Below, piece after piece: positions 1 through 64,000 of a DNA stretch of 64,000 nt. This stretch comes from an uncultured Gammaproteobacteria bacterium (lineage in GTDB: Bacteria > Patescibacteriota > Microgenomatia > Levybacterales > UBA12049): assembly GCA_964391315.1 (NCBI GenBank), contig CAYMJR010000001.1, positions 69,949-133,948 on the forward strand, written 5' to 3'. The position numbers and the translations under genes were made by a program. The number at the start of each line of letters is the position of its first letter. Position 1 is the first letter of the stretch. The notes beneath the pieces are model-generated. The model was given only the letters and a program-made list of their open reading frames with translations. It made no database searches and was not told the origin of the DNA.

Positions 1-440
1 TTAACCCACTCGTGCCATGATATCCATCTGAGTGCAGCAACTTCTTCTGAATTTGGTCTTGGTGTTTGATCGGAAAAACCAACCATCACCGGACAAATTT
101 CATTTTCAACAATTCTGTCTTTTTCAGCTCGGTATCGGTAATCAGGAAGTGCCATTTCAATTTTTACATTTTCTAAACCCAATTCAAATTTCAGGCGTCT
201 TCTTGCTGCGGAAATCGGTCTCTCCCACAACTCAGGATGCCCACAAACAGAATTTGTCCAGACACCAGGCCAAGTCTTTTTATTAAATGACCGTTGCTGC
301 AGCAGTAATTCATTGTTACTGTTAAACAAAAATAATGAAAATGCACGATGTAGCGGCGTCTTGTCTGAATGAGCTGCAAGCTTTTCCATTGTTCCCAGGA
401 CTTTATTTTTATCCGTAACTAATACAACATAATCTTTCAT
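1..440 (-). CDS. idi: Isopentenyl-diphosphate delta-isomerase type 1 (N-terminal 146 codons; 3' end runs off window start)
   Basis: Absent from ORF track because no stop lies in the window. My translation from ATG at 440 gives MKDYVVLVTDKNKVLGTMEKLAAHSDKTPLHRAFSLFLFNSNNELLLQQRSFNKKTWPGVWTNSVCGHP..., with IDI-1 motifs HRAFS and WPGVWTNS.CGHP. Start lies 1 nt after the mvaD stop. Confidence 0.85.
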   Translation of the reverse strand, partial: MKDYVVLVTDKNKVLGTMEKLAAHSDKTPLHRAFSLFLFNSNNELLLQQRSFNKKTWPGVWTNSVCGHPELWERPISAARRRLKFELGLENVKIEMALPDYRYRAEKDRIVENEICPVMVGFSDQTPRPNSEEVAALRWISWHEWV

Positions 441-441
441 A

Positions 442-1428
442 TTAAAATAAATGCTTCTCAACTAATCTAGCTCCGTTACTTGAATAATTAATAATTGTTT
501 TTTGTACCCCTTCAATTTTTTCTACAAGAGCAGCAACTTTTTTGGCATCTTTTTTCTGACAAATAATATGAACATCCTGTCCTGTGTTAAGCGTAAAATA
601 TACCTCAAGTCCCTCGCTTCGCCATTTTTTAACAAAATGTAGTACCCGCAAACTTTCCGGCAATAAATAAATTAATGATGGATGTGAAGTCAAATAAATC
701 GCATGAAGTTCTAATGCTTCTGCTTCTATCAATTCTCCAAACGCAATAAAATTCTTTTCTTTCATAAACCTCTTAATCGCTTTCATTTTCTTTTTATTCA
801 ATTCCAAACGAACATCAAAAAATGCACTTGATGTTGCCAATTTATGACCTTCTGTTGAACTTATTTCTTTTTTATTGGTACGTGTCAGCGCAAGAACATC
901 GACGACATCCCAATAATCTGGTTTATATAATGAGATTGCATACGATGTTTCACTTGTATCACCATCAAGCCACTCAACAAATCCATCAGGAATCGACCGA
1001 CAGGCAGAACCCGATCCCTGTCTTGCAAGAATTGATAGTTGTTTTTTAGAAAGTTTCAAACCTGCCGCTGTAGCACCGGCAACAGTTAGAGCTGCAAAAC
1101 CTGATGCGCTTGATGAGAGACCTTTAGAAGAAGGGAAATTATTATTACTTACAACTTTCGCTTTATAATCAATCTTTGCTAAAGCACGAATCCTATCTAA
1201 ATGTTTAATCACTCTATTTCCTTCAATTACTTTTTGTTCATTATCAACAGTAACAATATCTTGATAAAAATCGGGATTAAATTCAACTGTTGTCGTTGTT
1301 AACAAATTACTCAAATTCATCGAAATACTTCCGTTTTTTGGAAGCCGTAGAACATCATCTTTTGTTCCCCAATATTTGATAAATGCGATATTTGATGGTG
1401 CTACTGCTGTTGCTTTATACATTTTCAA
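442..1428 (-). CDS. mvaD: Diphosphomevalonate decarboxylase
   Basis: 328 aa. N-terminus APSNIAFIKYWGTKD and the GLSSSASGFAAL GHMP-type motif are typical of mevalonate diphosphate decarboxylase. Sits in the MVA operon. Confidence 0.9.
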   Translation of the reverse strand: MKMYKATAVAPSNIAFIKYWGTKDDVLRLPKNGSISMNLSNLLTTTTVEFNPDFYQDIVTVDNEQKVIEGNRVIKHLDRIRALAKIDYKAKVVSNNNFPSSKGLSSSASGFAALTVAGATAAGLKLSKKQLSILARQGSGSACRSIPDGFVEWLDGDTSETSYAISLYKPDYWDVVDVLALTRTNKKEISSTEGHKLATSSAFFDVRLELNKKKMKAIKRFMKEKNFIAFGELIEAEALELHAIYLTSHPSLIYLLPESLRVLHFVKKWRSEGLEVYFTLNTGQDVHIICQKKDAKKVAALVEKIEGVQKTIINYSSNGARLVEKHLF

Positions 1429-2389
1429 TTCTTACTCCTTCCGCATTGGTTTTAATAGATAAAAATTCTCCACCAGCAGCTTTTATCGCTTTCTTAATTG
1501 CAGATATTTTTGCATCTGGTGCTAAACCGATAATGCAGTCTCCCCCACCAGCTCCTGATAATTTTGCACCATATCCTCCGTTATCCCTTATTGCATAAAT
1601 CATGTCCCAAAGTTTGTTGGTACTAACACCAAGACTTTCCAAATATCCCTGATTAATATCCATCAGTTCACCAACCGTTTGCCAATCATTTTTGAGTAAT
1701 GCTCTTTGCGCCAAGGGAATCAATCTTTCAATTTCGGTATAGGTCCCTTCAATAATTTTTGGATACTTATCTGATGTTTCTTTTACCTGATTCATAAGTG
1801 TCACCGTATCTGCTTTTACCCCGCTATATCCGACAATAAGTGGCAATTGTTTTATATTTAATGGTTTAATAACTTTCCCTCCGGTAAAAAAATATAGTGT
1901 TCCTCCATAAATTGCTGCTGCGACATCAAATCCCGAACCTTTTCCCTGGATATCCAGAACAGTATTATATGCTAAATCAAAGAGTTGTTTGTTTGATAAT
2001 TTTTTATTAAACAATTCTGTGAGAGCTTTTATGACACAAACAATTGATGCAGATGAAGAACCAAACCCAAATTGAGAAGAAAATTCTGATTTGGTTATTA
2101 TTTTTATACCACTTTTTAAACCATATCTTTTTTTAAAATTTTTAACAGCAATTTCAATAAACATTGCTCCTTTAGGTATTTCCCCTTTTCCTATATTTTT
2201 TATTGTTTTTTTATAATCAGTAATTTTGACATCTGGTGCGTCAAGAGAAAATAAATCATTATCTATTAACGTAACTGTCATATACATCCGTTGATCAACT
2301 GCGGTAACAAGACAAGGTCTGTTATACACAACAGCATGCTCTCCAAAAAGCATTAATTTTCCTGGTGCTGAGACAGTAATTTTATTCAT
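1415..2389 (-). CDS. GHMP kinase, mevalonate-kinase-like (by operon position possibly phosphomevalonate kinase)
   Basis: 324 aa. SAPGKLMLFGEHAVVY N-terminus and GFGSSSA ATP motif. 14-nt overlap with mvaD. Confidence 0.75.
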   Translation of the reverse strand: MNKITVSAPGKLMLFGEHAVVYNRPCLVTAVDQRMYMTVTLIDNDLFSLDAPDVKITDYKKTIKNIGKGEIPKGAMFIEIAVKNFKKRYGLKSGIKIITKSEFSSQFGFGSSSASIVCVIKALTELFNKKLSNKQLFDLAYNTVLDIQGKGSGFDVAAAIYGGTLYFFTGGKVIKPLNIKQLPLIVGYSGVKADTVTLMNQVKETSDKYPKIIEGTYTEIERLIPLAQRALLKNDWQTVGELMDINQGYLESLGVSTNKLWDMIYAIRDNGGYGAKLSGAGGGDCIIGLAPDAKISAIKKAIKAAGGEFLSIKTNAEGVRIENV

Positions 2390-3317
2390 GAATTGTTACT
2401 CCTTTTGTTCCTAGAGTGAGATGTTCATATAAAGAATTTACTCTATTATTTTGATATACTAATAATACTCCTGTTCCCATCGTTTTTCCACCGCCCCCAC
2501 AGATCTTTGCAGCGCTACCCAATTTTTCAATATGCCTGATTATCTTTCTAACTGACGGCGATACTACTCCTAACTTTTCCAAATTCCGTTGTCCTTTCTT
2601 AATTATTTTTTTTATTTCCATCTCATTTGTATCAGTTAATGCACTAAATAAATTTTTTGTTAATTTCTCTTGATTATCAAATATTTTTTCTGCTTGTTTT
2701 TTATTTTTTGCTACAAACTTTTTAACAAGCTCTATCATCTCTCCTGTTGTTTCTTTTGGTTTACCAGTATCAACGATATAAAAATTTTTTGCAATTTTTC
2801 TTGAAAGTTTTACTGATAATTGTTTAATAATTTTTAACTCATCTGTCTCCCGCCGATACCAGATAAACCCTCCGTAACAACTTGCACTAGTATCCCCTCC
2901 CGAAGGATTTTTATGAATATATTTTTCAATTAAAAAAGCTATCTCATTTATTTTTTCTTTATCAAACGGTTGATCTAAAAATAATGTTATTGCTCCGGCA
3001 ATTGCAACGGCCGTTGCAGCGGATGACCCCATTCCTGACCCTACTGGTATTTCAGATGAAATCGTTAGTGTATATCCTGACTGCAATTTCTGTCGGTAAT
3101 ATTTTTCAGTAACAAAAATTGCATAGTTTACATACGTAACAAATTTTTCATCGTGATTATTTTTTATAATTATTTCTTTGTTATCATCCTTTCGAGAAAC
3201 TATCTCGACATACACACGTTTGTTGATCGCAGCAAGAAATGCAGGCTTACCATAAACGACTACGTGTTCTCCCAATAAATGTATTTTCCCTGGGGCAGAG
3301 ACTTTTATTCTCTTCAT
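2382..3317 (-). CDS. mvk: Mevalonate kinase (GHMP kinase)
   Basis: 311 aa. SAPGKIHLLGEHVVVYG and GSGMGSSAA motifs. 8-nt overlap with the downstream kinase. Confidence 0.75.
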   Translation of the reverse strand: MKRIKVSAPGKIHLLGEHVVVYGKPAFLAAINKRVYVEIVSRKDDNKEIIIKNNHDEKFVTYVNYAIFVTEKYYRQKLQSGYTLTISSEIPVGSGMGSSAATAVAIAGAITLFLDQPFDKEKINEIAFLIEKYIHKNPSGGDTSASCYGGFIWYRRETDELKIIKQLSVKLSRKIAKNFYIVDTGKPKETTGEMIELVKKFVAKNKKQAEKIFDNQEKLTKNLFSALTDTNEMEIKKIIKKGQRNLEKLGVVSPSVRKIIRHIEKLGSAAKICGGGGKTMGTGVLLVYQNNRVNSLYEHLTLGTKGVTIHE

Positions 3318-3616
3318 GTAGGTTTAAATTTTATTACGTATGTAATAACACTTTCAGGAGTCTCAGGAAATAATTTTCGAAGTACCGCAACAACTTTTCT
3401 TCCTTTGACCAAATCTTCTTGTTGCCAATCAACCAACTGTCCAATCATTTTTTCACCATTTTCCATAGCAACAATAACTACCGGATACGGTGCTTCCTGC
3501 ATAAAAGCTTTTGGTGGAACACGGATAATTGTCCATTGTTCAATAGCACCCATTCTTCCGATATGAGAGGCCGTCTTTCTTTGTCTTCTCCACAATTTAA
3601 CTGGCGTTGTAATCAT
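3314..3616 (-). CDS. DUF35-type OB-fold protein (thiolase/HMG-CoA synthase associated), lacking the zinc ribbon
   Basis: 100 aa. GAIEQWTIIRVPPKAF..APYPVVIVAMENGEKMIGQLVD...GRKVVAV matches the DUF35 OB-fold pattern. No cysteine is present. 4-nt overlaps with both neighbours. Confidence 0.7.
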   Translation of the reverse strand: MITTPVKLWRRQRKTASHIGRMGAIEQWTIIRVPPKAFMQEAPYPVVIVAMENGEKMIGQLVDWQQEDLVKGRKVVAVLRKLFPETPESVITYVIKFKPT

Positions 3617-4761
3617 AGTTTTTTCAAAATATGTATCGCTGCAACGGCGCCGCTTCCTCCGACATTATGTGTTAATCCAATCTTTGCATTTTTTACTTGT
3701 CTTTTTCCTGCAGTTCCCCGCAATTGTTCAACGATTTCAACAACTTGTTTGATTCCTGTTGCTCCAACTGGATGACCACAGGCTTTAAGTCCGCCAGAAG
3801 TATTTGTCACAACACTTTTACTGCCAAGAGTCATTTTCCCATCTGCAATATCTTTCGCACCATTGCCTCTTTTGGAGAATCCCAAATCTTCATTTGCTAT
3901 AACTTCTGCTATCGAAAAACAGTCATGAATTTCTGCCACGTCAATATCTGCTGGTGTAATATTTGCTTTTTTATATGCTCTTTTTGAAGCACTTACCACA
4001 GCACCAAGTGTTGTAAATGAATCACGATCAGAAAGCGCCAACGTATCTGTTCCCACTTCACTTGCAATAAAGGAAACTCTTTTTTGTTTTGCTTTTGGCT
4101 GTTCACTTGAAATGATAATTGCCGATGCTCCATCTGAAACTGGTGAACATTCAAGAAGTCTTAATGGATCTGCAATCTTAGTGCTTTTCAAAATTGTTTC
4201 AAGAGGAATTGCTTTTTGAAATTGCGCTTTTGGATTAAGACTTCCATGATAATGATTTTTTACTGATACGTGAGCGAGTAATTCTTCTGAAATATTGTAT
4301 TGCTCTATATATGATTGCGCCATCAGTGCATAAATTCCAGGAAATGTTGCACCTGATAAACGTTCTTCATCTGATCCTGCTGCCATAAGTCCTGAAGTAA
4401 TTTCATCAGGCTGACAATCAGTCATTTTTTCAACACCTAATACCATCACATTTGTATATTGTCCGGCAAGAACACTGTTGATTGCTGCGTGTAATGCCAA
4501 TCCTCCTGATGCACATGCTCCTTCGATATGAAATGCTGGAATATGGGTCCCCAATTCTTCAGCAAAAAATGATCCTAAATTTGCCTGATTGCCCAAAAGA
4601 TCAGCAAGCATATTCCCAACAAACAATGCATCTATTTGTTTTGCTGTTTTTTTTGCATCCGAAAGTGCGCCGATCATCGCTTCTCGCGCAAGAGCCCGAG
4701 GAGATAATTTCCATAATTCACCAAATTGTGTTGTTGCAATTCCTAAAACTGAAATATTCAT
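3613..4761 (-). CDS. Acetyl-CoA acetyltransferase (thiolase), archaeal-type
   Basis: 382 aa. Active-site context EGACASGG, plus C-terminal GLKACGHPVGATG and NVGGSG thiolase motifs. Confidence 0.85.
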   Translation of the reverse strand: MNISVLGIATTQFGELWKLSPRALAREAMIGALSDAKKTAKQIDALFVGNMLADLLGNQANLGSFFAEELGTHIPAFHIEGACASGGLALHAAINSVLAGQYTNVMVLGVEKMTDCQPDEITSGLMAAGSDEERLSGATFPGIYALMAQSYIEQYNISEELLAHVSVKNHYHGSLNPKAQFQKAIPLETILKSTKIADPLRLLECSPVSDGASAIIISSEQPKAKQKRVSFIASEVGTDTLALSDRDSFTTLGAVVSASKRAYKKANITPADIDVAEIHDCFSIAEVIANEDLGFSKRGNGAKDIADGKMTLGSKSVVTNTSGGLKACGHPVGATGIKQVVEIVEQLRGTAGKRQVKNAKIGLTHNVGGSGAVAAIHILKKL

Positions 4762-5798
4762 CCTATTGTATGTGTTTGTTTCAAATATTGTGCATAAGAT
4801 ATATATACTTTCTTTTCAATTTGCTCTGCAACTGAAATTACTTTCTTTTGTTTTTTTGTAATATGTGGTGTCGTTTCAAAAATAAATCCATCAGAACCTG
4901 CACCTGAACCGTAGGATACAAAAAAGATTTTTTGTTTAGGTTTTGCAATATCCAAAACAGCAGCAAGACCTAACAATGATGATGCAGTATAGGGATTGCC
5001 TACTTTTTCAACAGTAAGAGAGGGCGCTAACTGCTCGGGAGTAAAACCCAATTTCTGTGCAGTAACCCGCGGAAATTTACCATTTGGCATATGAAATACA
5101 CAATAATCAAAATCTGAAGGATTCATCCGGCTTTGTTTCAACAGTTTTTTTCCTGCAGACAACACGTGTGTAAAATATGCAGGTTCTCCGGTAAATCGTC
5201 CAAAATGTGAAGGATACCGAGCTCCTTCCCGTCTCCAAAAATCCGGAGTATCAGAAGTAAATGATGTCATTGCACGAATATTTGCAATAATTTCTGTTTT
5301 TTTATTTCCTAAAATATATGCTGTTGCTACACTTGATGCTGTATATTCAAGTGCATCATGGGGCTTTCCCTGTGCGGTATCACTGCCAATTGCCAATCCA
5401 TAGGAAACCTTTTTGCTTTCTAAAAGTCCCGACAATGCCTGCATGCCAGCAGTCGCTGCTTTACAGGCAAATTCCAAATCAGCAGCAAAATAATCGTTAC
5501 CTACTCCCAAAAATTCTGCAACTGTTGATGATGAAGGATTAACAGAATATGGATGACTTTCTGATCCAAAATACACGCCGCCAATTTTTTCAGGAAGAAC
5601 ATTTGCCATTACCAACGCCTTTTTGCCCGCCTCAATTGCAAGCGTTACCGCATCTTCATCAATTCCAGGAACAGCTTTTTCCATCACTTTAAATCCTCCT
5701 ATAATTTCTTCAGGAACTTTTTTCCATACATCGGCAATATCCGAAAGTTTAATCCGATATTGTGGAATATATGTACCGTAGCCTGTTATACCAACCAT
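4758..5798 (-). CDS. Hydroxymethylglutaryl-CoA synthase
   Basis: 346 aa. GITGYGTYIPQYRI start, FACKAATAG catalytic Cys context, and HMPNGKF and SYGSGAGSD motifs of the archaeal/bacterial HMGCS family. Confidence 0.85.
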   Translation of the reverse strand: MVGITGYGTYIPQYRIKLSDIADVWKKVPEEIIGGFKVMEKAVPGIDEDAVTLAIEAGKKALVMANVLPEKIGGVYFGSESHPYSVNPSSSTVAEFLGVGNDYFAADLEFACKAATAGMQALSGLLESKKVSYGLAIGSDTAQGKPHDALEYTASSVATAYILGNKKTEIIANIRAMTSFTSDTPDFWRREGARYPSHFGRFTGEPAYFTHVLSAGKKLLKQSRMNPSDFDYCVFHMPNGKFPRVTAQKLGFTPEQLAPSLTVEKVGNPYTASSLLGLAAVLDIAKPKQKIFFVSYGSGAGSDGFIFETTPHITKKQKKVISVAEQIEKKVYISYAQYLKQTHTIG

Positions 5799-6946
5799 TA
5801 CTTCTTTCCCCTTCCTAATGTTTCATGAGCATGTGCCAAACTTCCTTCACTCAGACTTGCCAACAAAGATAATTCTCCTGCTAAAACTGCTCCTGCAATA
5901 ATTTCAGCAAATTTCTCAACTTTTCCTTTTCCCGTAACACCAAGTATCTCCAACGCTTCTTTTTGTGTTGCCAATCCTGTCCCTCCTCCTACTGTCCCGA
6001 TCATCAACGCGGGCAGATAAATGGAAAAATATAAATCTCCGTTTGGCAAAACTTTTGCAGTTGTTATTCCACAACTTGCCTCTACAACATGCGCAGGATC
6101 TTGGCCTGTTGCAAGGAAAAGAGCTGCAATTACATTTGCAAAATGCGCATTAAATCCAAGCGACCCGCTCATCGCAGATCCAATCATACATTTGGCAAGC
6201 CAGACATCAAATATCTTTTCAGGAGTTGTCTTGAGAATATTTTTTATTATTTCTTTTTTTACAATAATCTCTGCCCATGCAGTAAATCCTCGGCGAGAAA
6301 TAACGTTTAACCATGCAGGTTTTTTATCAATATCAAAGTTTCCTGCAACAGCAAGACACTTTGCTCCTGTTTTTTGTTCAATGAGTTCTGACATTTTTTG
6401 CGTTGCAATTGTCACCATATTCATTCCCATTGCATCCTCGGTATCAAAAGAAAAACGGATAAACACATAATCCGCAAGCATTTGTACTGATATTTTTTTG
6501 CATTGCAAATGTTTTGATGTCGACGCTGCTGTTTTTTGCAGCAACGATTCATTTTTTACAATCCATGTTTGCAACGCTTTGCTTTTTTCCAAAGATCCTG
6601 TATAAAATACCGGCCCCCGTGTTGTTCCTTCCCGATAAACCGCAACTATTGCTCCACCAGATTCTGCAATCACCTTACATCCCCTATTAATAGATGCAAT
6701 TAATGCTCCCTCTGTCGTTGCTAATGGCACAAAAACACTTTCAACTTTAGAATTTAGACTTTTAACTTTCAGCGGTCCCGCAACACCAAGTGGTATTTGT
6801 GTGGCTCCAATCATATTTTCGCAATGTTTCTTTGACGCGATTTCTTCATCTAATGAAAAATTACCAATGTGTGAAACAGCAATTCCTAACTCTTTTTCCA
6901 AAGATTTTCTTCTTTCTTTTGCTGATGATAAATCTCTTAAATTCAT
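5798..6946 (-). CDS. HMG-CoA reductase, class I
   Basis: 382 aa. Motifs CENMIGATQIPLGVAGPL, TTEGALIAS, DAMGMNMV and IGTVGGGT. TAATG overlap with the HMGCS start. Confidence 0.9.
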   Translation of the reverse strand: MNLRDLSSAKERRKSLEKELGIAVSHIGNFSLDEEIASKKHCENMIGATQIPLGVAGPLKVKSLNSKVESVFVPLATTEGALIASINRGCKVIAESGGAIVAVYREGTTRGPVFYTGSLEKSKALQTWIVKNESLLQKTAASTSKHLQCKKISVQMLADYVFIRFSFDTEDAMGMNMVTIATQKMSELIEQKTGAKCLAVAGNFDIDKKPAWLNVISRRGFTAWAEIIVKKEIIKNILKTTPEKIFDVWLAKCMIGSAMSGSLGFNAHFANVIAALFLATGQDPAHVVEASCGITTAKVLPNGDLYFSIYLPALMIGTVGGGTGLATQKEALEILGVTGKGKVEKFAEIIAGAVLAGELSLLASLSEGSLAHAHETLGRGKK

Positions 6947-7015
6947 ACCTCTACTATAACAATTTTCCCACTAACTTAACACAGGCATCACCTGGCATAA
7001 ATGAGTCGTAAATTT

Positions 7016-7044
7016 TTGCCAAATCATTCGATTGCGGTTATAAT
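7016..7044 (+). promoter_or_regulatory. Sigma70-type promoter (TTGCCA-N17-TATAAT), ATG 6 nt after the -10
   Basis: -35 at 7016-7021, -10 at 7039-7044, start codon at 7051. No SD sequence. Confidence 0.5.
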
Positions 7045-7050
7045 CAGGGT

Positions 7051-7551
7051 ATGAATGAACATGATGTCATAAAATTCTATCACGAGTATTCACCAAGAAT
7101 TCTTCGATATTTAAAAAAATACTTACCTATTGATGAAGCAAAAGAAATTCTGAACGATGTTTTCTTAGAAGCTGTTGACTCCATGCCGACATTACAAAAG
7201 CAAACCAATTTACAAGCATGGCTCTATAAAATAGCACACAATAAAATGGTTGACTACTATCGGAAGAAAAAAATAAAATCGTTCCTTCTTTCACAAATTC
7301 CTTATCTTGAACCACTTGCACATGAAATGCATCAACCGGAATTTATTTTGGAAAAAAATAAAATACGGGATAATATTGAAAAAGCAATGCACAAGCTTTC
7401 ACAAAAATATCAATCAGTTCTCCGCATGCATTATGAAGAGCATATGCCAGTCAAATCTATGGCAGTTGTTCTCAACATAACACCAAAAGCAACTGAATCA
7501 CTTCTTTTTCGGGCTCGCCAAAGTTTCATCAAGGCATATGAACGAACGTGA
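7051..7551 (+). CDS. ECF-type RNA polymerase sigma factor
   Basis: 166 aa. Region 2 (LQAWLYKIAHNKMVDYYRKKK) and region 4 (YQSVLRMHYEEHMPVKSMAVVLNITPKATESLLFRARQ) patterns. Confidence 0.85.
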   Translation: MNEHDVIKFYHEYSPRILRYLKKYLPIDEAKEILNDVFLEAVDSMPTLQKQTNLQAWLYKIAHNKMVDYYRKKKIKSFLLSQIPYLEPLAHEMHQPEFILEKNKIRDNIEKAMHKLSQKYQSVLRMHYEEHMPVKSMAVVLNITPKATESLLFRARQSFIKAYERT

Positions 7552-7768
7552 ATTTCTTCAGACATTACAACAAAGAGTTCGTGAACAAGAACAAGCGATC
7601 GCCACAATTCCATTTTTTGGATTTGTCGCAAAATGGCTCAGTGTTCATCCGTGGCGATATCTCATTCCTTTAGCTTTTCTTTTAACACTCCTTCTCCGAT
7701 TACTCTTTGGCAGCAGTTATACGGATTTTATTTTATATCTATTCCGTGCAAATTCACTGCTTCATTAA
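7538..7768 (+). CDS. Small membrane protein, possible anti-sigma factor
   Basis: 76 aa. Overlaps the sigma gene stop by 14 nt. Two hydrophobic segments. Function inferred from position only. Confidence 0.4.
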   Translation: MNEREFLQTLQQRVREQEQAIATIPFFGFVAKWLSVHPWRYLIPLAFLLTLLLRLLFGSSYTDFILYLFRANSLLH

Positions 7769-7772
7769 CAAT

Positions 7773-8087
7773 ATGAGAAAAAGAATTTTTTTGATTTATA
7801 CAAGTTACATTTGGACAAAAACACTTCTGGGATTAACGTTTTCTCCATATAAATCTGTAAAAGAGACGATTAAACGCCCTATCCTCTTGCCAGTTATTTT
7901 TTCTCCAATGCTTGCGGCACTGATTCTCTTGCTTGCAGCAAAAATTGGCTCTCTTCTCATTGTTGTGTATGGTTTGAAACGCGAAGTGGTGGCTATATTT
8001 TTAAGTACGACGCTGATTTCAATTCTTTTCTGGCAACTATTATTAATTTATTTACTAATCAGCTTTTTAGTGGCAAAACGTCGTTAG
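7773..8087 (+). CDS. Hypothetical multi-pass membrane protein
   Basis: ATG at 7773 (MRKRIFLIY...) chosen over the upstream track start at 7707, which overlaps the previous ORF. Hydrophobic throughout. Confidence 0.5.
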   Translation: MRKRIFLIYTSYIWTKTLLGLTFSPYKSVKETIKRPILLPVIFSPMLAALILLLAAKIGSLLIVVYGLKREVVAIFLSTTLISILFWQLLLIYLLISFLVAKRR

Positions 8088-9490
8088 ATTTTCTTTTTTA
8101 CTTTTATACCTTTTTTCGTATCCTCTATCTCATAACCAAGTCTTTCAATCTGCGCGCGGATCTGATCAGCTGCATTAAATTGTCGTTGGTGTCGAAGATG
8201 CTCACGTTCCTGTGCCATCTTAAGAATTTCATCAGGGACAATTCCTTGTTCTCTTTTTAGTTGAGATGAAATTTCTCTTATATTAAATCCGAGGACTTGA
8301 TCCATCCGGAACAAACTATTTGCTTTTGCACCTGATGGTTGATCAGACTTGACCATTTCCCAAACAACTGCAAGAGCCTTTGGCATATTTAGATCATCAT
8401 TAATCGCTTCAAGAAACTTTTCCTCAAAATCTCTGCATCTTCCCTCAGGATCTTCCCATTTCATCACTTCTTCATACAAATTCTTCAGTGCATGTTCTGC
8501 TGCTTCAAGAGACGGAAAAGTGAAATTCATTTCCTGTCGGTAATGTGTCTGCATATACAAATATCGCAATCCAAATGCGGTATAACCCATTTTTTCAAGA
8601 TCATACAATTTATAATTATTTCCAAGACTTTTACTCATACGCTCACCTTGTATCAACATAAATGCTGAATGCACCCAATAATCAACAAATTTTTTACCTG
8701 TTGCTGCTTCCGACTGAGCGATTTCATTTGGATGATGGGTTTGTTTGAGATCTATACCACCTGCATGGATATCAAAATGTTCACCTAAATATTTCATACT
8801 CATCGCAGAACATTCAATATGCCAACCAGGAAATCCCTTACCCCACGGACTTTTCCATTCCATTTGCCGTTTAGGCAACCCTGAGCCTGTCGAAGGGCTG
8901 AATTTCCATAATGCAAAATCACGGGCATTTTTCTTCTCTTCATTGATTTCAACACGTGCACCTTCTTTAATTTGATCCAAATCAGATAACTCTCCATAAT
9001 CTTTAAATTTAGAGGTATCAAAATAAATACCATCAGAAGTCTGATAGGTAAAACCTTTTTCTTCCAAACGCTTAATCAGTTCTATCTGTTCCTGAATATG
9101 ATCTGTTGCTTTGCTAAATCTTTCAGGTTTTTCTAAATTCAATTCTCCGAAATCTTTGAGAAATGCGTCTGCATAAAATTTCGCAATGTCCCATGCTGTT
9201 TTGTTCTCTTTTTTGGCTGCTTTTTCCATTCTGTCTTCACCAAGATCTGCATCTCCCAAATTATCACCTGTTAAATGTCCGACATCGGTCAAATTCATGA
9301 CGTACTTTACATCAAAACCATTGTATTTGAGTGTGCGGAATAGCAGATCAGCAGTCGTGTAGGTACGGAAATTTCCAATGTGTGCGAAATCATACACCGT
9401 CGGTCCACAAGTGTACATCCCAACGTGAGGTGGGTTTATCGGCTTAAATTCTTCAATAGTTCTTGAAAGAGAATTATAAATCTTTAGCAT
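8084..9490 (-). CDS. cysS: Cysteine--tRNA ligase
   Basis: 468 aa. MYTCGPTVYDFAHIGNFRTY (HIGH region), KMSKS present as RMSKSLGN, WHIECSAM zinc site. Confidence 0.95.
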   Translation of the reverse strand: MLKIYNSLSRTIEEFKPINPPHVGMYTCGPTVYDFAHIGNFRTYTTADLLFRTLKYNGFDVKYVMNLTDVGHLTGDNLGDADLGEDRMEKAAKKENKTAWDIAKFYADAFLKDFGELNLEKPERFSKATDHIQEQIELIKRLEEKGFTYQTSDGIYFDTSKFKDYGELSDLDQIKEGARVEINEEKKNARDFALWKFSPSTGSGLPKRQMEWKSPWGKGFPGWHIECSAMSMKYLGEHFDIHAGGIDLKQTHHPNEIAQSEAATGKKFVDYWVHSAFMLIQGERMSKSLGNNYKLYDLEKMGYTAFGLRYLYMQTHYRQEMNFTFPSLEAAEHALKNLYEEVMKWEDPEGRCRDFEEKFLEAINDDLNMPKALAVVWEMVKSDQPSGAKANSLFRMDQVLGFNIREISSQLKREQGIVPDEILKMAQEREHLRHQRQFNAADQIRAQIERLGYEIEDTKKGIKVKKKI

Positions 9491-9496
9491 GTTTGC

Positions 9497-9525
9497 ATTA
9501 TACCTGAAGCTAAACGAAGATTCAA
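9497..9525 (-). promoter_or_regulatory. Promoter of cysS (TTGAAT-N17-TATAAT), ATG 6 nt after the -10
   Basis: Minus strand: -35 at 9525-9520, -10 at 9502-9497, ATG at 9490. No SD sequence. Confidence 0.5.
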
Positions 9526-9639
9526 AGGAGGAAGAACAATTTAATGTTCTGGTGGCTCTTGATGACTAATAATTTCCTCAATTTTTCCAATAAAAATATC
9601 TTGAACTTCTTTAATTTCTCTATCCCTCTCTGCTCGCGT

Positions 9640-10224
9640 TTATTCAATTTGCCTAAGACTCGTATCAACAGCTGCCTTCAATTCAATTAATTCAGCAAGA
9701 TCTGTAATTCTATCCCTTGAAAGAGTAAGTTTCAACCCACCTGTCTCTGCAAAAGAATTTAAAAATACTTTTGTCTCTCCAGGGATAAGAGCAGAATTTC
9801 CATTGAACGTACTCTCATCTCTGTTAAGATACCATGCTCCTGAAGAAGTAAAATAGTCCGTGTCTGTATCTTCTGTTGTCTCACCTTTATGAACCTGTCC
9901 ATTATTGAAAAATATAACAAAATCATCATTTGAAGGCAAAATATAGCCAGCGAGTTTTAGTTGTGTTTCGTCTTTCTGATTTCTAACAAAGATCCCTGCT
10001 CCTAAACCTTTTTCATTCCACGCTTCCATAGCTTTAGGCAAATCCAGGGTGTCTGGTAAAACATCTGCCCTGAGTACTTTTAGCATTTGCTTTTCATCAT
10101 CCTTCAAATCTCTTGCAATACCGCTAAAAAGAGCAGTAATATCTGCTTTTCCTAACCCGTCCATGCGTTTACGCTGTGCAGCAGCGTGTTCTTTGTCTAC
10201 TGGGAACCGTTGTTCTTTGCCCAT
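9640..10224 (-). CDS. Hypothetical protein
   Basis: The track start at 10254 lies inside the loop of the upstream terminator hairpin, so ATG at 10224 (MGKEQRF...) is preferred. No recognisable family. Confidence 0.5.
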   Translation of the reverse strand: MGKEQRFPVDKEHAAAQRKRMDGLGKADITALFSGIARDLKDDEKQMLKVLRADVLPDTLDLPKAMEAWNEKGLGAGIFVRNQKDETQLKLAGYILPSNDDFVIFFNNGQVHKGETTEDTDTDYFTSSGAWYLNRDESTFNGNSALIPGETKVFLNSFAETGGLKLTLSRDRITDLAELIELKAAVDTSLRQIE

Positions 10225-10236
10225 AATTCCCTTTCG

Positions 10237-10263
10237 CAAAAAAAAGCCCTCCATCGGGAGGGT
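10237..10263 (-). terminator. Intrinsic terminator after the 10364-10975 gene
   Basis: Minus-strand CCCTCC-CGAT-GGAGGG hairpin followed by a C plus T8 run. Confidence 0.7.
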
Positions 10264-10363
10264 TCGTGATTAATGTAATTGTTTAAGCTGTAACAGCCAC
10301 CTTAAATAATAAGTCTTATACATGAGCTTAGTGTAGCACTTTTTATAGTTCTGTCAATATAGC

Positions 10364-10975
10364 TCATCCGGCTGCGCCGCGGTTCATTTCTGCTTTGTTA
10401 CGTGCTCTTGTCACAGCAATTGGTTCTTTCTTCTTCTGTTCTTGTAGTTCTTCCATCTGTTGTTTTTCCTGCTCTTCTTCCTGTTCCTTTTGTTGATCTT
10501 GTTGCTGTCTTTTTTGAGCTTCCTTTCTTATATCAGACTCCAAATTGGTAATATCACCAAACGTTGGAACATAATATTCTGATCTGTGAGTCTGTTGGAG
10601 TTCTCGGCGTGCTCGTTGAAGCTTTTCTTCATCATCTGGATTTGCAGCCTGAACTTTTGCTGCTGCATGAGTCTGTGTCGGATGAATTCCTTGTTGTGCA
10701 GCAGCCGCGGCAGCATGAGTTTGAGCTGCTTGGACTTTTTGTACCTGAGCCTGCGGATCAACTGTAGCATCTGCTTGTTGATCATCATCAGTTGCACTGG
10801 GACTACTCGAGCCATAGAGCTGACTGAGAAAAGCTTTCGTTGTCGCTTTGACCTGCTGTGCTGTCTGTTTTACAGCGCTTGTTGCAACTTTATTAATGTC
10901 TTGAACTGGTTTTTGGACAACGGGAATGTCCTCAAATCCATCTTCCAATTCAAAAGGATCTCGTGCATTTGGCAT
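10364..10975 (-). CDS. Hypothetical low-complexity (Q/A/E-rich) protein
   Basis: 203 aa. Long A/Q tracts (AQTHAAAAAAQQG) and a QQQDQQKEQEEEQEKQQMEE tract. No family recognised. Confidence 0.5.
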   Translation of the reverse strand: MPNARDPFELEDGFEDIPVVQKPVQDINKVATSAVKQTAQQVKATTKAFLSQLYGSSSPSATDDDQQADATVDPQAQVQKVQAAQTHAAAAAAQQGIHPTQTHAAAKVQAANPDDEEKLQRARRELQQTHRSEYYVPTFGDITNLESDIRKEAQKRQQQDQQKEQEEEQEKQQMEELQEQKKKEPIAVTRARNKAEMNRGAAG

Positions 10976-11007
10976 AGCCCTATCTTACTACAAAAATCAA
11001 TAAATAT

Positions 11008-11616
11008 CTAATAGTCACTTCTGCCTTCCATCGCACGCTCAAGTGTAGTAGGGTCAGCATATTCGAGATCTGCACCTGTAGGTAATCCGCGTCCAATCCT
11101 CGTAACTTTTAACTTTTCATTTTGAACTTTTAATTGTTTGGAAATGTACATCGCCGTTGCCTCTCCTTCCATCGTCGGGTTTGTCGCCAATATTATCTCC
11201 TCTATTCCTGATGCTGGATCCTTGATTCTCTCAAGCAATTGTTGAATATAAATTTCATCTGGACCGATATTATTGAGTGGATCAATTTTCCCATGCAGCA
11301 CATGATAAATCCCATGATATTTACCACTTTTTTCAAGAGCTAGGACATCCAGCGGCTGTTCAACAACGCAGACGACACTATGATCACGCTGTAAATCACT
11401 GCAAATTGAGCATGGATCTGTTTCATCAACAGAATAACAAGTGGAACACATGACAGTATTTGCTTTTAAATTCGCAACAGAATTCGCAAACCGATCAAGT
11501 TCTCCTTGTGGAACATGCAACAGATAAAACGTTAAACGCTGCGCTGTCTTTGGACCTACCCCCGGAAGTCTTTCAAATGATTCGATAACACTTTGTATTG
11601 CTTTTGGTATTTTCAT
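11008..11616 (-). CDS. recR: Recombination protein RecR
   Basis: 202 aa. LPGVGPKTAQRL helix-hairpin-helix, C4 zinc finger (CSTC...CSIC), Toprim region. Confidence 0.95.
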   Translation of the reverse strand: MKIPKAIQSVIESFERLPGVGPKTAQRLTFYLLHVPQGELDRFANSVANLKANTVMCSTCYSVDETDPCSICSDLQRDHSVVCVVEQPLDVLALEKSGKYHGIYHVLHGKIDPLNNIGPDEIYIQQLLERIKDPASGIEEIILATNPTMEGEATAMYISKQLKVQNEKLKVTRIGRGLPTGADLEYADPTTLERAMEGRSDY

Positions 11617-11681
11617 AATTTAAAACTGTCATGCCGACCCCTGGGATCCTGAAACAAGCTCAGGATGACAAAATGTAGAGC

Positions 11682-12584
11682 TTAGGATTTATTTTTTAAT
11701 TCTTTCGCTACCATCTCAGCAACTGACAAAATTTCTAACTTTTCAAATCGTTTCTCCTCTGGTACGTTAACACTATCTGTCACAAACACCTTTTTAACGA
11801 CAGAGTTCTGCAACAGTTCTGGTGCTTCTTTGCTAAAAACAGGATGCGTTGCAAAAACATAAATTTCCGAAACTCCATGTTTGTGAAGTAATTTTGCTGA
11901 CTCAACAATCGTTCCTCCGCTTGCAATCATATCATCAACAACAAATGCTCTTGACGATAAATTTGAGACTTCCCGATCAAACTTTTCGATCACAATCTTG
12001 CCGGTATTGAGATCCCGATCTTTGACAGTCGCAATCCATTCCATACCGTCCAGTAACTCAGACATTTTGCCAATTCGGCGAAGCCCTCCCATGTCTGGTG
12101 AAACAAGAATCCCTCCTCCTAACTCTTTTATTTTATTTGCAAACAATGGAAGCGCTGATAAGTGCGCAACTGGAACAGAAAACACTTCAGGAATTTTAAT
12201 AGAATGAAAATCGACTGCAATTACTTTTGTTGTCCCTGTTCTTTCCAGCGCGTGAACAACAACATCCAACGATACCGCTTCGCCATCCCGGAAAACGTGA
12301 TCTTGTCGCTGATACCCAAGATATGGAACAACAACAGTAATACTTTCTGCACCGCTTCTTTCCAATCCATCAATAATAAAGAAAAGTTCCATAAAATTCT
12401 CTGCGGTTGGAGTACTTGTCGACTGAACAACAACACAATGTTCATCAACGACACGTTCCTGGATCTGGATCCGCTTCTCTCCATCAGGAAAAACAAAAAT
12501 TTCAATCGGAGAAAGCTCCTGACCCATCGCATGAGCAATTTTTTCTGCAAGTGGTTTATTCGACGTACCGGAGAATATCTTCAT
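11682..12584 (-). CDS. prs: Ribose-phosphate pyrophosphokinase family protein (paralog 2)
   Basis: 300 aa. VVPYLGYQRQD and VVDDMIASGGT PRPP-binding motifs. Confidence 0.85.
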   Translation of the reverse strand: MKIFSGTSNKPLAEKIAHAMGQELSPIEIFVFPDGEKRIQIQERVVDEHCVVVQSTSTPTAENFMELFFIIDGLERSGAESITVVVPYLGYQRQDHVFRDGEAVSLDVVVHALERTGTTKVIAVDFHSIKIPEVFSVPVAHLSALPLFANKIKELGGGILVSPDMGGLRRIGKMSELLDGMEWIATVKDRDLNTGKIVIEKFDREVSNLSSRAFVVDDMIASGGTIVESAKLLHKHGVSEIYVFATHPVFSKEAPELLQNSVVKKVFVTDSVNVPEEKRFEKLEILSVAEMVAKELKNKS

Positions 12585-12588
12585 ACTA

Positions 12589-13545
12589 TTAGAGAATTAA
12601 ACCTGAACTGATTGATTCTCCTGAGCGGATGCGGCGGATTGCTTCAGCAATAAGTGGAGCAACCGACACAATTTTGATTTTTGCATTATTACGGACTTCT
12701 TCACGATGAGCAATTGAGTCTGTAATAATCATTTCTTCAATTGCAGAATCGTTAATTTTCTGTAATGCATCACCTGATAAAACTCCATGTGTCGCGACAA
12801 CTCTGACACTCTTTGCACCTTTTTCTTTAATATGATTTGCTGCATTCACAATCGTTCCTGCAGTATCAACCATATCATCAACTAAAATAACATCACGATC
12901 CTTAACATTACCAATCATCGCTTGAGTATTTGAAACATTATTGAGCAAAATATCACGTTTTTTGTAGACAAGTGCAATATCATCTGATTTGACAAGTCTT
13001 GCGTATGCTGCTGCGCGTACCATTCCCCCTTTATCTGGAGCTGCGACAACAGGATCTCCTAAATTTCTTTTTTGGATTTCCGGTAGTAATGAATAACTAC
13101 CGAAAAGATTATCCCATGGAATATGGGTAAATCCTTCCTGCTGTTCTGAATGAATATCCAACGTTAAGATGTGATTTGCACCTGCATTAGTAATTGCACT
13201 GGCAACAACTGAAGAACTGATTGGAACACGTGACATTTCCTTTCTGTCTTGTCGTGCATAACCATAGTATGGGATGACTGCAGTGATTTCTTGTGATGAG
13301 GCTCTTCTGGCAGCATCAATCATAAAAAGAAGTTCCATTATGTGATCGTTAACAGGGGTTGAGGTCGGCTGGATGATAAACACCATCCGTCGTCTTAAGT
13401 TTTTACTGATTCGTACGCGGATTTCTCCGTCTGAAAAAATACTAATTGGCTCCAGAACTTCGACACCAAGTATTTCTCCAATAGCATGTGCAAGAGCAGG
13501 GTTTGCCCGCCCAGTTAGTATGACAAAATCGTCACTGTTTGACAT
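12589..13545 (-). CDS. prs: Ribose-phosphate pyrophosphokinase (paralog 1)
   Basis: VIPYYGYARQDRK and LVDDMVDTAGT motifs. ATG at 13545 chosen: GGAGG lies 8 nt upstream and it sits 1 nt after the ybaB stop. Confidence 0.9.
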   Translation of the reverse strand: MSNSDDFVILTGRANPALAHAIGEILGVEVLEPISIFSDGEIRVRISKNLRRRMVFIIQPTSTPVNDHIMELLFMIDAARRASSQEITAVIPYYGYARQDRKEMSRVPISSSVVASAITNAGANHILTLDIHSEQQEGFTHIPWDNLFGSYSLLPEIQKRNLGDPVVAAPDKGGMVRAAAYARLVKSDDIALVYKKRDILLNNVSNTQAMIGNVKDRDVILVDDMVDTAGTIVNAANHIKEKGAKSVRVVATHGVLSGDALQKINDSAIEEMIITDSIAHREEVRNNAKIKIVSVAPLIAEAIRRIRSGESISSGLIL

Positions 13546-13546
13546 C

Positions 13547-13837
13547 TTATTTTCCTCCAAGCATTCCAGCCAGTCCGGAAAGCCCACCTGTCATTGATTG
13601 CAATTTCTTTGCTGCAACTTCCTGAGATTTTTTAATCGCTTCGTTTACTGCTTCTTTGATATCATCGTCTGATTTACCGTTTGATTTGATTTCCCAAATT
13701 TTTTGATCAGCACTGATCTTAACATATACACCCTTTTTACTCACTTCAACAATTTCCTGTTGGAGTTGTTTTTGGATCTGCATTGCTTGATCCCGCATTT
13801 TTTTAAGTTCTCCTATTTGTGAAAATGGATTCATCAT
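13547..13837 (-). CDS. ybaB: Nucleoid-associated protein YbaB/EbfC
   Basis: 96 aa. KMRDQAMQIQKQLQQEIVEVS...GVYVKISADQKI pattern. Sits in the conserved dnaX-ybaB-recR neighbourhood. Confidence 0.85.
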   Translation of the reverse strand: MMNPFSQIGELKKMRDQAMQIQKQLQQEIVEVSKKGVYVKISADQKIWEIKSNGKSDDDIKEAVNEAIKKSQEVAAKKLQSMTGGLSGLAGMLGGK

Positions 13838-13865
13838 ATTTTAATCACCTCGCTTTTCGTCTAGA

Positions 13866-15350
13866 CTATTTCCTCAATTCTACAACAACTTCGACGTCTT
13901 TTCCAGTGAGTAATTTACTCACTTTCATAAGCGCATCTCTTGTCTTCATCTCGTCAAGACGCTCTTTATGAAATTTGTAATTTGTTCCTATCACAAGTGT
14001 TTTTTTATCAAAACTCTTAATAATACATCCTCTGAGAAGTCCAGCAATGGTATGATTATACTGCTTCATTTCAGAAATTAATTGTTTCCAAAATGCACTG
14101 AGCCATTCGTTGGTCACTTCACTATTTGGAGAGGCATGCATTAACTCAACCTTTGTTGTTGGGATTTCTTCTTTTACTTTTGTGTCTTGTTTGGGAGCGC
14201 CATACAATGCTTGAATTTTTTTAATGGTTCCCACCTGTTTTCGAAGACTGGAAACAGTCACTCCTTCCTGTCCTGTTGAAGCTGAAATTGTGACAGAATC
14301 TTCATATGTTGCGATTTGAGTATATTCAATGATCGCAAGTTCCAATGGCAATTGAGGAACAATTGCAAATTTTGTATCTTGATAAGCTTTTGATAACATC
14401 TCGACTAATATCTTTATTTCATTCAAAGTAAAATCTGAAGGTGCAGGTTGATCATTAACTTTAATTCGAACTAAAAGTAAACCGTGAAGCGTTTCTATTA
14501 GTTGCTGAAGAAAATACTTTATATCTATGCCCTGTTCTACGACCTGCTTTACTATTTCCAAACTTTCTCCGGTCTTTTCTTCTTTTAAAAGCTTTAACAA
14601 ATTATTTGTGAAATGAGTTATATTTGATACCTGATATTTTTGCTCAACCAATTCTTTCGTGATCTTTTTTCCATCACTCAAAGAAACAATTTCTTCCAAA
14701 ATTTTTGCCCCATCACGAAATCCTCCATCTGCCAGTGACGCAATCATTGTCAACGCTTCATCAGTAATGTCAATTTTTTCTCCAGTCACAATCCGCTTAA
14801 ATGATCTGACGAGTTCCTCTGTCGTTGCGAGATGGAATGAGATATGCATGCAGCGTGAGATAATTGTCTGCGGCACTTTATGTGGTTCTGTCGTACAAAG
14901 AATAAACATCGCATGACTTGGCGGCTCTTCAAGTGTTTTCAACAGTGCATTAAATGCCTCGGTTGTAAGCATGTGCACTTCATCGATAATGTAGACTTTT
15001 TTCTTTGCGGAAGCAGGAGAAAGCCGGATTTTTTCTTTGAGATCACGGATTTCATCAATACCGCGATTTGATGCTGCGTCAATTTCGAGAACATCAAGAT
15101 TAGTGCCATCAGTAATCGAAATACATTGTTGACACGTATTACATGGCTCAACACTTCCTTCTTTTCTGTTTTCGCAATTAATAACTTTGGCAATTAATCT
15201 TGCAGCTGATGTTTTTCCTAATCCTTTCGGACCGGTAAATAAAAAAGCATGTGTGGTGGAATTTTTCAGAACAGAAGTGAGTATTTCGCGAACAGCAGCA
15301 TTATCAAGATCATCAATACGTTGGGGACGGTATTTTCGATAGTAAACCAT
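13866..15350 (-). CDS. dnaX: DNA polymerase III subunit gamma/tau
   Basis: 494 aa. YRKYRPQ start, Walker A GPKGLGKTS, zinc module CENRKEGSVEPCNTCQQC, DEVHMLT, SRC motif. Confidence 0.95.
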   Translation of the reverse strand: MVYYRKYRPQRIDDLDNAAVREILTSVLKNSTTHAFLFTGPKGLGKTSAARLIAKVINCENRKEGSVEPCNTCQQCISITDGTNLDVLEIDAASNRGIDEIRDLKEKIRLSPASAKKKVYIIDEVHMLTTEAFNALLKTLEEPPSHAMFILCTTEPHKVPQTIISRCMHISFHLATTEELVRSFKRIVTGEKIDITDEALTMIASLADGGFRDGAKILEEIVSLSDGKKITKELVEQKYQVSNITHFTNNLLKLLKEEKTGESLEIVKQVVEQGIDIKYFLQQLIETLHGLLLVRIKVNDQPAPSDFTLNEIKILVEMLSKAYQDTKFAIVPQLPLELAIIEYTQIATYEDSVTISASTGQEGVTVSSLRKQVGTIKKIQALYGAPKQDTKVKEEIPTTKVELMHASPNSEVTNEWLSAFWKQLISEMKQYNHTIAGLLRGCIIKSFDKKTLVIGTNYKFHKERLDEMKTRDALMKVSKLLTGKDVEVVVELRK

Positions 15351-15382
15351 AAAATCTCAGAACTCAAATGTTAAATCTCAAA

Positions 15383-15769
15383 TTATTCGTGATGCAAACC
15401 TAGAAGGTGCAACATTCCATGTTTGACCAATTCGTCAACCCGTTCATCAACGAGCATTTCGTATTGTGCTGCTTCTTTAATCACCATTGGGTATGAAATG
15501 ACAATATCACCAAGCCGTGTGATGTCGGATGGCAAATGGGTCTGTTCACCTTCTGACAGTGGGAAAGAAAGAATATTGGTTGTCCCCTCTTTGTCGCGGT
15601 ATTGCTTATTAAGTTTGGTCATTTTACGATCACCAACAATAGCAATTGAGACTTCAATGGGGCTTTGGACGTTATTTTCTTGCAGAACAGAATCAATCGC
15701 AGATTTTATTTTCTTTCGATTGATTTTATATCTACTTTCAACATAAATAAGGACCTTTGCTGTATTCAT
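15383..15769 (-). CDS. ybeY: rRNA maturation endoribonuclease YbeY
   Basis: 128 aa. C-terminal HGMLHLLGLHH metal-binding motif. Confidence 0.9.
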   Translation of the reverse strand: MNTAKVLIYVESRYKINRKKIKSAIDSVLQENNVQSPIEVSIAIVGDRKMTKLNKQYRDKEGTTNILSFPLSEGEQTHLPSDITRLGDIVISYPMVIKEAAQYEMLVDERVDELVKHGMLHLLGLHHE

Positions 15770-15774
15770 CTATT

Positions 15775-15963
15775 TTACACAAGCTTCATTCTTGCAGCTT
15801 CTTCTTGCTTGAGTTTTTTCTTCAATTTTTTAGCAAGAGATGGCTTCAAATGAAATTTGCGACGTTTTGCTTCTTCCACAATACGAGCATCCCGCACTTT
15901 ATTTGAAAAAGTTCGGATGAGTTGATCGTCTGATTGTCCTGGCATTTTCTTAACGTAAACCAT
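15775..15963 (-). CDS. rpsU: 30S ribosomal protein S21
   Basis: ATG at 15963 (MVYVKKMPGQSDDQLIRTFSNKV...) is preceded by GAGGGAGGTG. Basic C-terminus. Confidence 0.85.
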   Translation of the reverse strand: MVYVKKMPGQSDDQLIRTFSNKVRDARIVEEAKRRKFHLKPSLAKKLKKKLKQEEAARMKLV

Positions 15964-16086
15964 AAAAAAGAACACCTCCCTCAAAATTAAACTTGTAGTG
16001 TTTTATTTTACCTCAAATCAGCCTCTGTGTAAAGGAGATACCTTGTTTTTTTTAATCCGTATATGCTATTATTTTGAAGATTATAT

Positions 16087-16638
16087 ATGACAGAAGCAGA
16101 ATCACCAGGAGCATTTCCTGATCCACAAGCAAGAGACCCATATGATGACGAGGCTCTTGAGAGAGTTTTTACGGATGACCATCTTGTTACCCAAGAACAA
16201 TTGGATCAATGGAAAACAGGAAAAATGACAACATTCCCTCAAGGGACTAAAGTAATGTTAGAAGTCGATATTCCCAATCCAACTTCTGATACTTTTGCAA
16301 GAAATAAAGATCCATTTATCAAAGTATCCTTGGGCCCTGTTGAATTACCAAAAGCTGTTCGTGGCGAGAATCGTAAGATGAATGTAAAACGGCCACCGGG
16401 GAAAAATTTTTTTCTTTCTGGTTATCGTATTGGAGACAAAACCCCACCAGATGAAGAAGGAGTAGCACTTCTTTCACCACATCAAGCGCTTGATGCAGTA
16501 ACGGGGGGTGACCAGACAAAACTCCAAACACTTCTTGAAGGAGCAAATGTTAACCCCGACACCATAACCGGTGTCAATATCTTTGTAGGGGTTCGCAGAC
16601 CTCATTACGATCGACCAGTGTCTGGTCATATCAAATAA
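16087..16638 (+). CDS. Hypothetical protein
   Basis: 183 aa. Acidic, P-rich N-terminus. No family recognised. Confidence 0.5.
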   Translation: MTEAESPGAFPDPQARDPYDDEALERVFTDDHLVTQEQLDQWKTGKMTTFPQGTKVMLEVDIPNPTSDTFARNKDPFIKVSLGPVELPKAVRGENRKMNVKRPPGKNFFLSGYRIGDKTPPDEEGVALLSPHQALDAVTGGDQTKLQTLLEGANVNPDTITGVNIFVGVRRPHYDRPVSGHIK

Positions 16639-16691
16639 TTATTTTTATAAAATCCCAGAATTTATCGCTTTGTGATAAAATACAAACACCT

Positions 16692-17657
16692 ATGGACAAA
16701 AAACTAAACATCGTCTGTCTTGGTGGCGGGGTCGGCACCAGTAATATGCTCCGAGGACTCAAGCACTACCCTGTTCACTTAACAGTTGTCACCTCAATGG
16801 TCGATGACGGCGGATCATCCGGACGTTTGAGAAAATACTATAAAATGATGCCTCCTGGCGATATGATCTCCTGTATTGCCGCACTCATTCCTGACGAACA
16901 AGAAGAACTCAGACAGCTCCTCATCTATCGCTTTCCAGGTGACGGAGAAGCAGACAATACTATTGATGGACACAAACTCGGCAATCTTATCATGCTCGCG
17001 GAATTCCTACGAACCGGAGATTTTTATAGTGCGCTTGAAAAAACCAAACAAATATTTGGCGTGACCGCAGATCTTTTCCCGGCGACAGACACACGTACTG
17101 ATTTATCAGCACTTACCAATGACGGTCGAACCATTCATACCGAAGAAACGCTTGATCTGGCACTCTATAGTGAGCCGCATGGTCTGAAAAAAATCTTTGT
17201 TAAACCAGAAGACGCACCGGTCAATGAAAAAATGATCCAAAATATTCTTGATGCGGATGTGATTATCAGCGGACCTGGAGACCTTTATACCAATCAATTA
17301 CCGGTTCTTGTTATTCCAAAAATTAAAGAGGCATTTCTGCAAAGTCGCGCAAAGAAAATTTTCGTCCTAAATATTGCTAATAAACCTTTTGAAACAAAAG
17401 ATTTTACGTTACAGAATTTTATTGAAGCTTTCACAGAACATCTTGGAACATTTCCTTTTGATATTGTGATTGCCAATAACAATCATACATTTCCTATTCC
17501 AACAAAATATCGTTACCGTTATATTCAAATCGACGAAGCATTACGAGACAACAAAAACTTTTCGCTTGTTGAAAAAGATCTTGTAAGTGAAGATTTTCCT
17601 ATTGCTCACAATCCGAAAAAGTTGGCTAAAGCTATCATGAACGAAATTATTGCTTAA
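16692..17657 (+). CDS. YvcK/CofD-family (UPF0052) protein
   Basis: 321 aa. VCLGGGVGTSNMLRGLK and VTSMVDDGGSSGRLR motifs. Confidence 0.85.
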   Translation: MDKKLNIVCLGGGVGTSNMLRGLKHYPVHLTVVTSMVDDGGSSGRLRKYYKMMPPGDMISCIAALIPDEQEELRQLLIYRFPGDGEADNTIDGHKLGNLIMLAEFLRTGDFYSALEKTKQIFGVTADLFPATDTRTDLSALTNDGRTIHTEETLDLALYSEPHGLKKIFVKPEDAPVNEKMIQNILDADVIISGPGDLYTNQLPVLVIPKIKEAFLQSRAKKIFVLNIANKPFETKDFTLQNFIEAFTEHLGTFPFDIVIANNNHTFPIPTKYRYRYIQIDEALRDNKNFSLVEKDLVSEDFPIAHNPKKLAKAIMNEIIA

Positions 17658-17986
17658 CCAAGCTTTGCAGTTTTTGTTATTGGTCCCATGACATGGATAT
17701 GCAGATGGTCAATAATCTGTGCTCCACCGCCATTAATGACAATTCTATATCCTTTATCTTCCAAGCCCTCTTTCTTAATCATCTTTTGAACAACAGTAAA
17801 TAATTTTTGAAACAGTTCAGGAGAATCAACAGCTACGAGTTCTGAAACATGTTTTTTAGGAATTACTAACAAATGAATTGGTTTTACCGGACTAATGTCT
17901 GGAAAAACAACAATATCATCATCCTCATAAGTAAACTCTTTTGGAATTTCCTTGTTAGCAATTTTACAAAAAATACAATTATCCAT
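17654..17986 (-). CDS. HIT-family nucleotide hydrolase
   Basis: 110 aa. CIFCKI N-terminus and histidine triad HLHIHVMG. Confidence 0.9.
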   Translation of the reverse strand: MDNCIFCKIANKEIPKEFTYEDDDIVVFPDISPVKPIHLLVIPKKHVSELVAVDSPELFQKLFTVVQKMIKKEGLEDKGYRIVINGGGAQIIDHLHIHVMGPITKTAKLG

Positions 17987-17991
17987 AGTTC

Positions 17992-18897
17992 CTAAATTTT
18001 TTCAACCACTTTTATAATTTCATTTAATGAAAGTTTGGTTGGTATCATCTTTGGATTTTTCGGAGTACCATTCAAAAGCATTTTCTTTGAAACATGCAAA
18101 AACCATGTCGCATTGGGATCTATTTTTTTCAATTGTTCATATACCAATGTCAACTCTGCTCCTTTTTTTCCATCCTGATCTGGGAGTGTTTTGATCCGCA
18201 CATATCCCTTCCGTGGATCTTTACGGATAACAAGAACATATCCCATTTTTTGTGCTAATTTTAGAACTGTGTCGTTAAGTGTTTCAAATCCCATGCCAGG
18301 CCCAAAACGTGTGTCAAATTTGATTCCTTTTTCATTAATTTCTTTTTCAGCCCAGATACGATTTTCAAATTCTGCAACCATTGCTTCAAGACATTGGGTA
18401 CCAAACTCTACATAATAATCATCTTGATTTTGTTTTACCTGTTTTAATCCTTCCATCAGACCAAGTAAGGTAAATTCATGATAATCAGCTGCCGGATCTG
18501 CCCAAAAAACCTCTTTAAAATGATCAGTATCAACAACAAACCGTACGACCCGGGAGACTGCTTCCATATGAATATCAGTGAGATGCTCTCCTGCTTTATG
18601 TATCACTTCCTGCACAAAATCCCAAGTAAGCGACGCTGCAGAAACATTACGGTCTTGGGTCTGATGATGATCGAGTGGACCAAGTCCTGTATCAACATGA
18701 ATTACTTCATCTTCCCCAATTTTTTCAATTGGATCTGATATTCCTGACTGTGGATCGAATTTACTTTCAGGTAGTCTTTGTCCTGCAGGAACAAATTTAA
18801 CTCTGGCTTGCTGCCAACCAGGAAGATATTTTTTGATCAACCAAACAGAAGTAATCGCATCCCAGTCAGGTGAAATATGAGTAACAACGACCTTCAT
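17992..18897 (-). CDS. DHH-family phosphoesterase-like protein
   Basis: ATG at 18897 (MKVVVTHISPDWDAITS...) chosen. The 60-codon upstream extension in the track looks non-coding. DHH motif present in GPLDHHQT. Confidence 0.6.
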   Translation of the reverse strand: MKVVVTHISPDWDAITSVWLIKKYLPGWQQARVKFVPAGQRLPESKFDPQSGISDPIEKIGEDEVIHVDTGLGPLDHHQTQDRNVSAASLTWDFVQEVIHKAGEHLTDIHMEAVSRVVRFVVDTDHFKEVFWADPAADYHEFTLLGLMEGLKQVKQNQDDYYVEFGTQCLEAMVAEFENRIWAEKEINEKGIKFDTRFGPGMGFETLNDTVLKLAQKMGYVLVIRKDPRKGYVRIKTLPDQDGKKGAELTLVYEQLKKIDPNATWFLHVSKKMLLNGTPKNPKMIPTKLSLNEIIKVVEKI

Positions 18898-19015
18898 ATG
18901 GGGTAAGTATAGCGCACTTTGAAACAAAATCATAGTTTCGAAATATGATCTCAAAACTTGACAAAAAATGTAAAATACAGGATCATAAAGATAGCCAATA
19001 AAGTTGGTCTGCCCT

Positions 19016-19423
19016 ATGGATCCACAAACCGCAAACAACATTGATCCAAAATTACAAGCGACGTATGACCGTGTCATGGGTACAAGCGCACAATCTCCTG
19101 CTGGACAACCTGCTGCTGCTCCGGGTGCACCTGCACCTGCGCCTGCTGGACAACCTGCTGCTGCTGCTGCTCCTTCAGATCAAGCAGCAAATCCAGCTGC
19201 ACAAGGATTACCAACACCATCCTATGCTGCAGACACATTAAGTTTTCAAGCAGCTATCCAACAACCTGCTGCTAATCCTGCAGCGGCCCCTCTTGCCATA
19301 CCACAACAACAACCTTCCTCGCTTCTCAGAATTCTTTATATTATTGGAGGAATTGTTTTTTTTGTGGTGTATACAATTGTGTGGATCAAAATTTTTAATC
19401 TCCCGCTTCCCTTTTCCTTCTAA
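19016..19423 (+). CDS. Hypothetical P/A-rich, C-terminally membrane-anchored protein
   Basis: ATG at 19016. AGQPAAA repeats: the DNA repeat cctgctggacaacctgctgctgct occurs twice. C-terminal hydrophobic helix LRILYIIGGIVFFVVYTIVWI. Confidence 0.5.
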   Translation: MDPQTANNIDPKLQATYDRVMGTSAQSPAGQPAAAPGAPAPAPAGQPAAAAAPSDQAANPAAQGLPTPSYAADTLSFQAAIQQPAANPAAAPLAIPQQQPSSLLRILYIIGGIVFFVVYTIVWIKIFNLPLPFSF

Positions 19424-19452
19424 TACACAAGCCTGAAACAATTGAGGTAACG

Positions 19453-21132
19453 TTATCGTAAACGTTTGAGGACTTCATCAAAAGAAAGCAATTCAGTTTC
19501 AGACTTTGCTCGCTCTTTCCATTCGATTTTGTCTCCTGTTTTTTGAGAAATAACCAACCGGACAGGAATACCAATCAAATCTGCATCTGCAAATTTTGCA
19601 CCGGCACCGACATCTTCACGGTCGTCAAATAAAACTTCAATACCAGCTTCTTCCAATTTTTTATGGATTTCTTCTGCCTTTTCGTTCTCACGAAGTGAAA
19701 CAAGATGGACATCATAGGGCGCAATAACTTTCGGCCACGTAATTCCTTTTTCATCATGATATTGTTCAACAACAGTTGTCAGTGTCCGCGCAAGACCAAA
19801 TCCATAGCAACCCATGTAGTATGGTTGTTGTTTGCCGCTCTCGTCAGTAAACATCGCATCTTTCATACGGGTTGAATAATGGAATCCTAGTTGGAAAATA
19901 TTTCCAACTTCAATGCCACGTTTTTCAATAAGAGGCTGTCCATTTTCTGCAATATATCCAGCTTTTGCAAGTGCAATATCATAAAATTCAGATGGCTCTT
20001 CGAGGTCACGACCGAAATTAACATTGATCGAATGATAATTTGTTTTGTTAGCACCCATCTCAAAATTTTTTCTTCCTTTCAAAGAAATATCCATAAAGAT
20101 TCTGACCTCTTTTGGTAAATTAAGGAGTCCTGCGTAACCAACTTCTGCTCCTGTTACTCGTTTTACTGTTTCTGCAGATGCTAGCTGCAATCGATGTACT
20201 TTTGCTACATGCATTAATTTTGTCTCATTAATATCATAACCTCCCTGTACTGCTGCAGCGATAACGTTGCCATTTTCATCTTCAAAAAGAATTGTTTTTG
20301 TTGTCTTTTCAACTGGAATATTTAAAAACTTTGCTAATTCTTCAACTCCGATAATGCCTACCCCTTCAACGTCTTCTCTTGGTTTTTCATTTTCCGTTTC
20401 CTGAGTTTCTCCTCTTTTGAACTTAGTAACTTCTTCATGAGCAGCATATGAGCCATCCTCAGTTGTAAAAAACTTTGATTCTCCTGCTTCGTGTTCGACA
20501 ACAAACTCATGACAATAGTCTCCACCAATATAGCCATTATCCGATTCAACAACAATTGCCTTAAGACCTAAACGTTCACAAATCTTAGCGTAGGTATTCC
20601 ACATGCTTTTATATTCTTTTTTGAAATCTTCTTCTGTTGCATGGAAAGAGTATGCATCTTTCATGACGAATTCTCGCAAACGTAACAAACCACCCCGGGC
20701 ACGCATTTCATCACGGAATTTTGTAGAAAATTGATAGAGATTGAATGGCAAATCTTTGTAACTCAGTTGGAATTTCCGTACCAAATCAACAAGCATTTCC
20801 TCAGCAGTTCCACCAAGAACAAACTCAAAATCATTGCGGTCTTTAATACTCATCAACTCAAATCCGACAGAGCTGGTACGGTTGGTTTCTTCCCAAAGAG
20901 ATTTAGGATGTAATGTTGGGGTGATAATTTCCTGACCACCTGCGCGGTCCATTTCTTCTTTGACAACTTTTCTAATCTTATCTTGCACGCGGATACCAAG
21001 TGGCAATAAATAGTATCGTCCTGCTGTACTTTCGCGGATAAAACCTGCTTGATAAAGCAATTTATGTGATGCAAGAGATGCATCTTTTGGCGTATCTTTA
21101 ATTGTTTTTCCAAATAATTTCGAATATTTCAT
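19453..21132 (-). CDS. proS: Proline--tRNA ligase
   Basis: 559 aa. Class II motifs (FRDEMRARGGLLRLREF, GCYGFGLARTL), an editing-domain insertion and a C-terminal anticodon-binding region. Confidence 0.95.
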   Translation of the reverse strand: MKYSKLFGKTIKDTPKDASLASHKLLYQAGFIRESTAGRYYLLPLGIRVQDKIRKVVKEEMDRAGGQEIITPTLHPKSLWEETNRTSSVGFELMSIKDRNDFEFVLGGTAEEMLVDLVRKFQLSYKDLPFNLYQFSTKFRDEMRARGGLLRLREFVMKDAYSFHATEEDFKKEYKSMWNTYAKICERLGLKAIVVESDNGYIGGDYCHEFVVEHEAGESKFFTTEDGSYAAHEEVTKFKRGETQETENEKPREDVEGVGIIGVEELAKFLNIPVEKTTKTILFEDENGNVIAAAVQGGYDINETKLMHVAKVHRLQLASAETVKRVTGAEVGYAGLLNLPKEVRIFMDISLKGRKNFEMGANKTNYHSINVNFGRDLEEPSEFYDIALAKAGYIAENGQPLIEKRGIEVGNIFQLGFHYSTRMKDAMFTDESGKQQPYYMGCYGFGLARTLTTVVEQYHDEKGITWPKVIAPYDVHLVSLRENEKAEEIHKKLEEAGIEVLFDDREDVGAGAKFADADLIGIPVRLVISQKTGDKIEWKERAKSETELLSFDEVLKRLR

Positions 21133-21153
21133 TAGTGTAAGTATATCATTTTT

Positions 21154-22176
21154 TTACTCGATTGCTGAGTATAAATTTTTTGGATCTTTCAAAACAGGAA
21201 TCATATCTAGATCTTTCCCAACGGCATATTTTTCCGCGAGTTCATAGACAAGTCTGAGAATCGAATAATCTTCCAAAGCAATACCAACAGAATCAAATAA
21301 TGTTATTTCTCGACTATTTCTTCGTCCAACTTTTTTGCCGCTAATCACTTCTGATAATTCCGCAGCAACTGCTTTCTCTGCTTCTTTCCGCGTAAATCTC
21401 TGAATTTCTCCTTCAACAAATGATTGTTCAAAATACTCGACCATAATTCGTGACCTTCTAACAAGTTCAAAATCCAATTCAGTTTTGCCGACAGTGTCTC
21501 CGCCAAGGCCATTAATATGAACACCCTCTTTTATCCACTCATTTTTGACAACATTTGCATGCATTTTTGCAGCAATACAGACAGTAACAATATCTGCACC
21601 TCTCACTGTTTCCTCAGCATTGTTACATGGAACAAGTTTTAAAGGAGTATTTTTTAAATTCTTTTCAAACTTCATCATCGCCTTCTCATCAATGTCAAAA
21701 TATCGCACTTCTGTAATATCACGAACTAATTGTAACGCTCTGATCTGAAATTCACTTTGTGCTCCTGTCCCAATGATTGCTACAACATGCGAATTCTTTC
21801 TTGCCATAAGATCTGTCGCCAACGCAGCTGTCGCAGCTGTACGAAGCGCTGTCAGAATCGTCATCTCGCTATACAACAATGGATAACCAGTATCAATTCG
21901 TGATAACTGTCCTGTTGCCACAACTGTTAATTCTCCTTTTTTTGTATTTGCAGGATGGCAGTTCACATATTTATAGGTGTAATATTGCTCATTATCGCAA
22001 ATCGGCATGAGTTCCAAAACACCTCCAGGAACATGCATACAAGGACGAGGCATTTTGTTGAACTGATCGAAACGATTAAAATCTCTTTTTAGTGCATTCA
22101 TTAAATCACGCAAAAATGCGTTCAATCCGTGACGCTTTAAAAGTTTTGTTACTGATGCAACTGTCATTATTTTCAT
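21154..22176 (-). CDS. Ornithine cyclodeaminase / mu-crystallin family protein
   Basis: 340 aa. Rossmann segment VAIIGTGAQSEFQ and family-typical TALRTAATAALAT. 21 nt upstream of proS. Confidence 0.8.
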   Translation of the reverse strand: MKIMTVASVTKLLKRHGLNAFLRDLMNALKRDFNRFDQFNKMPRPCMHVPGGVLELMPICDNEQYYTYKYVNCHPANTKKGELTVVATGQLSRIDTGYPLLYSEMTILTALRTAATAALATDLMARKNSHVVAIIGTGAQSEFQIRALQLVRDITEVRYFDIDEKAMMKFEKNLKNTPLKLVPCNNAEETVRGADIVTVCIAAKMHANVVKNEWIKEGVHINGLGGDTVGKTELDFELVRRSRIMVEYFEQSFVEGEIQRFTRKEAEKAVAAELSEVISGKKVGRRNSREITLFDSVGIALEDYSILRLVYELAEKYAVGKDLDMIPVLKDPKNLYSAIE

Positions 22177-22191
22177 AGTTTATTTTCCATT

Positions 22192-22470
22192 AAAAAAGCC
22201 CTTGTAAATCACCAAGAAAAACTTGGAAACTTACAAGGGCGTTTGATCGCTGTACCACCTTGCTTCTCCCGACTGAGTCAGGACTCTTTGTAAATGCTTT
22301 GTCGAAACAACACATTCTGGATGGATTTTACGGTGTCCTTCCGTACTGCTTATCACAGTCTACGCCCTTCTCAACAACTGTAACTTTTGTCCTGAGTTTG
22401 CCGAAGAATTGTCTGGTAGGAATCCAGACTTTTCACCTAACCAAAAATCGGTGAACGCTTTGTATCAATT
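22192..22470 (-). promoter_or_regulatory. T-box riboswitch leader with antiterminator/terminator switch
   Basis: Minus-strand RNA carries the T-box sequence AGCAAGGUGGUACAGCG. Antiterminator: CAAGG-[UGGUACA bulge]-GCG-AUCAAA-CGC-CCUUG (22262-22234). Competing terminator: GCCCUUGUAA (22240-22231) pairs with UUACAAGGGC (22207-22198), then U6. Stem III-like hairpin CCUGAC-UCA-GUCGGG lies just upstream. Confidence 0.85.
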
Positions 22471-22476
22471 AACCGC

Positions 22477-22505
22477 AGTATACAGAAACCACTAAGTATT
22501 GTCAA
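22477..22505 (-). promoter_or_regulatory. Promoter of the T-box leader (TTGACA-N17-TATACT)
   Basis: Minus strand: -35 at 22505-22500, overlapping the gnd stop codon. -10 at 22482-22477. Confidence 0.6.
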
Positions 22506-23422
22506 TGTTGCTTTTCTGTATGACCACCAAATGCAAGGCGTAAGGCCTGGACCATTTTTGCGGCAAATGATTTTTGGATTTTCTCATCTTCAAGTGACTC
22601 ACGACGGATCTCATTTGATCTTCGGATAACATCAATAAACAAATTATTTTTTTCTGCTTCTTCAAGTGTCCAGACAGTCTCACCTGATGCAGTACCAATC
22701 ACACCTGAAAACTTTTCAAGTTTCGGATCATTTTCAAGAGCCTCAATTGTTCGTTCCATCATAAAGCCTGAGATGAGTGAGTTTCTTTGATACAACTTAG
22801 CAACCTTTAACAAATCAAAATTGTATTGTGCTTTTTCCAAAACACCAAATCCTTCTCCAATTCCCTGCATGTATGCATACTCAATTGCGTTGTGAACCAT
22901 TTTGACGTAATGCCCTGCGCCACCTGTTCCGAAGTAGTCATGGCCTCCATGTGGCTTTGCAAGGGTATCCAAAATTGGTGTGACGTGCTCGTAAGCACTT
23001 TTGTCTCCACCTACCATCAAAGGATATCCTTGCACGCCTGCAATTACTCCCCCTGAAACACCAATGCCAAGAAAACGGATTCCCTGATCGCGAAGTCTCT
23101 TATAACGGTTTTCCGTATCGGTAAATTTACTATTTGCTCCATCAATAATAATGTCGTCTTTGTCGACGAGTTTTTCAACTTCTGTTAAAATTTCCTCAGT
23201 TGCATCCCCTGCTGGAAGCATTAACCAGATAACTCGTGGCTTGTTCAAACTATTTACTAATTCTTCAATCGATCCCGCAGGTTTGACATTTGAGATTTGA
23301 GTTTTGAGTTTTTCAACTGGCTCAGGTGAGCGGTTCCAAACCCCGACATCATGCCCTTCTTTCAAAAGCTTTGAGGCAATCCGACTTCCCATTTTGCCAA
23401 GTCCAATAAGTCCAATCTGCAT
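22502..23422 (-). CDS. gnd: 6-phosphogluconate dehydrogenase, decarboxylating (short form)
   Basis: MQIGLIGLGKMGSRIA NAD(P) fold and GGAGHYVKMVHNAIEY motif. ATG at 23422 overlaps the zwf TAA by 1 nt (TAATG). Confidence 0.85.
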   Translation of the reverse strand: MQIGLIGLGKMGSRIASKLLKEGHDVGVWNRSPEPVEKLKTQISNVKPAGSIEELVNSLNKPRVIWLMLPAGDATEEILTEVEKLVDKDDIIIDGANSKFTDTENRYKRLRDQGIRFLGIGVSGGVIAGVQGYPLMVGGDKSAYEHVTPILDTLAKPHGGHDYFGTGGAGHYVKMVHNAIEYAYMQGIGEGFGVLEKAQYNFDLLKVAKLYQRNSLISGFMMERTIEALENDPKLEKFSGVIGTASGETVWTLEEAEKNNLFIDVIRRSNEIRRESLEDEKIQKSFAAKMVQALRLAFGGHTEKQH

Positions 23423-24855
23423 TACAACCACTTCCTCCCATCTTTTGCAAGTAAGGCATCTGCTTCCTCTGGTCCCCAGGTCCCTGGTTTATATGACAAC
23501 ACGTTTGCCTGTGAGTCTTTTTCCCAACTCTGTAAAATTGTTGAAATCAAGTGCCAGGAACTTTCAAGCTCATCAGAACGATTAAAAAGCATTTGATCTC
23601 CTGCCAGAATATCGAGAACCACTTTCTCATATGCGTCCATTCCATGACCACCAAACGCCTGTTCATAAGCAAAATTCATCGTAACAGTACCTAAAGCAAG
23701 TCTCGTAGCTGGTTTCTTGGCAACTACCCGAAGACTAATTCCTTCATCAGGTTGAATACGAATTGTCAGGACATTGCCAATTTCAGGACAACCTGCTTCT
23801 TTAAAAAGGATATGACAGGTCTGTTTAAAAACTACTTTAATATCCACAACATCTTCTGTCATACCTTTACCAGCACGCAAATAAAATGGCACCCCTTCGA
23901 ATCGTGGTGTATCAACATGTAACTTCATTGCCACATAGGTTTCAGTATCTGAATGAGGATCTACATCCTTTTCTGATGTATATCCTTCATACTGTCCACG
24001 CACAATTGACTCTGAAATTTCGTGAGGACTTAATGGCTTAATGGCTTTAATTGCAGCAACCCGTACGTCACGGACACTTTCCCGCTCAAAACTTCGCGGC
24101 TGTTCCATTGCAACCGTTGCAAGGAGTTGTAATAAATGATTTTGTCCAACATCACGCAGATTTCCTACACCATCAAAAAACTTCCCATGTCTGCCAATTC
24201 CCTTTTTCTCTGACAATGTTATTTGCACATGATCAATATGCTCCTTATTCCACATAGGCTCAAAAATACTGTTGGCAAAACGGAACACAATCATATTTTG
24301 CACAGTTTCTTTTCCTAAGTAATGATCAACACGGAAAATTTGTTTTTCCTCAAAAAGGTCTGCTAGTTTTTTATCAAGGTTTCTCGCTGTTTCAAGATCT
24401 TTTCCAAAAGGTTTTTCAATCGCAAGACGTGTCCATTTTTCTGATCCTTGTCCACAACCTTCTGACAATTTGGTCGATTTCATAAAATGCAAAATATTTT
24501 CATAGTTATTTGGAGGCGTTGCAAGATAGAACAAACGTGTGATACAGGCACCTATTTTGTCATCAAATATTTTTAATTTTGTAATTAATTCCTGATATCC
24601 TGCCTCTTCATCAAACATTCCTTGTTGATAATAAATATTACTACTAAATTCCTCCCATGCTTTATTACGATGTCCCAACTCATCTCCAAGCATTTGACGA
24701 TATGTTGCGTCCGTAAACGGCCTTCTGGCAAAACCAACAATAAAGAAATCTTCACCCAAAGCGCCTTGTTTATAGAGAGAAAAAAGTGCAGGAAGCAGTT
24801 TGTGTTGGGCGAGATCACCTGTAGCTCCAAAAATGACAATAACAAAAGGTCCCAT
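23422..24855 (-). CDS. zwf: Glucose-6-phosphate 1-dehydrogenase
   Basis: 477 aa. GATGDLA NADP motif and RVDHYLGKE active-site signature. Confidence 0.95.
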   Translation of the reverse strand: MGPFVIVIFGATGDLAQHKLLPALFSLYKQGALGEDFFIVGFARRPFTDATYRQMLGDELGHRNKAWEEFSSNIYYQQGMFDEEAGYQELITKLKIFDDKIGACITRLFYLATPPNNYENILHFMKSTKLSEGCGQGSEKWTRLAIEKPFGKDLETARNLDKKLADLFEEKQIFRVDHYLGKETVQNMIVFRFANSIFEPMWNKEHIDHVQITLSEKKGIGRHGKFFDGVGNLRDVGQNHLLQLLATVAMEQPRSFERESVRDVRVAAIKAIKPLSPHEISESIVRGQYEGYTSEKDVDPHSDTETYVAMKLHVDTPRFEGVPFYLRAGKGMTEDVVDIKVVFKQTCHILFKEAGCPEIGNVLTIRIQPDEGISLRVVAKKPATRLALGTVTMNFAYEQAFGGHGMDAYEKVVLDILAGDQMLFNRSDELESSWHLISTILQSWEKDSQANVLSYKPGTWGPEEADALLAKDGRKWL

Positions 24856-24859
24856 CTTT

Positions 24860-26041
24860 TTATTTAATGATAAATTGGCCGATATCCTTGATCGTCACAA
24901 GAAGAATCAAACCAATAAGAATCATCATCCCAATAGCATGGGCATATCCTTCGACTTTTTGATTCACCTTTTTCCGTGTCACTGCTTCAATAAGGATAAA
25001 GAAGAGGCGTCCTCCATCAAGCCCTGGAATTGGCAACACATTGAAGAACGCTAAGGAAATGGATAAAAGTCCTGCAAGATTAAGAAGCTGCAATATTCTC
25101 TCTCTCACGTTAGGAATATCAACAATTGTTCCGACAAGAGAAAAGATACCAACTGGTCCTGAAACACCTTCACTTAAAGGTTGCATTGTTTTTTGTTGGA
25201 CTGATACATGAACAAGACTTTTCATAACATAAAAGTTGTATACAAGGAGATTTGCGGGATGGACAATACCTGAAAGTGCCTTTTGCGCAGGCGTGTCATA
25301 GGATACTGCAATTGTTGACATTGGGAAAAATGCAACGCCGAGTGCTCCCTGATTTTTGGGAGGATTGACTCGAGGAGTGACAGTTGCATGAGAAATTTTC
25401 TTGGTACTATCATCTTGCCAGGTAATCACAATTGGTTTACCTTTATTGTCCTTGACTGTATTTGAAAATTCAGCAACGGAAGTAATATTTTCACCGTTAA
25501 CAGATAAAATATGTGAGAACTTTGTCAAACCAACCTTGCTTGCTGGTGAATTCGCAGCAACGTCACTGATCACAATATCGGTGCTCACTTTCTGATCTGC
25601 CATGAAAAAATGATAATCACCAATAAGCGGAAGCTCTGTTTTGAAATTGGAGATGAACATAAAAACGTAATAAATGGCGACAGCAAGAATAACATTCATG
25701 ACAACACCGGCAACAACTACTGCAGCTCTTTGTGCAACCGAACGACTGTAAAACGCCCGATGTTCATCGCCCTTTGCTTTATGCTCTTCTCCCTTTACCG
25801 GCGCAATGCGTCCTGCTCCTGCCTCATCTTCTCCGTAGAGCTTGACAAATCCGCCAATCGGCAGCCAATTCAGAGAATAAATTGTCTCGCCTTTTTTCCA
25901 TCCCCAGATACGCGGAGGCAAACCAAATCCAAACTCTTCAACTTTAATTCCGAACTTTTTTGCAGTGAAGTAATGACCTGCTTCGTGAATGAGAACTAAA
26001 ACAGAAAGAATGAGAAGAAAAACTAAGGCTGTTATTATCAT
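24860..26041 (-). CDS. rseP: RIP metalloprotease RseP (site-2 protease)
   Basis: 393 aa. HEAGHY zinc motif in TM1, central PDZ-like region, C-terminal NVLPIPGLDGG motif. Confidence 0.9.
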   Translation of the reverse strand: MIITALVFLLILSVLVLIHEAGHYFTAKKFGIKVEEFGFGLPPRIWGWKKGETIYSLNWLPIGGFVKLYGEDEAGAGRIAPVKGEEHKAKGDEHRAFYSRSVAQRAAVVVAGVVMNVILAVAIYYVFMFISNFKTELPLIGDYHFFMADQKVSTDIVISDVAANSPASKVGLTKFSHILSVNGENITSVAEFSNTVKDNKGKPIVITWQDDSTKKISHATVTPRVNPPKNQGALGVAFFPMSTIAVSYDTPAQKALSGIVHPANLLVYNFYVMKSLVHVSVQQKTMQPLSEGVSGPVGIFSLVGTIVDIPNVRERILQLLNLAGLLSISLAFFNVLPIPGLDGGRLFFILIEAVTRKKVNQKVEGYAHAIGMMILIGLILLVTIKDIGQFIIK

Positions 26042-26096
26042 CGGATTTGATTATACATGAAAGTATCAAAAGTACCAACTATGGTATTATGTACCA

Positions 26097-26666
26097 ATGA
26101 CACCAGTTGAGACTTTCAAATCTTTTGCATTACTTACTTTTCTTATTGGAGCAGTTGCTGGTTGTTATATGGTATGGAGCGGCCCAAGGGACAAAACAAA
26201 ATCAGTAAGCGCACACGCCGGAACTGCAAATAAAAAACTATATATTCTTTACGCACTAGCCTTTCTTATCTCAACCGTTCTCTTTTATCTCTTCTGTATG
26301 TTTTGGTTTATTCCTACATTACATCTTTCATTTGGATTCACCCTTTCTCTTCATGTAATGACAATCCTTTTAGTTCTGACTGCTTTCATTCCTCAGGCAG
26401 GCAAAAAGGTAAAATTACATGCCGTTGTTGCTTATGGTTTTGCGTTTTATATGATGTTGCTTCTCTTTTTTGTAGCACTATCTTCAAATATTTCTCTTAT
26501 TGGAAGAATATTTTCCAGCGGCGTCACCTTGTGGATGATTAGTATGTGGTATTTATTTTTCTTCTCTCGTTATAAAGCAAAAATAGCAGCGCGGTATCTT
26601 CTTTTCCAAAGTTCGTATATCATTCTCTTTTTTCTCTCAATCCTAGCGGCTACCTATCTTCGATAA
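26097..26666 (+). CDS. Hypothetical multi-pass membrane protein
   Basis: 189 aa, hydrophobic. -10-like TATTAT (26085-26090) lies 6 nt before the ATG. No SD sequence. Confidence 0.5.
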   Translation: MTPVETFKSFALLTFLIGAVAGCYMVWSGPRDKTKSVSAHAGTANKKLYILYALAFLISTVLFYLFCMFWFIPTLHLSFGFTLSLHVMTILLVLTAFIPQAGKKVKLHAVVAYGFAFYMMLLLFFVALSSNISLIGRIFSSGVTLWMISMWYLFFFSRYKAKIAARYLLFQSSYIILFFLSILAATYLR

Positions 26667-26673
26667 AATGAGG

Positions 26674-27225
26674 TTAGATTTGCATTAATTCTTGCTCTTT
26701 TTGTTCGCCGTAGCTATCAATCGTTTCCATCGTATCATCAACCAATTTTTGTACTTCCTTTTCAAGTCGTTTGATATCATCCTCGCGTCCTTCGAATTCT
26801 TTCTTGATATCATCCATTGCTTCATGACGGACTTGTCGTATCATAATGCGACCGTTTTCGAGTTTATGTTTCATTGCCTTGATAAGTTCCTCCCGGCGTT
26901 CTTGGGAAAGTGGTGGGATAGAAATACGGATGATGTTTCCATCAATAACTGGCGTAAATCCGGCATTTGCTGCTTCAATTCCCTTTTGGATTTCATTAAT
27001 AATTGAGCCGTCATATGGCGTAATGACAATTGTTTTGGCGTCAGTGATAGCAATTGTTGCCAGTTCCATAACTTTTAGTCTTGCTGTACCGCCGTAGGCA
27101 TTGATAACAATTCCTTCAACAAGTGCGGGGGTTGCGCGTCCAGTGCGGATGGTTGAAAGATCTCCTTTGAGGACATCGAGAACTTTCTCAATTCTTTTCT
27201 TCGTTTCTTGGGCTAGTGGATCCAT
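26674..27225 (-). CDS. frr: Ribosome recycling factor
   Basis: 183 aa. LSTIRTGRATPALV and IPPLSQERREEL motifs. Confidence 0.95.
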   Translation of the reverse strand: MDPLAQETKKRIEKVLDVLKGDLSTIRTGRATPALVEGIVINAYGGTARLKVMELATIAITDAKTIVITPYDGSIINEIQKGIEAANAGFTPVIDGNIIRISIPPLSQERREELIKAMKHKLENGRIMIRQVRHEAMDDIKKEFEGREDDIKRLEKEVQKLVDDTMETIDSYGEQKEQELMQI

Positions 27226-27680
27226 TAAATTTCAAATCGTATAAACTTTTTAACAGTGATATTCTCCCCTGTTTTTCCAATTGCAGCTTTAACGAGTGCT
27301 TCAATTGTCTGACTACCATCTCTAATATAATCCTGTTTGAGAAGATCTTCAACGGTTTCTGGATTCATTGCAGCAACTTGCATTGCGACTTCTTTTGCAA
27401 GGTGTTTGAATTCATCTGTCTTAGCAACAAAATCTGTTTCACAAAGAAGTTCAACCAAAACGCCGACCTTACCACCGCCATGAATATAACTTTCGATAAG
27501 CCCTTGTGATGTTTCGCGGTCTGCTTTCTTCGCTGCAATTTCAGCTGCTCTTTTTTTAAGCCATGCAAGAGCCTTATCATAGTTACCATCTGATTCATCC
27601 AATGCACGACGGCAATCAGCAATTGATGCAGATGTTTCGTCACGGAGTTTTTTAATTAATTTAAGATCAATTTGTGCCAT
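27225..27680 (-). CDS. tsf: Elongation factor Ts (unusually short, 151 aa)
   Basis: UBA-like N-terminus LIKKLRDETSASIADCRRALDESDGNYDKALAWLKK and core ETDFVAKTDEF. Ends after about 150 aa. Confidence 0.85.
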   Translation of the reverse strand: MAQIDLKLIKKLRDETSASIADCRRALDESDGNYDKALAWLKKRAAEIAAKKADRETSQGLIESYIHGGGKVGVLVELLCETDFVAKTDEFKHLAKEVAMQVAAMNPETVEDLLKQDYIRDGSQTIEALVKAAIGKTGENITVKKFIRFEI

Positions 27681-27681
27681 A

Positions 27682-28521
27682 CTATTTTGCCTCTTCTTTT
27701 TTAGTTGCTTTCTTTGCAGGTTTTTTCTCTTCTTTTGGAGCTTCTTCTTTCTTTTCTGCTTTTTCTTCAGTTTTTGCTTCTGAAACCTTCTTCTCTGCCT
27801 TTACTTCTTCTTTACCCATTTCGCGTCTGCCTTCGATCCATGCATCAAAGATATAAGAAATAATAAGTTTCAAACTTCCAACAGCATCGTCATTTGCAGG
27901 AATTGGATGAGTAATAATCAAAGGATTTGCATTGGTATCAGTAATACCAATTGTTGGTACTCCCATTTTCATTGCTTCTGCAACTGCAACGTGTTCTGTG
28001 TGGGTATCAACGATAAAAAGTGCATCTGGAGTTTTGGTCATATCAGCGGTTCCACCATAAAAACCATTTAATTTTGCTCGGGTCTTATCCCAATCACCAA
28101 TTTCTTTTTTGGTATAACCTTGTTGTGCAGATTGATCTTGCAAACGAGAGGTCAAATCTTTGAGTCTTTTATAATTCTTTGAAACTTCTGGGAAATTTGT
28201 AAGGGTTCCACCGATCCATCTCTGAGTTACGAGGAATAATCCATCTGCTCCAGAATCAGCAGCTCTTTTCATTTCTTCTCTGAGTACTCCTTGTGCTTGT
28301 TTTTTGGTACCAAGCACCAAAAGATTGCCGCCTTTTTGTGCAAGACTTTTTACAAATGCTGCTGCTTCTTCAAGACCTTCTTTGGTTTTTTCAAGATCAA
28401 TAATGTGGATACCGTCGCGGGCTTCGAAAATAAATTCCCGTGCTTTTGGGTTTTGGCGGGTTACTTGGTGGCCAAAGTGGCAACCTGCTTCTAATAATTC
28501 TTCAAGTGAAATACTTCTCAT
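27682..28521 (-). CDS. rpsB: 30S ribosomal protein S2 with K/E-rich C-terminal tail
   Basis: ATG at 28521 (MRSISLEELLEAGCHFGHQ...) chosen over the TTG at 28551. Tail sequence is KEEVKAEKKVSEAKTEEKAEKKEEAPKEEKKPAKKATKKEEAK. Confidence 0.9.
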   Translation of the reverse strand: MRSISLEELLEAGCHFGHQVTRQNPKAREFIFEARDGIHIIDLEKTKEGLEEAAAFVKSLAQKGGNLLVLGTKKQAQGVLREEMKRAADSGADGLFLVTQRWIGGTLTNFPEVSKNYKRLKDLTSRLQDQSAQQGYTKKEIGDWDKTRAKLNGFYGGTADMTKTPDALFIVDTHTEHVAVAEAMKMGVPTIGITDTNANPLIITHPIPANDDAVGSLKLIISYIFDAWIEGRREMGKEEVKAEKKVSEAKTEEKAEKKEEAPKEEKKPAKKATKKEEAK

Positions 28522-28594
28522 AATGAAATCCTTTAACGTCCATTCAGTCAACTCTTCAATCAGGATTTACAACTGAATGTGTGTGATAGAGTGT

Positions 28595-28624
28595 ATTATA
28601 CAAAATCCGAGGCCACATTTGCAA
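28595..28624 (-). promoter_or_regulatory. Promoter upstream of rpsB (TTGCAA-N18-TATAAT)
   Basis: Minus strand: -35 at 28624-28619, -10 at 28600-28595. Leaves a leader of roughly 65 nt before rpsB. Confidence 0.5.
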
Positions 28625-28641
28625 GCCACAATTATAAAAAC

Positions 28642-29637
28642 TTATTTTGTTCTTGATGTTAGAGCTGCTTCAGGATCAAAAACTACAGCCGCTCTTGCAA
28701 GAAAATCGACTTCTGACAGAGATAATTCTCCACCTTCAGCAAAATCTCTCACTGTTGCCGCTCCTTGGGCATCCCGTTCTTTCCTAAATTGCCATAACTC
28801 AGCAAGAGTTGGACCAAACATATCTATTTCATCAACTTTTTTTGGTATTCTTCTCCCCTTTCTTCCTATTTCATAACTTCCTCTATTAGCTTCAGGTTGA
28901 TAAGTATTAAACCATTTATCAATAAATCCTGACAATGCACCCGTACCAAATGGAACTTGAACATGATCAATTCTAGAATCCTCCTTTACATCATCAGGAA
29001 CCTGCTTATCATCAAGTATTGGAGTAACAAGCAACATTTTAAGATTTCTTACAGCTAATTCCGGAAATTTTTTCAGAAAGCTAATGAGTTCTGACGTAAG
29101 TTGATCGTGAATACTTCTTTTTCCCTGTTTATTTTTTAAAGATGCCTTATATTCTATTACATTTGTGACACGACCTGATCTACTTATCACTAAACCATCT
29201 GGCACAGAAATTCCATCCAATGATGTCGCTCCAAAGCCATTTTCATGCACTTCTGCGGTTGGATAAAGATGCTTATAAACCTCAAGTGTCTTATCTCCAT
29301 CAACAATGACACGATCTCCATGATTTTCTCGAGCTTCAACATATGATTGCGCAGTAGCAGAAAACACTCTTCCTGCTAACCTCCCTCTAAGATCACCGAA
29401 ATTTGATGCTTGAAATGAATAACTTACACCTTCAGAATATATCTTTCTCTGCAATACTGTGCTTAATAAAGGTCCATTGCTGTAATCTATTTCTGCAGAG
29501 ATTGGTGCTGTTGCACCCCTACCTTTTTTGGATAGCGCATCTCTTGCGTAATTTTTCAGAAAACAACTGGCGGCAGCCACGCGAACTTCACGTGGTACAT
29601 CTCCTGTAGATTCAATTCGTGTATGTGGATTACCCAT
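28642..29637 (-). CDS. Hypothetical protein with PD-(D/E)xK nuclease-like motif
   Basis: 331 aa orphan. VPDGLVISRSGRVTNVIEYKAS fits PD-x15-E-x-K. No other family recognised. Confidence 0.45.
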   Translation of the reverse strand: MGNPHTRIESTGDVPREVRVAAASCFLKNYARDALSKKGRGATAPISAEIDYSNGPLLSTVLQRKIYSEGVSYSFQASNFGDLRGRLAGRVFSATAQSYVEARENHGDRVIVDGDKTLEVYKHLYPTAEVHENGFGATSLDGISVPDGLVISRSGRVTNVIEYKASLKNKQGKRSIHDQLTSELISFLKKFPELAVRNLKMLLVTPILDDKQVPDDVKEDSRIDHVQVPFGTGALSGFIDKWFNTYQPEANRGSYEIGRKGRRIPKKVDEIDMFGPTLAELWQFRKERDAQGAATVRDFAEGGELSLSEVDFLARAAVVFDPEAALTSRTK

Positions 29638-29699
29638 AATTAAAACTATGGGACTATTTTACCATTACAACCATTTTTTTACAATATTATTGAGCTATT

Positions 29700-31028
29700 T
29701 TATGGAACGGGGAATTTGACGACGAATGATTTTATTTCTTTTGCAATTGCACTGAGTTTTTTATTCTTGGCAATTGTTGCAGTATATTCTTTCAGCAAAG
29801 CTTGACGTTTTTCTTTATCATCTTTTGGCAATTCCATACCTTCTACTTCAGCAATAGCTTGTGCGTACCACTCTGCAATCTTTTTCATTTCTTTTTCCTT
29901 CATCCCCCGCGTTGTGATAGCAGGTGTACCAAGACGGATTCCTGACGCATACAGTGGTGGCATATCATCTCCTGGCACGCCGTTATAGTTGAGGACAATT
30001 CCCGCTGCTTCGAGTGCGACTGCTGCGACTCGACCATTTACTTTTTTCGACCGTAAATCAATAAGTATCAAATGATTATCAGTTCCGCCACTGACTAGGT
30101 CAAAGCCTTGCTTTGTTAATTCCTCTCCTAGTACTTTTGCATTGGCAACAATTTGTGCTCCGTATTTTTTGAAACTTGCCGAACTTGCCTCTTTAAGACA
30201 GACAGCAATTGCTGCAGTTTGGTTGTCATGTGGTCCGCCTTGAAGTCCAGGAATGATTGCTGTTTCAATTCTTTTTGGAAGTGTTGGATCTTTCTTCAAA
30301 CCTTTCTCAGTCACCATAATCATTGCACCTCTCGGGCCGCGAAGTGTTTTATGTGTTGTGGTTGTCACAATATGTGCATATGGAACAGGTGATGGATGTA
30401 CTCCTGCGACAATAAGACCTGTGATGTGCGATACATCAGCCATCAACCAACAGCCTGCCTTGTCAGCAATCTGACCAAACCGTTTGAAATCAATGATGCG
30501 AGGATATGCTGTATAACCACAAATCAACAGTTGTGGTTTTTCTTTCATGACTTGTTTTTCAATTGCATCATAATCAAGCAGATTATCTTTTCCCAGTTCA
30601 TAATGCACAGCGGTAAAAAATCTGCCAGATAAACCAAGTTTGTGTCCATGAGTGATGTGTCCTCCCATCGCAAGGGAAAGCCCCATGATTTTCGCGCCGT
30701 TCTCAAGAACTGCGAAATAGACAGCAGAATTTGCAGGAGAACCTGAAAGTGGCTGAACATTAACATATGGAACACCAAATAATTTCATTGCCCGCTCTTG
30801 TGCAAGGCTTTCAACAGAATCAGCGACTGCGTTCCCTTGATAGTATCTCTTACCTGGAAAACCCTCTGAATATTTATTGGTTAATACTGTTCCGAGGGTT
30901 TCCATCACCGCTTGAGACGTATAATTTTCTGAAGGAATCATCTCGAGGACATCTTTCTGGCGTTTTTCTTCTGCGACAATGAGGGAGTAAATTTGAGGAT
31001 CCTGTTTTTTCAGATTAGTCATCATCAT
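29700..31028 (-). CDS. glyA: Serine hydroxymethyltransferase
   Basis: 442 aa. TTTTHKTLRGPRG PLP-lysine motif and the SENYTS region. Confidence 0.95.
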   Translation of the reverse strand: MMMTNLKKQDPQIYSLIVAEEKRQKDVLEMIPSENYTSQAVMETLGTVLTNKYSEGFPGKRYYQGNAVADSVESLAQERAMKLFGVPYVNVQPLSGSPANSAVYFAVLENGAKIMGLSLAMGGHITHGHKLGLSGRFFTAVHYELGKDNLLDYDAIEKQVMKEKPQLLICGYTAYPRIIDFKRFGQIADKAGCWLMADVSHITGLIVAGVHPSPVPYAHIVTTTTHKTLRGPRGAMIMVTEKGLKKDPTLPKRIETAIIPGLQGGPHDNQTAAIAVCLKEASSASFKKYGAQIVANAKVLGEELTKQGFDLVSGGTDNHLILIDLRSKKVNGRVAAVALEAAGIVLNYNGVPGDDMPPLYASGIRLGTPAITTRGMKEKEMKKIAEWYAQAIAEVEGMELPKDDKEKRQALLKEYTATIAKNKKLSAIAKEIKSFVVKFPVP

Positions 31029-31080
31029 TGGCTAACAACAGTACTATAAACGATGAACTAGAATAAAGCAAGAGGTAGTT

Positions 31081-31109
31081 TTGCAATTGCAAAATGTATT
31101 ACCTATAAT
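31081..31109 (+). promoter_or_regulatory. Promoter (TTGCAA-N17-TATAAT), ATG 11 nt after the -10
   Basis: -35 at 31081-31086, inside the 16-bp palindrome TTTTGCAATTGCAAAA (31079-31094). -10 at 31104-31109. ATG at 31121. Confidence 0.5.
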
Positions 31110-31120
31110 CCACAATCTCT

Positions 31121-31915
31121 ATGGAACGTTTGTTTCGTTGTCGAAAAGAAATCCGTGAGCCACGCCAAATCGTTCGTGAGGCGTTAACTTCAGGGGAAAA
31201 TATTTCCTACCTTGGAAGCTTTCTTGCTATCAGCGGAGATGAGGGTTCAGGTAAATCAACAGTTGCCCGCAGGTTACAAAAAATACTTAATATTGAAGAG
31301 TTAATAGAGGCCGGAGATTTACAAACAAAGATTCTTAAAGCACGTGCTGAAGGACCAGTTCGTGATGGTGTACGTGCTGACAAAGAAATTGATGACACAT
31401 TAACAGAAGCAATTGTTAGTGGAAGAAAAGTAATTGTGGATGCCCGTTTATCAGCCCATATTGTAAATAAAGAGAGAAACAAAATGTCTCCTTCTGAAAA
31501 TTTTCCTAAAGGAATAACAATTGTTTACAAGGTAAGTCCTGAGGATGGCGCGACAAGAGTGATGCAAAGACAAAACGCTGCACGGCAAGAAGCAAATGTA
31601 AAAAGACTAACACTTAAAGAAACTCTTGAACTTAATAGACGGCGTCGTAGTGCTGATCGGGAACGATGGAAAGACTCTTACCCTGCTATCAAAGATTATG
31701 ATACCTATGACCCTGAAGCTGTAGACGCACATGGCAAGAGAATCTATGACATTTCTCTTTCAACAACTGGCAAGACAGTAGATGAAGTTGTAGAAGATAC
31801 TCTCGTCAATCTTTTAGAACATGGCTTCATTAAAATTGAAAAAAGGAGAAAAATACTCGGACGCATCCGCGGACCACAGGTCGTTTTTGATCCTCGTAGA
31901 CATTTACCTCTCTAA
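31121..31915 (+). CDS. P-loop kinase, cytidylate-kinase-like
   Basis: 264 aa. Walker A in ISGDEGSGKSTVARRL, then VIVDARL. Divergent N- and C-terminal regions. Confidence 0.55.
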   Translation: MERLFRCRKEIREPRQIVREALTSGENISYLGSFLAISGDEGSGKSTVARRLQKILNIEELIEAGDLQTKILKARAEGPVRDGVRADKEIDDTLTEAIVSGRKVIVDARLSAHIVNKERNKMSPSENFPKGITIVYKVSPEDGATRVMQRQNAARQEANVKRLTLKETLELNRRRRSADRERWKDSYPAIKDYDTYDPEAVDAHGKRIYDISLSTTGKTVDEVVEDTLVNLLEHGFIKIEKRRKILGRIRGPQVVFDPRRHLPL

Positions 31916-32410
31916 ATCTAAGAACGTATACTGATACCCGTCTTCCTCATGTTCTTCTTTCTTCAAAACTTTCGTAAACATCGAATAATCAGGGAAAAAT
32001 ACATCAGCATCATAATCACCTTTGACGAGTGTTAAATATAAACGGTCAACCAATCCTTTCTCTACCGCTTCTGTAAAAATCTGCCCTCCACCAAAAATAA
32101 AAATTTCATCTGAGCCGTCACATGCTTTTGCTTTTTCCAAAGCCTCTTCAAGAGATGGAACAATGACGTCTGGTTGATAGGAAAGATTTTTAGTACCTTC
32201 AGGATCACGAGAAATAACAATATGTGCCCGGTTGGGTAGTCGTCGACCGAGGGACTCAAATGTTTTTCTTCCCATTACCAGCGGATGTCCTGTGGTAAGC
32301 GTTTTCAAACGCTGCATGTCGCGTGGAATCTTAAACAACAAATCATTGCCCTTTCCAATTCCCCTTTTTTCATCAAGTGCGGAAATGATAGATATTCGTG
32401 GGTCATTCAT
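31904..32410 (-). CDS. folA: Dihydrofolate reductase
   Basis: 168 aa. ISIISALDEKRGIGKGNDL, PLVMGRKTFESL and IFGGGQIF motifs. Confidence 0.9.
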   Translation of the reverse strand: MNDPRISIISALDEKRGIGKGNDLLFKIPRDMQRLKTLTTGHPLVMGRKTFESLGRRLPNRAHIVISRDPEGTKNLSYQPDVIVPSLEEALEKAKACDGSDEIFIFGGGQIFTEAVEKGLVDRLYLTLVKGDYDADVFFPDYSMFTKVLKKEEHEEDGYQYTFLDLER

Positions 32411-32446
32411 TCTTACATCCTAAATCTTTACTAGTAAATCTGCAAG

Positions 32447-33421
32447 TCATCCAGCCATTTTACCAGTCTTTTTATCAAAAAGTCCTCCGGCAACGGTCAA
32501 CTCTGCCTTCACCATTGGATAGGGGTCATAATTTTCCAAAATGACATCTTCTGTCTTAAAGTCGTCAATACTTTTCAATTTTCTTTTGATCGTGACTGTC
32601 GGGAAAGATCGTGGTTTTCTGGAAAGCTGCTCTTTGACTTGCTCAATATGATTGCCATAAATGTGAGCGTCGCCAAAAGTATGAACAAATTCTCCTGGCT
32701 CAAGTCCTGCAATATTGGCAAGAATAATCGCAAGCAAACTGTAACTTGCAATGTTAAATGGTACACCGAGGAACAAATCAGCACTTCTTTGATACAGTTG
32801 TAATGAAAGTTTTCCGTTGCGGTTGGAAATCTGGTACATATTGTGGCAAATTGGGAATCTGGACGCGTCTTTATTGGTCGCCATGGTGTAAAGATATTCA
32901 GGATTCCAGGAATTTACAATCAAATTCTTTGCATCAGGATCATCTTTCATCTCCTGCATCACCCAAGCAAGTTGATCAATTGTTCGTGTGGTGCGGGTTG
33001 GCCAGTGCCTCCACATTTCGCCATAAATGCGTGGTAAATTACCATATTTTGTCGCAAATTTCTTATCCTCAGCAACTTTTGCAACAAATTCATCTTTTGT
33101 CAAAACAGGCACTTTTCCTTCTTCTGCCTTTTTGGAATATATTTTGTAGGGATAATCATCCCAAATATGCACATTGTTTTCGACTAAATATTTGATATTG
33201 GTCTGTCCCGACATAAACCAATAGAGTTCGTGCAATACTCCTTTCCAATACACCTTTTTCGTGGTCAAAAGTGGAAAACCCTTGGAAAGATCAAAGCGGA
33301 TTTGTCTTCCAAAAACACTACGAAGTTCAATATCAGTCCCGCGGTCAACTTTCTTGATGCCATTATCTAAGACTTCCTGGAGTAAATCGAGGTATTGATA
33401 TTCAGGATGCTTCACTGCCAT
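32447..33421 (-). CDS. thyA: Thymidylate synthase (ThyA)
   Basis: 324 aa. YQYLDLL, RSVFG, LPPCH-equivalent FPICHNMYQ, and QRSADLFLGVPFNIASY motifs. Confidence 0.95.
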   Translation of the reverse strand: MAVKHPEYQYLDLLQEVLDNGIKKVDRGTDIELRSVFGRQIRFDLSKGFPLLTTKKVYWKGVLHELYWFMSGQTNIKYLVENNVHIWDDYPYKIYSKKAEEGKVPVLTKDEFVAKVAEDKKFATKYGNLPRIYGEMWRHWPTRTTRTIDQLAWVMQEMKDDPDAKNLIVNSWNPEYLYTMATNKDASRFPICHNMYQISNRNGKLSLQLYQRSADLFLGVPFNIASYSLLAIILANIAGLEPGEFVHTFGDAHIYGNHIEQVKEQLSRKPRSFPTVTIKRKLKSIDDFKTEDVILENYDPYPMVKAELTVAGGLFDKKTGKMAG

Positions 33422-33461
33422 AACGTTTACTTACTATAAAACTCAACAACAAAATTGTCAA

Positions 33462-34034
33462 TCAGAAACCTACAAAATACTCATGCAGTCGCGTATCCTC
33501 AGTCAGTTCTGGATGAAAAGCGGTTGCGAGCATATTTCCCTGCCGTGCTGCAACGATAGTACCGTCAGGAAGTGTCGACAAAACATCAACATCAGGGCCG
33601 TTTGAAACAATAAACGGTGCGCGGATAAATGTTGCATGCATCGGCTTACCTTGCAAACCTTTAATCTCCAAATCAGTCTCAAAGCTCTCAATCTGCCGGC
33701 CGAATGCATTGCGGTTGACAACAATATCCATCACACCAAGAGGATTTGGCCTGTCCTGAACTAATTTTTTGGCAAGAAGTATCATCCCAGCGCATGTCCC
33801 CCACACCGGCATACCACTTTGAATTTTCTTGACCAGTGACTCACGCATTTCAAATGTGTCCAACAAATTCACCATCGTAGTACTTTCTCCACCCGGCATA
33901 ATCAGGGCATCAATGTCTTGTAAATCTTGCGGCAAACGGACCTCTTTTGTGGCTGCGCCAATTTTATGAAGAGTTGTGATGTGTTCTAAGAAGTCACCTT
34001 GAAGAGCGAGGACACCAATAACGTTATTTTTCAT
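33462..34034 (-). CDS. pdxT: Pyridoxal 5'-phosphate synthase glutaminase subunit PdxT
   Basis: 190 aa. GVLALQGDFLEH, GTCAGMILLA and FHPELT motifs. Confidence 0.95.
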   Translation of the reverse strand: MKNNVIGVLALQGDFLEHITTLHKIGAATKEVRLPQDLQDIDALIMPGGESTTMVNLLDTFEMRESLVKKIQSGMPVWGTCAGMILLAKKLVQDRPNPLGVMDIVVNRNAFGRQIESFETDLEIKGLQGKPMHATFIRAPFIVSNGPDVDVLSTLPDGTIVAARQGNMLATAFHPELTEDTRLHEYFVGF

Positions 34035-34928
34035 TTACCAACCTCTCTTTGACAGAATTTGTTCCTCTGGAAGTGAGCGTGCACTAACACTTGTCATTGC
34101 TTCACCAAGCCCCTCTGAAACTTTTGCGATGACATCAGGATTGTTGTAGTTAGTTGTTGCTTGGACAATTGCTTTTGCTCGTTTTGCAGGATCTTTTGAT
34201 TTGAAAATTCCTGATCCGACAAAAACTCCGTCACTGCCAAGCTGCATCATAAGAGCTGCATCCGCAGGAGTTGCGATTCCGCCAGCTGCGAAATTCACAA
34301 CAGGAAGCCGTCCCAATTCTTTGACTTGTTTAACAAGTTCAACAGGTACGCGCATCTCTCTTGCTTTTTCTACTAATTCTGTATTAGACAAATCCTGCAA
34401 AGCTGCAATCTCACTTGTCACTGCACGTTGATGACGGACTGCTTCAACGACATCACCTGTTCCCGCTTCCCCTTTGGTACGGATCATTGCTGCACCTTCG
34501 TTAATACGTCGAAGCGCTTCACCTAGATTGCGGCAGCCGCAAACAAATGGAACTTTGAATGGATGCTTGTCGATGTGGAATTCTTCATCTGCTGGTGTGA
34601 GGACTTCTGATTCGTCAATGTAGTCAATGCCCAAAGATTCCAAAACTTGTGCTTCAACAAAATGGCCAATGCGGCATTTTGCCATGACAGGGATCGTAAC
34701 AGCCTTCATGATCCCTTTGATCATTTCAGGATCTGACATACGGGCGACTCCCCCAGCAACGCGAATATCTGCGGGGACTCTCTCAAGCGCCATAACAGCA
34801 CATGCACCCGCATCTTCTGCAATCTTTGCCTGCTCAGCTGTTACGACATCCATAATGACGCCGCCTTTGAGCATCTGGGCAAGTCCTGCTTTAACTTTAA
34901 ATGTAGATTTGACTGGAGTTTGTGTCAT
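34035..34928 (-). CDS. pdxS: Pyridoxal 5'-phosphate synthase lyase subunit PdxS
   Basis: 297 aa. [18 protein letters not shown] and [15 protein letters not shown] motifs. Confidence 0.95.
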
Positions 34929-34969
34929 GCACCAGCATTATACATTGTTAAGTCAAAAATTGAAATATT

Positions 34970-35392
34970 CTATTCAAGAGGCAAGATGAAGCGGTAGCTG
35001 CAAATACTCATATTATTGCTAAAATAAAATTGATGCGCGCCACTTCTTTCCAAACTCGAATCAAGCTGAAGCGATTTACACAATGTTTTCCTTGCATAAA
35101 GAACCAACCAATCAAAAAGAAGCGTTCCGTATCCTTTTAAACGATAGCGTTCATCAGTGACAAAATCACTCACATAGAGAGTTCTGTGTGCTGAAATATT
35201 TTCCGTAATGCGAAATCCTGCAACAGCCATGACTTTCCCTACATCTTCCAAAAACACTAAATTGTATCCTGTTTGTTGCTGTCTTTTTACTTGATCTAGA
35301 AAATCTTTTTTATGAAGCGTTGACCGAAGCTGTAACATGACAGGAAAGGATTTTACAATTTGCTGATAGTTTTTTGCCAAAGATATCTTCAT
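34970..35392 (-). CDS. GNAT-family N-acetyltransferase
   Basis: ATG at 35392 is preceded by AGGAGG. VTDERYRLKGYGTLLFDWL acetyl-CoA-binding motif. Confidence 0.8.
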   Translation of the reverse strand: MKISLAKNYQQIVKSFPVMLQLRSTLHKKDFLDQVKRQQQTGYNLVFLEDVGKVMAVAGFRITENISAHRTLYVSDFVTDERYRLKGYGTLLFDWLVLYARKTLCKSLQLDSSLERSGAHQFYFSNNMSICSYRFILPLE

Positions 35393-35439
35393 GACAATTC
35401 CTCCTGAATTCGTTGTCAAAAGATCTTACGGTAAATTCC

Positions 35440-35979
35440 CTAAATTTGTTTCTCCTTTATCGTTGTCGTAACCCGTCCCCCTTGCCATTGACCACGGTAC
35501 ATATTACCGCCGCCAAGGACTTCGTGAAATTGAATATGAACGATTCTCGCACCAAGTTCGATGGTAACAGGAACAGAGCCTTCATTCTTCAATCCAAAAT
35601 TAAGGCCACCGCAGTAGCCTGGTGGTACATTTCCAGTACGGATAAACAAACCACTTCGGTATGTTGTAGAACGAGGAGTAATGCTTGCTGTTAAATTCTC
35701 TGGCATATTCACATCTTCAATCGTTTTAATCAGATAGAACTCGCCCGGTTTGATAACAATTTTGCTTACTTTTTTTATATCATATTTTGCAATAAGGTCA
35801 ACCTCAGCAGTGTGACGTTCAGTAACTCCCAAAAACGCTTCACCACTAATTTTGTACACTTCACCAAGCCGCAGATCAAACCCAGCTCCTTCAGGATTGG
35901 TCAACTCCCTCTCGCTGAGATTGTCGACTAATTTTTTCTTTTTAACCAGTTCTAATAATAATTTAGGACCTAATACCAT
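35440..35979 (-). CDS. dCTP deaminase/dUTPase-superfamily protein
   Basis: 179 aa. GAGFDLRLGEVY, ITPRSTTYRSGL and PPGYCGGL motifs. Confidence 0.75.
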   Translation of the reverse strand: MVLGPKLLLELVKKKKLVDNLSERELTNPEGAGFDLRLGEVYKISGEAFLGVTERHTAEVDLIAKYDIKKVSKIVIKPGEFYLIKTIEDVNMPENLTASITPRSTTYRSGLFIRTGNVPPGYCGGLNFGLKNEGSVPVTIELGARIVHIQFHEVLGGGNMYRGQWQGGRVTTTIKEKQI

Positions 35980-36026
35980 AGTATAAATTGAATCATGAAT
36001 TAGAAATCAAGAAAAGAACCCATGCT

Positions 36027-36713
36027 TCATGATTCTTGCTTCTTGATTCGTGTAATAATTTCTTCCGTCACGTCTTCAACAGACTTCGTTGCGTCAATTA
36101 CTGTAAACTCTTCAGGGAACTTTTGCAAGAGCCAATTGTAGCCTTTAATTGTCTTTTCAAGAATCGCTTTATCTTCGTAAATTTCTTTTGTGTCATTATC
36201 CTCTTCTAACCGCTTCATTGCTTTGTCCAAGGGAAGATCAAGATAAAATGTCTTATCAGGAATGGTGAACTGGTGATATAGAGAAAGGATACTTTGCGCA
36301 ACAAGCATATATTCGGCAGTATTCTCATCAAACACACCACCGTGATCCATAATGCCATATGGGACAGCCGACCAAAAACAACGGTCAGACAAAACAATTT
36401 TTCCCGCTCTCAGTGCTGGCAGTATTACTTCCTCATGATGCATCTCCCTGTCAGCGCTGAAAAGATATTGGAAAGCAACAGGAGGAATTTTGGTCTTGCC
36501 ATGAAGAATTTTTTGGATCAACTCGCCAATGAGCCCATCATTCTTGCGGGGTTCACGAGTTTTCACGACTTCCCGACCCTGGGAGGTAAAATAATCATAC
36601 AATGCATCTATTTGGGTCGTCTTGCCGCTTCCATCAATGCCTTCAAGCGCGATATACAAACCGCTTGCTTCATTTCTTTTGAAATCAATATCAAAGGAGA
36701 CATGATATTTCAT
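36027..36713 (-). CDS. tmk: Thymidylate kinase
   Basis: 228 aa. LYIALEGIDGSGKTTQ P-loop, VVKTREP, and DRCFWS in place of the DRY motif. Confidence 0.9.
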   Translation of the reverse strand: MKYHVSFDIDFKRNEASGLYIALEGIDGSGKTTQIDALYDYFTSQGREVVKTREPRKNDGLIGELIQKILHGKTKIPPVAFQYLFSADREMHHEEVILPALRAGKIVLSDRCFWSAVPYGIMDHGGVFDENTAEYMLVAQSILSLYHQFTIPDKTFYLDLPLDKAMKRLEEDNDTKEIYEDKAILEKTIKGYNWLLQKFPEEFTVIDATKSVEDVTEEIITRIKKQES

Positions 36714-36718
36714 AAATG

Positions 36719-37291
36719 CTAATCTTCGTCTTGGTGAATCTTTGATTCTACCGGACCTTGTTGGAATTTATACTTTGCAAATTTTTTACTTGTATACGGA
36801 GTTTCTGCAGGACTTGATAATTCTTCAAACGTCATCGCACAGATCCGCATCCCAACAGTAAGCTTTATTGCCATACGGCCAAGATTGCCAAGTTCCAAAA
36901 CTGGCTTACCATCCCATCCCGGATCAAAGATCGATGCTGTTGAATGAACGACGAGTCCCAAACGTCCAAGAGATGATCGTCCTTCAAGTCGTCCCATCAA
37001 ATCATTTGGGATTTTCACATTTTCCAAAGTAACAGCAAGCACAAATTCCCCTGGCTGCATGATAAACTCTCCGCCATCTTCAATAACAATCTCTTTGGTA
37101 ATTTCATTGCTGAAATCTTTTTTTGAAGGATCGATAAAGGAGTACTTGTTCTGGTCAAAAACGCGGAAAGCATTACCAAGGCGAAGATCTATTGAGCAGC
37201 TGCCAAGTTGGGTCGCAAAATCAGGAGTTGGGGTAATTTCAATTCTTTTTGATTCAAGTGCTTTTTTGATATCCCGATCTGACAAAACCAT
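36719..37291 (-). CDS. dcd: dCTP deaminase
   Basis: 190 aa. MVLSDRDIKKAL start, SIDLRLGN and GRLEGRSSLGRLGL motifs. Confidence 0.9.
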   Translation of the reverse strand: MVLSDRDIKKALESKRIEITPTPDFATQLGSCSIDLRLGNAFRVFDQNKYSFIDPSKKDFSNEITKEIVIEDGGEFIMQPGEFVLAVTLENVKIPNDLMGRLEGRSSLGRLGLVVHSTASIFDPGWDGKPVLELGNLGRMAIKLTVGMRICAMTFEELSSPAETPYTSKKFAKYKFQQGPVESKIHQDED

Positions 37292-37359
37292 AGGATGAGT
37301 TTAGCAAAAGATGAGGAAATTAACAATTACAAACTTAATTAATACAGCAGATCACCTTA

Positions 37360-38052
37360 TCAAGGTTGAAATGTCCCTTTATATGCAACACCTAGGGGAA
37401 GTCCTGCTATACCTCTCTCATATTTAGCTCTCACTTGTGATGCTTCTGGACTTAATTCTGTTTCGGGATTTTGTTTAATAACAGTATTTAAAAATTCAGC
37501 TACTGACGCTCCTGCACGCTGATTTACATCACTGCCTCCCATCGGTAACATATTTACATAATCGCGTATAACAGAAAGGCGAGAAGTCAACCTTGCGATA
37601 GTATCGATTGGTGCAGTTCTCGCATTTTGCACAAAAGCAAAAGGTAAAATAAAAAATGCCTTATTTTCTTCCCCTCTTCCAACAACAAAAAAAGGATCGA
37701 TTGGTCGAGTTAATGCTTTCACTTGTTCTGGATCTGCTGCATCAATAAGATCAATACCTGCATGTGTATCTTCGGCAACAATAAGATTAACATCTCTTTG
37801 TACTCCCGTTTCCCCTGCAATTGACGCAATGGTCGTCATCGCCAGCTCATCAAGATATGGGTTTCCCGACTGATACTGTAAATAATCCAAAGCACTATCA
37901 AAATAATCAAGCACCATGTCGTCCCGTTCTGCTTCTCCTAATTGCTGCCACTGTTCGACAGAGGTAACAGCAGCATATCTTTGATTGACGTTATCAAAAG
38001 CATGTGCGGCTCCTCCTTGTGGTAAACCTAAATTACTTTCTGCGCGGCTCAT
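37360..38052 (-). CDS. Hypothetical protein
   Basis: ATG at 38052 (MSRAESNLGLPQGG...) preferred over the TTG at 38100. Acidic, soluble. No family recognised. Confidence 0.45.
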   Translation of the reverse strand: MSRAESNLGLPQGGAAHAFDNVNQRYAAVTSVEQWQQLGEAERDDMVLDYFDSALDYLQYQSGNPYLDELAMTTIASIAGETGVQRDVNLIVAEDTHAGIDLIDAADPEQVKALTRPIDPFFVVGRGEENKAFFILPFAFVQNARTAPIDTIARLTSRLSVIRDYVNMLPMGGSDVNQRAGASVAEFLNTVIKQNPETELSPEASQVRAKYERGIAGLPLGVAYKGTFQP

Positions 38053-38124
38053 AAAATAATTATTATTTGATAATAGATAATAAGGCCGAGAAATTAACAA
38101 TTGAGAACTCCGTAAGCTATAAAA

Positions 38125-38754
38125 CTAAGACGGTTTTGCAATATTTATTCCTAATGATTTAACTATATCTGTAAGTATCTCACCGTATTTGCTTGCCCGT
38201 TCATACTCTCGTTTACTAGGAGGAGTATCTTTATCTTTGCCAGGATATGGTTCAAAGGTATATAGTCCATGCCTCAATCTGGATTCGTTCAAATCTAAAA
38301 GGGTATGATCGGATGTTCGTTCCTGCATGTCATACCCCTCTGCACCAGACTCCTGAGGTGATAGAACAATAATTAATCTGCGAGGATCATTTTCTGGCTT
38401 AAATTCTTTAACTCCTGTATAGTTTATAAGTAATAATGCATATGACCTTCCACTTCCATCAGTATGAAATGCTTTTGCATGTTGCCATGCATAGCCTCCT
38501 TCTGTAGGATCAGCAGGAGTAGTCTTCAAAATATAACGCACAATTGCGTCAGCATTCCGAGCATTTTCTTCTCTTATTTCTTCTAATGTCCTCGGTGGCG
38601 CTTCCCCTGCACCAGAATGCTGAGCATTTGCATTTTCTATTTCTTCTGATGTACTCAGTATCGCTCCCCTATCTTGAACTGGTACAGATATTACTTTTAC
38701 TTTTCTGAATGCTGCTTTAAATGGAATTGGTACTTCTTTAAATGGATTTGGCAT
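38125..38754 (-). CDS. Hypothetical protein
   Basis: ATG at 38754 (MPNPFKEV...) preferred over the GTG at 38781, because a TTGTAT-N17-TATAAT promoter places the -10 inside the GTG-extended region. No family recognised. Confidence 0.45.
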   Translation of the reverse strand: MPNPFKEVPIPFKAAFRKVKVISVPVQDRGAILSTSEEIENANAQHSGAGEAPPRTLEEIREENARNADAIVRYILKTTPADPTEGGYAWQHAKAFHTDGSGRSYALLLINYTGVKEFKPENDPRRLIIVLSPQESGAEGYDMQERTSDHTLLDLNESRLRHGLYTFEPYPGKDKDTPPSKREYERASKYGEILTDIVKSLGINIAKPS

Positions 38755-38855
38755 ATTTCTATCGGCATTATACTTTTCCACCTATTAAAATACAAACACA
38801 ACCTTGCGCGAAAAAGTGATGCACAGCAGTATTCTCTTCCTTTATAATAATAATT

Positions 38856-40373
38856 GTGAAGAAATTATTATTTGCACTGATTCCTTTTCTCTATCTTTTG
38901 ATTCTTCTTTTCCAAAAAGATCTCGCCATGACATCTGATCTGGGACGTCACCTCAAACTCGGTGAAATTATTTTGCAATGTCACTGCGTCCCGCAAACCA
39001 ACCTCTTCTCCTACACCAACCCCAACTTCCCCATTGTGAATCATGAATGGCTTGGCGAAGTCATCTTTTATCTTGTTTCCGCAGCCTTCGGCTTGTCCGG
39101 CCTTCTCATTTTTAAGATGCTCGTCATCATAACAGCAGCTGCTCTTTTATATATAGTAGCTCTCAAAAAAGGCTCAATTTTCTGGGTAACTCTTTTTTCA
39201 CTTCTCTGCATTACTTTGTTCTCAATGCGGTTTTTTGTTCTGCCCGAGCTTTTTAGCTATCTCTTTATTGCCCTTTTTATCTTTCTTATGGAGCGGTATA
39301 AACAAACGAAGAAACTCTCTCTCTTATTATTGCTACCAATTCTCGAATTAATGTGGGTCAACATGCACATCTACTTTATCCTCGGCATCAGCATCTATAT
39401 ATTCTTTATCTTGGAAACCTTACTTCAAGAAAGAAAGCCAAACAAAAATCTGTTACTTATTGGTGCAGCACTCCTTCTTGCAACATTACTGAACCCCAGC
39501 GGCATCCGAGGCGCGCTTCTTCCCTTTACCTTTTCAGCAAATTATGGCTTTACTGTCGAAGAAAACGGCAGTCCCTTCACGATACTTACTCCCAACAGTA
39601 CCAATGGCAATCTCGCCTATACTCTTGTGCTTCAGATCTTTGTTTTTGAATTCCTGCTGGGCATTTTTCTGATCGGTCTCTTTTTGAAAAAACTCTGGAA
39701 GCATCCTTTTCATCTTGGCAATGGCCTGACAGCTGCCTTCCTAGGAGCAAAATATACACGATGTGTGAGTCTTTTTGGTCTTTTGGGTTTTATTCCATTA
39801 GTACAAATGGCAACAATACTTGAAGAAAAGGTGAAAAACAGTATGGAAGAGCCTATGCGAAATATTGTCAAAGATACACTTGCCGTGCTAGTTGTTATTC
39901 TTGTCGGAATTCATGTCAAAGGAGTAATCGATTACAAAATTCTGCAATTTGGGTTTGAACCATCAGCTGAAAATGCTGCGGCCTTTATCAAAAACACTGG
40001 TGTTAAAGGACGGATTTTCAACAATTATGTCGTTGGCAACTATCTGATCTATGCTCTCTATCCACAAGAACAAGTCTATGTCGATGCGAGACCTGAAGCA
40101 TATCCTGCTGGCTTTTTTACTGATTATTGGCGCATGATGGCAGATCAGACATTTTTTGATCAGCAAGTACAAAAATATAATATCAACGCAGTCGTCTTCA
40201 ATGTAGCACTGGAAGATCCAACAAGAAGCAGACCGTTTCTCATCCGACTACTACAAAGTAATCAATGGATCCCCGTTTATGGCGACGGAACAATAACTAT
40301 TCTCGTCCGAAACAACACAGTAAACAAAGCTGTAATTGATAAATATAGAATTCCTCTGGGAACTAATTACTAG
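38856..40373 (+). CDS. Polytopic membrane protein, possible GT-C-type glycosyltransferase
   Basis: 505 aa, GTG start. About 10 hydrophobic segments followed by a soluble C-terminal domain. Assignment is by architecture only. Confidence 0.4.
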   Translation: MKKLLFALIPFLYLLILLFQKDLAMTSDLGRHLKLGEIILQCHCVPQTNLFSYTNPNFPIVNHEWLGEVIFYLVSAAFGLSGLLIFKMLVIITAAALLYIVALKKGSIFWVTLFSLLCITLFSMRFFVLPELFSYLFIALFIFLMERYKQTKKLSLLLLLPILELMWVNMHIYFILGISIYIFFILETLLQERKPNKNLLLIGAALLLATLLNPSGIRGALLPFTFSANYGFTVEENGSPFTILTPNSTNGNLAYTLVLQIFVFEFLLGIFLIGLFLKKLWKHPFHLGNGLTAAFLGAKYTRCVSLFGLLGFIPLVQMATILEEKVKNSMEEPMRNIVKDTLAVLVVILVGIHVKGVIDYKILQFGFEPSAENAAAFIKNTGVKGRIFNNYVVGNYLIYALYPQEQVYVDARPEAYPAGFFTDYWRMMADQTFFDQQVQKYNINAVVFNVALEDPTRSRPFLIRLLQSNQWIPVYGDGTITILVRNNTVNKAVIDKYRIPLGTNY

Positions 40374-41925
40374 ATCCTAAACGGATCTGCTGAAAGTTTA
40401 TTATTGCATCCTGGTATAATTCCGATAAGGATATCGTTTTCCCTTTACAATTGTTCTTTAATGTATAAACACCGAGTGAGTACTTACCATCAGGATTAGG
40501 AAATGACTTGGCGAGAACAAAAAACCGATCGAGCCCTACTCGCTGATCATATCGTGTTACGAAAAATACAGGATATTGTGATGTCATACATTGATAGGTA
40601 CCAATATCCGGAAAAAATTTTGCATCAATATGAAATGGGAATAATTGCAGATCTTTATCTGAATAGGCATCAATAGCATTTTCAGGATTGCCGGAATTTA
40701 TTGCAAAAAACACAAGTGTTGGCTTCGTGGGGATTGAATTGTCTTTGATATAACTCATGATCTCTTTAATCCCATACCCAGATGTCTGTCCTCTCACATG
40801 CTCGACATTGGAATCCGCAGAAACTTTCGCCATATGCATAATATAGCTGTCAGGAGAAACAATAAGATAAAGAGAGCAAACCAAAGGTACCATGACAAAA
40901 ATACCTGTAGCAACATATCGCATGACAGTATTTTTCAAAAAAGTGAGTAGATAAACACCTGGGATAATAAAAAATGGTAGAAAAGGCATAAGATAGCGCT
41001 GATTTTGACTCCTGGCCAAAAACATCTCAAGAAACAACGCAAGGATAAAATAGGTCAAGTAAATCGAACTATCCTCCACTTTCTTTCTCCACATCAAGAC
41101 AAGCCCTGAAATTCCGCATAAAAAGACAACAGGAGTAATAAAGAAAAACCCAATATCAATAAACCTCCACACATTTGTCCACCAGGTACCAAATGGAAAG
41201 CGACTCAGCTCGCCAAATGTTAACGAGTAACGATCATTTGATCCAAACGTCTGCCAGAAATACGCGCTGACAAATAAAATTGTATCCACAATAAGCATTG
41301 AGACAATGGCAACAAGCGATGGTTTGATAAGTTCTTTTCTCCCCTTTTTTAGGATTGCAAAAAGCAAAATAGCAACTGCTGAAGCGATGAAGAGTAAGAT
41401 TGATGATTTTATCAAAAATCCAATTCCCAAAAGAATACCCAATGTTCTTCCATTCTGTAGATTCGGCTTGTGAATAAGATTCAGCAACGCATAAAATGCC
41501 CAGATCCCAATACATGCGACATCTGCTTCCATAAGTGCCTGTCTGTTGTAGAAAACAAAAATCGGGACAATTGCAAAAACGAGCGCAGAGAGAAATGCTA
41601 CCTGTTTGTCAAACATTTTCTTTGCAATTGCATAGATACCAACAAGTGTTCCCGCACCAAAAAGGACTGAGACAAATCTTCCTGCAAAAAGCGGATCAGC
41701 CAAAAAGTTTTCAAATATGCCGAAGATCCAGAATGTGAGTGGCTGTTTGGAATCGACGAGTGAGTCATAAAGATGCCCTGGTAGATGAGTGTCGCTCCAT
41801 GCCCAATCGATATAAATGGACTCATCATTGTACGGGACAAGCAAAGTGAGGTTGATGAAATGAAAAATGAAATAAAAAACTAGTAGACCCAAAATCAACC
41901 GATGCCTTAGAATTAATCTATTCAT
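40363..41925 (-). CDS. GT-C glycosyltransferase, PMT/ArnT (family 39/83)-like
   Basis: 520 aa. First-loop DE motif (VPYNDESIY), PLFAGRFVSVLFGAGTLVGIY and many TM segments, as in PMT_2-type enzymes. Confidence 0.65.
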   Translation of the reverse strand: MNRLILRHRLILGLLVFYFIFHFINLTLLVPYNDESIYIDWAWSDTHLPGHLYDSLVDSKQPLTFWIFGIFENFLADPLFAGRFVSVLFGAGTLVGIYAIAKKMFDKQVAFLSALVFAIVPIFVFYNRQALMEADVACIGIWAFYALLNLIHKPNLQNGRTLGILLGIGFLIKSSILLFIASAVAILLFAILKKGRKELIKPSLVAIVSMLIVDTILFVSAYFWQTFGSNDRYSLTFGELSRFPFGTWWTNVWRFIDIGFFFITPVVFLCGISGLVLMWRKKVEDSSIYLTYFILALFLEMFLARSQNQRYLMPFLPFFIIPGVYLLTFLKNTVMRYVATGIFVMVPLVCSLYLIVSPDSYIMHMAKVSADSNVEHVRGQTSGYGIKEIMSYIKDNSIPTKPTLVFFAINSGNPENAIDAYSDKDLQLFPFHIDAKFFPDIGTYQCMTSQYPVFFVTRYDQRVGLDRFFVLAKSFPNPDGKYSLGVYTLKNNCKGKTISLSELYQDAIINFQQIRLGSSN

Positions 41926-42096
41926 TATATCCTTACTCTCTCATGCTATCACCCCTTAACTCTTCTTTTCAAGAACCTTATCACTATTAATTTTTATTTA
42001 AAAATCTAAAGCCTTTATACAAATACTATATCTGACAAAAATCTGACAATAGATGAGCGATCTAGAGCATTTTGAACTAGAATATTTTTTCCTCTC

Positions 42097-42125
42097 TTGA
42101 CAGACCGTTAACTATGGGTTATTAT
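42097..42125 (+). promoter_or_regulatory. Promoter TTGACA-N17-TATTAT (twin copy 1)
   Basis: -35 at 42097-42102, -10 at 42120-42125, ATG at 42137 (11 nt later). Shares CTCTTGACA-N6-TAACTATGGGTTA with the 42752 copy. Confidence 0.6.
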
Positions 42126-42136
42126 ACTCAGGTATT

Positions 42137-42553
42137 ATGTCAGCAGCAAGAATAATTGAAGCCGGAAAGTCTGTAGGTTCTCATGCAGCTATTGATGCTG
42201 CACGCCTCCCCGTTGAACCAACCCTAAAGAGAAGAAGACTTTCTGATGTAGTTGTAAAGGGCGGAATAACTTTAACAGGAATTGCCCTTGCAGGTGTACT
42301 ACTAACTGGATGTCGAGGAACAGGAACTGATAACGGTAGCAGCAATCAAGGGAACCCATCTAAAGGTGACAACAAAGGCACAAGCGTCTATAAGGGCGAT
42401 TATGGAAAAGATCTTGCAAACTGCATTAATGATGCCACTAGAAATGAGCCAAAGACTACTACTACTACTGCCACACCTGATCCAAAAGCATATCCTGATC
42501 CCACTATTCTTGAGAAATGCAAGGTTAAACTGCTTAATCAACCACATTCCTAA
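42137..42553 (+). CDS. Small membrane-anchored/lipoprotein-like protein
   Basis: 138 aa. About 45-aa basic N-terminus, TM segment GGITLTGIALAGVLLTGC with a lipobox-like LTGC, then a T-rich extracellular tail. Confidence 0.55.
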   Translation: MSAARIIEAGKSVGSHAAIDAARLPVEPTLKRRRLSDVVVKGGITLTGIALAGVLLTGCRGTGTDNGSSNQGNPSKGDNKGTSVYKGDYGKDLANCINDATRNEPKTTTTTATPDPKAYPDPTILEKCKVKLLNQPHS

Positions 42554-42751
42554 TATAATTATCTTATACTAAGATAAATCTGAGCACATAATTTACCAGT
42601 ATTTTGTCTATTCTCCCTCAAATCATATCAAACATCCTGCACTCTCAATTGTAATAATCACAGACAAACACTACAATACTATATCAAATCCTTATATTGA
42701 TATATTACCATCATTTATGTCATATTTAATCTAGGTCTGTAAATTCACCTC

Positions 42752-42780
42752 TTGACAAATATATAACTATGGGTTAGTAT
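42752..42780 (+). promoter_or_regulatory. Promoter TTGACA-N17-TAGTAT (twin copy 2)
   Basis: -35 at 42752-42757, -10 at 42775-42780, ATG at 42790 (9 nt later). Confidence 0.6.
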
Positions 42781-42789
42781 ATTATTACT

Positions 42790-43080
42790 ATGTCAGCAGA
42801 AATACGACGAACTCTTCATTCAGGAAGACCTGAAAGACCTTGGACTCAAGATCGAAGACATTTACCAAATCCATTAACTGTGATACGTAATGGTCTGACT
42901 AGTGAAGATCCAACAATACGTCGTAATACACGAATAGGCGTTGCTATTTTAGCTATACCAACAGTAGTTGCTACGTTCTTTGGAGCAAGTATTGGTCTTG
43001 AACACGGTGTTCATGTTACTACACCTGATGGTGTTGTTCCACACCCAACACCTGCTACTCCTCAACCTGGTGGAGCATAA
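42790..43080 (+). CDS. Small single-pass membrane protein
   Basis: 96 aa. Begins MSA like the 42137 product. R-rich about 46-aa N-terminus, TM segment IGVAILAIPTVVATFFGASIG, short P/T tail. Confidence 0.55.
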   Translation: MSAEIRRTLHSGRPERPWTQDRRHLPNPLTVIRNGLTSEDPTIRRNTRIGVAILAIPTVVATFFGASIGLEHGVHVTTPDGVVPHPTPATPQPGGA

Positions 43081-43143
43081 AGGCAAATTTTCTAAAAACT
43101 TCCTAATTTTTTTGGTAAACTCTTCAAGAATCTTAAAGAACAG

Positions 43144-43172
43144 TTGACAAGCATTCGCCACTCACGTAAGCT
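43144..43172 (+). promoter_or_regulatory. Promoter TTGACA-N17-TAAGCT, ATG 7 nt after the -10
   Basis: -35 at 43144-43149, -10 at 43167-43172, ATG at 43180. Confidence 0.5.
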
Positions 43173-43179
43173 AAAATTA

Positions 43180-44820
<1,641 letters not shown>

Positions 44821-44840
44821 AGTAAGATAGATAATAAGAT

Positions 44841-46439
44841 ATGAAAAAATATTCTTCTGCTAAAGGGTTAATGATCTTTATAGGAATGATCGTAGTATTC
44901 CTTTTTCTCCCGTCGCTTAGTATTAAGCAGAACACCTGTTATGCACAGGTCGGTGTGGGTGCATCATGTAATGCAGGTGGATATCCAGGCGTTTGTCATA
45001 CCAGGCCTAGTTACTCTTGTCCAACCTATTTTGACTCAGGAAATTATTGTCCTGGAGCCGCCAATGTCCAATGTTGTGTGAATAGTACGGTAAGCTGCGG
45101 TACTCCCTGGGGATCAGGAACGTGTCGCAATAACTATATGGCGTGTAATGGCACATACCACTCGGGATATTGTCCGGGTCCTTCTGATGTCCAATGTTGT
45201 GTTCCCAACCCACCAACCCCAACCCCGGTACCGGCTACCCCAACCCCTGCCACTTGTGTCAATGACCCAGATCTTACAGGCACAAATAGAATCATCTCCA
45301 CCGGTGTCGCAGTGAGTGCATCCGGAGTCTACAACAACGATACAGCCACTTACGGCCCTCAAAATATTGTTGATGGTGTTCTCGACCGCAATAAAATCTG
45401 GGATGCAGGAGGATTTCCGACACAATGGGTGGAATTTGATCTTGGAGCACCACAAGCTGTCGCTGGCATGAAACTTTATGTCAACCAGTCACCAAATGGA
45501 GGAACAACCCATCAAATTTATGGCGGTCCAAACCCAAATCCAACGACACTTCTTCGTACAATCAGCTGTGGTACAAATGATGGTGATGTGCTTACGGTCG
45601 ATTTTACTAACGCTAAAAATATTCGTTACATTAGAGTTACAACAACGGCAAGTCCGTCATGGGTAGCATGGAGTGAAATCACCATCTTTGGAACGTCACC
45701 CGGATCAGAAACAAAAACACCAGGGATTATCTTTTCAGGTGATGGATCGGCATCCTTTGGTCAGGGCCATGCTTCAACCACAAATTGGGTAGTGGGCGGA
45801 CTTTCCTCCTATTCTGAAGTATTCAATACCGTTACCAACAAATCTTTTACTAATTATCAAAATATTCTTGACCGCGTGCAAACCGGACAAATTCCAATCA
45901 CTGACATATCGACAATCTGTACGCTTACCAACTGTAGTCTGCCAGCTAACTTACCCAATGGTGTCTATCAAGCAAAGGGAAATCTCAATCTTAATGGTTA
46001 CACCTTCCCCGACAACAAAAATTATGTCTTTTTGATAAATGGGGACTTTACTATTCTTGGAAACATTGTTGTTCCGAATGGATCAACAGCCTTCTTTACA
46101 AGCAGCAATGACATTACAGTCGATACCAATGTTGGAACTGCAACCAATCTTTTTCCATTACCAGCAGGACAATTGGATGGCATCTATAGTGCAGATGCCA
46201 ACTTCAGAATCAACGGCATAAATAACTGTACCGTTGCAAAAGATAAAATGCTCAATGTCGAAGGTGCCATTGTGACTAACGCTGTTGGTAACGGCGGCAC
46301 ATTCAGAATACAACGGGATTTATGCGGCGACAATCTCCGCTATCCTGCATTTACTATACGCGCACGACTCGACATGTTGTTAAATATGCCTGAAGTTCTT
46401 ATGCAACAATCAACAACCCTAAAAGAAGATGCTCCCTAG
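44841..46439 (+). CDS. Secreted protein: two N-terminal 6-Cys modules, PT linker, F5/8 type C (discoidin)-like domain, beta-rich C-terminal domain
   Basis: 532 aa with a signal peptide. CNAGGYPGVCHTRPSYSCPTYFDSGNYCPGAANVQCC plus CGTPWGSGTCRNNYMACNGTYHSGYCPGPSDVQCC. NIVDGVLDRNKIWDAGGFPTQWVEFDLG...IRYIRVTTTASPSWVAWSEITIFG fits a discoidin domain. Confidence 0.7.
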   Translation: MKKYSSAKGLMIFIGMIVVFLFLPSLSIKQNTCYAQVGVGASCNAGGYPGVCHTRPSYSCPTYFDSGNYCPGAANVQCCVNSTVSCGTPWGSGTCRNNYMACNGTYHSGYCPGPSDVQCCVPNPPTPTPVPATPTPATCVNDPDLTGTNRIISTGVAVSASGVYNNDTATYGPQNIVDGVLDRNKIWDAGGFPTQWVEFDLGAPQAVAGMKLYVNQSPNGGTTHQIYGGPNPNPTTLLRTISCGTNDGDVLTVDFTNAKNIRYIRVTTTASPSWVAWSEITIFGTSPGSETKTPGIIFSGDGSASFGQGHASTTNWVVGGLSSYSEVFNTVTNKSFTNYQNILDRVQTGQIPITDISTICTLTNCSLPANLPNGVYQAKGNLNLNGYTFPDNKNYVFLINGDFTILGNIVVPNGSTAFFTSSNDITVDTNVGTATNLFPLPAGQLDGIYSADANFRINGINNCTVAKDKMLNVEGAIVTNAVGNGGTFRIQRDLCGDNLRYPAFTIRARLDMLLNMPEVLMQQSTTLKEDAP

Positions 46440-46487
46440 CTACTAACCCTTGACTCTTCACTCTATTCCTGAGTAAACTAAGAGTGT

Positions 46488-47699
46488 ATGAACCTTTCAA
46501 ACAGGATCAAAATCGTATTATCTCTGTTACTGATTCTTTTTATTAGTATTCCTATCACACTTTCCCTTATTCAAAAACAGCAAAATTCACATAGTAACGC
46601 ATCAGCAGGCACTACCCTTTCGCTCATTCCCGAACCTGGACCATCAAGCGATATTACAAAAACAGTTGGAGATACTGTTCCCATCGATATAAAAGTCGAT
46701 CCAGGATCAAACCTTGTAACAATCCTTCGTTTACAGGCACACTATGACCCCACCATACTTCAAGTGGATACGACCAACCCCTTCACACCCACCACCAAAT
46801 TTTCAATAACGCTCCAACCTGTTATCAATAATGGTACCGTCTCACTCATTATTACGACAGGTGGTTCTCCAAGTGATGCTATCCAATCGATAACGACAGC
46901 TGGGACTTTCCATTTTAAAGCAATTGGTGCAACAAGCGACTCACCGTCCGTTGTGTCGTTTACGTCGCAAACACAAGCATTTTCTGCAGGTTCCAATGAC
47001 ACCGCTCGGGATAATGTCCTCAGCAGCACAAATCCTGCTAACATCACAATCAGTACTGCCAGCGCTACTCCTACCCTTGTAACTCCTACAACGTCAAATA
47101 CCCAGCTGTCCTTTACCATTCTTCTCCATGGTATTGGAGCAGCTGGTGATACACCAAATCCCACAGCAAATGACTTAAGTAATAAAAACCCCAAGCGTCC
47201 TGAAAGGCAAGTAACAGCCTCTGTCTATGATTCCCACGACCAATTGGTAACCAGCGGTACCGGTACAATTACCTACGTAAGGACAAACGATAACGCCGAT
47301 GCTATTGGTACCTTTCAAGGATTAGTTACTCTTGGTGCTCCACTTGCCAATGGGAAATATACAGTAAAAGTCAAATCTGACGGCTATTTACGTAAATCTT
47401 TTCCCGGTACTATTACAATCGTTGGTAACCAGGTCAACGTTCTTCCTCCAATTGCTTTGGTTGCTGGTGATACTGACGGAGATAATGCGCTTACTATTCT
47501 TGATTATAATGCGCTTTTGGACTGCGGATATGGCTCCCTCAATCCACTTCCGCTCACCAACTTAAGTTCAGACTATAACTCATCTACTTGCAAAACACAT
47601 GAGCCAAGAAGTAATATTGATCTTAACGATGATGGATTTGTAAATGCGTATGACTATAACTTATTTATTCGAGAACTCTCAGTACAGAGCGGAGATTAA
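46488..47699 (+). CDS. Secreted protein with cohesin-like N-domain, beta-sandwich middle domain and C-terminal dockerin
   Basis: 403 aa with a signal/anchor. VGDTVPIDIKVDPGSNLVTILRLQAHYDPTILQV is cohesin-like. C-terminal GDTDGDNALTILDYNALL and DLNDDGFVNAYDYNLFIREL are two EF-hand-like dockerin repeats. Confidence 0.65.
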   Translation: MNLSNRIKIVLSLLLILFISIPITLSLIQKQQNSHSNASAGTTLSLIPEPGPSSDITKTVGDTVPIDIKVDPGSNLVTILRLQAHYDPTILQVDTTNPFTPTTKFSITLQPVINNGTVSLIITTGGSPSDAIQSITTAGTFHFKAIGATSDSPSVVSFTSQTQAFSAGSNDTARDNVLSSTNPANITISTASATPTLVTPTTSNTQLSFTILLHGIGAAGDTPNPTANDLSNKNPKRPERQVTASVYDSHDQLVTSGTGTITYVRTNDNADAIGTFQGLVTLGAPLANGKYTVKVKSDGYLRKSFPGTITIVGNQVNVLPPIALVAGDTDGDNALTILDYNALLDCGYGSLNPLPLTNLSSDYNSSTCKTHEPRSNIDLNDDGFVNAYDYNLFIRELSVQSGD

Positions 47700-47702
47700 C
47701 AC

Positions 47703-48989
47703 ATGATAAAAAAACTTTTGCTTATTGGGTTACTCATTGTTGCATGTGTTGGTCTTCCCATTACAATCTATCTTTTTCAGCATGCTCAAGATACAAGAAG
47801 TCATGCATCTGCAGGGACAACCCTTTCTCTCATACCTGGAGCTGGTCCATCAAATAGTACTCAAAAAAACGTAGGAGATAATATTCCAATCAATCTTATT
47901 GTCAATCCTGGCCCAAATCAGGTAGGCATTCTTAAAATACAAATTGTTTATGACCCAACCAAGATTCAACCTGATTCGAATAATCCTTTCACTGTAGTTT
48001 CTACTGTTCCACCGCCTTTACATGATCCTGTCATCGATAACAACAATGGCACTATTTCTTTCACTATTTCTGTTGGAACAGATATTAGTAAAGCAATACA
48101 GACTCAAGAGACAATAGGGACATATAATTTCAAAACCGTTGGGGCAACCAACGGTTCTCCCACTCTTGTTTCCTTTACCAACCAAACAGCAGTTCTCTCT
48201 ATCGGACCAAATGATCAAACCTCAGAAAATGTTCTCAGCAACACAACTCCTGCACAAATTACTATTCTTCCTGTAGTTCCAACACCAACTGATACACCAA
48301 CACCTACAGAGACACCGGTAACACCAACCAATACACCAACACCAACTAATACGCCAACTCCTAGACCAACTCGCACACCAACACCGATACCAACCAATAC
48401 ACCAACACCAACCAATACACCAACGCCTGCCCCACTTACTGCAAACGAATTTGCCCTTACTGTATTTTTGCACAACATTGGTAACAGCGGTGACAACACC
48501 AATCCTACTGCTTTCAGTCTCAGTAATAAAAAACCACTCCATCAGCCACGTGATTTCACTGTTTCAATCTACAACGCAGATACTGCAAAACTTATTATGA
48601 GTAAAACAGATAGTCTCGACTTCTCAAGCAATTCAGGTAATTATTCTGGAATATTTTCACTTGGACTAAGCCTTTTGGAAGGTGATTACATTATCAAGGT
48701 CAAAACAAATGATTTTCTCCAAAAAAGAGTCCCAGGGTTTTTCCATATCACACCAGCAACAGAAATTACACTTCCTGAAATTACCCTTATTGCAGGCGAT
48801 TCCAATGGAGATAATGTACTCAATATTCTTGATTACAATATGCTTACTGATTGCTACAGCGATTTCTTGCCACCAACAAATTGTGATGCTACTAAGAAGG
48901 ACGCAACCGACCTTAATGATGATGGAAATGTCGATATTTCCGATATTAACCTCTTCCTGCGTGAGCTCAAGGTCCAGAGCGGCGACTAA
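47703..48989 (+). CDS. Paralog: cohesin-like domain, long TPTP linker, beta-sandwich domain, dockerin
   Basis: 428 aa. Starts 3 nt after the previous stop. VGDNIPINLIVNPGPNQVGILKIQIVYDPTKIQP. Linker (TNTPTP)n at about 48279-48432. GDSNGDNVLNILDYNML and DLNDDGNVDISDINLFLREL. Ends VQSGD like the paralog. Confidence 0.65.
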   Translation: MIKKLLLIGLLIVACVGLPITIYLFQHAQDTRSHASAGTTLSLIPGAGPSNSTQKNVGDNIPINLIVNPGPNQVGILKIQIVYDPTKIQPDSNNPFTVVSTVPPPLHDPVIDNNNGTISFTISVGTDISKAIQTQETIGTYNFKTVGATNGSPTLVSFTNQTAVLSIGPNDQTSENVLSNTTPAQITILPVVPTPTDTPTPTETPVTPTNTPTPTNTPTPRPTRTPTPIPTNTPTPTNTPTPAPLTANEFALTVFLHNIGNSGDNTNPTAFSLSNKKPLHQPRDFTVSIYNADTAKLIMSKTDSLDFSSNSGNYSGIFSLGLSLLEGDYIIKVKTNDFLQKRVPGFFHITPATEITLPEITLIAGDSNGDNVLNILDYNMLTDCYSDFLPPTNCDATKKDATDLNDDGNVDISDINLFLRELKVQSGD

Positions 48990-48997
48990 AACAACGT

Positions 48998-49585
48998 ATG
49001 GCCAAAACAATTCTTACCTTTTTGATAATCTTCTCATTTCTCGTAGCAGGCATTGGATATATTGTGATCCTTTTCCAGGATAACAATACATCCTTTTCCC
49101 TACCCTTCCAGAATACTCCGACTCCAACCCCTGCCCCTATTACCTCGTTGACTCTGATACCCGAAACAGCAAGTGTTCTCCCACAACAAACAAATACCGT
49201 TGACGTTGTTTTTGACTCATCAAATAATACAAGCTACAAACCGAAAATAATTCAAATGGAAATTGGCTATGATCCGATGGCTCTTGAAAATGTCGCTATC
49301 GCACCTGGTGATTTCTTTCCTGATCCTTCTGTGGCACTTAATATCATTGATTTCAAAACCGGAAGAATATCCTATGCACTGCAAACAGCAAAGGTAAATC
49401 AAAAAACAAAAGGGATTGTTGCACGGCTTAGCTTTATACCCAATCCTACTTTTTCTGGGATCCAAACTGCTCTCTCATTTCTTGGCAAAACCATGATTCG
49501 AGGAATGGCAAATGAAAATATTCTTACAGCAACCTATGGAACGCAACTGCAGTTTGCTACTCCAAGTGCAACGCCAAAATTCTAA
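48998..49585 (+). CDS. Membrane-anchored cohesin-like protein (no dockerin)
   Basis: 195 aa. N-terminal TM segment LTFLIIFSFLVAGIGYIVILF, TPTPTPAP linker, then SLTLIPETASV...IIQMEIGYDPMALENVAIAPGDFF, which is cohesin-like. Confidence 0.55.
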   Translation: MAKTILTFLIIFSFLVAGIGYIVILFQDNNTSFSLPFQNTPTPTPAPITSLTLIPETASVLPQQTNTVDVVFDSSNNTSYKPKIIQMEIGYDPMALENVAIAPGDFFPDPSVALNIIDFKTGRISYALQTAKVNQKTKGIVARLSFIPNPTFSGIQTALSFLGKTMIRGMANENILTATYGTQLQFATPSATPKF

Positions 49586-49604
49586 TTAAAACTGATCTTT
49601 AAAA

Positions 49605-50456
49605 CTATTTTTTGAAGAGGAAGTTTGGATTGGCAAACGGAACGTGCATGCGAGACAAAAGAGGTTTTCGGACAATATGCTTCACATAAGTCACGTCAGG
49701 GTTACTTCCACTAAATGTCACATCAAAAATTGGAAGACCAGCTGCTAAATTTTGAAGTGTTGCCTCAAGCTGCAAATCAGCTTCCCGGCGCATATCTTCA
49801 AAAGTAACTCCTTCGATATTCATTGTTTTGACCAGCTGCTGCATAAACGCATGGTCCCGATCAATATCATAGACAAAATACATTTGATGCCGTTTTGGAT
49901 TATCTGCAAGCACTGTATATTTGTCACTATGCACAATCAAAACTCCCCGCTCCTCGTGCTTGCCAGCAAGATTTACCATCTCGATATTTGAATTTACTTC
50001 ACAGAGATTACGGGCATAATGCACAATTTCTTTGATATCGCCGCTTCGTACATCATATTCCCATGAAAGCCCTTTTCGTCCTGCCTTTGCAAGATGCCCA
50101 CAGCCGATGAGTCCATGATTAGCATGAGGTGTAGGATCTGTGTGTTCGTCTGTGTGAAGATAAAATTTCTTGTTTAGTTGGTTTACTGCTTTGAAGACTG
50201 CATTAAAACATTCTGTTGGTGTCAATCCAAGATTTTTATTACGACTGACTGCTTCAAGTGCCATCACATAACCGCAGTCAGCACCGGCTCGTGCGATCAT
50301 TCCATGGCCTTGATTCGGAAGATAACGGCCATCAACGCATTTAGTACCTTTTTGTACTTCAATAATACTTGCTTTAACGTAGTTGATGACTTCTTCTATT
50401 TCAAAGGTGGCGGGAGATTTTGAATTTTTATAGAGTGATTGAAAAATATTGCCCAT
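49605..50456 (-). CDS. Hypothetical protein with beta-carbonic-anhydrase-like CxDxR motif
   Basis: ATG at 50456 is preceded by GGGAGGAT, so the track start at 50522 is rejected. Motifs KCVDGRY, GMIARAGAD and GLIGCGHLAKAG. Confidence 0.5.
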   Translation of the reverse strand: MGNIFQSLYKNSKSPATFEIEEVINYVKASIIEVQKGTKCVDGRYLPNQGHGMIARAGADCGYVMALEAVSRNKNLGLTPTECFNAVFKAVNQLNKKFYLHTDEHTDPTPHANHGLIGCGHLAKAGRKGLSWEYDVRSGDIKEIVHYARNLCEVNSNIEMVNLAGKHEERGVLIVHSDKYTVLADNPKRHQMYFVYDIDRDHAFMQQLVKTMNIEGVTFEDMRREADLQLEATLQNLAAGLPIFDVTFSGSNPDVTYVKHIVRKPLLSRMHVPFANPNFLFKK

Positions 50457-50541
50457 ACGTATATCCTCCCAGGGTCTAGACCACAGTATTATAGTAACAC
50501 ATCTTCCAAAATGCAACAACAACCTGACAAATAGCTGATAC

Positions 50542-50570
50542 TTGACATTGATTTTATTACAGGATAATAT
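50542..50570 (+). promoter_or_regulatory. Promoter TTGACA-N17-TAATAT
   Basis: -35 at 50542-50547, -10 at 50565-50570, ATG at 50588 (17 nt later). No SD sequence. Confidence 0.55.
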
Positions 50571-50587
50571 ACATTTTTATCAAAATT

Positions 50588-51865
50588 ATGGGCATGTCTC
50601 CAGATCGAAGACAATTGAGTTTTGGTACACAACCTACTAACGAACGAGTCTCTATTCCTGAACAGCGTAGAAGACCAAAAGAAGTAGTACATTCTGCTGA
50701 AGCTTATCTCGCAGACAACAGATCTCCTGAAGCAAGGGAAAGATTAGCTAAACATCATGAACACAAAATGCATGGAACTCTTGTATATGTAGCAGGCTGC
50801 GGTGATGCGCGTGCAGAGGAAGAAATGGCAGAGCAGACATTAGTGGATAGGCGTATTGCTGCTGCCGTATTACCTGAGAAAGCACAACAGCCGCTTGCAG
50901 ATCCTTCGGTAATGTTTGGCACCGTTAGTATTCACTTTGCGGGAAGTAAGACACGACAAGGAGAAAGACTACGAGGTTGTGGTGGTCAAGACGCAGTTGA
51001 AGAATTATCTCATATAGATGGTCCACCAGCTATTGATCCTCTATTCCAATATGCAGGACGTATAGCCCATGCCGATCCAACGATTCATGGCCTTAAATTA
51101 GCACGAAGACTTGCGAGAACTTCCGATGTCGGTAAACTCGTTGCATTGACAACACATGATCATGAAACGGGTGAAAGAAGAGCAATTGGTTACTCTCAAC
51201 GTAAGGGGAAAATTATGATGGATGTCACTCCTGCAGATTTCCATATGCCTCTTGATGGACAATATGACCCAAAACTTATTTATTCAAATGGTCTTCCCAG
51301 TCTTGATATGGACAGCTTACCTGGCAACGTCCAAGAATTTTTAGTGAGATACCAAGAAAAATTGGCAACACAACCCGTGATTGCTGAAGACCAAGCGACG
51401 CAAGATCCCGGCGCTATCATGTTTACCACAGAACTACGGGATAGTAAACTTTGGTTACCTGATACATATGCAAAACGTAACTCTGGTTTTAGGTTGACTC
51501 TTTACCAAAGTCCAAATAGAGTTGTTTCTCCTGATGATCAAGATGTTGCATTAGCACAAGCACGATATGTATTTCGTCAAAGTGTAGATAATGCCCATCT
51601 TCCAGGTACACCTTTTCACTCTACAAGTACTGCAGCAGTACTTACTGATCAATATGATTTTTCAAGACAATTTGCTGCAAGATTAGTACAGTCTGTACAA
51701 GACTTAAGTAGAACTGATGGTAAACCATCCTGGTTTGAATTCCCAAATAGAAAGATAATCGTGGGAGAAGTTCATAATGGAAATATACATAGAATAGGTG
51801 AAATAACTGTAGGAGTAAAAGGTGGGGTTGTTAATAAATTTGAAGAACGAGAACTTCGAATTTAG
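50588..51865 (+). CDS. Hypothetical protein, N-terminal beta-carbonic-anhydrase-like region plus unknown C-terminal domain
   Basis: 425 aa. Motifs VAGCGDARA, LVDRRIAAA, RGCGGQDA and LTTHDHETGERR, in the order of the beta-CA motifs CxDxR / RxAG / CGG / YDxxTG. The canonical HxxC is absent. Confidence 0.5.
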   Translation: MGMSPDRRQLSFGTQPTNERVSIPEQRRRPKEVVHSAEAYLADNRSPEARERLAKHHEHKMHGTLVYVAGCGDARAEEEMAEQTLVDRRIAAAVLPEKAQQPLADPSVMFGTVSIHFAGSKTRQGERLRGCGGQDAVEELSHIDGPPAIDPLFQYAGRIAHADPTIHGLKLARRLARTSDVGKLVALTTHDHETGERRAIGYSQRKGKIMMDVTPADFHMPLDGQYDPKLIYSNGLPSLDMDSLPGNVQEFLVRYQEKLATQPVIAEDQATQDPGAIMFTTELRDSKLWLPDTYAKRNSGFRLTLYQSPNRVVSPDDQDVALAQARYVFRQSVDNAHLPGTPFHSTSTAAVLTDQYDFSRQFAARLVQSVQDLSRTDGKPSWFEFPNRKIIVGEVHNGNIHRIGEITVGVKGGVVNKFEERELRI

Positions 51866-51915
51866 TTCTCATATCCCCCACTCTCCAGGCCTCCTGTGCT
51901 ATACTAAATCAGCTC

Positions 51916-52482
51916 ATGGACAAGATGAATTTTATCTCTATGAAAGGCTCTTTTATTGGTATCTTTATCACACTTATCTTAATCCTTACCATTCCTGTAC
52001 TTTTTCTTCTCTCACAGGAAAATAAGTTACTGGGAAGCAAACAACCCAATCCTACCCCGACCCCTATCAAGATGACCTTTGCTAATGGAGAAGGCATTAT
52101 CGAAGGCTATGTCTATCATGATACCAACCGCGATGGCAAACGTGAGGCGGAAGAAAAACCATTCTCCGATGTAAAAATGGAAATGAAAATTCTTACGGAA
52201 GACAATTCCAAACAACAAACACTTGATGCAACAACAGACACATATGGCTACTTTAGCTTCCATTTCCCAAGCAATAGCAAGGATTCATACATGATAAAAC
52301 TTGTCCTGCCTCAAAATTATCAAACGGTTGATACTAATCCTGTTATTGTCTCAGATATGCAACCCAATACGCAGAAAATTGTGGAATTTGGATTAGCGCT
52401 TTCCGGAGATATTACGCCATCGCCTACTAACAAACCTACAACCAAACAGATAGGTGAAACATCACCTACTCCTTCTCAATAA
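51916..52482 (+). CDS. Secreted SdrD-B/Cna-B-like domain protein
   Basis: 188 aa with a signal/anchor. IEGYVYHDTNRDGKREAEEKPFSDVKMEM...TDTYGYFSFHFP...YMIKLVLPQNY. PT-rich tail. An extended -10 (TGCTATACT) lies 10 nt before the ATG. Confidence 0.65.
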   Translation: MDKMNFISMKGSFIGIFITLILILTIPVLFLLSQENKLLGSKQPNPTPTPIKMTFANGEGIIEGYVYHDTNRDGKREAEEKPFSDVKMEMKILTEDNSKQQTLDATTDTYGYFSFHFPSNSKDSYMIKLVLPQNYQTVDTNPVIVSDMQPNTQKIVEFGLALSGDITPSPTNKPTTKQIGETSPTPSQ

Positions 52483-52751
52483 TCATTTGTTTCTTCCTTT
52501 TTATCTCCCCATCTCCAAGTTGTTGGCTCGCCTTTTAGATACGCAATAATCAAAATAATCGCAGATAGAATTAAAAACCGCGGAGCAAAATTGATTAGTC
52601 TATAGCTGACTGAATGCGACTGACTGGCAATTTGAATAAACGAGTAAATCAAGCCTCCTAGATACAGAAGAAGCACGAGCCATCCTTGCCAGGTGTTTGG
52701 AGACCACCCATAGCCATAACGATGCGCTTTAAACCAATAGTGCTGTGCCAT
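52476..52751 (-). CDS. Small membrane protein
   Basis: ATG at 52751 (MAQHYWFKAHRYGYGWSPNTWQGW...). Two TM segments. Confidence 0.5.
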   Translation of the reverse strand: MAQHYWFKAHRYGYGWSPNTWQGWLVLLLYLGGLIYSFIQIASQSHSVSYRLINFAPRFLILSAIILIIAYLKGEPTTWRWGDKKEETNDY

Positions 52752-52775
52752 ACATCCAGTATACCAACTCACCTA

Positions 52776-53615
52776 CTACTTGGCAAACACGCCGTTTGAT
52801 TCATCGAGGAATGAATTATATGCTTTCATCAATTCCTTCAAACTTTCAGAAATCTGTAAAACATGATCGTCTATTTGTCTAATCGGAACAATTTTTGAAC
52901 TCGTGCTCGTAAGAAAAGCCCCATCATAGTCAGTAATTTGAGCTAGTGGGATCGCGGCTTCATGAATGGTAAAGCCATTTTGTTTGGCAATGTGAATGAC
53001 TGTCTGACGGGTGACCCCTTCCAGTACTTCTTCAACCGGTGCGGTAAATAATTCCCACCCCTTCACTGCAAAAAAATTAGTTCGTGTCCCCTCAACTATC
53101 GTTCCTGTACGGGAAATTAACAATGCGTCATAACACTCAGCCTCTTTTGCTTGTTTGTAAAAAAGATAGCTGGGAAGCATATTCAGTGTCTTTGCTTGTG
53201 GCAAAAACCGTTCATATTCAACAGTAATCGTCTTCACGCCTTCTGAGTAGAATTTACGGTCTGGGAAATGAGGAGCAAGCGCCATGATAAAAAGTTGTGG
53301 CTCTCTTCCACCAATCAATAGCATTTTTATATTACAAGATCCATCTGTTGTTAATTCCAATTTTTCTAATAGTTCTTGAAGATATTTCTCAATCTCAGAA
53401 GCATTAAACGGGTGTGACAAACCAATGACCTCTGCAGATTTTTGCAAACGGTCAATATGTTGCTTCACAAAATAGACAATACCATTTCTCACCCTAATGT
53501 TTTCGTAGACTCCGAACCCGTAAGAAAACTCAATATTGGATAGCGACATTACAGCATCATCAATTGACAGAATCTGTCCATTTTTGGAGAAAAAAGGAAA
53601 ATTATTAGTTGCCAT
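52776..53615 (-). CDS. Class IV aminotransferase (branched-chain / D-amino-acid aminotransferase family)
   Basis: 279 aa. FSYGFGVYENIRV, HIDRLQKSA, the EGTRTNFF motif and the PLP fold-type IV pattern. Confidence 0.8.
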   Translation of the reverse strand: MATNNFPFFSKNGQILSIDDAVMSLSNIEFSYGFGVYENIRVRNGIVYFVKQHIDRLQKSAEVIGLSHPFNASEIEKYLQELLEKLELTTDGSCNIKMLLIGGREPQLFIMALAPHFPDRKFYSEGVKTITVEYERFLPQAKTLNMLPSYLFYKQAKEAECYDALLISRTGTIVEGTRTNFFAVKGWELFTAPVEEVLEGVTRQTVIHIAKQNGFTIHEAAIPLAQITDYDGAFLTSTSSKIVPIRQIDDHVLQISESLKELMKAYNSFLDESNGVFAK

Positions 53616-53652
53616 TCTCGTTATTTTATCAAATCTTAATAAATTTTTCAGT

Positions 53653-53778
53653 TTAGCTTAATGATGTTTTTGATTTATATGCCGTAATATATTGAACTAA
53701 AAGCGCCGCGATAATAAAAAAAGAGAAAAGATAAACTATACGATCGATAAGCTGCCGCGTATTTATTGGTGCATCCAT
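53653..53778 (-). CDS. Possible 41-aa membrane peptide
   Basis: The track ORF (to 53892) would overlap tRNA-Ile. The internal ATG at 53778 gives MDAPINTRQLIDRIVYLFSFFIIAALLVQYITAYKSKTSLS. Weak support. Confidence 0.25.
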   Translation of the reverse strand: MDAPINTRQLIDRIVYLFSFFIIAALLVQYITAYKSKTSLS

Positions 53779-53885
53779 AATTTTATGGTAGCATATCTTT
53801 ATTTTTGCTCTACTATCTACTACATAAGACATGTTCAATTTTTGGAAGTAAAGTGGAGTTCTTGAGTAGAATAAGTAATAATTAG

Positions 53886-53958
53886 TGGGCATCCATGGAG
53901 TCGAACCATGCGCCTCTTTCTTATCAGGAAAGCGTTCTAGCCGATGAACTAGATGCCC
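53886..53958 (-). tRNA. tRNA-Ile (anticodon GAU)
   Basis: 73 nt: GGGCATC-TA-GTTC-ATCGGCTA-GAAC-G-CTTTC-CTGATAA-GAAAG-AGGCG-CATGG-TTCGACT-CCATG-GATGCCC-A. All stems pair. CCA is not encoded. Confidence 0.9.
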
Positions 53959-54008
53959 GTTTAATAACAGTAATTATAGCAGAAAGAGGCTGAGATGACT
54001 ACAGATTT

Positions 54009-54197
54009 TTAAAATCCTGCTGCATTAGCAATTTTAGAGAGAAATGGCGCTACCATTGTCCGATGAAATATTACTTTTACTGCTCTAAGTCGTGGATTCA
54101 CAACCGCACCCATCGCTTCCATTCCGACAGCAAGACTTGCTAAAAAAATTGCTGTTGCTTCTTTTGGTTCTTGTTCTGATGTTTCATGTTCTTTCAT
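54009..54197 (-). CDS. Hypothetical small protein
   Basis: 62 aa. TATAAT (54210-54205) lies 7 nt upstream of the ATG. No homolog recognised. Confidence 0.3.
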   Translation of the reverse strand: MKEHETSEQEPKEATAIFLASLAVGMEAMGAVVNPRLRAVKVIFHRTMVAPFLSKIANAAGF

Positions 54198-54274
54198 GAT
54201 TCTGATTATAGAGGTAAGTATGAGGACTAACTTGATATCTTCCTTATAAAATCTTTAGAAGAAAACAGCAGGAG

Positions 54275-54385
54275 TTACAAACTTGCGATTAGAGCAACAA
54301 TGAAAATAATTCCTCCAACCAAAGCAAGTCGTTTCCATCGTTCCTTTTGTGCGTCAGGGTTACTTCCCTGTTCCGGACTTGCCAT
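54275..54385 (-). CDS. Possible 36-aa tail-anchored membrane peptide
   Basis: Below the track cutoff. My translation is MASPEQGSNPDAQKERWKRLALVGGIIFIVALIASL. Starts 4 nt after the tRNA-Cys 3' end. No SD sequence. Confidence 0.25.
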   Translation of the reverse strand: MASPEQGSNPDAQKERWKRLALVGGIIFIVALIASL

Positions 54386-54389
54386 AGTG

Positions 54390-54462
54390 AGGCGCGAAGG
54401 GGAGTTGCACCCCTGAATGGCTGTTCTGCAGACAGCTGTGTTAGCTACTTCACCACCGCGCC
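54390..54462 (-). tRNA. tRNA-Cys (anticodon GCA)
   Basis: 73 nt: GGCGCGG-TG-GTGA-AGTAGCTA-ACAC-A-GCTGT-CTGCAGA-ACAGC-CATTC-AGGGG-TGCAACT-CCCCT-TCGCGCC-T. U73 discriminator and A13/A22 mismatch as in bacterial tRNA-Cys. T loop is unusual (G at position 55). Confidence 0.75.
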
Positions 54463-54507
54463 GAGTTTCCTAATCTTACCACAGCCTAGCCTCACAAACA
54501 AGGCAGA

Positions 54508-54536
54508 CACAAAAAAATCCGCCGTAGCGGATTTAT
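54508..54536 (-). terminator. Intrinsic terminator immediately after the 16S 3' processing stem
   Basis: Minus-strand AAATCCGC-TACG-GCGGATTT followed by TTTTGTG. Confidence 0.7.
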
Positions 54537-54539
54537 TGC

Positions 54540-54573
54540 AATAATTAAAGACACAAAGCCAAAATGTGGTAGG
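54540..54573 (-). other. 16S 3' trailer halves of the bipartite processing stem
   Basis: 54560-54573 is the exact complement of 57920-57933 (14 bp). 54540-54555 is the exact complement of 57996-58011 (16 bp). Confidence 0.75.
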
Positions 54574-54869
54574 AAGGCGAGAATAGTTTTGTCTGTCCCT
54601 AAGTAATAGCGGGACCAACCAGGTACCATTCACTCAACCTGTTGCCTTACATTCCCCTCATTAACCCAGTCGTGAGACTGTCCTAATAAGTTTCCTGTCT
54701 TCCCCAATCCTAAATTTCTCAAAAAAGGAAATTTAAGAAAGGAGGTGATCCATCCCCAGCTTCGGCTAGGGATACCTTGTTACGACTTAAGCTTCATCGC
54801 TGAATTTGGACTCGAACCCCTTGCGGGATGCTTCATCCACTCCCAACTTTGCTGCCTTGACGGGCGGTG

Positions 54870-55665
54870 ATCGCAGTAAGAACTATTCTGCTCCCCACTG
54901 GACGTGCGGATTTCCCGCATCCAGCGAGTCTCTTATAAAATCCTCTTTGAGAAGTCTAATCTTCCCAATGCCATCGGAAGTAAGATGCTGTTTGTTTAAC
55001 ATTAATTCTGCTACTTTACAAAATAATGCAAAACTAAATTTTTTCTTTGCTTGTAAAGGATACTTCTGAAAAAAAGGTATAACTTTTGTTGTGATATCTT
55101 TTAAGTTTGAGACTTTATATTTACAATGGGGTCTCCACTTTTTATATCTCTCATAGTTGAGGTAATAAATATTACCACAACTAAGCGTTTCTTTTACTCT
55201 TTCCAGAATTTCCTTATCATCTTCTCGTAATTCAATTTCAAAGATGAGTCTTACTTCAAGCAAACGATTATTGTTATGGTTGTTAAAAGTAATACTAAAA
55301 CAACCTTCACCATCTACTAAACCGACTAAATAATAAGGATTTAATTTTGAGTTCATCCCTTCTCCTAATATTATTATACATAATACTAAGATACTATGGA
55401 ATTTGCTGACTTCCTCTAGCCTATTATTGTTCTGACGCATAGAGGATCTCCTTGGGTCACGCAAAAAACAATTTCAAACATCCTAAAAAGCTTTTTCAGG
55501 GCTCTTCCTCTTAGTACACATAAGAGTCGAGCTGCTTTGTAATTTTAGGCTACTCTTCGTTACATCGAACCCTTCAGACTTTCTCTTACGAGCTAAGTCC
55601 TGTTCTTCAACTACATGAGTGGATTTTCACCACTTTGTTTTTTACGCTGCCAAGCGCATTTAATT
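54870..55665 (-). mobile_element. 796-nt insertion in 16S between TGTACA and CACCGCCCGTC (about E. coli 1396/1397), carrying a LAGLIDADG gene
   Basis: Flanking exon sequences rejoin to the universal TGTACACACCGCCCGTC. The insert starts AAUUAAAUGCG and ends CUUACUGCGAU. Confidence 0.8.
54883..55356 (-). CDS. LAGLIDADG homing endonuclease (single-motif, about 157 aa)
   Basis: ATG at 55356 is preceded by AGGAGAAGGG. MNSKLNPYYLVGLVDGEGCFSI carries the LAGLIDADG motif. Lies entirely inside the insertion. Confidence 0.85.
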   Translation of the reverse strand: MNSKLNPYYLVGLVDGEGCFSITFNNHNNNRLLEVRLIFEIELREDDKEILERVKETLSCGNIYYLNYERYKKWRPHCKYKVSNLKDITTKVIPFFQKYPLQAKKKFSFALFCKVAELMLNKQHLTSDGIGKIRLLKEDFIRDSLDAGNPHVQWGAE

Positions 55666-55981
55666 TGTACAAGACCCGAGAACGTATTCACCGCGGCCTT
55701 CTGATCCGCGATTACTACTGATTCCGACTTCATGGAGTCGGGTTGCAGACTCCAATCTGAACTGAGGCGAAATTTCTGAGATTAGCTTGCCGTCACCGGC
55801 TTGCAGCTCATTGTTCTTCGCCATTGTAGGGTGTGTGTTACCCAAGGTATAAGGGACGTGCTGACTTGACGTCTTCCGCTCCTTCCTTCCCAGTAAAACT
55901 GGGACCGTTTCTAATGAATATGTAACATTAGACACGGGTTGCGCTCGTTTCCCCACTTAAGGGAACACCTCCGAATCGTTT

Positions 55982-56796
55982 GATAATACAAACGAACTTA
56001 GACTATACCTTTATCCTCTCATTGAGTAGGATACTGACGTGTTATGGAACATTATATGAATAATTTTCCATCTCTGCTGTTATGCAGAAGTCGTTACGGG
56101 GTCAAAAATTTTATACTGAAATGTTGAAAGAATATATGGTCTTATTAACGAAAAGAAAGTTTCAATACTTTTTTTCTTAATTAATAATTTTGAATCATTT
56201 TTGAAAGAGCATTTTATATCAAACTCATCTTCAAGTCTCTTCTGAAGAAATAAAATATCTTCTCTTGAAAATCCATCAGTAGCAATAATACATTTATGGT
56301 CACTAAAACAACCATCATCCATGTACCAAATTGCTAAAACTAATGGTGTAAGTTGAATATCTTTGGGAATAATCTTTTTGTTGTCGAAATAGAATTTCTC
56401 TCTCCAAGATGAAAAATATTGACGAGTCCAAAACCGATAAGAAGTATATGTTTGAGAAAAACGTTTATCAAAACGTTCAACTTTCGATACATTCTTATAT
56501 GAAATTGAACCTAATTCTTGGTGTTTCCAAAAAAGATATTCTTTCTGATTACTACTCTGTTCAAATTGAATCTGACCTCTTTTTGTTATATATGCATCGC
56601 CAAGAAGTGAACCTATTAAGATTTCTTCTTGATGATTTGTTACAAAAAGTTTTTGATTCTTTCGAGCTCTCAGTTGCATAAAACTTCGACTTCCCTCGGT
56701 ATTACAACAGTATACCAAAATACACTTTTGCTTCACCGATATGAGTCAGTTATACATCCCGATATTACTATCGGGAGCCGCGAGACATTTTTGTTC
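55982..56796 (-). mobile_element. 815-nt insertion in 16S (about E. coli 1078/1079), group-I-intron-like boundaries, carrying a LAGLIDADG gene
   Basis: The 5' exon ends ...CGUGCCGU, with U at -1. The insert ends ...AACGAUUCG, with a terminal G. The spliced product has the same length as E. coli across CGUGUUGUGAAAUGUUGGG. GNRA hairpin CCCGAUA-GUAA-UAUCGGG near the 5' end. Confidence 0.75.
56080..56736 (-). CDS. LAGLIDADG homing endonuclease (double-motif)
   Basis: Motifs ILIGSLLGDAYI and LAIWYMDDGCF. The track start is a GTG at 56736; an alternative ATG lies at 56679. Lies entirely inside the insertion. Confidence 0.85.
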   Translation of the reverse strand: MKQKCILVYCCNTEGSRSFMQLRARKNQKLFVTNHQEEILIGSLLGDAYITKRGQIQFEQSSNQKEYLFWKHQELGSISYKNVSKVERFDKRFSQTYTSYRFWTRQYFSSWREKFYFDNKKIIPKDIQLTPLVLAIWYMDDGCFSDHKCIIATDGFSREDILFLQKRLEDEFDIKCSFKNDSKLLIKKKSIETFFSLIRPYILSTFQYKIFDPVTTSA

Positions 56797-56940
56797 ACGG
56801 CACGAGCTGACGACAGCCATGCATCACCTGTGTTACCATCCTTGCGGATTGCCCCTTATTTCTAAAGGGCTGTACGGTAGCATGTCAAACCTTGGTAAGG
56901 TGTTTCGCTTCGTCTCGAATTAAACCACACGCTCCACCAG

Positions 56941-57000
<60 letters not shown>

Positions 57001-57919
57001 TCCGCTTAATGCGTTAGCTTGGACCCCTGCAAGCAAGCTTGCAAGAGCCAGCGGACATCGTTTACGGCTAGGACTACACAGGTATCTAATCTGTTTCGCT
57101 ACCCTAGCTTTCGTGCCTCAGCGTCAGGAAAAGTACAGAAGCTTGCCTTCGCCCTTGGTGTTCCAGTTAATATCAACGCATTTCACTGCTACACTAACTG
57201 TTCCAGCTTCCCAACCAATCCTCAATTCCATGAGTATCCTCGCCACTCCCAAGGGTAAGCCTTGGTCTTTAAGCAAAGACTTTATGGAACGCCTACGCAC
57301 ACTTTACGCCCAATGAATCCGGATAATGCTTGCTCCCTACGTATTACCGAGACTTCTGGCACGTAGTTAGTAGGAGCTTATTCTCCAAGCTGTGAACGGC
57401 TTGGTAAAAGGAGTTTACAACCCGAAGGCCTTCATCCTCCACGCGGCGTCGCTGCGTCAGACTTTCGTCCATTGCGCAATATTCCCAGTTGCTGCCATCC
57501 GTAGATGTACTGCCCGTGTCTCAGTGCAGTTGTGGCTGATCGACCTCTCAGTCCAGCTACCCGTCATTGCCTTGGTGGGCCTTTACCCCGCCAACTAGCT
57601 GATAGGACGCAGGCTCCCCCCTTGGCGGTCCGTTAAGACCTTTACTCTTACGAGAACTATGGAGAATTACCCCCTCTTTCGAGGGGCTATGCTCCACCTA
57701 GGGATAGATTCCTACGCGTTACTCACCCGTCTGCCGCTGACTTGTATTGCTACTCATCCGCTCGACTTGCATGCTTAAGGCACGCCGCCAGCATTCATCC
57801 TGAACCAGGATCAAATTCTCAAAAAAATTTGAGAGGTACCATCGCTGTGATGATACTTCTGATTTCGGATTTTTTTTATTCTGATTGCTCAGAGTTAAAT
57901 AGGTAAACCCGAAAAAATT

Positions 57920-58011
57920 CCTACCACATTTTGATTTGCAAACATTTAGTGCGTGGAAAAAATGTTTGCGCTGAATTTTTCCGTTATAAATTCAGTGTGT
58001 CTTTAATTATT
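57920..58011 (-). other. 16S 5' leader halves of the bipartite processing stem
   Basis: 57996-58011 (AAUAAUUAAAGACACA in RNA) and 57920-57933 (CAAAAUGUGGUAGG) pair, in nested order, with the 3' trailer at 54540-54573. Confidence 0.75.
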
Positions 58012-58055
58012 AATGAGCGACGTTGTTATGAAGTATGAATTCTTATCGTAGAGAT

Positions 58056-58079
58056 AAAAAAACCCCGCCAAAGGCGAGG
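58056..58079 (-). terminator. Intrinsic terminator after the 58169-58462 gene
   Basis: Minus-strand CCUCGCC-UUU-GGCGGGG followed by U7. The G-U pair makes it specific to the minus strand. Confidence 0.75.
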
Positions 58080-58168
58080 TGTACTCGTAAATCTTTGACG
58101 AAGAAACTTACATACTGTTTACCTATTATAGTCTATTTTAGCCGTGTGTCAAGCGTGAAAATCAACAA

Positions 58169-58462
58169 TTACTGATTTGCCCTCCTTCGTCTTGGTTGGG
58201 CATTACCTACAGCCAAAGTATGTAAATCACGCATGATTTGACCCAATTCTTTTCCTTTCACTCCCAACTCTTTAAATATTCTTGCTACTTCCAATCGTTG
58301 CGGCCTGCTTACTAAATAAGCTTGAGCAAGATCTTGCTCAAGTAAGCGACTAGTCATTCCACTTGCAAACTCAGATGCATCTTCTGGCAGTCTATTAAAT
58401 CTTGCAGCCATTTCAAAAGAAGATCGAGGAATACCCCACCTTTCCACTTCACGATTCGTCAT
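58169..58462 (-). CDS. Small helical protein, paralog of 59294-59647
   Basis: 97 aa. SFEMAARFNRLPEDASEFASGMTSRLLEQDLAQAYL aligns with SVEMTRRLDEMHYPDDAMDLIRGLTSRFMEADLARQYL of the 117-aa protein. Confidence 0.55.
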   Translation of the reverse strand: MTNREVERWGIPRSSFEMAARFNRLPEDASEFASGMTSRLLEQDLAQAYLVSRPQRLEVARIFKELGVKGKELGQIMRDLHTLAVGNAQPRRRRANQ

Positions 58463-58514
58463 GTCCCCAATTTTGCAAAATATTCTTAAATATCACAAAA
58501 TGACTTAGTAAGAA

Positions 58515-59285
58515 TTATGCAACCCCATATAAATCAAGTTCAGCAAATCCATTCCATACTGCTGTTAAATCCTGTTTTGGTCTCTTATCCCTACTTCTTT
58601 CCTCAATAATTTTATTTAGTTGCTCTCTCATTCCTGCATCATCCTTACTATTATAAGCAACATATAATTGTTTTGCCAAAAACACCTCTAAAGGAGCTAA
58701 ATTACCTGTCTCATCAACTTCTTGTAATGCATCCAATTGAGAATCTTTCGCACTTTTGTCGGAATCAACCGGCTTGTAAGGAATATCTTCATAATCTCCT
58801 CTTTTCTCCAAAACTGCTTTAAGAATCATTCTTCCCACTCGACCGTTTCCATCAAGCATGGGATGAATACGTACAAAGGTATAATATGCCCATGCTGCAT
58901 CATGAATTGCTTCACTAAGTCTGTTACGTAGAGATGGTTCTTTATGCATCACAATATCTAAATCGTGCGTATATTTTTGCATTGTTGGAGCAACATCTAA
59001 TCCTCGTACATAAAAATTTTCTGGACTGCCTCCTGTTTTAAGATCCGTGTTTCTATAAACACCAGGAGGTAAAGGAACTAATCCTTTTCGTTGATACGCT
59101 TCTACCCCATCCATTAATTGAGCATGTAACAGAGGGATCACTAGGCTACTTTTCGTTTCAGGTGCATCCCGCACCCATAATCTTACAAGTTTTTGGCAGG
59201 CAGCTTCATTGCCAATTTCCCTCAATGTATGAGAGATATCAGGACGTCTTCTAGCATAAATGGAATGCGATACTCTTTCTGACAT
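58515..59285 (-). CDS. Fic/DOC-domain protein
   Basis: 256 aa. Core motif HPMLDGNGRVGRMI matches HxFx(D/E)GNGRxxR with M at the F position. Confidence 0.85.
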   Translation of the reverse strand: MSERVSHSIYARRRPDISHTLREIGNEAACQKLVRLWVRDAPETKSSLVIPLLHAQLMDGVEAYQRKGLVPLPPGVYRNTDLKTGGSPENFYVRGLDVAPTMQKYTHDLDIVMHKEPSLRNRLSEAIHDAAWAYYTFVRIHPMLDGNGRVGRMILKAVLEKRGDYEDIPYKPVDSDKSAKDSQLDALQEVDETGNLAPLEVFLAKQLYVAYNSKDDAGMREQLNKIIEERSRDKRPKQDLTAVWNGFAELDLYGVA

Positions 59286-59293
59286 AGGAAAAT

Positions 59294-59647
59294 TTATCGG
59301 GGACGAACACTATCACGAGCGCAGACTTTTAAGTATTTCATAGCGAAAATAAGACTTCTCCCACTTACACCAGTTTTCCTAAGAAATGCAGATGTTGCAA
59401 TCCTATAATCTTTTGTTGTCAAATACTGTCTAGCCAAATCAGCTTCCATAAATCGACTGGTAAGCCCTCTGATTAAATCCATGGCATCATCTGGATAATG
59501 CATTTCGTCTAATCTTCTGGTCATTTCCACTGAAGTGGCAGGAGGATGATAGACTTGTCCTGATTCTCGTCCTTCAGGTTGTCTTGGTAATTGTCGAAAA
59601 CTATCGCTGGTACTAGGCGGAGACATTCTTCTCTCTTGATTACTCAT
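59294..59647 (-). CDS. Small protein upstream of Fic (candidate Fic regulator/antitoxin)
   Basis: 117 aa. Ends 8 nt before the Fic ATG. Contains SRFME, an SxxxE similar to the Fic-inhibitory (S/T)xxxE(G/N) motif. Confidence 0.55.
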   Translation of the reverse strand: MSNQERRMSPPSTSDSFRQLPRQPEGRESGQVYHPPATSVEMTRRLDEMHYPDDAMDLIRGLTSRFMEADLARQYLTTKDYRIATSAFLRKTGVSGRSLIFAMKYLKVCARDSVRPR

Positions 59648-59657
59648 AATATCCTAT

Positions 59658-59713
59658 ATTATATAGATAAGTATACACTTTTGCAAGATTATTGAGTAAG
59701 AGTTAGTTAAGAG
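59658..59713 (-). promoter_or_regulatory. Repeat-plus-promoter unit a: CTCTTAACTAACTCTTAC-N9-TTGCAA-N17-TATAAT
   Basis: Repeat at 59713-59696, -35 at 59686-59681, -10 at 59663-59658, ATG at 59647. Confidence 0.6.
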
Positions 59714-60033
59714 AATTTTTGATTTTTCAACCCACCTTTTGGAACTTTCAGACCATAATGTCGAAAAACAAAACGGATTTGCTTATTCTTCATGTTTGCT
59801 TTACGCAACTCATCAATCAACACTCTTCTTTCCCACTCACCATGCTCATTATGGGCTCTTACTCTCTCTTCTACATCTCCCTCCAGAAGAATACTCGAAA
59901 GTGCAGCAATAACTTCCCTTGCAGGTTCTGGCCAGGAATCCACTACTCCAACAAATCTCACAGAACGAGGAGGTGGCCCCCATTCACTTCCAGAAATTTG
60001 GGCGTCTTCAGGCGATAAGTGTTCGTGAGGCAT
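59707..60033 (-). CDS. Hypothetical small protein
   Basis: 108 aa. The stop codon lies inside repeat a (…TTC TCT TAA). Confidence 0.5.
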   Translation of the reverse strand: MPHEHLSPEDAQISGSEWGPPPRSVRFVGVVDSWPEPAREVIAALSSILLEGDVEERVRAHNEHGEWERRVLIDELRKANMKNKQIRFVFRHYGLKVPKGGLKNQKFS

Positions 60034-60041
60034 AGAGGGTC

Positions 60042-60097
60042 ATTAAACACAATGTTTTCAAATGTTCCAAAATTATCTGGTAAGAGTTGGTTAAGAG
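60042..60097 (-). promoter_or_regulatory. Repeat-plus-promoter unit b: CTCTTAACCAACTCTTAC-N9-TTGGAA-N17-TTTAAT
   Basis: Repeat at 60097-60080, -35 at 60070-60065, -10 at 60047-60042, ATG at 60033. Confidence 0.6.
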
Positions 60098-60099
60098 GA

Positions 60100-60273
60100 T
60101 TACCTTTTAGATAACTTATGCATTAACTTCGCAGCGCCTGGTCGTTTTATCACTCGATCAAAAAAGATCTCTGCTGCTCTATTACCAATGACGATATCTG
60201 GATCTTCCTTCTGTACATTACGATTAATTTGTCTGACAATAAATTTACGCCGTTCACCTTCAAAATATGCCAT
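60100..60273 (-). CDS. Hypothetical 57-aa protein
   Basis: Below the track cutoff. Translation is MAYFEGERRKFIVRQINRNVQKEDPDIVIGNRAAEIFFDRVIKRPGAAKLMHKLSKR. Stops at a TAA three codons before the in-frame TCT TAA of repeat b. Confidence 0.4.
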   Translation of the reverse strand: MAYFEGERRKFIVRQINRNVQKEDPDIVIGNRAAEIFFDRVIKRPGAAKLMHKLSKR

Positions 60274-60279
60274 TAATCC

Positions 60280-60335
60280 AATCTAGAGAAAATCTTTAAG
60301 GCTTACAAAACGAACGCGTAAGAGATAGTTAAGAG
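60280..60335 (-). promoter_or_regulatory. Repeat-plus-promoter unit c: CTCTTAACTATCTCTTAC-N9-TTGTAA-N17-TAGATT
   Basis: Repeat at 60335-60318, overlapping the UDG stop. -35 at 60308-60303, -10 at 60285-60280, ATG at 60273. Confidence 0.6.
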
Positions 60336-60889
60336 GCGATAATTTTTTTTAGTGTCTGAAAATCTGCTCTGAGTAATGTTTTAAATTTATTGGGAAACCG
60401 TAGAGCCGCAGCAGGATGAAAGGTCAGGAAATATTTGATGCCATCTTTTTCTTCAATTACTTTTCCGTGTTCCGAAGCAACTGCAACTTTTTTTTCCAGA
60501 ACTCCCTCAGCTGCGACACGTCCAAGAAGCATCACGACTTTTGGTTGAATAACGGCAAATTGCTTCATAAGATGGATTCGTCCGTGTGCGATGTCTGCAC
60601 TTGTCGGTGTTCCGCGGTCAGGCAAATATTTTACAGGACTTGTGATATAGACATCTTTTTCATCATCCAATCCAATTTCGCGAATCAATGATCGAAGGAG
60701 TTGTCCTGACCTGCCGATGAATGGTCTTCCTGTTTCCGCTTCCTTGCGGCCAGGTGCTTCTCCGATAAAGACAACATTTCCATCAGGATTCCCCTCTCCA
60801 GGAACTGCCATGCCACTCTTCCCCTCTTTGCAAATCTTGCAATCTTCAATCTCTTTTGCAATCTTGTCTAATTCAGCTTGTTTATTCAT
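60329..60889 (-). CDS. Uracil-DNA glycosylase, family 4
   Basis: 186 aa. CKIC iron-sulfur cysteines, the GEAPGRKEAETGRPFIGRSG motif and a HPAAALR C-terminal motif. Confidence 0.9.
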   Translation of the reverse strand: MNKQAELDKIAKEIEDCKICKEGKSGMAVPGEGNPDGNVVFIGEAPGRKEAETGRPFIGRSGQLLRSLIREIGLDDEKDVYITSPVKYLPDRGTPTSADIAHGRIHLMKQFAVIQPKVVMLLGRVAAEGVLEKKVAVASEHGKVIEEKDGIKYFLTFHPAAALRFPNKFKTLLRADFQTLKKIIAS

Positions 60890-61421
60890 TGGGTAAATGT
60901 TTTGTTACTTCATATAATATGATGCCTAACGAAACCATCACATTCAAACTAATATTTACTCCCCACATTGGCATCTCGACAATTTTGTCTGACATTTCCA
61001 AAACTTCTTCAGAAATACCGGTTGTTTCGTGTCCCACAACAATCGCTACGGGAAATTGAAAATCAACTGTGTCATACGGCACACTTCGCTTATCTTGTTC
61101 AACTGCTATTACCTGCAAATCTTTCACTTTAAAGCGTAAATCTCTTATCGCATCAGCAGCTGTCGGATAATATTCCCAACTCACCCATTCTGTGGTATTA
61201 ATAGAGGCTTTTTTGATCCGGTGATTGGGTGGCGTTTCAGATCCTTCACAAAGGATAACTTTTTCTGCAGCTACTGCATCTGCAAGACGAAAAACTGAAC
61301 CAATATTGTACGTATCTAAAACATTGTCTAAAACGATATAGATTGGATTCTTTTTCAATTTTTTAAATGCCTCGGGATCGTGTTTGGAAAGTCGAAGTGC
61401 TTTTGCATCAAGTTTTATCAT
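60882..61421 (-). CDS. SpoU/TrmH-family RNA 2'-O-methyltransferase
   Basis: ATG at 61421, with TATAAT 6 nt upstream, preferred over the TTG at 61445. Motifs NIGSVFRLADA, VGHETTGIS and SLNVMVSLGIILYE. Confidence 0.85.
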   Translation of the reverse strand: MIKLDAKALRLSKHDPEAFKKLKKNPIYIVLDNVLDTYNIGSVFRLADAVAAEKVILCEGSETPPNHRIKKASINTTEWVSWEYYPTAADAIRDLRFKVKDLQVIAVEQDKRSVPYDTVDFQFPVAIVVGHETTGISEEVLEMSDKIVEMPMWGVNISLNVMVSLGIILYEVTKHLPNE

Positions 61422-61474
61422 GAGCGTATTATAGCAGTTTGACAAGAGATTGTACTTCGTGAAATACTAATTGT

Positions 61475-62245
61475 ATGGATACTCAGACACCACCTGCTCA
61501 GCCTGTAATAACTTCTCCTATAAATCCGATATCACTTACAAAGTCAAAACAAAATGGAACTGCTCTTCTTATCATTCTTCTTTTTGTGCTTGCAGCGATT
61601 GGAACTGGCCTTGCATATTTATTCATTCCTCCAAATGGAACAAAAAAAGTCACAACTGCTCCAATAACTGCCACGCCAACCCCGCGTGAAAACGCAAAAT
61701 GGCAAAATTACACAAATACAAAATATAATTACTCATTCGCTTATCCTGTTACCTGGAAAATGACAAGTACTTCACCAGATCAAAAAGATTTTGAGCTTCG
61801 GTATACCGCAGGATCAGATCTGGGAATTATTAAGGGAAGTTATTTCACAGCAAATGAACGTAGTACCCTCGGACAAACATATTGTGATATAAACACAGAT
61901 CAGCTCCGTTGTCATGCGTATCAACTCACGACACATTCCAACGTAATGATTGATCGTCTTACTACAGCTAAGACCGTAAGCAATAAGGCCAATGCTCTGA
62001 TTACACTGCCTAATAGTGATATCCTACAATTGGAAATATTAGACGGCAACAATGATAGCTATAATACCCTTACAATTATGCTTGATACCTTATTATTCCC
62101 TGGTGAAAAAAAGGTAACCGGTTTACAAATTTGTCCTGACGCCTGGCCTGTCAATGGAACAACATTTGACTATAATGGTGTAAAATTCCCCATCGAAGAT
62201 GTTGATAAGGCGTGGATCACAAGTAACTGCCATTACTCCCCATAA
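61475..62245 (+). CDS. Membrane-anchored extracellular hypothetical protein
   Basis: 256 aa. TM segment ALLIILLFVLAAIGTGLAYLFI, PT linker, beta-rich ectodomain. TTGACA-N18-AATACT lies 6 nt before the ATG. Confidence 0.55.
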   Translation: MDTQTPPAQPVITSPINPISLTKSKQNGTALLIILLFVLAAIGTGLAYLFIPPNGTKKVTTAPITATPTPRENAKWQNYTNTKYNYSFAYPVTWKMTSTSPDQKDFELRYTAGSDLGIIKGSYFTANERSTLGQTYCDINTDQLRCHAYQLTTHSNVMIDRLTTAKTVSNKANALITLPNSDILQLEILDGNNDSYNTLTIMLDTLLFPGEKKVTGLQICPDAWPVNGTTFDYNGVKFPIEDVDKAWITSNCHYSP

Positions 62246-62526
62246 TGAACAAAAAGCATTTACCACTAGGCGTTTGGCTCAAACTTTTGGGTGGTTACAG
62301 CCTTTTTATTGGTATTATTGCTATTATCCTTTTACTTGGTTTTAGTCTCTCTCAGCAGAATCACCACGAGCCACAAACACTAACACCTACCCCAACGCCA
62401 AAATCTGAAAAGAAATCTTGTGGTGGAATCGCAGGTGTACACTGTCCAAACGGTTATATATGCAAACTTTCCGGCAAGTATCCTGATACAGGTGGATCAT
62501 GCGTAAAACAAGCACAACGTAACTAA
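62245..62526 (+). CDS. Small membrane-anchored 4-Cys protein
   Basis: 93 aa. TM segment, TPTPTPK linker, C-terminal CGGIAGVHCPNGYICKLSGKYPDTGGSC. Confidence 0.5.
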   Translation: MNKKHLPLGVWLKLLGGYSLFIGIIAIILLLGFSLSQQNHHEPQTLTPTPTPKSEKKSCGGIAGVHCPNGYICKLSGKYPDTGGSCVKQAQRN

Positions 62527-62561
62527 TTGACAAACGTCAAAATAGGTGGAATACTAATAAT

Positions 62562-62840
62562 ATGAGTAAAAAATATAAGTTGCCAAAGTCATTGACAACT
62601 ATTACCCCCCTTTCAAGAATTGTTGCACTTAGTTTGTTTATTGTTGTCCCAATCGTAGCCTTTTATATTGGTATTTATTATGAAGACCAAACACATCAAG
62701 GGTTTCCGAATCTCTTTTGTAAAAGATGGGATACTGTCTGTGATCCGAATATTGTAGATGCAAACGGTGACTGTGCGCCTCGGACCATCTGTGTTGATCC
62801 ATCACCAACGCCACATCCTATCAACCACCCCAAGTATTAA
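62562..62840 (+). CDS. Small membrane-anchored 4-Cys protein
   Basis: 92 aa. TM segment, then CKRWDTVCDPNIVDANGDCAPRTIC. TTGACA-N17-AATACT (62527-62555) lies 6 nt before the ATG. Confidence 0.5.
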   Translation: MSKKYKLPKSLTTITPLSRIVALSLFIVVPIVAFYIGIYYEDQTHQGFPNLFCKRWDTVCDPNIVDANGDCAPRTICVDPSPTPHPINHPKY

Positions 62841-62865
62841 TCTCCAATCCTTCTTCTTTTCCTTA

Positions 62866-64000
62866 TTATTTTGCAGAGGCTTTCTTTACATCTTCCAACT
62901 TCCAAGCAGCAAAATCACATTTTGGATAATTACTGCAGCCAAAAAATTTGCGGCCTTTTTTTGTTTTTTTGACAATTACTTTTCCCCCATCTTTTGGACA
63001 TGGGATATTCGTCTCCTCAACAAATTGTTTGGTAAATCTACATTCCGGAAACCTATCACATGAGAAAAATTTACCAAATCTTCCTGTGCGAATAATCAAA
63101 TGCCCCTGATGGCATTGTGGACAAATTTCATCAGTTGTCTCAACTGGAATCTGCACACGCGCTGCTCCTTCAACCTCTTTCAACTTCTTTGCAAAGGGAT
63201 CATAAAATTCTTTCATCATCGCATGCCACTCTTTTTCACCATTTGAAATCGCATCAAGATCATCTTCCATCTGTGCGGTAAAAGGAATATCATCAATAGT
63301 TGAAAAATTGGTAACGAGGAAATCGTTCACAGCCATTCCGACTGTTGTTGGGACAAACCGACGCTCGACTCGTTCGACATAGCCACGGTCAGTAATCGTC
63401 CCGATAATTGACGCATAGGTTGAGGGACGGCCAATACTTTTTTCTTCAAGCGTCTTAATCAAAGATGCATCATTATATCTTGGAGGTGGCGTTGTTTCGT
63501 GCTCCTCTGAGCGGATATTGACAAGCTCCACATTTTCACCCTCGATAAATTTAGGAAGTCTTCGGTCCTCAAGTGCTTGTGGTGTTAATTTTAAGAATCC
63601 ATCAAACAAGAGAATTGATCCTGTCGTTTTGAACCGATAGGTCTTTTCATTGTCAACTGATTCTGCAAGAACAGTTGTTGATTCTATCATTGCATCAGAC
63701 ATCTGACTTGCAACGCTACGCTTCCAAATAAGATCATACAATTTTGCATATGCTTCGCCAAGTTCAGTTTTGACATCTGCAGCGGTTCTTGTGACCTGTG
63801 TTGGACGAATTGCCTCGTGTGCTTCCTGAGCATTTTTTTGCTTAGTGAAATAGCTACGTGGTTCTCCTGGAATGTACTTCTCACCATATTCTTTACCGAT
63901 ATAGTCACGAATTTGTTTGATTGCAACAGGAGAAAATGTAACAGAATCTGTTCTGTGGTAGGTAATAAATCCCTCTTCATACAATTTCTGTGCAACACTC
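62866..64000 (-). CDS. topA: DNA topoisomerase I (C-terminal part; 5' end beyond window)
   Basis: The frame is open to the window end. Active-site region YEEGFITYHRTDS and C-terminal zinc ribbons CPQCHQGHLIIRTGRFGKFFSCDRFPEC and CPKDGGKV...FFGCSNYPKC. Confidence 0.9.
   Translation of the reverse strand, partial: SVAQKLYEEGFITYHRTDSVTFSPVAIKQIRDYIGKEYGEKYIPGEPRSYFTKQKNAQEAHEAIRPTQVTRTAADVKTELGEAYAKLYDLIWKRSVASQMSDAMIESTTVLAESVDNEKTYRFKTTGSILLFDGFLKLTPQALEDRRLPKFIEGENVELVNIRSEEHETTPPPRYNDASLIKTLEEKSIGRPSTYASIIGTITDRGYVERVERRFVPTTVGMAVNDFLVTNFSTIDDIPFTAQMEDDLDAISNGEKEWHAMMKEFYDPFAKKLKEVEGAARVQIPVETTDEICPQCHQGHLIIRTGRFGKFFSCDRFPECRFTKQFVEETNIPCPKDGGKVIVKKTKKGRKFFGCSNYPKCDFAAWKLEDVKKASAK

Follow-up and report, generated by a model that had tools for sequence, protein, structure and literature searches.

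Mevalonate (MVA) gene clusters of Microgenomates have already been published (Hoshino & Gaucher 2018, Mol Biol Evol, PMC6107057). They encode archaeal AACT, HMGS and HMGR-I, two MK-family kinases, a DMD-family decarboxylase and IDI-I. In that study, CPR homologues fall in the MVK, PMVK and DPMD trees, and no mevalonate pathway enzyme from CPR bacteria has been characterised so far (PMC6107057). The locus described here resembles those clusters in gene content, clustering, synteny with a cis-prenyltransferase and taxon; thus, its arrangement is already known for Microgenomates and is not new. Three of its enzymes depart from the textbook versions and could reveal the origin of the classical mevalonate pathway. 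For the upper part of the pathway, the nearest structural counterpart is the Methanothermococcus complex of thiolase, HMG-CoA synthase (HMGCS) and DUF35 protein (PDB 6ESQ).

The window, i.e., the whole 64,000-nucleotide stretch of DNA analysed, carries on its minus strand eight ORFs in the order HMG-CoA reductase (HMGR), HMGCS, thiolase, a 100-aa DUF35 protein, two GHMP kinases, a decarboxylase and a type 1 isopentenyl-diphosphate isomerase (IDI-1). The initial annotation, which had described an eight-gene operon, was correct as to these ORFs, their strand and their coordinates, and its claim that all genes overlap or abut held base by base at each of the seven junctions. HMGR and HMGCS share a TAATG with a 1-nt overlap at 5798, ATGA overlaps of 4 nt occur at 4758, 3613 and 3314, the two kinase genes overlap by 8 nt at 2382, and a 1-nt gap at 441 separates the decarboxylase gene from that of IDI. 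The 14-nt overlap reported at 1415 depends on a TTG start at 1428 (a decarboxylase of 328 aa); with the ATG at 1422 (326 aa), it shrinks to 8 nt. Such tight spacing exceeds chance expectation, since all seven operon junctions are at most 1 nt apart, compared with 7 of 47 same-strand junctions elsewhere in the window, where the median gap is 36 nt. The IDI gene starts at 440 and, as noted earlier, runs off the window, which holds the first 146 of its 184 codons (1..440; NF002995, 190 bits, cut-off 127). Contig L001, 99.987% identical to positions 1-7746, supplies the full 184-aa protein and, 17 nt downstream and past the window edge, the gene of the cis-prenyltransferase UppS (PF01255, 275 bits). 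The operon therefore has nine genes, with UppS as the ninth, and the pathway most likely feeds this enzyme for the undecaprenyl lipid carrier. The host had been called CPR-like, in agreement with the nearest HMGCS relatives (Levybacteria and Gottesmanbacteria) and with a 16S gene containing homing-endonuclease insertions.

We propose that a Levybacteria-like (Microgenomates/CPR) bacterium would use this translationally coupled operon to convert acetyl-CoA to IPP/DMAPP and onward to UppS. The DUF35 protein, lacking its zinc ribbon, probably tethers the archaeal-type thiolase and HMGCS, with the class I reductase acting next; kinase A would phosphorylate mevalonate, kinase B would add a second phosphate to the 5-phosphate, replacing the IPK of sister lineages, and the decarboxylase would be of PMD descent, with Asn for the usual catalytic Asp. 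Taken as a whole, this explanation seems to us reasonably probable, and the order of its lower part (MK, PMK-like kinase B, decarboxylase) has slightly better than even chances.

The upper pathway begins with a 382-aa HMGR (5798..6946) carrying the previously quoted motifs CENMIG, DAMGMN and GTVGGG. It matches PF00368 (410 bits) and, slightly below the cut-off of 441.8, TIGR00533 (438.5 bits), with just 55 bits for TIGR00532, the class II degradative model; it is assigned to class I (NADPH-type). HMGCS (346 aa, 4758..5798), with catalytic motifs GSESH, FACKA and FHMPNG, exceeds the cut-offs of NF003274 (484 bits) and TIGR00748 (437 bits) but scores 117 bits against the bacterial mvaS model TIGR01835 (cut-off 360). 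The thiolase, an archaeal/SCP2-type acetoacetyl-CoA thiolase of 382 aa (3613..4761), is above the cut-off of NF004720 (455 bits) and contains both the HDCF motif and ACASG, the motif of the catalytic Cys. An archaeal-style upper pathway, as the initial annotation had suggested, is upheld because the best PDB matches of the trio all lie in 6ESQ (thiolase, 6ESQ_A, 298 bits; HMGCS, 6ESQ_I, 384 bits; DUF35 protein, 33 bits), while the Firmicutes mvaS structures of S. aureus and E. faecalis give HMGCS only 65-73 bits. The trio is not confined to archaea and CPR bacteria, as had been implied: the HMGCS-thiolase pair also occurs in Ignavibacteria, most of whose loci additionally encode a full-length DUF35, and in one Bacteroidetes and one Desulfobacteria MAG.

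The small protein (3314..3616) had been described as a cysteine-free DUF35/OB-fold protein without a zinc ribbon, and both parts of this description are borne out. In a profile search it matches PF01796 (37.5 bits) and lacks PF12172, while full-length controls match both; residues 48-127 of 6ESQ_E align to it (E 6e-7). Its AF2 model (pLDDT 81) yielded 17 Foldseek matches at E ≤ 0.001, every one a DUF35 subunit. The OB fold superposes on that of the 6ESQ complex (TM 0.68, 30% identity), and the gene order HMGCS-thiolase-DUF35 is shared, but the protein measures 100 aa rather than about 130 aa, has no Cys and wholly lacks the C4 zinc ribbon; it retains the WR(K/R) helix at its N terminus. When short and long forms are aligned with MAFFT, a 32-residue gap falls exactly over both CxxC knuckles, with the junction at Gln12/Arg13 (3578..3583) and the helix PVKLWRRQ (PVKxWR) fused straight onto the OB fold. 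Judged by these alignments, the ribbon has been lost by a clean internal deletion that spared helix and OB fold. The ribbon-less form is found in the window, in all 25 Levy/Gottesman-type loci with an identified DUF35 ORF, and in L089, L091 and L092, three Microgenomates operons of more distant relationship. Among the best 120 of 156 homologues, all match PF01796 only, and 118 are 98-104 aa long, the other two having 90 and 118 aa. In the solved Shy(DUF35)-Sal complex, the primary interface consists of the helix at the N terminus plus the OB fold (PMC12329534); by analogy, the parts retained here would be those that make the main contact with thiolase-like partners in solved DUF35 complexes. 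The 6ESQ complex is archaeal, whereas the present host is a bacterium.

Kinase A (311 aa, 2382..3317) carries the MK-type motifs GEH, HxNPSGGD(T/N) and GGGG, and the GEHxVVY motif of the initial annotation is present as quoted. Kinase B spans 324 aa (1415..2389). Both pass the MK equivalog cut-off (TIGR00549, 183 bits for A and 203 bits for B) and retain every MK catalytic residue; neither reaches a PMK cut-off (kinase B, 91 bits on TIGR01220, cut-off 166), so that the HMMs leave the PMK step as unassigned as had been stated. As an MK, kinase B outscores kinase A on the whole-protein model PRK03926 (245 vs. 130 bits) and on the M. mazei MK structure 6MDE (145 vs. 67 bits), an observation that runs against our explanation. 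Four IPK-containing Microgenomates-type operons (L088, L089, L091 and L092) each have one GHMP kinase plus a decarboxylase; L092 comprises exactly seven steps (HMGR-HMGCS-THL-DUF35-kinase-DC-IPK). The only GHMP kinase of these operons is an orthologue of kinase A (36-45% identity, clustering within the kinase A clade), which makes kinase A the probable mevalonate kinase. Kinase B occupies the slot of IPK in the sister operons. It occurs in the window, in L090 and in the loci of 23 relatives, and IPK in the four operons just named, never together in the sampled clusters. Its motifs FGFGSSSA (2048-2071), GSGFDVA (1919-1939) and GAGGGDC (1535-1555) correspond to FGFGSS, GSGFD(V/I)A and GAGGGD of kinases that pass the PMK equivalog cut-off (TIGR01220, 263 and 242 bits), and kinase A and MKs differ from it at all three. 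Kinase B is thus a probable second, phosphate-acceptor kinase on an archaeal-MK-like scaffold, and MVA5P is favoured over isopentenyl phosphate (IP) as its substrate because GEH and the other MK substrate-side residues are kept.

The decarboxylase (442..1422) had been labelled a diphosphomevalonate decarboxylase, which is insecure. TIGR01240 gives it 262 bits, but this model cannot separate PMD from DMD, since an IPK-fused decarboxylase reaches 266 bits. Its top PDB match is the Anaerolinea thermophila PMD 6N0X (289 bits; classical MDDs ≤187 bits), and it has T20, T190 and H193 in place of the K, R and M of MDDs; descent from the PMD lineage may be inferred. Equivalents of K187, S191 and R144 are present. 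Asn279 (codon 586..588), within LNTGQD instead of the usual (L/M)DAGPN, aligns by phmmer and MAFFT with the otherwise invariant AthPMD D280, SsoDMD D281 and EfaMDD D282. The Asn variant recurs in about 10 of the 150 nearest clusters at 50% identity, and this conservation indicates that it is under selection. SsoDMD D281N keeps decarboxylase activity (PMC9254496). The D-to-N change abolished activity in PtoMBD, an observation that weighs against our explanation.

Decarboxylation may instead precede the second phosphorylation, a reading that we hold as tentative. Kinase A would then form MVA5P, a PMD would convert it to IP, and kinase B would be a GHMP-family IPK, a non-orthologous replacement of the amino-acid-kinase-type enzyme. 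MVA5P is suggested as the decarboxylase substrate because the PMD-type residues T190/H193 are kept: the motif SSTEGHKLA is identical in the IPK-linked L088 enzyme, Gottesmanbacteria decarboxylases are indistinguishable from IPK-linked ones at both positions, and all IPK-linked or fused decarboxylases (L088, L089, L091, L092 and P0153; SSTEGH, SSSEGH or STTAGH) have S/T and His where DMDs have Arg and Met. Within cluster L085, the IPK-fused copy reads S..H and the copy adjoining PMK reads R..M. PMD specificity is reportedly convertible to DMD by mutagenesis, and the A. thermophila variant 6N0Z differs from 6N0X exactly by N-to-K and H-to-M. Kinase B is found precisely where IPK is lacking, and it also exists fused to the decarboxylase, in parallel with the IPK-decarboxylase fusion. 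However, no GHMP-family enzyme is known to us to act as an IP kinase, kinase B retains the presumed mevalonate-moiety residues (GEH, Ser, Asp and Thr) although IP lacks that moiety, and the His position shifts within the Levybacteria clade to Gln or Met, and the Asp position to Asn, as though the substrate pocket had been altered following IPK loss.

We consider a textbook eukaryote-type lower pathway, with kinase B as MK, kinase A as a divergent PMK and an ordinary diphosphomevalonate decarboxylase, to be unlikely. It would accommodate the MK scores, the greater divergence of kinase A (without a GHMP_kinases_C Pfam match), the TIGR01240 label and the published tree placements (PMC6107057), but kinase-A-type enzymes are the sole GHMP kinases of the four sister operons, which encode IPK and every remaining step, and must be MK there, kinase A has none of the three PMK-type motifs, all of which kinase B carries, TIGR01240 does not tell PMD from DMD, and the decarboxylase lacks the Lys, Arg, Met and Asp of classical DMDs. 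Least probable is that both kinases are MKs, redundant or heterodimeric, with a standard IPK elsewhere in a Chloroflexi/haloarchaea-type pathway: both do pass as MKs, IPK is known in Curtiss-, Woese- and Shapirobacteria (in Woesebacteria distant from any MVA cluster and beside Nudix genes) and the gene of an AAK-type IPK may be present outside the 64 kb plus 2.6 kb of the genome that were covered, but tblastn found none in the window, L001 or the 17-kb loci of 24 relatives, the 240 best listed homologues, a minority of them named, include no named Levy- or Gottesmanbacteria IPK, two kinases are strictly kept in all the reduced genomes concerned, contrary to redundancy, and the PMK-type motifs of kinase B would be left without explanation.

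Compared with the published Microgenomates clusters, our preferred reading differs in several respects. PMC6107057 leaves DUF35 unmentioned, bases the names PMVK (for the second kinase) and DPMD (for the decarboxylase) on tree position alone, and does not cover the missing zinc ribbon, the replacement of Asp by Asn or the mutual exclusivity of kinase B and IPK. In the searchable literature, the DUF35 ribbon deletion, the pattern of kinases A and B versus IPK, and the combination of Asn with PMD residues are unreported. With the Haloarchaea/Chloroflexi-type pathway (MK, PMD and IPK), the locus shares a decarboxylase nearest to PMD 6N0X with the same Thr and His substrate-site residues, and sister Microgenomates operons consist, in their lower part, of exactly MK, decarboxylase and IPK; in contrast, the present operon has a second GHMP kinase instead of IPK, and its catalytic Asp is replaced by Asn. 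With the classical eukaryote/Firmicutes-type pathway (MK, GHMP-type PMK of TIGR01220 and DMD), it shares three GHMP-superfamily enzymes in a row and the three PMK active-site motifs of kinase B, but that kinase falls short of TIGR01220 and is overall nearer to archaeal MKs, and the decarboxylase of the operon is without the Lys/Arg/Met/Asp set of classical DMDs.

Eight consecutive ORFs occupy positions 1-6946 of the minus strand, at exactly the coordinates given in the initial annotation: HMGR (5798..6946), HMGCS (4758..5798), thiolase (3613..4761), a 100-aa DUF35 protein (3314..3616), two GHMP kinases called here kinase A (2382..3317) and kinase B (1415..2389), a decarboxylase (442..1422), and IDI (1..440). 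The junctions are also as described there, with overlaps of 1, 4, 4, 4 and 8 nt (the HMGCS and thiolase genes share 4 nt), an overlap between kinase B and the decarboxylase of 8 nt with an ATG start or 14 nt with a TTG start, and a final 1-nt gap. In the rest of the window, genes on the same strand meet at 47 junctions with a median gap of 36 nt, and just 7 of these have a spacing of at most 1 nt; such packing is therefore unusual even for this compact genome. The IDI-like N-terminus was obtained by translating from 440 downwards, and the gene runs off the window. A near-identical contig, L001 (99.987% identity to window 1-7746), continues beyond this edge and carries a complete IDI of 184 aa, followed 17 nt further by an undecaprenyl-diphosphate-synthase-type cis-prenyltransferase, UppS (PF01255, 275 bits). 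Thus, the eight genes reported earlier are present, but the operon comprises nine and ends in an enzyme that consumes its product. This arrangement fits the earlier suggestion of a role in undecaprenyl carrier supply, as does the published synteny of mevalonate (MVA) and cis-prenyltransferase genes.

The operon proteins were assigned to families with Pfam and NCBIfam models. HMGR (PF00368, 410 bits) has its catalytic motifs and is class I-like, narrowly missing the class I cut-off (TIGR00533, 438.5 bits against 441.8) and scoring 55 bits on the class II model TIGR00532. The 146-aa IDI fragment is a Nudix-fold IDI-1 (NF002995, 190 bits, cut-off 127; TIGR02150, 137 bits, cut-off 106). Divergent from the operon lies a gene for an ECF-type sigma factor (7051-7551, plus strand; Sigma70_r2 and r4_2 domains, as seen on L001), with a strong sigma-70-like promoter match (11/12) beside it at 7016-7044; a similar small gene is found upstream of HMGR in Levybacteria relatives. 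Scans for promoters and terminators at the two ends of the operon gave nothing informative. In several relatives (L007, L008, L012, L014, L028, L091 at 7649-8407, and L092 at 10837-11559), additional genes lie within the MVA operon or are appended to it. A UbiE-like class I SAM methyltransferase is encoded between the two kinases, HAD-family hydrolases precede the decarboxylase or follow an isopentenyl phosphate kinase (IPK), and L028 has a carotenoid-synthesis protein (PF04240). A phosphatase amid a pathway of phosphorylated intermediates is puzzling.

The source organism is a Levybacteria-like member of the Microgenomates (CPR). When HMGCS was scanned against one genome per GTDB species and the nearest relatives were judged among loci with a phylum-level name, the closest were Levybacteria (70-74% identity, best match 74%), then Gottesmanbacteria (56-65%); Micrarchaeota, Archaeoglobi, Ignavibacteria and Methanosarcinales followed at 51-57%. 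In a neighbour-joining tree, the window HMGCS and the Levy/Gottesman sequences form one monophyletic clade. The 16S rRNA gene (54770-57818, minus strand) is about 3 kb long and carries insertions at two sites, both with an ORF for a LAGLIDADG homing endonuclease (56080-56736 and 54883-55464). A 16S gene interrupted in this way is a hallmark of CPR bacteria. The Rfam alignment covers model positions 9-902 only. Of the conserved 3' motifs, 1050, 1100, 1220 and 1492 lie further downstream, and the second insertion interrupts 1392. At 54870-54929 there is a weak match to a group II intron domain (35 bits against a gathering score of 40). The 16S gene is followed downstream by genes for tRNA-Cys(GCA) and tRNA-Ile(GAT) (53885-54462, minus strand). 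The 64-kb window yielded no 23S or 5S rRNA, which suggests that the rRNA genes are unlinked.

Several database records also deserve mention. Seven GTDB records titled 'uncultured Gammaproteobacteria bacterium' (L011, L014, L015, L018, L020, L024 and L025) contain typical Levy/Gottesmanbacteria MVA operons with a short DUF35, and one titled 'Saccharimonadales' (L031) contains a Micrarchaeota-like trio; all eight look like mislabelled or misbinned MAG records. Elsewhere, the window encodes two adjacent paralogous ribose-phosphate pyrophosphokinases (PRPP synthetases) of 300 and 332 aa (11682-13587, minus strand), a homologue of CofD-family 2-phospho-L-lactate transferase whose presence in a reduced CPR genome is surprising (16692-17657, plus strand), an ornithine cyclodeaminase/mu-crystallin protein (21154-22176, minus strand) and a Fic-domain protein (58515-59285, minus strand).

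The upper pathway had been read as archaeal in style, and the results support this. HMGCS is of the archaeal type (NF003274, 484 bits; TIGR00748, 437 bits, both above cut-off), scoring 117 bits against a cut-off of 360 on the bacterial mvaS model TIGR01835 and 65-73 bits against Firmicutes mvaS structures, and the neighbouring gene encodes an SCP2/archaeal-type thiolase (NF004720, 455 bits). The best PDB matches of the thiolase, HMGCS and the small protein all fall in 6ESQ/6ET9 (298 bits to 6ESQ_A, 384 bits to 6ESQ_I and 33 bits, respectively), the Methanothermococcus thiolase/HMGCS/DUF35 complex. The only domain matched in the small protein is the C-terminal DUF35 OB fold (PF01796, 37.5 bits, cut-off 27.1). 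In its AlphaFold model (pLDDT 81), a short helix at the N-terminus accompanies a barrel of five strands, and all 17 Foldseek matches at E ≤ 0.001 are DUF35 subunits of thiolase-like complexes (6ESQ, MucC, PhlB, ChsH2, Shy and BbsA; best 6ESQ_G, E 6e-8). The archaeal-style reading is therefore supported by the 6ESQ matches together with the DUF35-only Foldseek matches, and the enzymes do not fall inside Firmicutes mvaS/mvaE. The HMGCS-thiolase pair also occurs in Ignavibacteria, most of whose loci show a full-length DUF35 as well, and in one Bacteroidetes and one Desulfobacteria MAG. By homology and gene coupling, the three proteins may form a physical complex with a shared CoA site that would channel acetoacetyl-CoA.

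The initial annotation was also right that this DUF35 has no cysteine and no zinc ribbon: the protein contains 0 Cys and has no match to PF12172 (rubredoxin-like C4). In the alignment, a clean 32-residue gap spans both CxxC motifs (zinc knuckles), while the N-terminal PVKxWR, which corresponds to xxWRK in the full-length proteins, is kept, as is the linker leading to the OB fold. The cysteine-free form characterises the whole clade rather than one genome. It occurs in the window and in all 25 Levy/Gottesman-type loci in which a DUF35 ORF was found (99-111 aa apart from one incomplete 64-aa ORF; 0-1 Cys, no CxxC), as well as in the more distant Microgenomates operons L089, L091 and L092. Copies at archaeal and Ignavibacteria loci and in another Patescibacterium (L048) are nearly all 128-150 aa long with two CxxC motifs, the exception being a partial 75-aa ORF in L073. 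Both PF12172 and PF01796 match the full-length controls (L029, L048 and L079), whereas only PF01796 matches a Gottesmanbacteria copy. Among the 120 database homologues listed of 156, all match PF01796 only; 118 are 98-104 aa long and the others 90 and 118 aa. The DUF35 homologues with solved structures compared in a 2025 paper bind zinc via four Cys, except for the Cys3His1 site of Shy, and the primary interface of the Shy(DUF35)-Sal complex is formed by the N-terminal helix and the OB subdomain (PMC12329534). Because the window protein keeps that helix and fold, the scaffold function could survive deletion of the zinc ribbon. No paper linking DUF35 to CPR was found in the searchable literature. 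A zinc-free DUF35 would indicate which part of the scaffold is dispensable, which is useful for compact channelling modules in isoprenoid production.

The lower pathway is more difficult to read. Both kinases pass the mevalonate kinase (MK) equivalog cut-off and keep all MK catalytic residues; by whole-protein score, kinase B resembles archaeal-type MK, and kinase A resembles a divergent MK. As had been pointed out, the phosphomevalonate kinase (PMK) step is left unassigned by HMMs, since neither protein reaches the PMK cut-off (TIGR01220, cut-off 166: 87 bits for A, 91 for B; NF040957, cut-off 500: 57 and 87). HMM names were set aside as a guide to the late steps, because both kinases pass as MK and TIGR01240 rates an IPK-fused decarboxylase as high as that of the window. 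The motif I test (GEH for MK, GEY/GEW for PMK) was also dropped because the sole kinase of a Curtissbacteria operon, L091, has GEY.

The comparison with IPK-containing operons was more informative. These were reached by searching from an IPK-decarboxylase fusion found in representative genomes, and four are of Microgenomates type: L088 (IDI-kinase-decarboxylase-IPK), L089 (thiolase-short DUF35-kinase::decarboxylase fusion-IPK), L091 (HMGCS-thiolase-short DUF35-kinase-IDI-decarboxylase-IPK) and L092 (HMGR-HMGCS-thiolase-short DUF35-kinase-decarboxylase-IPK). Each has one GHMP kinase, 36-45% identical to kinase A and at most 26% to kinase B, and all four fall inside the kinase A clade. Since the steps encoded by L092 are precisely the seven of the route through MK, phosphomevalonate decarboxylase (PMD) and IPK, its sole kinase must be MK. 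Kinase A, the orthologue of this kinase, is thus probably the mevalonate kinase of the window. Kinase B is present in 23 relatives' loci, the window and L090, and IPK in the four operons; the two are mutually exclusive among the sampled clusters. No tblastn match to an IPK-domain query was found in the window, L001 or any relative's locus, and among 29 further window ORFs scanned against Pfam none is PF00696/IPK or an MEP enzyme. An IPK pattern, GGG[SA][FYW]GH, also gave no match but carries no weight, because it would miss real CPR IPKs (GHGxGSxxH) too. Genes inserted in relatives' operons were considered as IPK candidates and proved to be methyltransferases, HAD hydrolases and a carotenoid-synthesis protein; those adjacent to IDI encode PsbP-like and TIR proteins.

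Three motifs of kinase B, FGFGSS, GSGFD(V/I)A and GAGGGD, also occur in kinases scoring above the PMK equivalog cut-off (TIGR01220, 263 and 242 bits); the corresponding sequences in archaeal MKs and in kinase A are GSGLGSS, (P/A)S..D(T/N) and GAGGGG or variants. Judging from the operon comparison and these motifs, kinase B probably performs the second phosphorylation, on a phosphate acceptor. In uncultured relatives, each kinase is found fused to the decarboxylase: kinase A in L089 (1272-3164, 630 aa, followed by IPK) and kinase B in L090 (5862-7802, 646 aa, preceded by a kinase-A-like gene).

The decarboxylase belongs to the diphosphomevalonate decarboxylase (DMD) family (TIGR01240, 262 bits). 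Its best PDB match is 6N0X/6N0Y (289 bits; classical enzymes (MDDs) reach at most 187), from the Anaerolinea thermophila protein identified as PMD in PMC9254496. Against a PMD-type enzyme stands its score on NF040704, 184 bits with a cut-off of 475. At the position following YWG, classical MDDs have Lys, the A. thermophila PMD Asn and the window protein Thr20; in S-x-x-G-x, the first x is Arg, Thr and Thr190, and the last Met, His and His193, respectively. The classical DMD active site (Lys of YWGK, Arg and Met of S-R-x-G-M, Asp of DAGPN) is thus replaced by T20, T190, H193 and N279. The 6N0Z variant differs from 6N0X by exactly two changes, N-to-K and H-to-M, and PMC9254496 reports that PMD specificity can be converted to DMD through mutagenesis. 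Locus L085 serves as an internal calibration: its decarboxylase fused to a bona fide IPK reads SSSEGH, and the copy beside a bona fide PMK reads KSRAGM. This cluster (6774-12883; GCA_015657915.1, NPIE01003509.1) contains the KSRAGM classical-type decarboxylase, an IDI-PMK fusion, the IPK-decarboxylase fusion and an MK. Both late routes are apparently side by side there, with two Rosetta-stone fusions, and heliorhodopsin and geranylgeranyl reductase genes lie nearby.

The family's catalytic Asp (AthPMD D280, SsoDMD D281, EfaMDD D282) is Asn279 in the window, where LNTGQD stands for (L/M)DAGPN. This change occurs in 14 of 20 aligned Levy/Gottesman-type relatives and in about 10 of the 150 closest 50%-identity clusters of a 1.8-billion-protein library, all among the nearest relatives. 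Published mutagenesis points both ways: SsoDMD retains activity as D281N and turns into a 3-kinase as D281T/V, and PtoMBD D309N is inactive (PMC9254496); the mechanism is discussed in PMC7414129. The equivalents of K187, S191 and R144 are present in the window protein, which would most plausibly be an active decarboxylase. A route of the Thermoplasma type, in which the Asn protein would be a 3-kinase only, was rejected because the single DMD-family gene leaves it no bisphosphomevalonate decarboxylase partner. With Asn in place of the catalytic Asp, the decarboxylase offers a natural test of that residue's debated role.

As to the order of the last two steps, we lean towards PMK followed by DMD, with kinase B acting on mevalonate 5-phosphate before decarboxylation. 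The MK residues that bind the mevalonate moiety are retained in kinase B, the Levybacteria decarboxylase pocket drifts (His to Gln/Met, Asp to Asn) after IPK loss, and this order matches the published scheme in which PMD gave rise to DMD, PMK arose from MK and IPK was lost (PMC9254496). The reverse order, in which PMD acts first and kinase B phosphorylates isopentenyl phosphate, draws on the PMD-type residues retained by the decarboxylase and on the Gottesmanbacteria enzymes, indistinguishable from IPK-linked ones at these positions; we hold it to be less likely. Similarly tentative is a broader proposal, that Levy- and Gottesmanbacteria swapped the IPK of their sister lineages for the MK-derived kinase B while keeping a PMD-lineage decarboxylase; if true, the clade is a living intermediate between the PMD/IPK and PMK/DMD routes. 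In its boldest version, kinase B would be the first GHMP-family IPK, acting after an Asn-bearing PMD. The small remaining probability falls to the textbook assignment or to an IPK encoded at another site of the genome.

The observation is real, and its initial interpretation was largely right and mostly already published. Hoshino & Gaucher (2018) reported that CPR MVA genes cluster and are syntenic with cis-prenyltransferase, that MEP genes are sparse in CPR and that some have an 'enigmatic' IPK, with no CPR MVA enzyme among these characterised (PMC6107057); the core of the finding is thus in that survey, which does not mention DUF35. New here are the clade-wide loss of the zinc ribbon from DUF35 and the Asn-for-Asp decarboxylase, along with the proposed reassignment of the two kinases and possible replacement of IPK by kinase B. 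The main value is that of a natural and tractable system for testing ideas on the evolution of the classical mevalonate pathway. For the relation among variant pathways, the literature gives schemes only (PMC9254496, PMC6107057, PMC11052028), and the question at stake is whether, and in which lineage, PMK and DMD derive from MK and PMD. Two otherwise collinear operons in one bacterial class, one with MK, decarboxylase and IPK and the other with MK, a PMK-like MK paralogue and decarboxylase, provide a small set of natural enzyme pairs for a direct test of this scheme.

Compared with known systems, the window shares an archaeal HMGCS, an SCP2-type thiolase and an OB-fold DUF35 with the archaeal thiolase/HMGCS/DUF35 complex but differs in having no C4 zinc ribbon. 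From the classical MK-PMK-DMD pathway it differs in having no kinase at the PMK cut-off and no DMD active-site set, although kinase B shares three PMK motifs. The haloarchaea/Chloroflexi-type MK-PMD-IPK pathway employs an amino-acid-kinase-family IPK, which was not found in the window, L001 or relatives' loci. Finally, the A. thermophila PMD, the closest structural match of the decarboxylase, has the Thr and His residues in common with it, whereas the catalytic Asp is Asn in the window.

Follow-up and report, generated by a model that had tools for sequence, protein, structure and literature searches.

What controls the expression of an ornithine cyclodeaminase gene (ocd) and a prolyl-tRNA synthetase gene (proS) that follow a long leader in a 64,000-nucleotide stretch of bacterial DNA (hereafter the window)? 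The leader region and its promoter occupy positions 22505–22192 of the minus strand, on which all features below lie, with a leader length of about 290 nt. A preliminary description had read this leader as a T-box riboswitch, probably proline-specific. We compared it with ~35 distinct homologues of the leader in metagenomic sequences, and we consider it very probable that an ocd-proS operon is here controlled through transcription attenuation by a T-box riboswitch specific for proline.

The promoter, antiterminator, terminator, upstream hairpin and downstream genes listed in the preliminary description were all found in place. The sigma-70-like promoter (22505–22477) has a −35 element TTGACA (22505–22500), a 17-nt spacer and a −10 element TATACT (22482–22477); with 11 of 12 positions matching, it is the top-scoring site within 2.5 kb, and sites of the TTGACA-N16-18-TAnnnT type stand upstream of the leader in 19 relatives. 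A gnd-like ORF ends at 22502, and therefore its TGA stop falls within the −35 hexamer. At the other end, an SD-like UGGAAAA (22189–22183) precedes ocd (22189–21154 with this site; ATG at 22176, 340 aa), the product of which matches the NCBIfam equivalog NF005762 (426 bits, cutoff 350); an exact look-up of the 340-aa sequence gave no match, and the database copy of this protein (P0001) begins three codons downstream of the start of the 340-aa ORF. After a gap of 21 nt, as had been described, proS (21132–19453) encodes a bacterial-type ProRS with an editing domain (NF006625, 613 bits against a cutoff of 558). No terminator-like site was found in the ocd-proS gap and no promoter-like site between the leader terminator and proS. 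The order of ocd followed by ProRS recurs in ~20 distinct related loci, and other genes under the switch in relatives encode a GNAT and, in one relative, a DDAH/amidinotransferase-like protein.

At its 3′ end the leader can adopt two structures. The antiterminator (22262–22234; CAAGG-UGGUACA-GCG-AUCAAA-CGC-CCUUG) comprises helix A1 (CAAGG/CCUUG), helix A2 (GCG/CGC) and the bulge UGGUACA (22257–22251), seven nucleotides that open with UGGN; the T-box sequence AGCAAGGUGGUACAGCG lies at 22264–22248, and the antiterminator alone folds with −5.3 kcal/mol. The intrinsic terminator (GCCCUUGUAAGUU...AAUUUACAAGGGC; 13+5-bp hairpin at 22240–22198, then U6 at 22197–22192) folds with −27.6 kcal/mol (z = −7.3; none of 200 shuffles as stable) and shares 7 nt (22240–22234) with the 3′ strand of the antiterminator, which makes the two mutually exclusive. 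The gap between the U-tract and the ATG is 15 nt. By strict criteria, 28 of the 35 distinct family leaders have a competing terminator with a GC-rich stem followed by U5–8. Across 18 relatives the antiterminator is paired in 98.1% of cells, as against 27–49% in slid controls, and five of its nine pairs show compensatory changes. In the window a G-C pair closes helix A2, in place of the G·U wobble described as the steric sensor (in the family, G-C in 10 members, A-U in 7 and G·U in 1); its 3′-side pyrimidine is kept throughout.

The bulge starts with UGGU in all leaders and ends in ACA rather than ACC in the window. That UGGU implies a tRNA with A73 had been proposed from the window alone, and the relatives agree, as two tRNA-Pro genes that adjoin loci of the family carry A73 and then CCA. 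From this base pairing, UGGU predicts A73 for the cognate tRNA of the window as well. The cognate tRNA-Pro would have the anticodon GGG or AGG; the 64-kb window itself contains no tRNA-Pro gene, its tRNAs being tRNA-Ile and tRNA-Cys alone, and the tRNA-Pro genes near relatives (UGG, CGG) form no Watson-Crick pair with the third base of the specifier in the locus that each adjoins. Stem III (22288–22263) precedes helix A1. Its helix (UCCUGAC-UCA-GUCGGGA, 22283–22267) lies between AAGAG (22288–22284) and GAAG (22266–22263), and the flanks next to A1 (AAGAG-helix-GAAG-CAAGG) carry the Stem III motif defined as 5′-RRRxG ... AA-3′ (PMC7583486).

The general T-box model recovers this leader poorly. 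At its gathering threshold, RF00230 matched neither the window nor any of 20 relatives; in a permissive run it gave a weak, specific match over the discriminator, with 30.1 bits (gathering 93) and E-values of 6e-5 for a 521-nt region and 0.0075 for the whole window. The search proposed in the preliminary description was thus borderline: it matched the discriminator, but it was sub-threshold and misplaced Stem I. A family covariance model was seeded by the relatives alone, with the window excluded. This model detects the 5′ domain in 38 loci, among them the window, where Stem II and IIA reach E = 5e-6 and Stem I reaches E = 0.07 with a local match at 22430–22409. Counted from model-fitted alignments of kin sequences, 96.8% of cells in the 5′ domain are paired (21–37% with slid partners), 14 of 18 pairs have compensatory changes, and none of 500 shuffles scored as high. 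With antiterminator, terminator, Stem I, Stem II and IIA/B conserved and covarying in ~35 leaders, the original T-box call stands. A discriminator-only model run over 423 kb found T-boxes solely before ocd or its companion genes. Taxonomic placement in the CPR rests on named homologs and on a 16S gene with LAGLIDADG insertions.

The same comparison, of the covariance-guided kind suggested beforehand, places Stem I and the specifier. Stem I is an ultrashort hairpin (22429–22411) with six base pairs (GUCUGG/CCAGAC) and the 7-nt loop AUUCCUA; it folds with −8.7 kcal/mol (z = −3.4), and all six pairs show compensatory changes among homologous leaders. Its loop always reads N-N-(U/C)-C-C-(U/C/A)-R, such that positions 4–6 are CCU, CCC or CCA followed by a purine in every relative; in the window these are CCU (22420–22418) and A (22417). 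The specifier is read as proline because CCU/CCC/CCA is the sole loop frame with synonymous variation. The other frames (UUC, UCC, CUA) were rejected, their variation across relatives not being synonymous. Both the proline specificity and the position of the specifier, in the loop that caps a truncated Stem I, had been anticipated, and both agree with the codon pattern, the six covarying pairs and the ocd/proS gene content of ~20 loci. Where the preliminary description had seen no canonical Stem I, it was right that an AG bulge and a distal loop, which make up the distal platform (IDTM), are absent, as is an S-turn specifier internal loop, but a Stem I does exist as this short hairpin. Small Stem I extensions are confined to L031 and L048, of which L031 is intermediate, with a specifier loop of the canonical type (AGUA...GAA-CCC-G). 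In compact relatives the entire decoding domain fits within 72 nt.

Around this hairpin the window departs from its relatives. The conserved leader start AAAGCGUU (22461–22454) forms in relatives the 5′ strand of a basal helix (the K-turn C-stem) that pairs with GCU downstream of Stem I, with covariation in two of the three pairs of helix 1; in the window the probable 3′ partner is a degenerate CGUAG at about 22363–22359, and the pairing would be weak. At the position of the K-turn bulge of compact relatives sits an extra hairpin, P0 (UUCACC-GAUUUUUGGUUA-GGUGAA, 22455–22432, −6.1 kcal/mol), which the window has in common with L020 (CAUC/GAUG) and L019 (CAUCU/AGAUG), with compensatory changes. 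The K-turn region of compact relatives reads AGC(G)-NNN-GA ... (G/A)A-GCU, and that of the window reads AAAA ... AA with the inserted hairpin and a basal helix of 2–3 bp, a non-canonical K-turn with AA opposite AA. Between Stem I and Stem II lies a second, lineage-variable inserted hairpin (UUCUUC...GAAGGG, 22408–22363), which is absent in L009, L019, L020, L001 and L002, shorter in L042, L064, L011, L048, L025 and L017, and folds no better than shuffles (z = −0.4). Judged by its sequence, with two inserted hairpins, a non-canonical K-turn and a short basal helix, the window copy is the most derived of the family.

The second insert also holds the alternative specifier context GAGAAGGGCG with GGC (Gly), at 22372–22363, and it is onto this insert that RF00230 misaligns its Stem I. 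The doubt voiced earlier about a glycine specifier was well placed, as GGC sits in the 3′ arm of a variable insert missing from L009, the closest compact leader. The GGC (Gly) and Rfam-implied AGC specifiers were both rejected for lying within non-conserved inserted sequence.

Downstream of Stem I, Stem II (22359–22345) is a 5-bp hairpin (ACUGU-GAUAA-GCAGU) with a purine-rich pentaloop and compensatory changes in all five pairs. Its loop is GAUGA or GAUAA in most relatives; an internal loop lengthens the stem in L068, L047, L033, L011 and L064, and GAUAC...GGUAA internal loops occur in some relatives. We could recognise neither an embedded S-turn nor a string of five purines in Stem II of the window. 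The Stem IIA/B pseudoknot (22344–22319) consists of IIA (ACGG-AAGGACA-CCGU, 22344–22330) and a putative IIB pairing of just 3 bp between GGA in its loop (22338–22336) and UCC (22321–22319) directly 5′ of a conserved AGAAUG, assigned in the window by homology with L009, L019, L020 and L042. The pattern ACGG-N7-CCGUAA of IIA is conserved in the family and corresponds to an F-box-like CCGUUA. For IIB, the loops and tails of the same member fit each other better than those swapped between members (102 against 76 ± 4; none of 5000 permutations as high), a permutation used in place of a cruder test with the longest complement and shuffled loops, which was uninformative.

Two further elements are specific to the family. 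Hairpin X (AAUG-UGUUG-UUU-CGAC-AAAG-CAUU, 22316–22293) is conserved, almost identical in L009, L019, L020 and L042, and has a counterpart (GYGUGUCG-GNRA-CGGAGCRC) in most other members. In ~20 relatives Stem III contains a covarying inner hairpin with a U-tract, on the 5′ side of the 3′-end sensor; the window has lost it. Complementarity between hairpin X and the inner hairpin exceeds that of permuted controls only slightly (21 of 3000), and we draw no claim from it.

Sequence elements, covariation, codon pattern, gene content and competing structures are direct observations, and with them the following course of events can be proposed; tRNA binding, charge sensing and readthrough are what we infer for the window leader. 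Transcription would start ~7 nt past the −10 box, near 22470, and the nascent leader would fold into a compact decoding module of the 6-bp Stem I with CCU and A in its loop, the 5-bp Stem II and the IIA/B pseudoknot. The anticodon of tRNA-Pro would pair with CCU, and Stem III with A1/A2 downstream would act as the discriminator. If the tRNA-Pro is uncharged, its 3′-ACCA (A73) would pair with UGGU of the bulge and stabilise the weak antiterminator, and RNA polymerase would read through into ocd, for the conversion of ornithine to proline, and proS. If it is prolylated, the antiterminator would not be stabilised, and the far stronger terminator would form and stop transcription at the U6 tract.

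It is conceivable, though we hold it doubtful, that the CPR leaders go further and constitute a distinct T-box class, in which tRNA is captured co-transcriptionally without docking of its elbow and family-specific devices take the place of that contact. If so, hairpin X could make a novel contact, with the tRNA or within the tertiary structure, and the inner hairpin with its U-tract could be a programmed pause or a first checkpoint of tRNA identity. In the leader L013 the decoding domain and the hairpin/U-tract are retained and the T-box bulge is missing, a hint that the upstream module may be able to regulate alone.

L013, having lost its whole discriminator, also counts in favour of the idea that the window leader is a decaying or non-responsive relic, in which discriminator and terminator persist, tRNA is captured poorly and the leader is a constitutive, leaky attenuator. 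The window has the weakest 5′-domain score of the family (33.8 bits, in a split match), two insertions, AA/AA replacing the GA motif and G-C replacing G·U in helix A2, and it lacks the inner hairpin/U-tract module of its closest relatives. Nevertheless, all base-paired core elements and the CCU-A loop are intact, and the recurrence of P0 in L019 and L020 with compensatory changes argues for selection. A terminator of −27.6 kcal/mol that could not be relieved would moreover be costly before the essential proS, with no promoter-like site in between. Taken together, these observations make a relic unlikely.

We give still less credence to control that is mainly translational, by sequestration of the SD as in the actinobacterial T-boxes with ultrashort Stem I, with the hairpin and U-tract incidental. 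An ultrashort Stem I has hitherto been tied to translational T-boxes, and 9 relatives have the U-tract directly against the ATG, which leaves the sole SD-like sequence (AGGG or GAGG) inside the 3′ arm of the terminator. In the window, however, the hairpin ends upstream of the SD-like GGAAAA (22188–22183) and does not sequester it, and the GC-rich stem with its U-tract is conserved in most of the family, as given above. A combination of transcriptional and translational control is plausible for some relatives, though not for the window.

It is established that tRNA-Ser has G73 and tRNA-Gly has U73. The idea that the leader is a conventional T-box with a long Stem I, with Stem I and specifier at ~22402–22340 as in RF00230 and as specifier either a triplet resembling AGC (Ser) that follows GAU-A or GGC (Gly), is exceedingly improbable and already largely refuted by the leader comparison: cmscan aligns this Stem I on CAGGAC...ACAGUUG...GACUGUGAUAAGCAGUACGG and the ACAGU/ACUGU pairing also appears in the whole-leader MFE fold, but the segment is the insertion that is missing or variable among relatives and folds no better than shuffles, the presumed 3′ half of Stem I is Stem II and IIA, which covary independently, and a Ser or Gly specifier misfits both UGGU and the proline genes.

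For the proline-specific attenuator that we favour, the comparison suggests a wider setting. There appears to be, in the ultra-small CPR bacteria, a large unannotated group of terminator-type T-boxes that lack a tRNA-elbow docking arm, and in the literature searched we found no published report of T-boxes in CPR/Patescibacteria, including Saccharibacteria; the known range of T-boxes would thereby extend into these bacteria. The Rfam threshold misses the whole group, and therefore riboswitch surveys of CPR genomes under-count T-boxes. The ~72-nt decoding module is a minimal unit for engineering. A specifier that is proline without exception gives independent evidence for proline synthesis by this ocd clade, and together with the DDAH/amidinotransferase-like gene under the switch in one relative it suggests a route from arginine/ornithine to proline, which would sit in organisms with otherwise little amino-acid biosynthesis.

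Proline T-boxes are known from Firmicutes, with B. subtilis proBA/proI as an example; ocd as a T-box target was not found in the searchable literature. With class I T-boxes (RF00230) the window leader shares the T-box sequence, the 7-nt UGGN bulge, A1/A2, Stem III with flanking purines, the mutually exclusive terminator, the IIA/B pseudoknot with CCGU(A/U)A, a specifier followed by a purine and specifying the amino acid of the regulated genes, and the regulon logic of an aaRS gene with a biosynthetic gene. Unlike class I, it has no long Stem I, S-turn specifier internal loop, AG bulge or distal loop (IDTM); a terminal loop of 7 nt presents its codon, all that is left of Stem II is a 5-bp hairpin capped by a pentaloop, an extra hairpin replaces or interrupts the K-turn, A2 closes with G-C, the score is 30 bits against a gathering threshold of 93, and the host belongs to CPR/Patescibacteria rather than Firmicutes.

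Transcriptional T-boxes are held to need a long Stem I with the IDTM for fast tRNA binding, with which translational ones alone dispense (PMC7583486, PMC11297988). This kinetic argument (PMC7583486) counts against a transcriptional reading of a leader with a stub Stem I, and a terminator-type family with such a Stem I is a natural test of the rule. According to the account of Sherwood et al. 2015 given in PMC7583486, translational ileS T-boxes of actinobacteria have an ultrashort Stem I (structures 6UFG and 6UFM). From these class II T-boxes the window leader differs in its platform, an intrinsic terminator and not an SD sequestrator, in its proline rather than isoleucine specifier, and in its phylum and regulated genes; their elongated Stem II clamps the codon-anticodon duplex with an S-turn and a string of five purines, whereas that of the window is far shorter. 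In both, Stem I ends just above the specifier without an IDTM, the decoding module is a short Stem I with Stem II and the IIA/B pseudoknot, and the discriminator core is shared.

The preliminary description accurately placed a promoter, leader, antiterminator, terminator with U6, and ornithine cyclodeaminase (OCD) and ProRS genes in the window, all of which are present. On the minus strand, a near-consensus promoter (11/12 match, the top site within 2.5 kb) comprises a -35 box, TTGACA (22505-22500), which includes the TGA stop of the gnd-like ORF upstream, and, after a 17-nt spacer, a -10 box, TATACT (22482-22477). The leader of ~290 nt carries the antiterminator CAAGG-[UGGUACA]-GCG-AUCAAA-CGC-CCUUG (22262-22234), whose 3' strand has 7 nt in common with the terminator hairpin (22240-22198); a U6 tract lies directly 3' of this hairpin (22197-22192) and a Shine-Dalgarno-like GGAAAA downstream of the terminator. 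Folded alone, the antiterminator reaches -5.3 kcal/mol and the terminator -27.6 kcal/mol (z = -7.3; equaled by 0/200 shuffles), and a switch whose ligand must hold the antiterminator requires such a combination of weak antiterminator and strong terminator. The first gene is ocd (NF005762, 426 bits versus a cutoff of 350) and the second, 21 nt further on, a bacterial-type proS (NF006625, 613 bits versus 558). We also observed that AUUUACAA (22289-22296, minus), in the 3' flank of a family-specific conserved hairpin (hairpin X, 22316-22293), is complementary to UUGUAAGU (22229-22236, minus) in the terminator 5' arm over 8 bp including one G.U, as also found in L009, L019 and L042; this could be coincidental in A/U-rich sequence or reflect an extra anti-terminator contact.

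The Rfam T-box model RF00230, proposed earlier as a check on the T-box call, gave a mixed answer: the gathering score was not reached in the window (30.1 bits under permissive settings versus 93), while the E-value was 6e-5 over a 521-nt region, and 0.0075 over the whole window. Stem III and the T-box sequence account for the bulk of the score, and none of the 20 relatives tested reached the threshold. By itself this result is suggestive and does not establish a T-box. The model's placement of Stem I at 22402-22340 is wrong, as relatives place Stem I elsewhere.

Homologs of the OCD protein at 60-76% identity number in the thousands, and one genome scan and one metagenome scan yielded 89 related loci. 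GGUGGUA occurs 70-200 nt 5' of the ocd start in ~45 of them, representing 35 distinct leaders, with the T-box bulge UGGU throughout and no exception. In the closest relative, L009 (OCD 76% identical), the neighborhood M50 peptidase-G6PD-ocd-proS is that of the window, and the compact leader reads AAAGCGUU-UGA-GUUUGG-CUUCCUA-CCAAAC-GAUGCUG-ACUGC-GCUAA-GCAGU-ACGG-AAGGACA-CCGU-AAAA. A covariance model of the 72-nt 5' domain, seeded with eight compact leaders and leaving the window out, detected the domain in 38 loci. Within this alignment 96.8% of cells are paired (21-37% with slid partners) and 14/18 pairs are compensatory (Stem I 6/6; Stem II 5/5), values matched by 0/500 shuffles; these covariation figures are generous because the alignment is model-fitted and the sequences are related, and the same compensations are visible directly in the raw leader sequences. 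The antiterminator covaries as well, being 98.1% paired with 5/9 pairs compensatory (slid controls 27-49%). Stem IIA loops complement their own downstream tails better than the tails of other members (summed score 102 versus 76 +/- 4; 0/5000 permutations as high), for example CCCAA/UUGGG, CCUAA/UUAGG, CUUAA/UUAAG, GUCA/UGAC and GGAU/AUCC, and this predicted pairing is the IIA/B pseudoknot.

Under strict criteria, 28/35 distinct leaders have a terminator that incorporates the A1 3' strand and has a U5-8 tract at its end. Dual control is possible in nine relatives whose U-tract runs right up to the ATG, which leaves the sole Shine-Dalgarno-like sequence inside the terminator 3' arm. Around 20 related leaders, not including the window, additionally have, 5' of the T-box bulge, a long Stem III whose tip bears a covarying GC-rich hairpin and then U5-10 (L002, L009, L018-L021, L025, L028-L030, L037, L039, L041, L042, L047, L048, L053, L055 and L064; for example, L009:3870-3900). 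Nine distinct stem sequences occur, each with a U-run; this terminator- or pause-like element might be a programmed pause or first checkpoint. One leader (L013:724-895) combines hairpin X with the proline decoding domain and a hairpin/U-tract right before the ocd RBS/ATG, without T-box bulge or antiterminator; either it is a T-box that has decayed or it indicates that the upstream module can regulate alone.

Stem I is a 4-6-bp hairpin in all leaders (22429-22411 in the window), with a 7-nt loop N-N-(U/C)-C-C-(U/C/A)-R in which positions 4-5 are invariant, position 6 is U, C or A and position 7 is a purine. The window loop is AUUCCUA, and those of relatives include CUUCCUA, CAUCCUA, UUUCCCG, UAUCCCG, UACCCCG, UUUCCUG, UUCCCAG, UACCCAG and AAUCCUA, among others. 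Frame 4-6 is the sole synonymous frame, encoding proline in all; frames 3-5 and 5-7 were rejected as specifier, the amino acid differing among relatives. The glycine-like alternative raised earlier, GGC in GAGAAGGGCG, and most of the Rfam Stem I fall within a lineage-variable segment (22408-22363), and both are therefore rejected: at this position L042, L064, L011, L048, L025 and L017 have variable hairpins, and L009, L019, L020, L001 and L002 have nothing. The other extra stretch, a CACC/GGUG hairpin (22455-22432), has counterparts with compensatory changes in L020 (CAUC/GAUG) and L019 (CAUCU/AGAUG); both stretches are family features and no hidden long Stem I. An intermediate in L031, AGUA-AGC-GCAA-GCU-GAA-CCC-G, is a textbook S-turn specifier loop with a tiny hairpin cap, a form that connects the stub Stem I to the canonical design.

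The UGGU bulge predicts a discriminator A in the tRNA. The only tRNA genes in the window are tRNA-Ile and tRNA-Cys, and tRNA-Pro genes adjoin the switch in two related loci, L038 (UGG) and L068 (CGG), both with 3' ends ...CCG-A-CCA, that is, A73. Their anticodons do not form a Watson-Crick third base pair with the local specifiers (UGG with CCC; CGG with CCU), and the expected ligand is tRNA-Pro(GGG). The L038 gene (626-701) sits after the T-box terminator and before the ocd start codon, and transcription of a gene encoding the switch's own type of ligand is therefore apparently under its control; the L068 gene (2006-2081) is just 5' of the leader.

Named ProRS/OCD homologs at 67-79% identity are mostly from Levyibacteriota, Daviesbacteria, "Patescibacteria group", Saccharimonadales and Gottesmanbacteria. 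The window 16S gene is fragmented, with two LAGLIDADG endonuclease ORFs, a CPR hallmark. Within 54870-57818 (minus), it matches the bacterial model at positions 9-873 with weak fragments to ~1214, followed 3' by the ORFs (56080-56736 and 54883-55464), group II intron signals below threshold (55356-55441 and 54870-54929) and then tRNA-Cys and tRNA-Ile; the bacterial 16S model detected no 16S 3' end in the window. Full-text literature searches turned up no report linking T-boxes with Patescibacteria, CPR or Saccharibacteria, many subscription papers being unsearchable.

Gene content varies among related loci. L028 (1059-2500) has two successive proline T-boxes, one before a 247-aa DDAH/amidinotransferase-like gene (PF19420) and the next before ocd, and L021 (1847-2500) has a GNAT acetyltransferase gene between T-box and ocd, which suggests an arginine/ornithine-to-proline regulon. 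Between L042 (1426-1908) and the window (19453-22176), ProRS is 94% identical over 161 aa and OCD just 69%; no OCD match anywhere exceeds 76%, with ProRS homologs up to 86%, and ocd may have been exchanged or be evolving much faster than its operon partner. The Levyibacteriota locus L001 (2476-4257) does not have the full-length 559-aa ProRS behind ocd; in its place come a 110-aa protein with a tRNA-binding domain (PF01588) and a 411-aa ProRS-like protein that lacks the editing domain.

The core T-box parts (PMC7583486) are a codon plus purine, Stem II, IIA/B pseudoknot, Stem III RRRxG...AA, A1/A2 with UGGN bulge, and terminator. All are present in the window leader, its Stem III purines (AAGAG ... 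GAAG) fitting the consensus, and we therefore take it as a proline T-box. Judged from sequence, it is very probably a functional attenuator, in which accumulating uncharged tRNA-Pro would let RNA polymerase read through into ocd-proS. The earlier reading as a proline T-box is thus upheld in essence by the relatives' covariation, loop codons, UGGU and the competing terminator.

By mechanism and core anatomy the leader belongs to the T-box superfamily, but unlike class I T-boxes its Stem I lacks the distal tRNA-docking platform (IDTM) and the S-turn. It also departs from the canonical design in a minimal Stem II with pentaloop GAUAA, a K-turn site that contains an inserted hairpin and has AA/AA in place of the GA motif, a bulge ending in ACA rather than ACC, and a G-C rather than G.U closing pair of helix A2 (family counts: G-C 10, A-U 7, G.U 1). 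With neither the long Stem I/IDTM of class I nor the sequestrator of class II, it fits neither class. Ultrashort Stem I was described in translational ileS T-boxes of Actinobacteria (PMC7583486), a 2024 paper again linked short Stem I with translational control, and TBDB ran its class II model only on Actinobacteria and truncated class I hits. In contrast to the actinobacterial ileS T-boxes, the ocd-proS leader family pairs a stub Stem I with intrinsic terminators. This is no new principle, yet nature here provides a clear exception to the stated rule of the field that short Stem I is translational, in a family that is widespread, unannotated and open to direct testing.

What the first reader, a model, noticed from the sequence alone, without database searches (positions are those of the whole stretch)
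42097..43080. Duplicated promoter-plus-start cassette driving two small single-pass membrane proteins
Seen in sequence: two loci about 650 nt apart share an extended identical promoter core. Copy 1 (42094-42146) is CTCTTGACAgaccgtTAACTATGGGTTAtTATActcaggtATTATGTCAGCAG. Copy 2 (42749-42799) is CTCTTGACAaatataTAACTATGGGTTAgTATAttATTACTATGTCAGCAG. Both have TTGACA-N17-TA(T/G)TAT, and the ATG lies only 11 or 9 nt after the -10, so the 5' UTR would be roughly 2-5 nt. Both ORFs begin MSA.

Both products have the same architecture: a basic cytoplasmic N-terminus of about 45 aa, one TM helix, and a short extracellular tail. One has a lipobox-like LLTGC. A related core (AACTATGGTATTAT) also precedes the membrane protein at 26097.

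Inference: these are paralogous, co-regulated small membrane proteins at the head of the surface island. They could serve as anchors, chaperones or regulators for it.
Basis: seen in the sequence. Interest (0 to 1): 0.55.

Follow-up and report, generated by a model that had tools for sequence, protein, structure and literature searches.

The report
Conserved promoter module driving fast-evolving exported proteins
Two neighbouring small membrane-protein genes in an uncultured Levybacteria-like (CPR) bacterium share a duplicated promoter; its full ~140-bp version is much better conserved between species than the proteins it drives, which makes it a tidy but not revolutionary case of a strongly constrained control region in front of rapidly changing surface proteins.

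Summary
CTCTTGACA-N6-TAACTATGGGTTA plus ATGTCAGCAG occurs exactly twice in 64 kb (0 expected), in front of two genuine coding ORFs (138 aa lipobox protein; 96 aa single-pass protein).

- The very short 5' leader is not special. About 20% of gene starts in the window have a sigma-70-type promoter abutting the start codon, against 1.7% of control positions, and SD motifs are near background.
- The two proteins show no detectable sequence similarity, so paralogy is not shown.
- The "related core" at 26097 is at chance level.

New findings:
- Copy 1 is the 3' part of a ~140-nt non-coding module (two upstream boxes plus the core). It is 87.5% identical in a relative whose neutral sites are only 57% identical.
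- The module recurs in four Levybacteria-like genomes, always followed within 5-11 nt by an ATG opening a non-alignable protein of the same architecture. In the 3 contigs that reach that far, these genes lie just upstream of an orthologous SdrD_B adhesin gene.
- Copy 2 is a 74-nt partial duplicate (core plus start only).

Most likely this is a regulated strong promoter module for near-leaderless mRNAs of fast-evolving exported proteins. The regulator and the protein function remain unknown. Interest is moderate.

The parts
42008..42149 (+). Full regulatory module P1 (upstream boxes + core promoter + start of ORF1)
   Evidence: The nhmmer profile built from five full modules (window P1 is one of them) matches here at E 1.9e-36. 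The stretch 41983-42136 is 87.5% identical to L014 (133/152), against 57% at 4-fold sites of the adjacent gene, P=5e-16. BLASTN gives 89.4% over 141 nt.
42024..42052 (+). Box 1: ATACTATATCTGACAA-AAAT-CTGACAATA (7-bp direct repeat at 11-bp spacing); candidate transcription-factor site
   Evidence: Conserved in window P1, L014_P1, L022_PA and L022_PB, and partly in L023_P1 (alignment A4). That it binds a factor is inferred, not tested.
42058..42082 (+). Box 2: GATCTAGAGCATTTTGAACTAGAAT (two TCTAGA-type palindromic half-sites); candidate transcription-factor site
   Evidence: Conserved in L014, L022_PB and L023_P1. Function is inferred.
42094..42125 (+). Core promoter P1: CTC-TTGACA(-35)-gaccgt-TAACTATGGGT-TATTAT(-10)
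   Evidence: 11/12 match to the consensus, 17-nt spacer. The spacer element is exactly conserved in 5 of the 8 aligned modules (one mismatch each in L022_PA and L014_P2, three in L023_P0).
42137..42553 (+). ORF1, 138 aa: Arg-rich N-terminus, hydrophobic segment, lipobox L-T-G-C (Cys59), ~80-aa tail with a Cys pair (DYG..C-I-N ... AYPDP ... C)
   Evidence: Coding statistics; hydropathy and lipobox. The C-terminal 42 aa are 38% identical to the promoter-linked L022_A (E 5e-5). No Pfam, NCBIfam or PDB hit. HMMER against 1.84e9 representatives finds only ORF1 itself.
42726..42799 (+). Partial module copy P2 (T-rich flank, core promoter CTC-TTGACA-aatata-TAACTATGGGT-TAGTAT, start ATGTCAGCAG)
   Evidence: nhmmer E 1.2e-9, covering profile positions 67-140 only. 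Core identity to P1 is 73%, while the upstream part is about 50%, which is background.
42790..43080 (+). ORF2, 96 aa: Arg-rich 48-aa N-terminus, one TM segment, ~30-aa Pro/Thr-rich tail
   Evidence: GC3 0.09, codon log-odds 0.254. No homolog was found.
43144..44820 (+). Downstream SdrD_B-domain surface protein (ATG at 43180), with its own unrelated promoter TTGACA-17-TAAGCT-7-ATG; this is the conserved neighbour of the module genes
   Evidence: Pfam SdrD_B, E 3.7e-17. Ortholog in L023 at 56% over 259 aa, E 2e-84, and an N-terminal fragment in L014. Promoter.

Best explanation
The duplicated sequence is the core of a lineage-specific cis-regulatory module of about 140 bp, found in Levybacteria-like CPR bacteria.

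The module has three parts:
- two upstream boxes: a CTGACAA direct repeat at 11-bp spacing, and a pair of TCTAGA palindromes;
- a near-consensus sigma-70-type promoter (TTGACA, 17-bp spacer, TATAAT-like -10) whose spacer carries an invariant TAACTATGGGT (an AT tract followed by a G-rich stretch next to the -10);
- an ATG 5-11 nt after the -10.

Transcription would therefore give an mRNA with a leader of 0-5 nt and no Shine-Dalgarno sequence. That is how many first-in-operon genes in this genome appear to be expressed.

The module drives small proteins with an Arg-rich cytoplasmic N-terminus, one hydrophobic segment (a lipoprotein signal in ORF1) and a short, fast-evolving extracytoplasmic part. 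In the 3 contigs that reach that far, these genes lie just upstream of an SdrD_B-type adhesin gene.

In this genome the core and the first 10 nt of the coding sequence were copied once more (P2), by local duplication or gene conversion, without the upstream boxes. ORF2 would then share basal promoter strength with ORF1, but probably not all of its regulation.

Shown: the repeat, its conservation and constraint, the coding status and architecture of the ORFs, and the genome-wide promoter-next-to-ATG habit.
Inferred: the transcription start sites, that the boxes and spacer element bind proteins or tune RNA polymerase, export and lipidation, and the biological role.
For: - The repeat is unique and beyond chance.
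- It has canonical promoter geometry.
- The module is 87.5% identical between the window and L014, while 4-fold sites of the flanking PMT_2 gene are 57% identical (P=5e-16) and the coding sequences downstream are unalignable.
- The same module, with an ATG 5-11 nt after the -10, recurs in L014, L022 (twice) and L023.
- Downstream proteins share an architecture: N-terminus of 18-48 aa with an R:K ratio of 41:5, one hydrophobic segment, and a lipobox in ORF1, L014_111 and L023_296.
- ORF1's C-terminal motif is shared with L022_A.
- The adhesin neighbour is orthologous in L023 and L014.
- Promoters abutting start codons are 12-fold enriched at gene starts, and SD motifs are near background.
- The spacer element is absent from the window's 18 other promoters.
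- There is no RNA-family hit and no fold signal, z=-0.37.
- Spacers with an AT tract plus a G-rich region next to the -10 are reported to raise sigma-70 promoter strength by up to 600-fold (PMC12641261).
Against: - There are no transcript data, so the start sites and promoter activity are inferred from consensus only.
- No candidate regulator is encoded near the locus.
- Only four related genomes were found, so the boxes rest on 5 full copies.
- The exact 19-nt core also occurs in unrelated CPR contigs (L011, L020, L021) ahead of other genes. The core alone may therefore be a generic 'optimal' promoter and not a specific operator.
- Protein homology among the driven genes is demonstrable for only one pair.
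- Only a 64-kb window of this genome could be searched, so a genome-wide count of the motif is missing.
Confidence: 0.62

Rival explanations
1. Convergence, not duplication. P1 and P2 look alike only because both are near-optimal strong sigma-70 promoters with an optimal spacer and a favoured start context for leaderless translation. They have no common origin and no shared specific regulator.
For: - The exact core TTGACA-N6-TAACTATGGGTTA followed by TATAAT or TATTAT also occurs in Saccharibacteria-like and other contigs, in front of unrelated genes or ORF-less transcripts.
- Its layout fits the general strong-spacer architecture (PMC12641261).
- The upstream part of P2 is at background identity to P1, about 50%.
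Against: - P1 and P2 share genome-specific details outside the functional hexamers: CTC before the -35 and ATGTCAGCAG. These are absent from the orthologous modules, which have ATGGCA or ATGAGA.
- The nhmmer match of P2 spans 74 nt, E 1e-9.
- P2 keeps remnants (AATACTATATC, TCTAG) in the right order.
- The window's 18 other promoters show no such spacer.
Confidence: 0.12
2. Expression-site or cassette system. The conserved module is a fixed expression site and recombination target, behind which unrelated coding cassettes for surface proteins are exchanged. This would be analogous to the variable surface lipoprotein loci of mycoplasmas.
For: - Similarity between orthologous positions stops abruptly at about codon 3-4, while the upstream 150 nt are 87.5% identical.
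- Tandem arrays of module-driven genes have non-alignable products in all four genomes.
- Within-genome cores are slightly more alike than orthologous ones, 73% and 72% against 69%.
- The locus encodes lipoproteins next to adhesins.
Against: - Six independent same-species contigs from different sequencing runs are 100% identical over the locus.
- No recombinase gene, no flanking inverted repeats beyond chance, and no promoter-less silent copies were seen in the window or the loci.
- There is no homopolymer or repeat tract inside the spacer.
- ORF1 and L022_A still share a diverged C-terminal motif, which indicates divergence in place, not replacement.
Confidence: 0.1
3. The ORFs are incidental, and the conserved region encodes or controls a non-coding RNA.
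For: - The non-coding part is more conserved than any protein encoded downstream.
- Both proteins are ORFans.
- In L020 the same core drives a ~150-nt ORF-less transcript that ends in a terminator-like hairpin.
Against: - ORF1 and ORF2 have normal codon log-odds in the annotated frame and strong three-base periodicity, with GC3 of 0.25 and 0.09.
- The ATG position relative to the -10, and the architecture of the product, are conserved in every copy.
- There is no Rfam hit at E<=1 and no excess folding energy.
Confidence: 0.04

Closest known systems
Housekeeping (sigma-70 / RpoD-type) promoters giving leaderless or near-leaderless mRNAs, as described in Actinobacteria, Deinococcus-Thermus and others (own knowledge)
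   Same: TTGACA-17 nt-TATAAT-like hexamers. The -10 ends 5-11 nt before the ATG, and there is no Shine-Dalgarno motif. This arrangement is common across the window.
   Different: Two features are not part of a generic promoter: an invariant 11-13-nt spacer element, and about 90 nt of conserved upstream boxes under strong constraint. No start-site data exist for this lineage; the two searches of the held library found no promoter or start-site mapping study of CPR bacteria.
Variable surface lipoprotein gene families of mycoplasmas (Vlp of M. hyorhinis, Vsp of M. bovis, Vpma of M. agalactiae; own knowledge, and PMC2268961 as listed)
   Same: Tandem genes for small membrane-anchored proteins or lipoproteins in a reduced-genome bacterium. 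A highly conserved 5' region (promoter and start) precedes divergent mature regions, and the locus is tied to cell-surface functions.
   Different: Here the conserved block ends at codon 3-4, so the signal peptide itself is not conserved. There is no poly(A) tract in the spacer, no site-specific recombinase or inversion sites, no internal tandem repeats, and no variation among six samples.
Strong-spacer architecture of sigma-70 promoters (AT tract, then a G-rich region next to the -10; PMC12641261)
   Same: N6-TAACTAT-GGGT fits the described layout of an AT tract followed by a G-rich region adjoining the -10.
   Different: That work describes a statistical tendency, not an exactly conserved 13-mer. 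Here the element is invariant in 5 of 8 copies and absent from the other promoters of the same genome.
Bacterial lipoprotein (SPase II) signal peptides; twin-arginine signal peptides
   Same: ORF1, L014_111 and L023_296 have a positively charged n-region, a hydrophobic h-region and a lipobox-like [L/A]-[T/A]-[G/A]-C. All six promoter-linked proteins have RR 5-17 residues before the hydrophobic segment.
   Different: The Cys lies at residue 55-59, after a 30-45-aa N-terminal extension, which is far longer than usual. The rest of the Tat consensus (S/T-R-R-x-F-L-K) is not matched, and ORF2, L022_A and L022_B lack a lipobox.

Membership tests
Sigma-70-type promoter | -35 TTGACA-like and -10 TATAAT-like hexamers separated by 16-18 bp | tested here: met
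   P1 matches 11/12 and P2 10/12, each with a 17-bp spacer. The same geometry holds in L014, L022 and L023.
Sigma-70-type promoter | Transcription actually initiates about 7 nt downstream of the -10 | not testable with these tools
   No transcriptome or 5'-end data are available.
Leaderless / near-leaderless mRNA gene | No Shine-Dalgarno sequence, and a -10 so close to the start codon that the leader is 0-5 nt | tested here: met
   The -10-to-ATG gaps are 11 and 9 nt. There is no SD-like 4-mer in positions -18 to -4. The same pattern is 12-fold enriched at gene starts in the window.
   BLASTP finds no alignment at E<=100. Only the first three residues (MSA), which are part of the duplicated DNA, are shared. 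The architecture is the same.
Bacterial lipoprotein (ORF1) | Lipobox [LVI][ASTVI][GAS]C after a hydrophobic h-region and a basic n-region | tested here: met
   KRRR ... GITLTGIALAGVL-LTGC, with Cys59. No dedicated SPase II predictor was available, and the 30-aa extension ahead of the n-region is atypical.
Bacterial lipoprotein (ORF1) | The genome encodes Lgt and LspA | not tested
   Only 64 kb of the genome was on hand.
Twin-arginine (Tat) substrates | S/T-R-R-x-F-L-K motif before a weakly hydrophobic h-region, with TatA/TatC present | tested here: inconclusive
   RR lies within 20 aa of the hydrophobic segment in 6/6 proteins (joint P about 0.005 given their composition), but the rest of the motif is not matched. 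No TatA-like signature occurs in the window.
Mycoplasma-type phase-variable lipoprotein loci | A switching device: a homopolymer in the promoter spacer, or a recombinase with inversion sites | tested here: not met
   There is no homopolymer in the spacer, no significant flanking inverted repeats, no recombinase among the neighbours scanned, and 100% identity across six contigs.
Structured cis-regulatory RNA / known ncRNA | Match to an Rfam family, or folding energy beyond shuffles | tested here: not met
   No Rfam match at E<=1 in 41800-43300. Fold z-score is -0.37.

The most novel reading that the evidence does not exclude
The ~140-bp module could be a dedicated, deeply constrained 'expression platform' of Levybacteria-like CPR bacteria. 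Its spacer element and upstream boxes would be operators of an unidentified regulator that switches on a set of hypervariable, Arg-tailed exported proteins together with the adhesin island, for example on host contact. It might also serve as the homology anchor through which new coding sequences are captured or exchanged. The recurrence of the exact 13-mer in Saccharibacteria, next to a divergent TrmB-like regulator gene, would then point to a CPR-wide regulator-operator pair.
Probability: 0.12. Interest if true: 0.65.

Novelty: new variant of a known kind. Interest (0 to 1): 0.42.

Why it matters
Almost nothing is known experimentally about promoters, regulators or translation initiation in CPR/Patescibacteria. 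This locus offers three things.

- **A candidate regulatory region for testing.** The non-coding region is concrete, strongly constrained (87.5% identity against 57% at neutral sites) and has discrete candidate operator boxes. It could be tested in reporter assays, or used as bait to fish for a CPR transcription factor.
- **Evidence on gene expression.** The sequence suggests that leaderless or near-leaderless expression is the default for first-in-operon genes in a Levybacteria-like genome.
- **A family of fast-evolving proteins.** These small Arg-tailed exported proteins and lipoproteins are physically linked to adhesin genes. They are invisible to homology searches and recognisable only through their promoter. 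That suggests 'promoter-guided' gene-family discovery as a way into the ORFan surface repertoire of episymbiotic bacteria.

If it turns out to be no more than a strong duplicated promoter, the finding is ordinary.

Tried and rejected
- **Protein homology.** Word-seeded searches for ORF1 and ORF2 hit only the proteins themselves, as did an exhaustive HMMER search for ORF1 against 1.84e9 representatives. Pfam, NCBIfam and PDB sequence searches gave nothing significant.
- **Cluster look-up.** It gave no names or accessions.
- **Same-species contigs** (L001-L010) are 100% identical and therefore uninformative for selection tests.
- **Synteny through PMT_2 homologs.** Only the 80%-identity relative L014 keeps the locus. 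The relatives at 52-60% (L015-L019, and P0006, which has no DNA on hand) have other neighbours.
- **Genome-collection motif scan.** It gave 3 single hits, about the roughly 4 expected by chance for 19 specified bases, and did not contain this genome.
- **TrmB-like regulator lead.** The regulator next to the motif in L011 and L020 has no homolog in the window or in the Levybacteria loci by tblastn.
- **Structured RNA or riboswitch reading.** Rejected.
- **Third copy at 26097, and a relaxed hit at 29630 that overlaps a start codon.** Both rejected as chance.
- **Invertible-promoter reading.** The only flanking inverted repeat (42550-42572 / 42774-42796, 74% complementary, AT-rich) is weak, and no variation exists.
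- **Integron-cassette reading.** Considered and dropped without a formal attC test: each unit carries its own promoter, and no integrase was seen among the scanned neighbours.
- **Structure prediction.** Not attempted, because only single sequences of largely low-complexity proteins could be submitted.
Full report
**1. Observation**

- The pattern CTCTTGACA-N6-TAACTATGGGTTA occurs at 42094 and 42749 and nowhere else in the 64-kb window, even with three mismatches allowed. Shuffles give 0 expected.
- The repeat finder reports a 38-nt pair at 79% identity and, in the same register, a 17-nt pair covering the start codon and the next seven bases at 88%.
- Both sites are the best sigma-70-like promoters in the 41-45 kb region: TTGACA-17-TATTAT and TTGACA-17-TAGTAT.
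- The ATGs follow 11 and 9 nt after the -10 and open ORFs of 138 and 96 aa that both begin MSA.
- Each product has an Arg/Lys-rich N-terminus of 42-48 residues and a single hydrophobic segment. ORF1 has L-T-G-C at residues 56-59.

The supposed third relative at 26097 is not a copy:
- it has no TTGACA;
- its register to the -10 differs by 2 nt;
- the shared octamer AACTATGG occurs six times in the window;
- a profile of the module does not detect it.

**2. Are the ORFs genes, and are they paralogs?**

Both ORFs look like real coding sequence.
- Codon log-odds per codon are 0.243 and 0.254, against a median of 0.257 for 38 other ORFs of 90-249 aa.
- The annotated frame is the best of the three.
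- GC at codon positions 1/2/3 is 0.53/0.51/0.25 for ORF1 and 0.62/0.57/0.09 for ORF2.

The two proteins are not detectably similar: BLASTP gives no alignment at E<=100. Neither matches Pfam, NCBIfam or any PDB sequence. Each hits only itself among 5.8 billion clusters. An exhaustive HMMER search of 1.84 billion representatives with ORF1 also returns only ORF1.

'Paralogous' is therefore not supported by sequence. What is duplicated is DNA that ends at codon 3-4.

**3. The short leader is the rule in this genome**

I scanned all gene starts for a -35/-10 pair whose -10 ends 4-13 nt before the start codon.
- 11 of 55 genes of at least 150 aa have a match of 9/12 or better, against 1.7% of random positions and 1.6% of internal ATGs.
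- Among 18 such promoters other than the two in question, 12 have a gap of 6-8 nt. That places the transcription start on or next to the A of the ATG.
- SD-like tetramers occur upstream of 18% of starts, against 12% of random positions.
- The next gene, the adhesin with its ATG at 43180, has its own unrelated TTGACA-17-TAAGCT-7-ATG.

The spacer element is not: the 18 other promoters carry essentially no information between the hexamers.

**4. Organism and relatives**

Homologs of the divergently transcribed PMT_2 glycosyltransferase (40363-41925) are named Candidatus Levybacteria/Levyibacteriota where they carry a name. The window also contains a 16S rRNA gene interrupted by LAGLIDADG endonuclease ORFs. 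From my own knowledge, that is typical of CPR bacteria.

The closest relative is contig L014, with PMT_2 at 80% amino-acid identity and 81.3% nucleotide identity over 2172 nt.
- The non-coding stretch at window 41983-42121 aligns to L014 at 89.4% over 141 nt.
- Over 41983-42136 the identity is 133/152, or 87.5%. Fourfold-degenerate sites of PMT_2 are only 57% identical (n=173), giving a binomial P of 5e-16.
- Immediately after the ATG the alignment collapses, and the L014 product (111 aa) has no BLASTP similarity to ORF1.
- It nevertheless has the same architecture: a 41-residue Arg-rich N-terminus, a hydrophobic segment and the lipobox L-A-A-C.
- The next L014 gene (469 aa) is preceded by a degenerate copy of the core, TTGACTtgggttTAATTATGGGAGTATATA.

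**5. More copies from metagenomes**

An exact scan for TTGACA-N6-TAACTATGGGTTA in the JGI metagenome contigs returned ten loci.

Two of them, L022 and L023, carry the upstream boxes as well as the core.
- L022 has two complete tandem modules. They drive proteins of 105 and 114 aa, each with an Arg-rich N-terminus, one TM segment and a Cys pair.
- L023 has one full module driving a 296-aa lipoprotein (…SRRRGRRPGRF…VAAGC) and a degenerate copy before the preceding 361-aa gene. It is followed by a 714-aa SdrD_B protein that is 56% identical over 259 aa to the window's adhesin, E 2e-84.
- L023 is also syntenic further out, with dCTP deaminase and thymidylate kinase as at window 36027-37291.
- L014's truncated last gene is the N-terminus of the same adhesin.

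The alignment of eight copies (A4) defines the module:
- **Box 1:** ATACTATATCTGACAA-N4-CTGACAATA.
- **Box 2:** (G)ATCTAGAcCATTTTGATCTAGA.
- **T-rich stretch.**
- **Core:** TCTTGACA-N6-TAACTATGGGT plus the -10.
- **Start:** after 5-11 nt, an invariant TATG, often followed by GCA or TCA.

A profile built from the five full copies finds one full copy in the window (42008-42149, E 2e-36), one partial copy (42726-42799, E 1e-9, core and start only), and nothing else in 64 kb.

Within this promoter-linked set, ORF1's C-terminal region (DYGKDLANCIN…AYPDP…EKC) matches L022_A (DYGTRFAECIN…AYPDP…NEC) at 38% over 42 aa, E 5e-5. At least part of the family is therefore homologous but diverging too fast for database-scale detection.

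**6. Origin of the second copy**

- Core identity is highest within genomes: window P1-P2 at 73% and L022 PA-PB at 72%, against 69% for the orthologous pair P1-L014_P1.
- The two window copies alone share CTC before the -35 and ATGTCAGCAG.
- The upstream boxes are orthologously conserved only at P1 (89% to L014, 80% to L022_PB). The upstream part of P2 is at background, with remnants AATACTATATC and TCTAG.

This fits a local duplication or gene conversion of the core and 5' end. I cannot distinguish between the two with so few genomes.

**7. What the core element may be**

The exact core also appears in Saccharibacteria-like contigs (L011, L025-27) and in L020, next to a divergent TrmB-like regulator gene. 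The two regulators are 39% identical to each other. There the core is followed by TATAAT, and in L020 by an ORF-less transcript of about 150 nt ending in a terminator-like hairpin. In L021 and L029 it sits in front of a leaderless zinc-ribbon gene.

No TrmB-like gene is present in the window or in the Levybacteria loci.

PMC12641261 reports that strong sigma-70 spacers across bacteria have an AT tract followed by a G-rich region abutting the -10, and that spacer sequence alone can change promoter strength up to 600-fold. TAACTAT-GGGT fits that layout.

The core may therefore be a near-optimal promoter that recurs for that reason, a regulator's operator (TAAC-N5-GTTA is a short palindrome), or both. 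This is open.

**8. Readings tested and set aside**

- **Structured RNA.** No Rfam hit at E<=1 and a fold z-score of -0.37.
- **Phase variation or cassette switching.** Six same-species contigs from different runs are 100% identical. There is no homopolymer in the spacer, no significant flanking inverted repeats and no recombinase among the scanned neighbours.
- **Tat export.** An RR pair lies 5-17 residues before the hydrophobic segment in all six proteins. The joint probability is about 0.005 given their composition, and R outnumbers K by 41 to 5. But the rest of the Tat motif is absent and no TatA signature occurs in the window. This remains inconclusive.

**9. Verdict**

It is not a peculiar 'promoter-plus-start cassette' with an unusually short leader, nor a demonstrable pair of paralogs.

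It is a strongly constrained, lineage-specific regulatory module of about 140 bp, plus a partial duplicate of its core. The module drives near-leaderless mRNAs for fast-evolving small exported proteins, one of them a likely lipoprotein. In the 3 contigs that reach that far, these genes sit just ahead of an adhesin gene.

The regulator, the transcription start sites, export and the biological role are all inferred.

It is a new variant of known things: regulated sigma-70 promoters, leaderless genes, and gene families with a conserved 5' region. Its practical value is as an entry point to CPR gene regulation. Interest is moderate.

Noticed in passing
window 54870-57826 (minus strand): The 16S rRNA gene is interrupted. 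The default Rfam hit covers only model positions 9-873 (56996-57818). Nearby lie ORFs for a LAGLIDADG_2 endonuclease (56080-56736) and a LAGLIDADG_1 endonuclease (54883-55464), and a sub-threshold group II intron domain hit at 54870-54929. tRNA-Ile(GAT) lies at 53885-53958, and a tRNA called Cys(GCA) at 54389-54462, the position where (from my own knowledge) rRNA operons usually carry tRNA-Ala.
   Followed up: partly
whole window (e.g. starts at 7051, 9490-, 26041-, 33421-, 38856, 43180, 52751-, 59647-, 61421-, 61475, 62562): Sigma-70-type promoters whose -10 ends 6-11 nt before the start codon are 12-fold enriched at gene starts, and Shine-Dalgarno motifs are near background. Leaderless or near-leaderless mRNA therefore seems to be the default for first-in-operon genes of this Levybacteria-like genome.
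   Followed up: yes
window 43590-43650 (inside the adhesin gene 43180-44820): A run of Gly codons (a poly-G/GGT tract encoding about 20 Gly residues). Three of the six same-species Logan contigs end at 43625 and a fourth at 43650, probably an assembly break at low complexity. The L014 ortholog has the same poly-Gly run at its contig end.
   Followed up: partly
L020 1635-1900 (Ga0315268_10009474) and L011 2000-2400 (Saccharibacteria MAG CAYZXG010000067.1): The identical core promoter sits in the divergent intergenic region next to a TrmB-like HTH regulator gene in two distantly related CPR contigs. L020 has two tandem promoters of the same design, and the second is followed by an ORF-less stretch of about 150 nt ending in a hairpin plus T-run (a candidate small RNA). 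There is no Rfam match.
   Followed up: partly
L021 394-690 / L029 (Ga0307376_10241948, Ga0307377_10348256): The same core promoter with TATTAT-6 nt-ATG (exactly leaderless geometry) drives an 82-aa CxxC…CPxC zinc-ribbon protein in a 34% GC contig.
   Followed up: no
L014 2522-3292 (minus strand): The closest relative carries an extra 256-aa gene with no Pfam match, inserted between PMT_2 and the conserved module; the window lacks it. A TATAAT-6 nt-ATG sits at an in-frame ATG about 60 nt inside the called ORF.
   Followed up: no
window 44841-49585: The 'surface island' includes proteins with F5/8 type C, cohesin and dockerin domains (cellulosome-like modules) and repeated Cys-rich 'CPGxxxVQCC' segments shared between the 43180 and 44841 products. 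Several of these genes have their own promoter abutting the ATG (e.g. 46488).
   Followed up: partly
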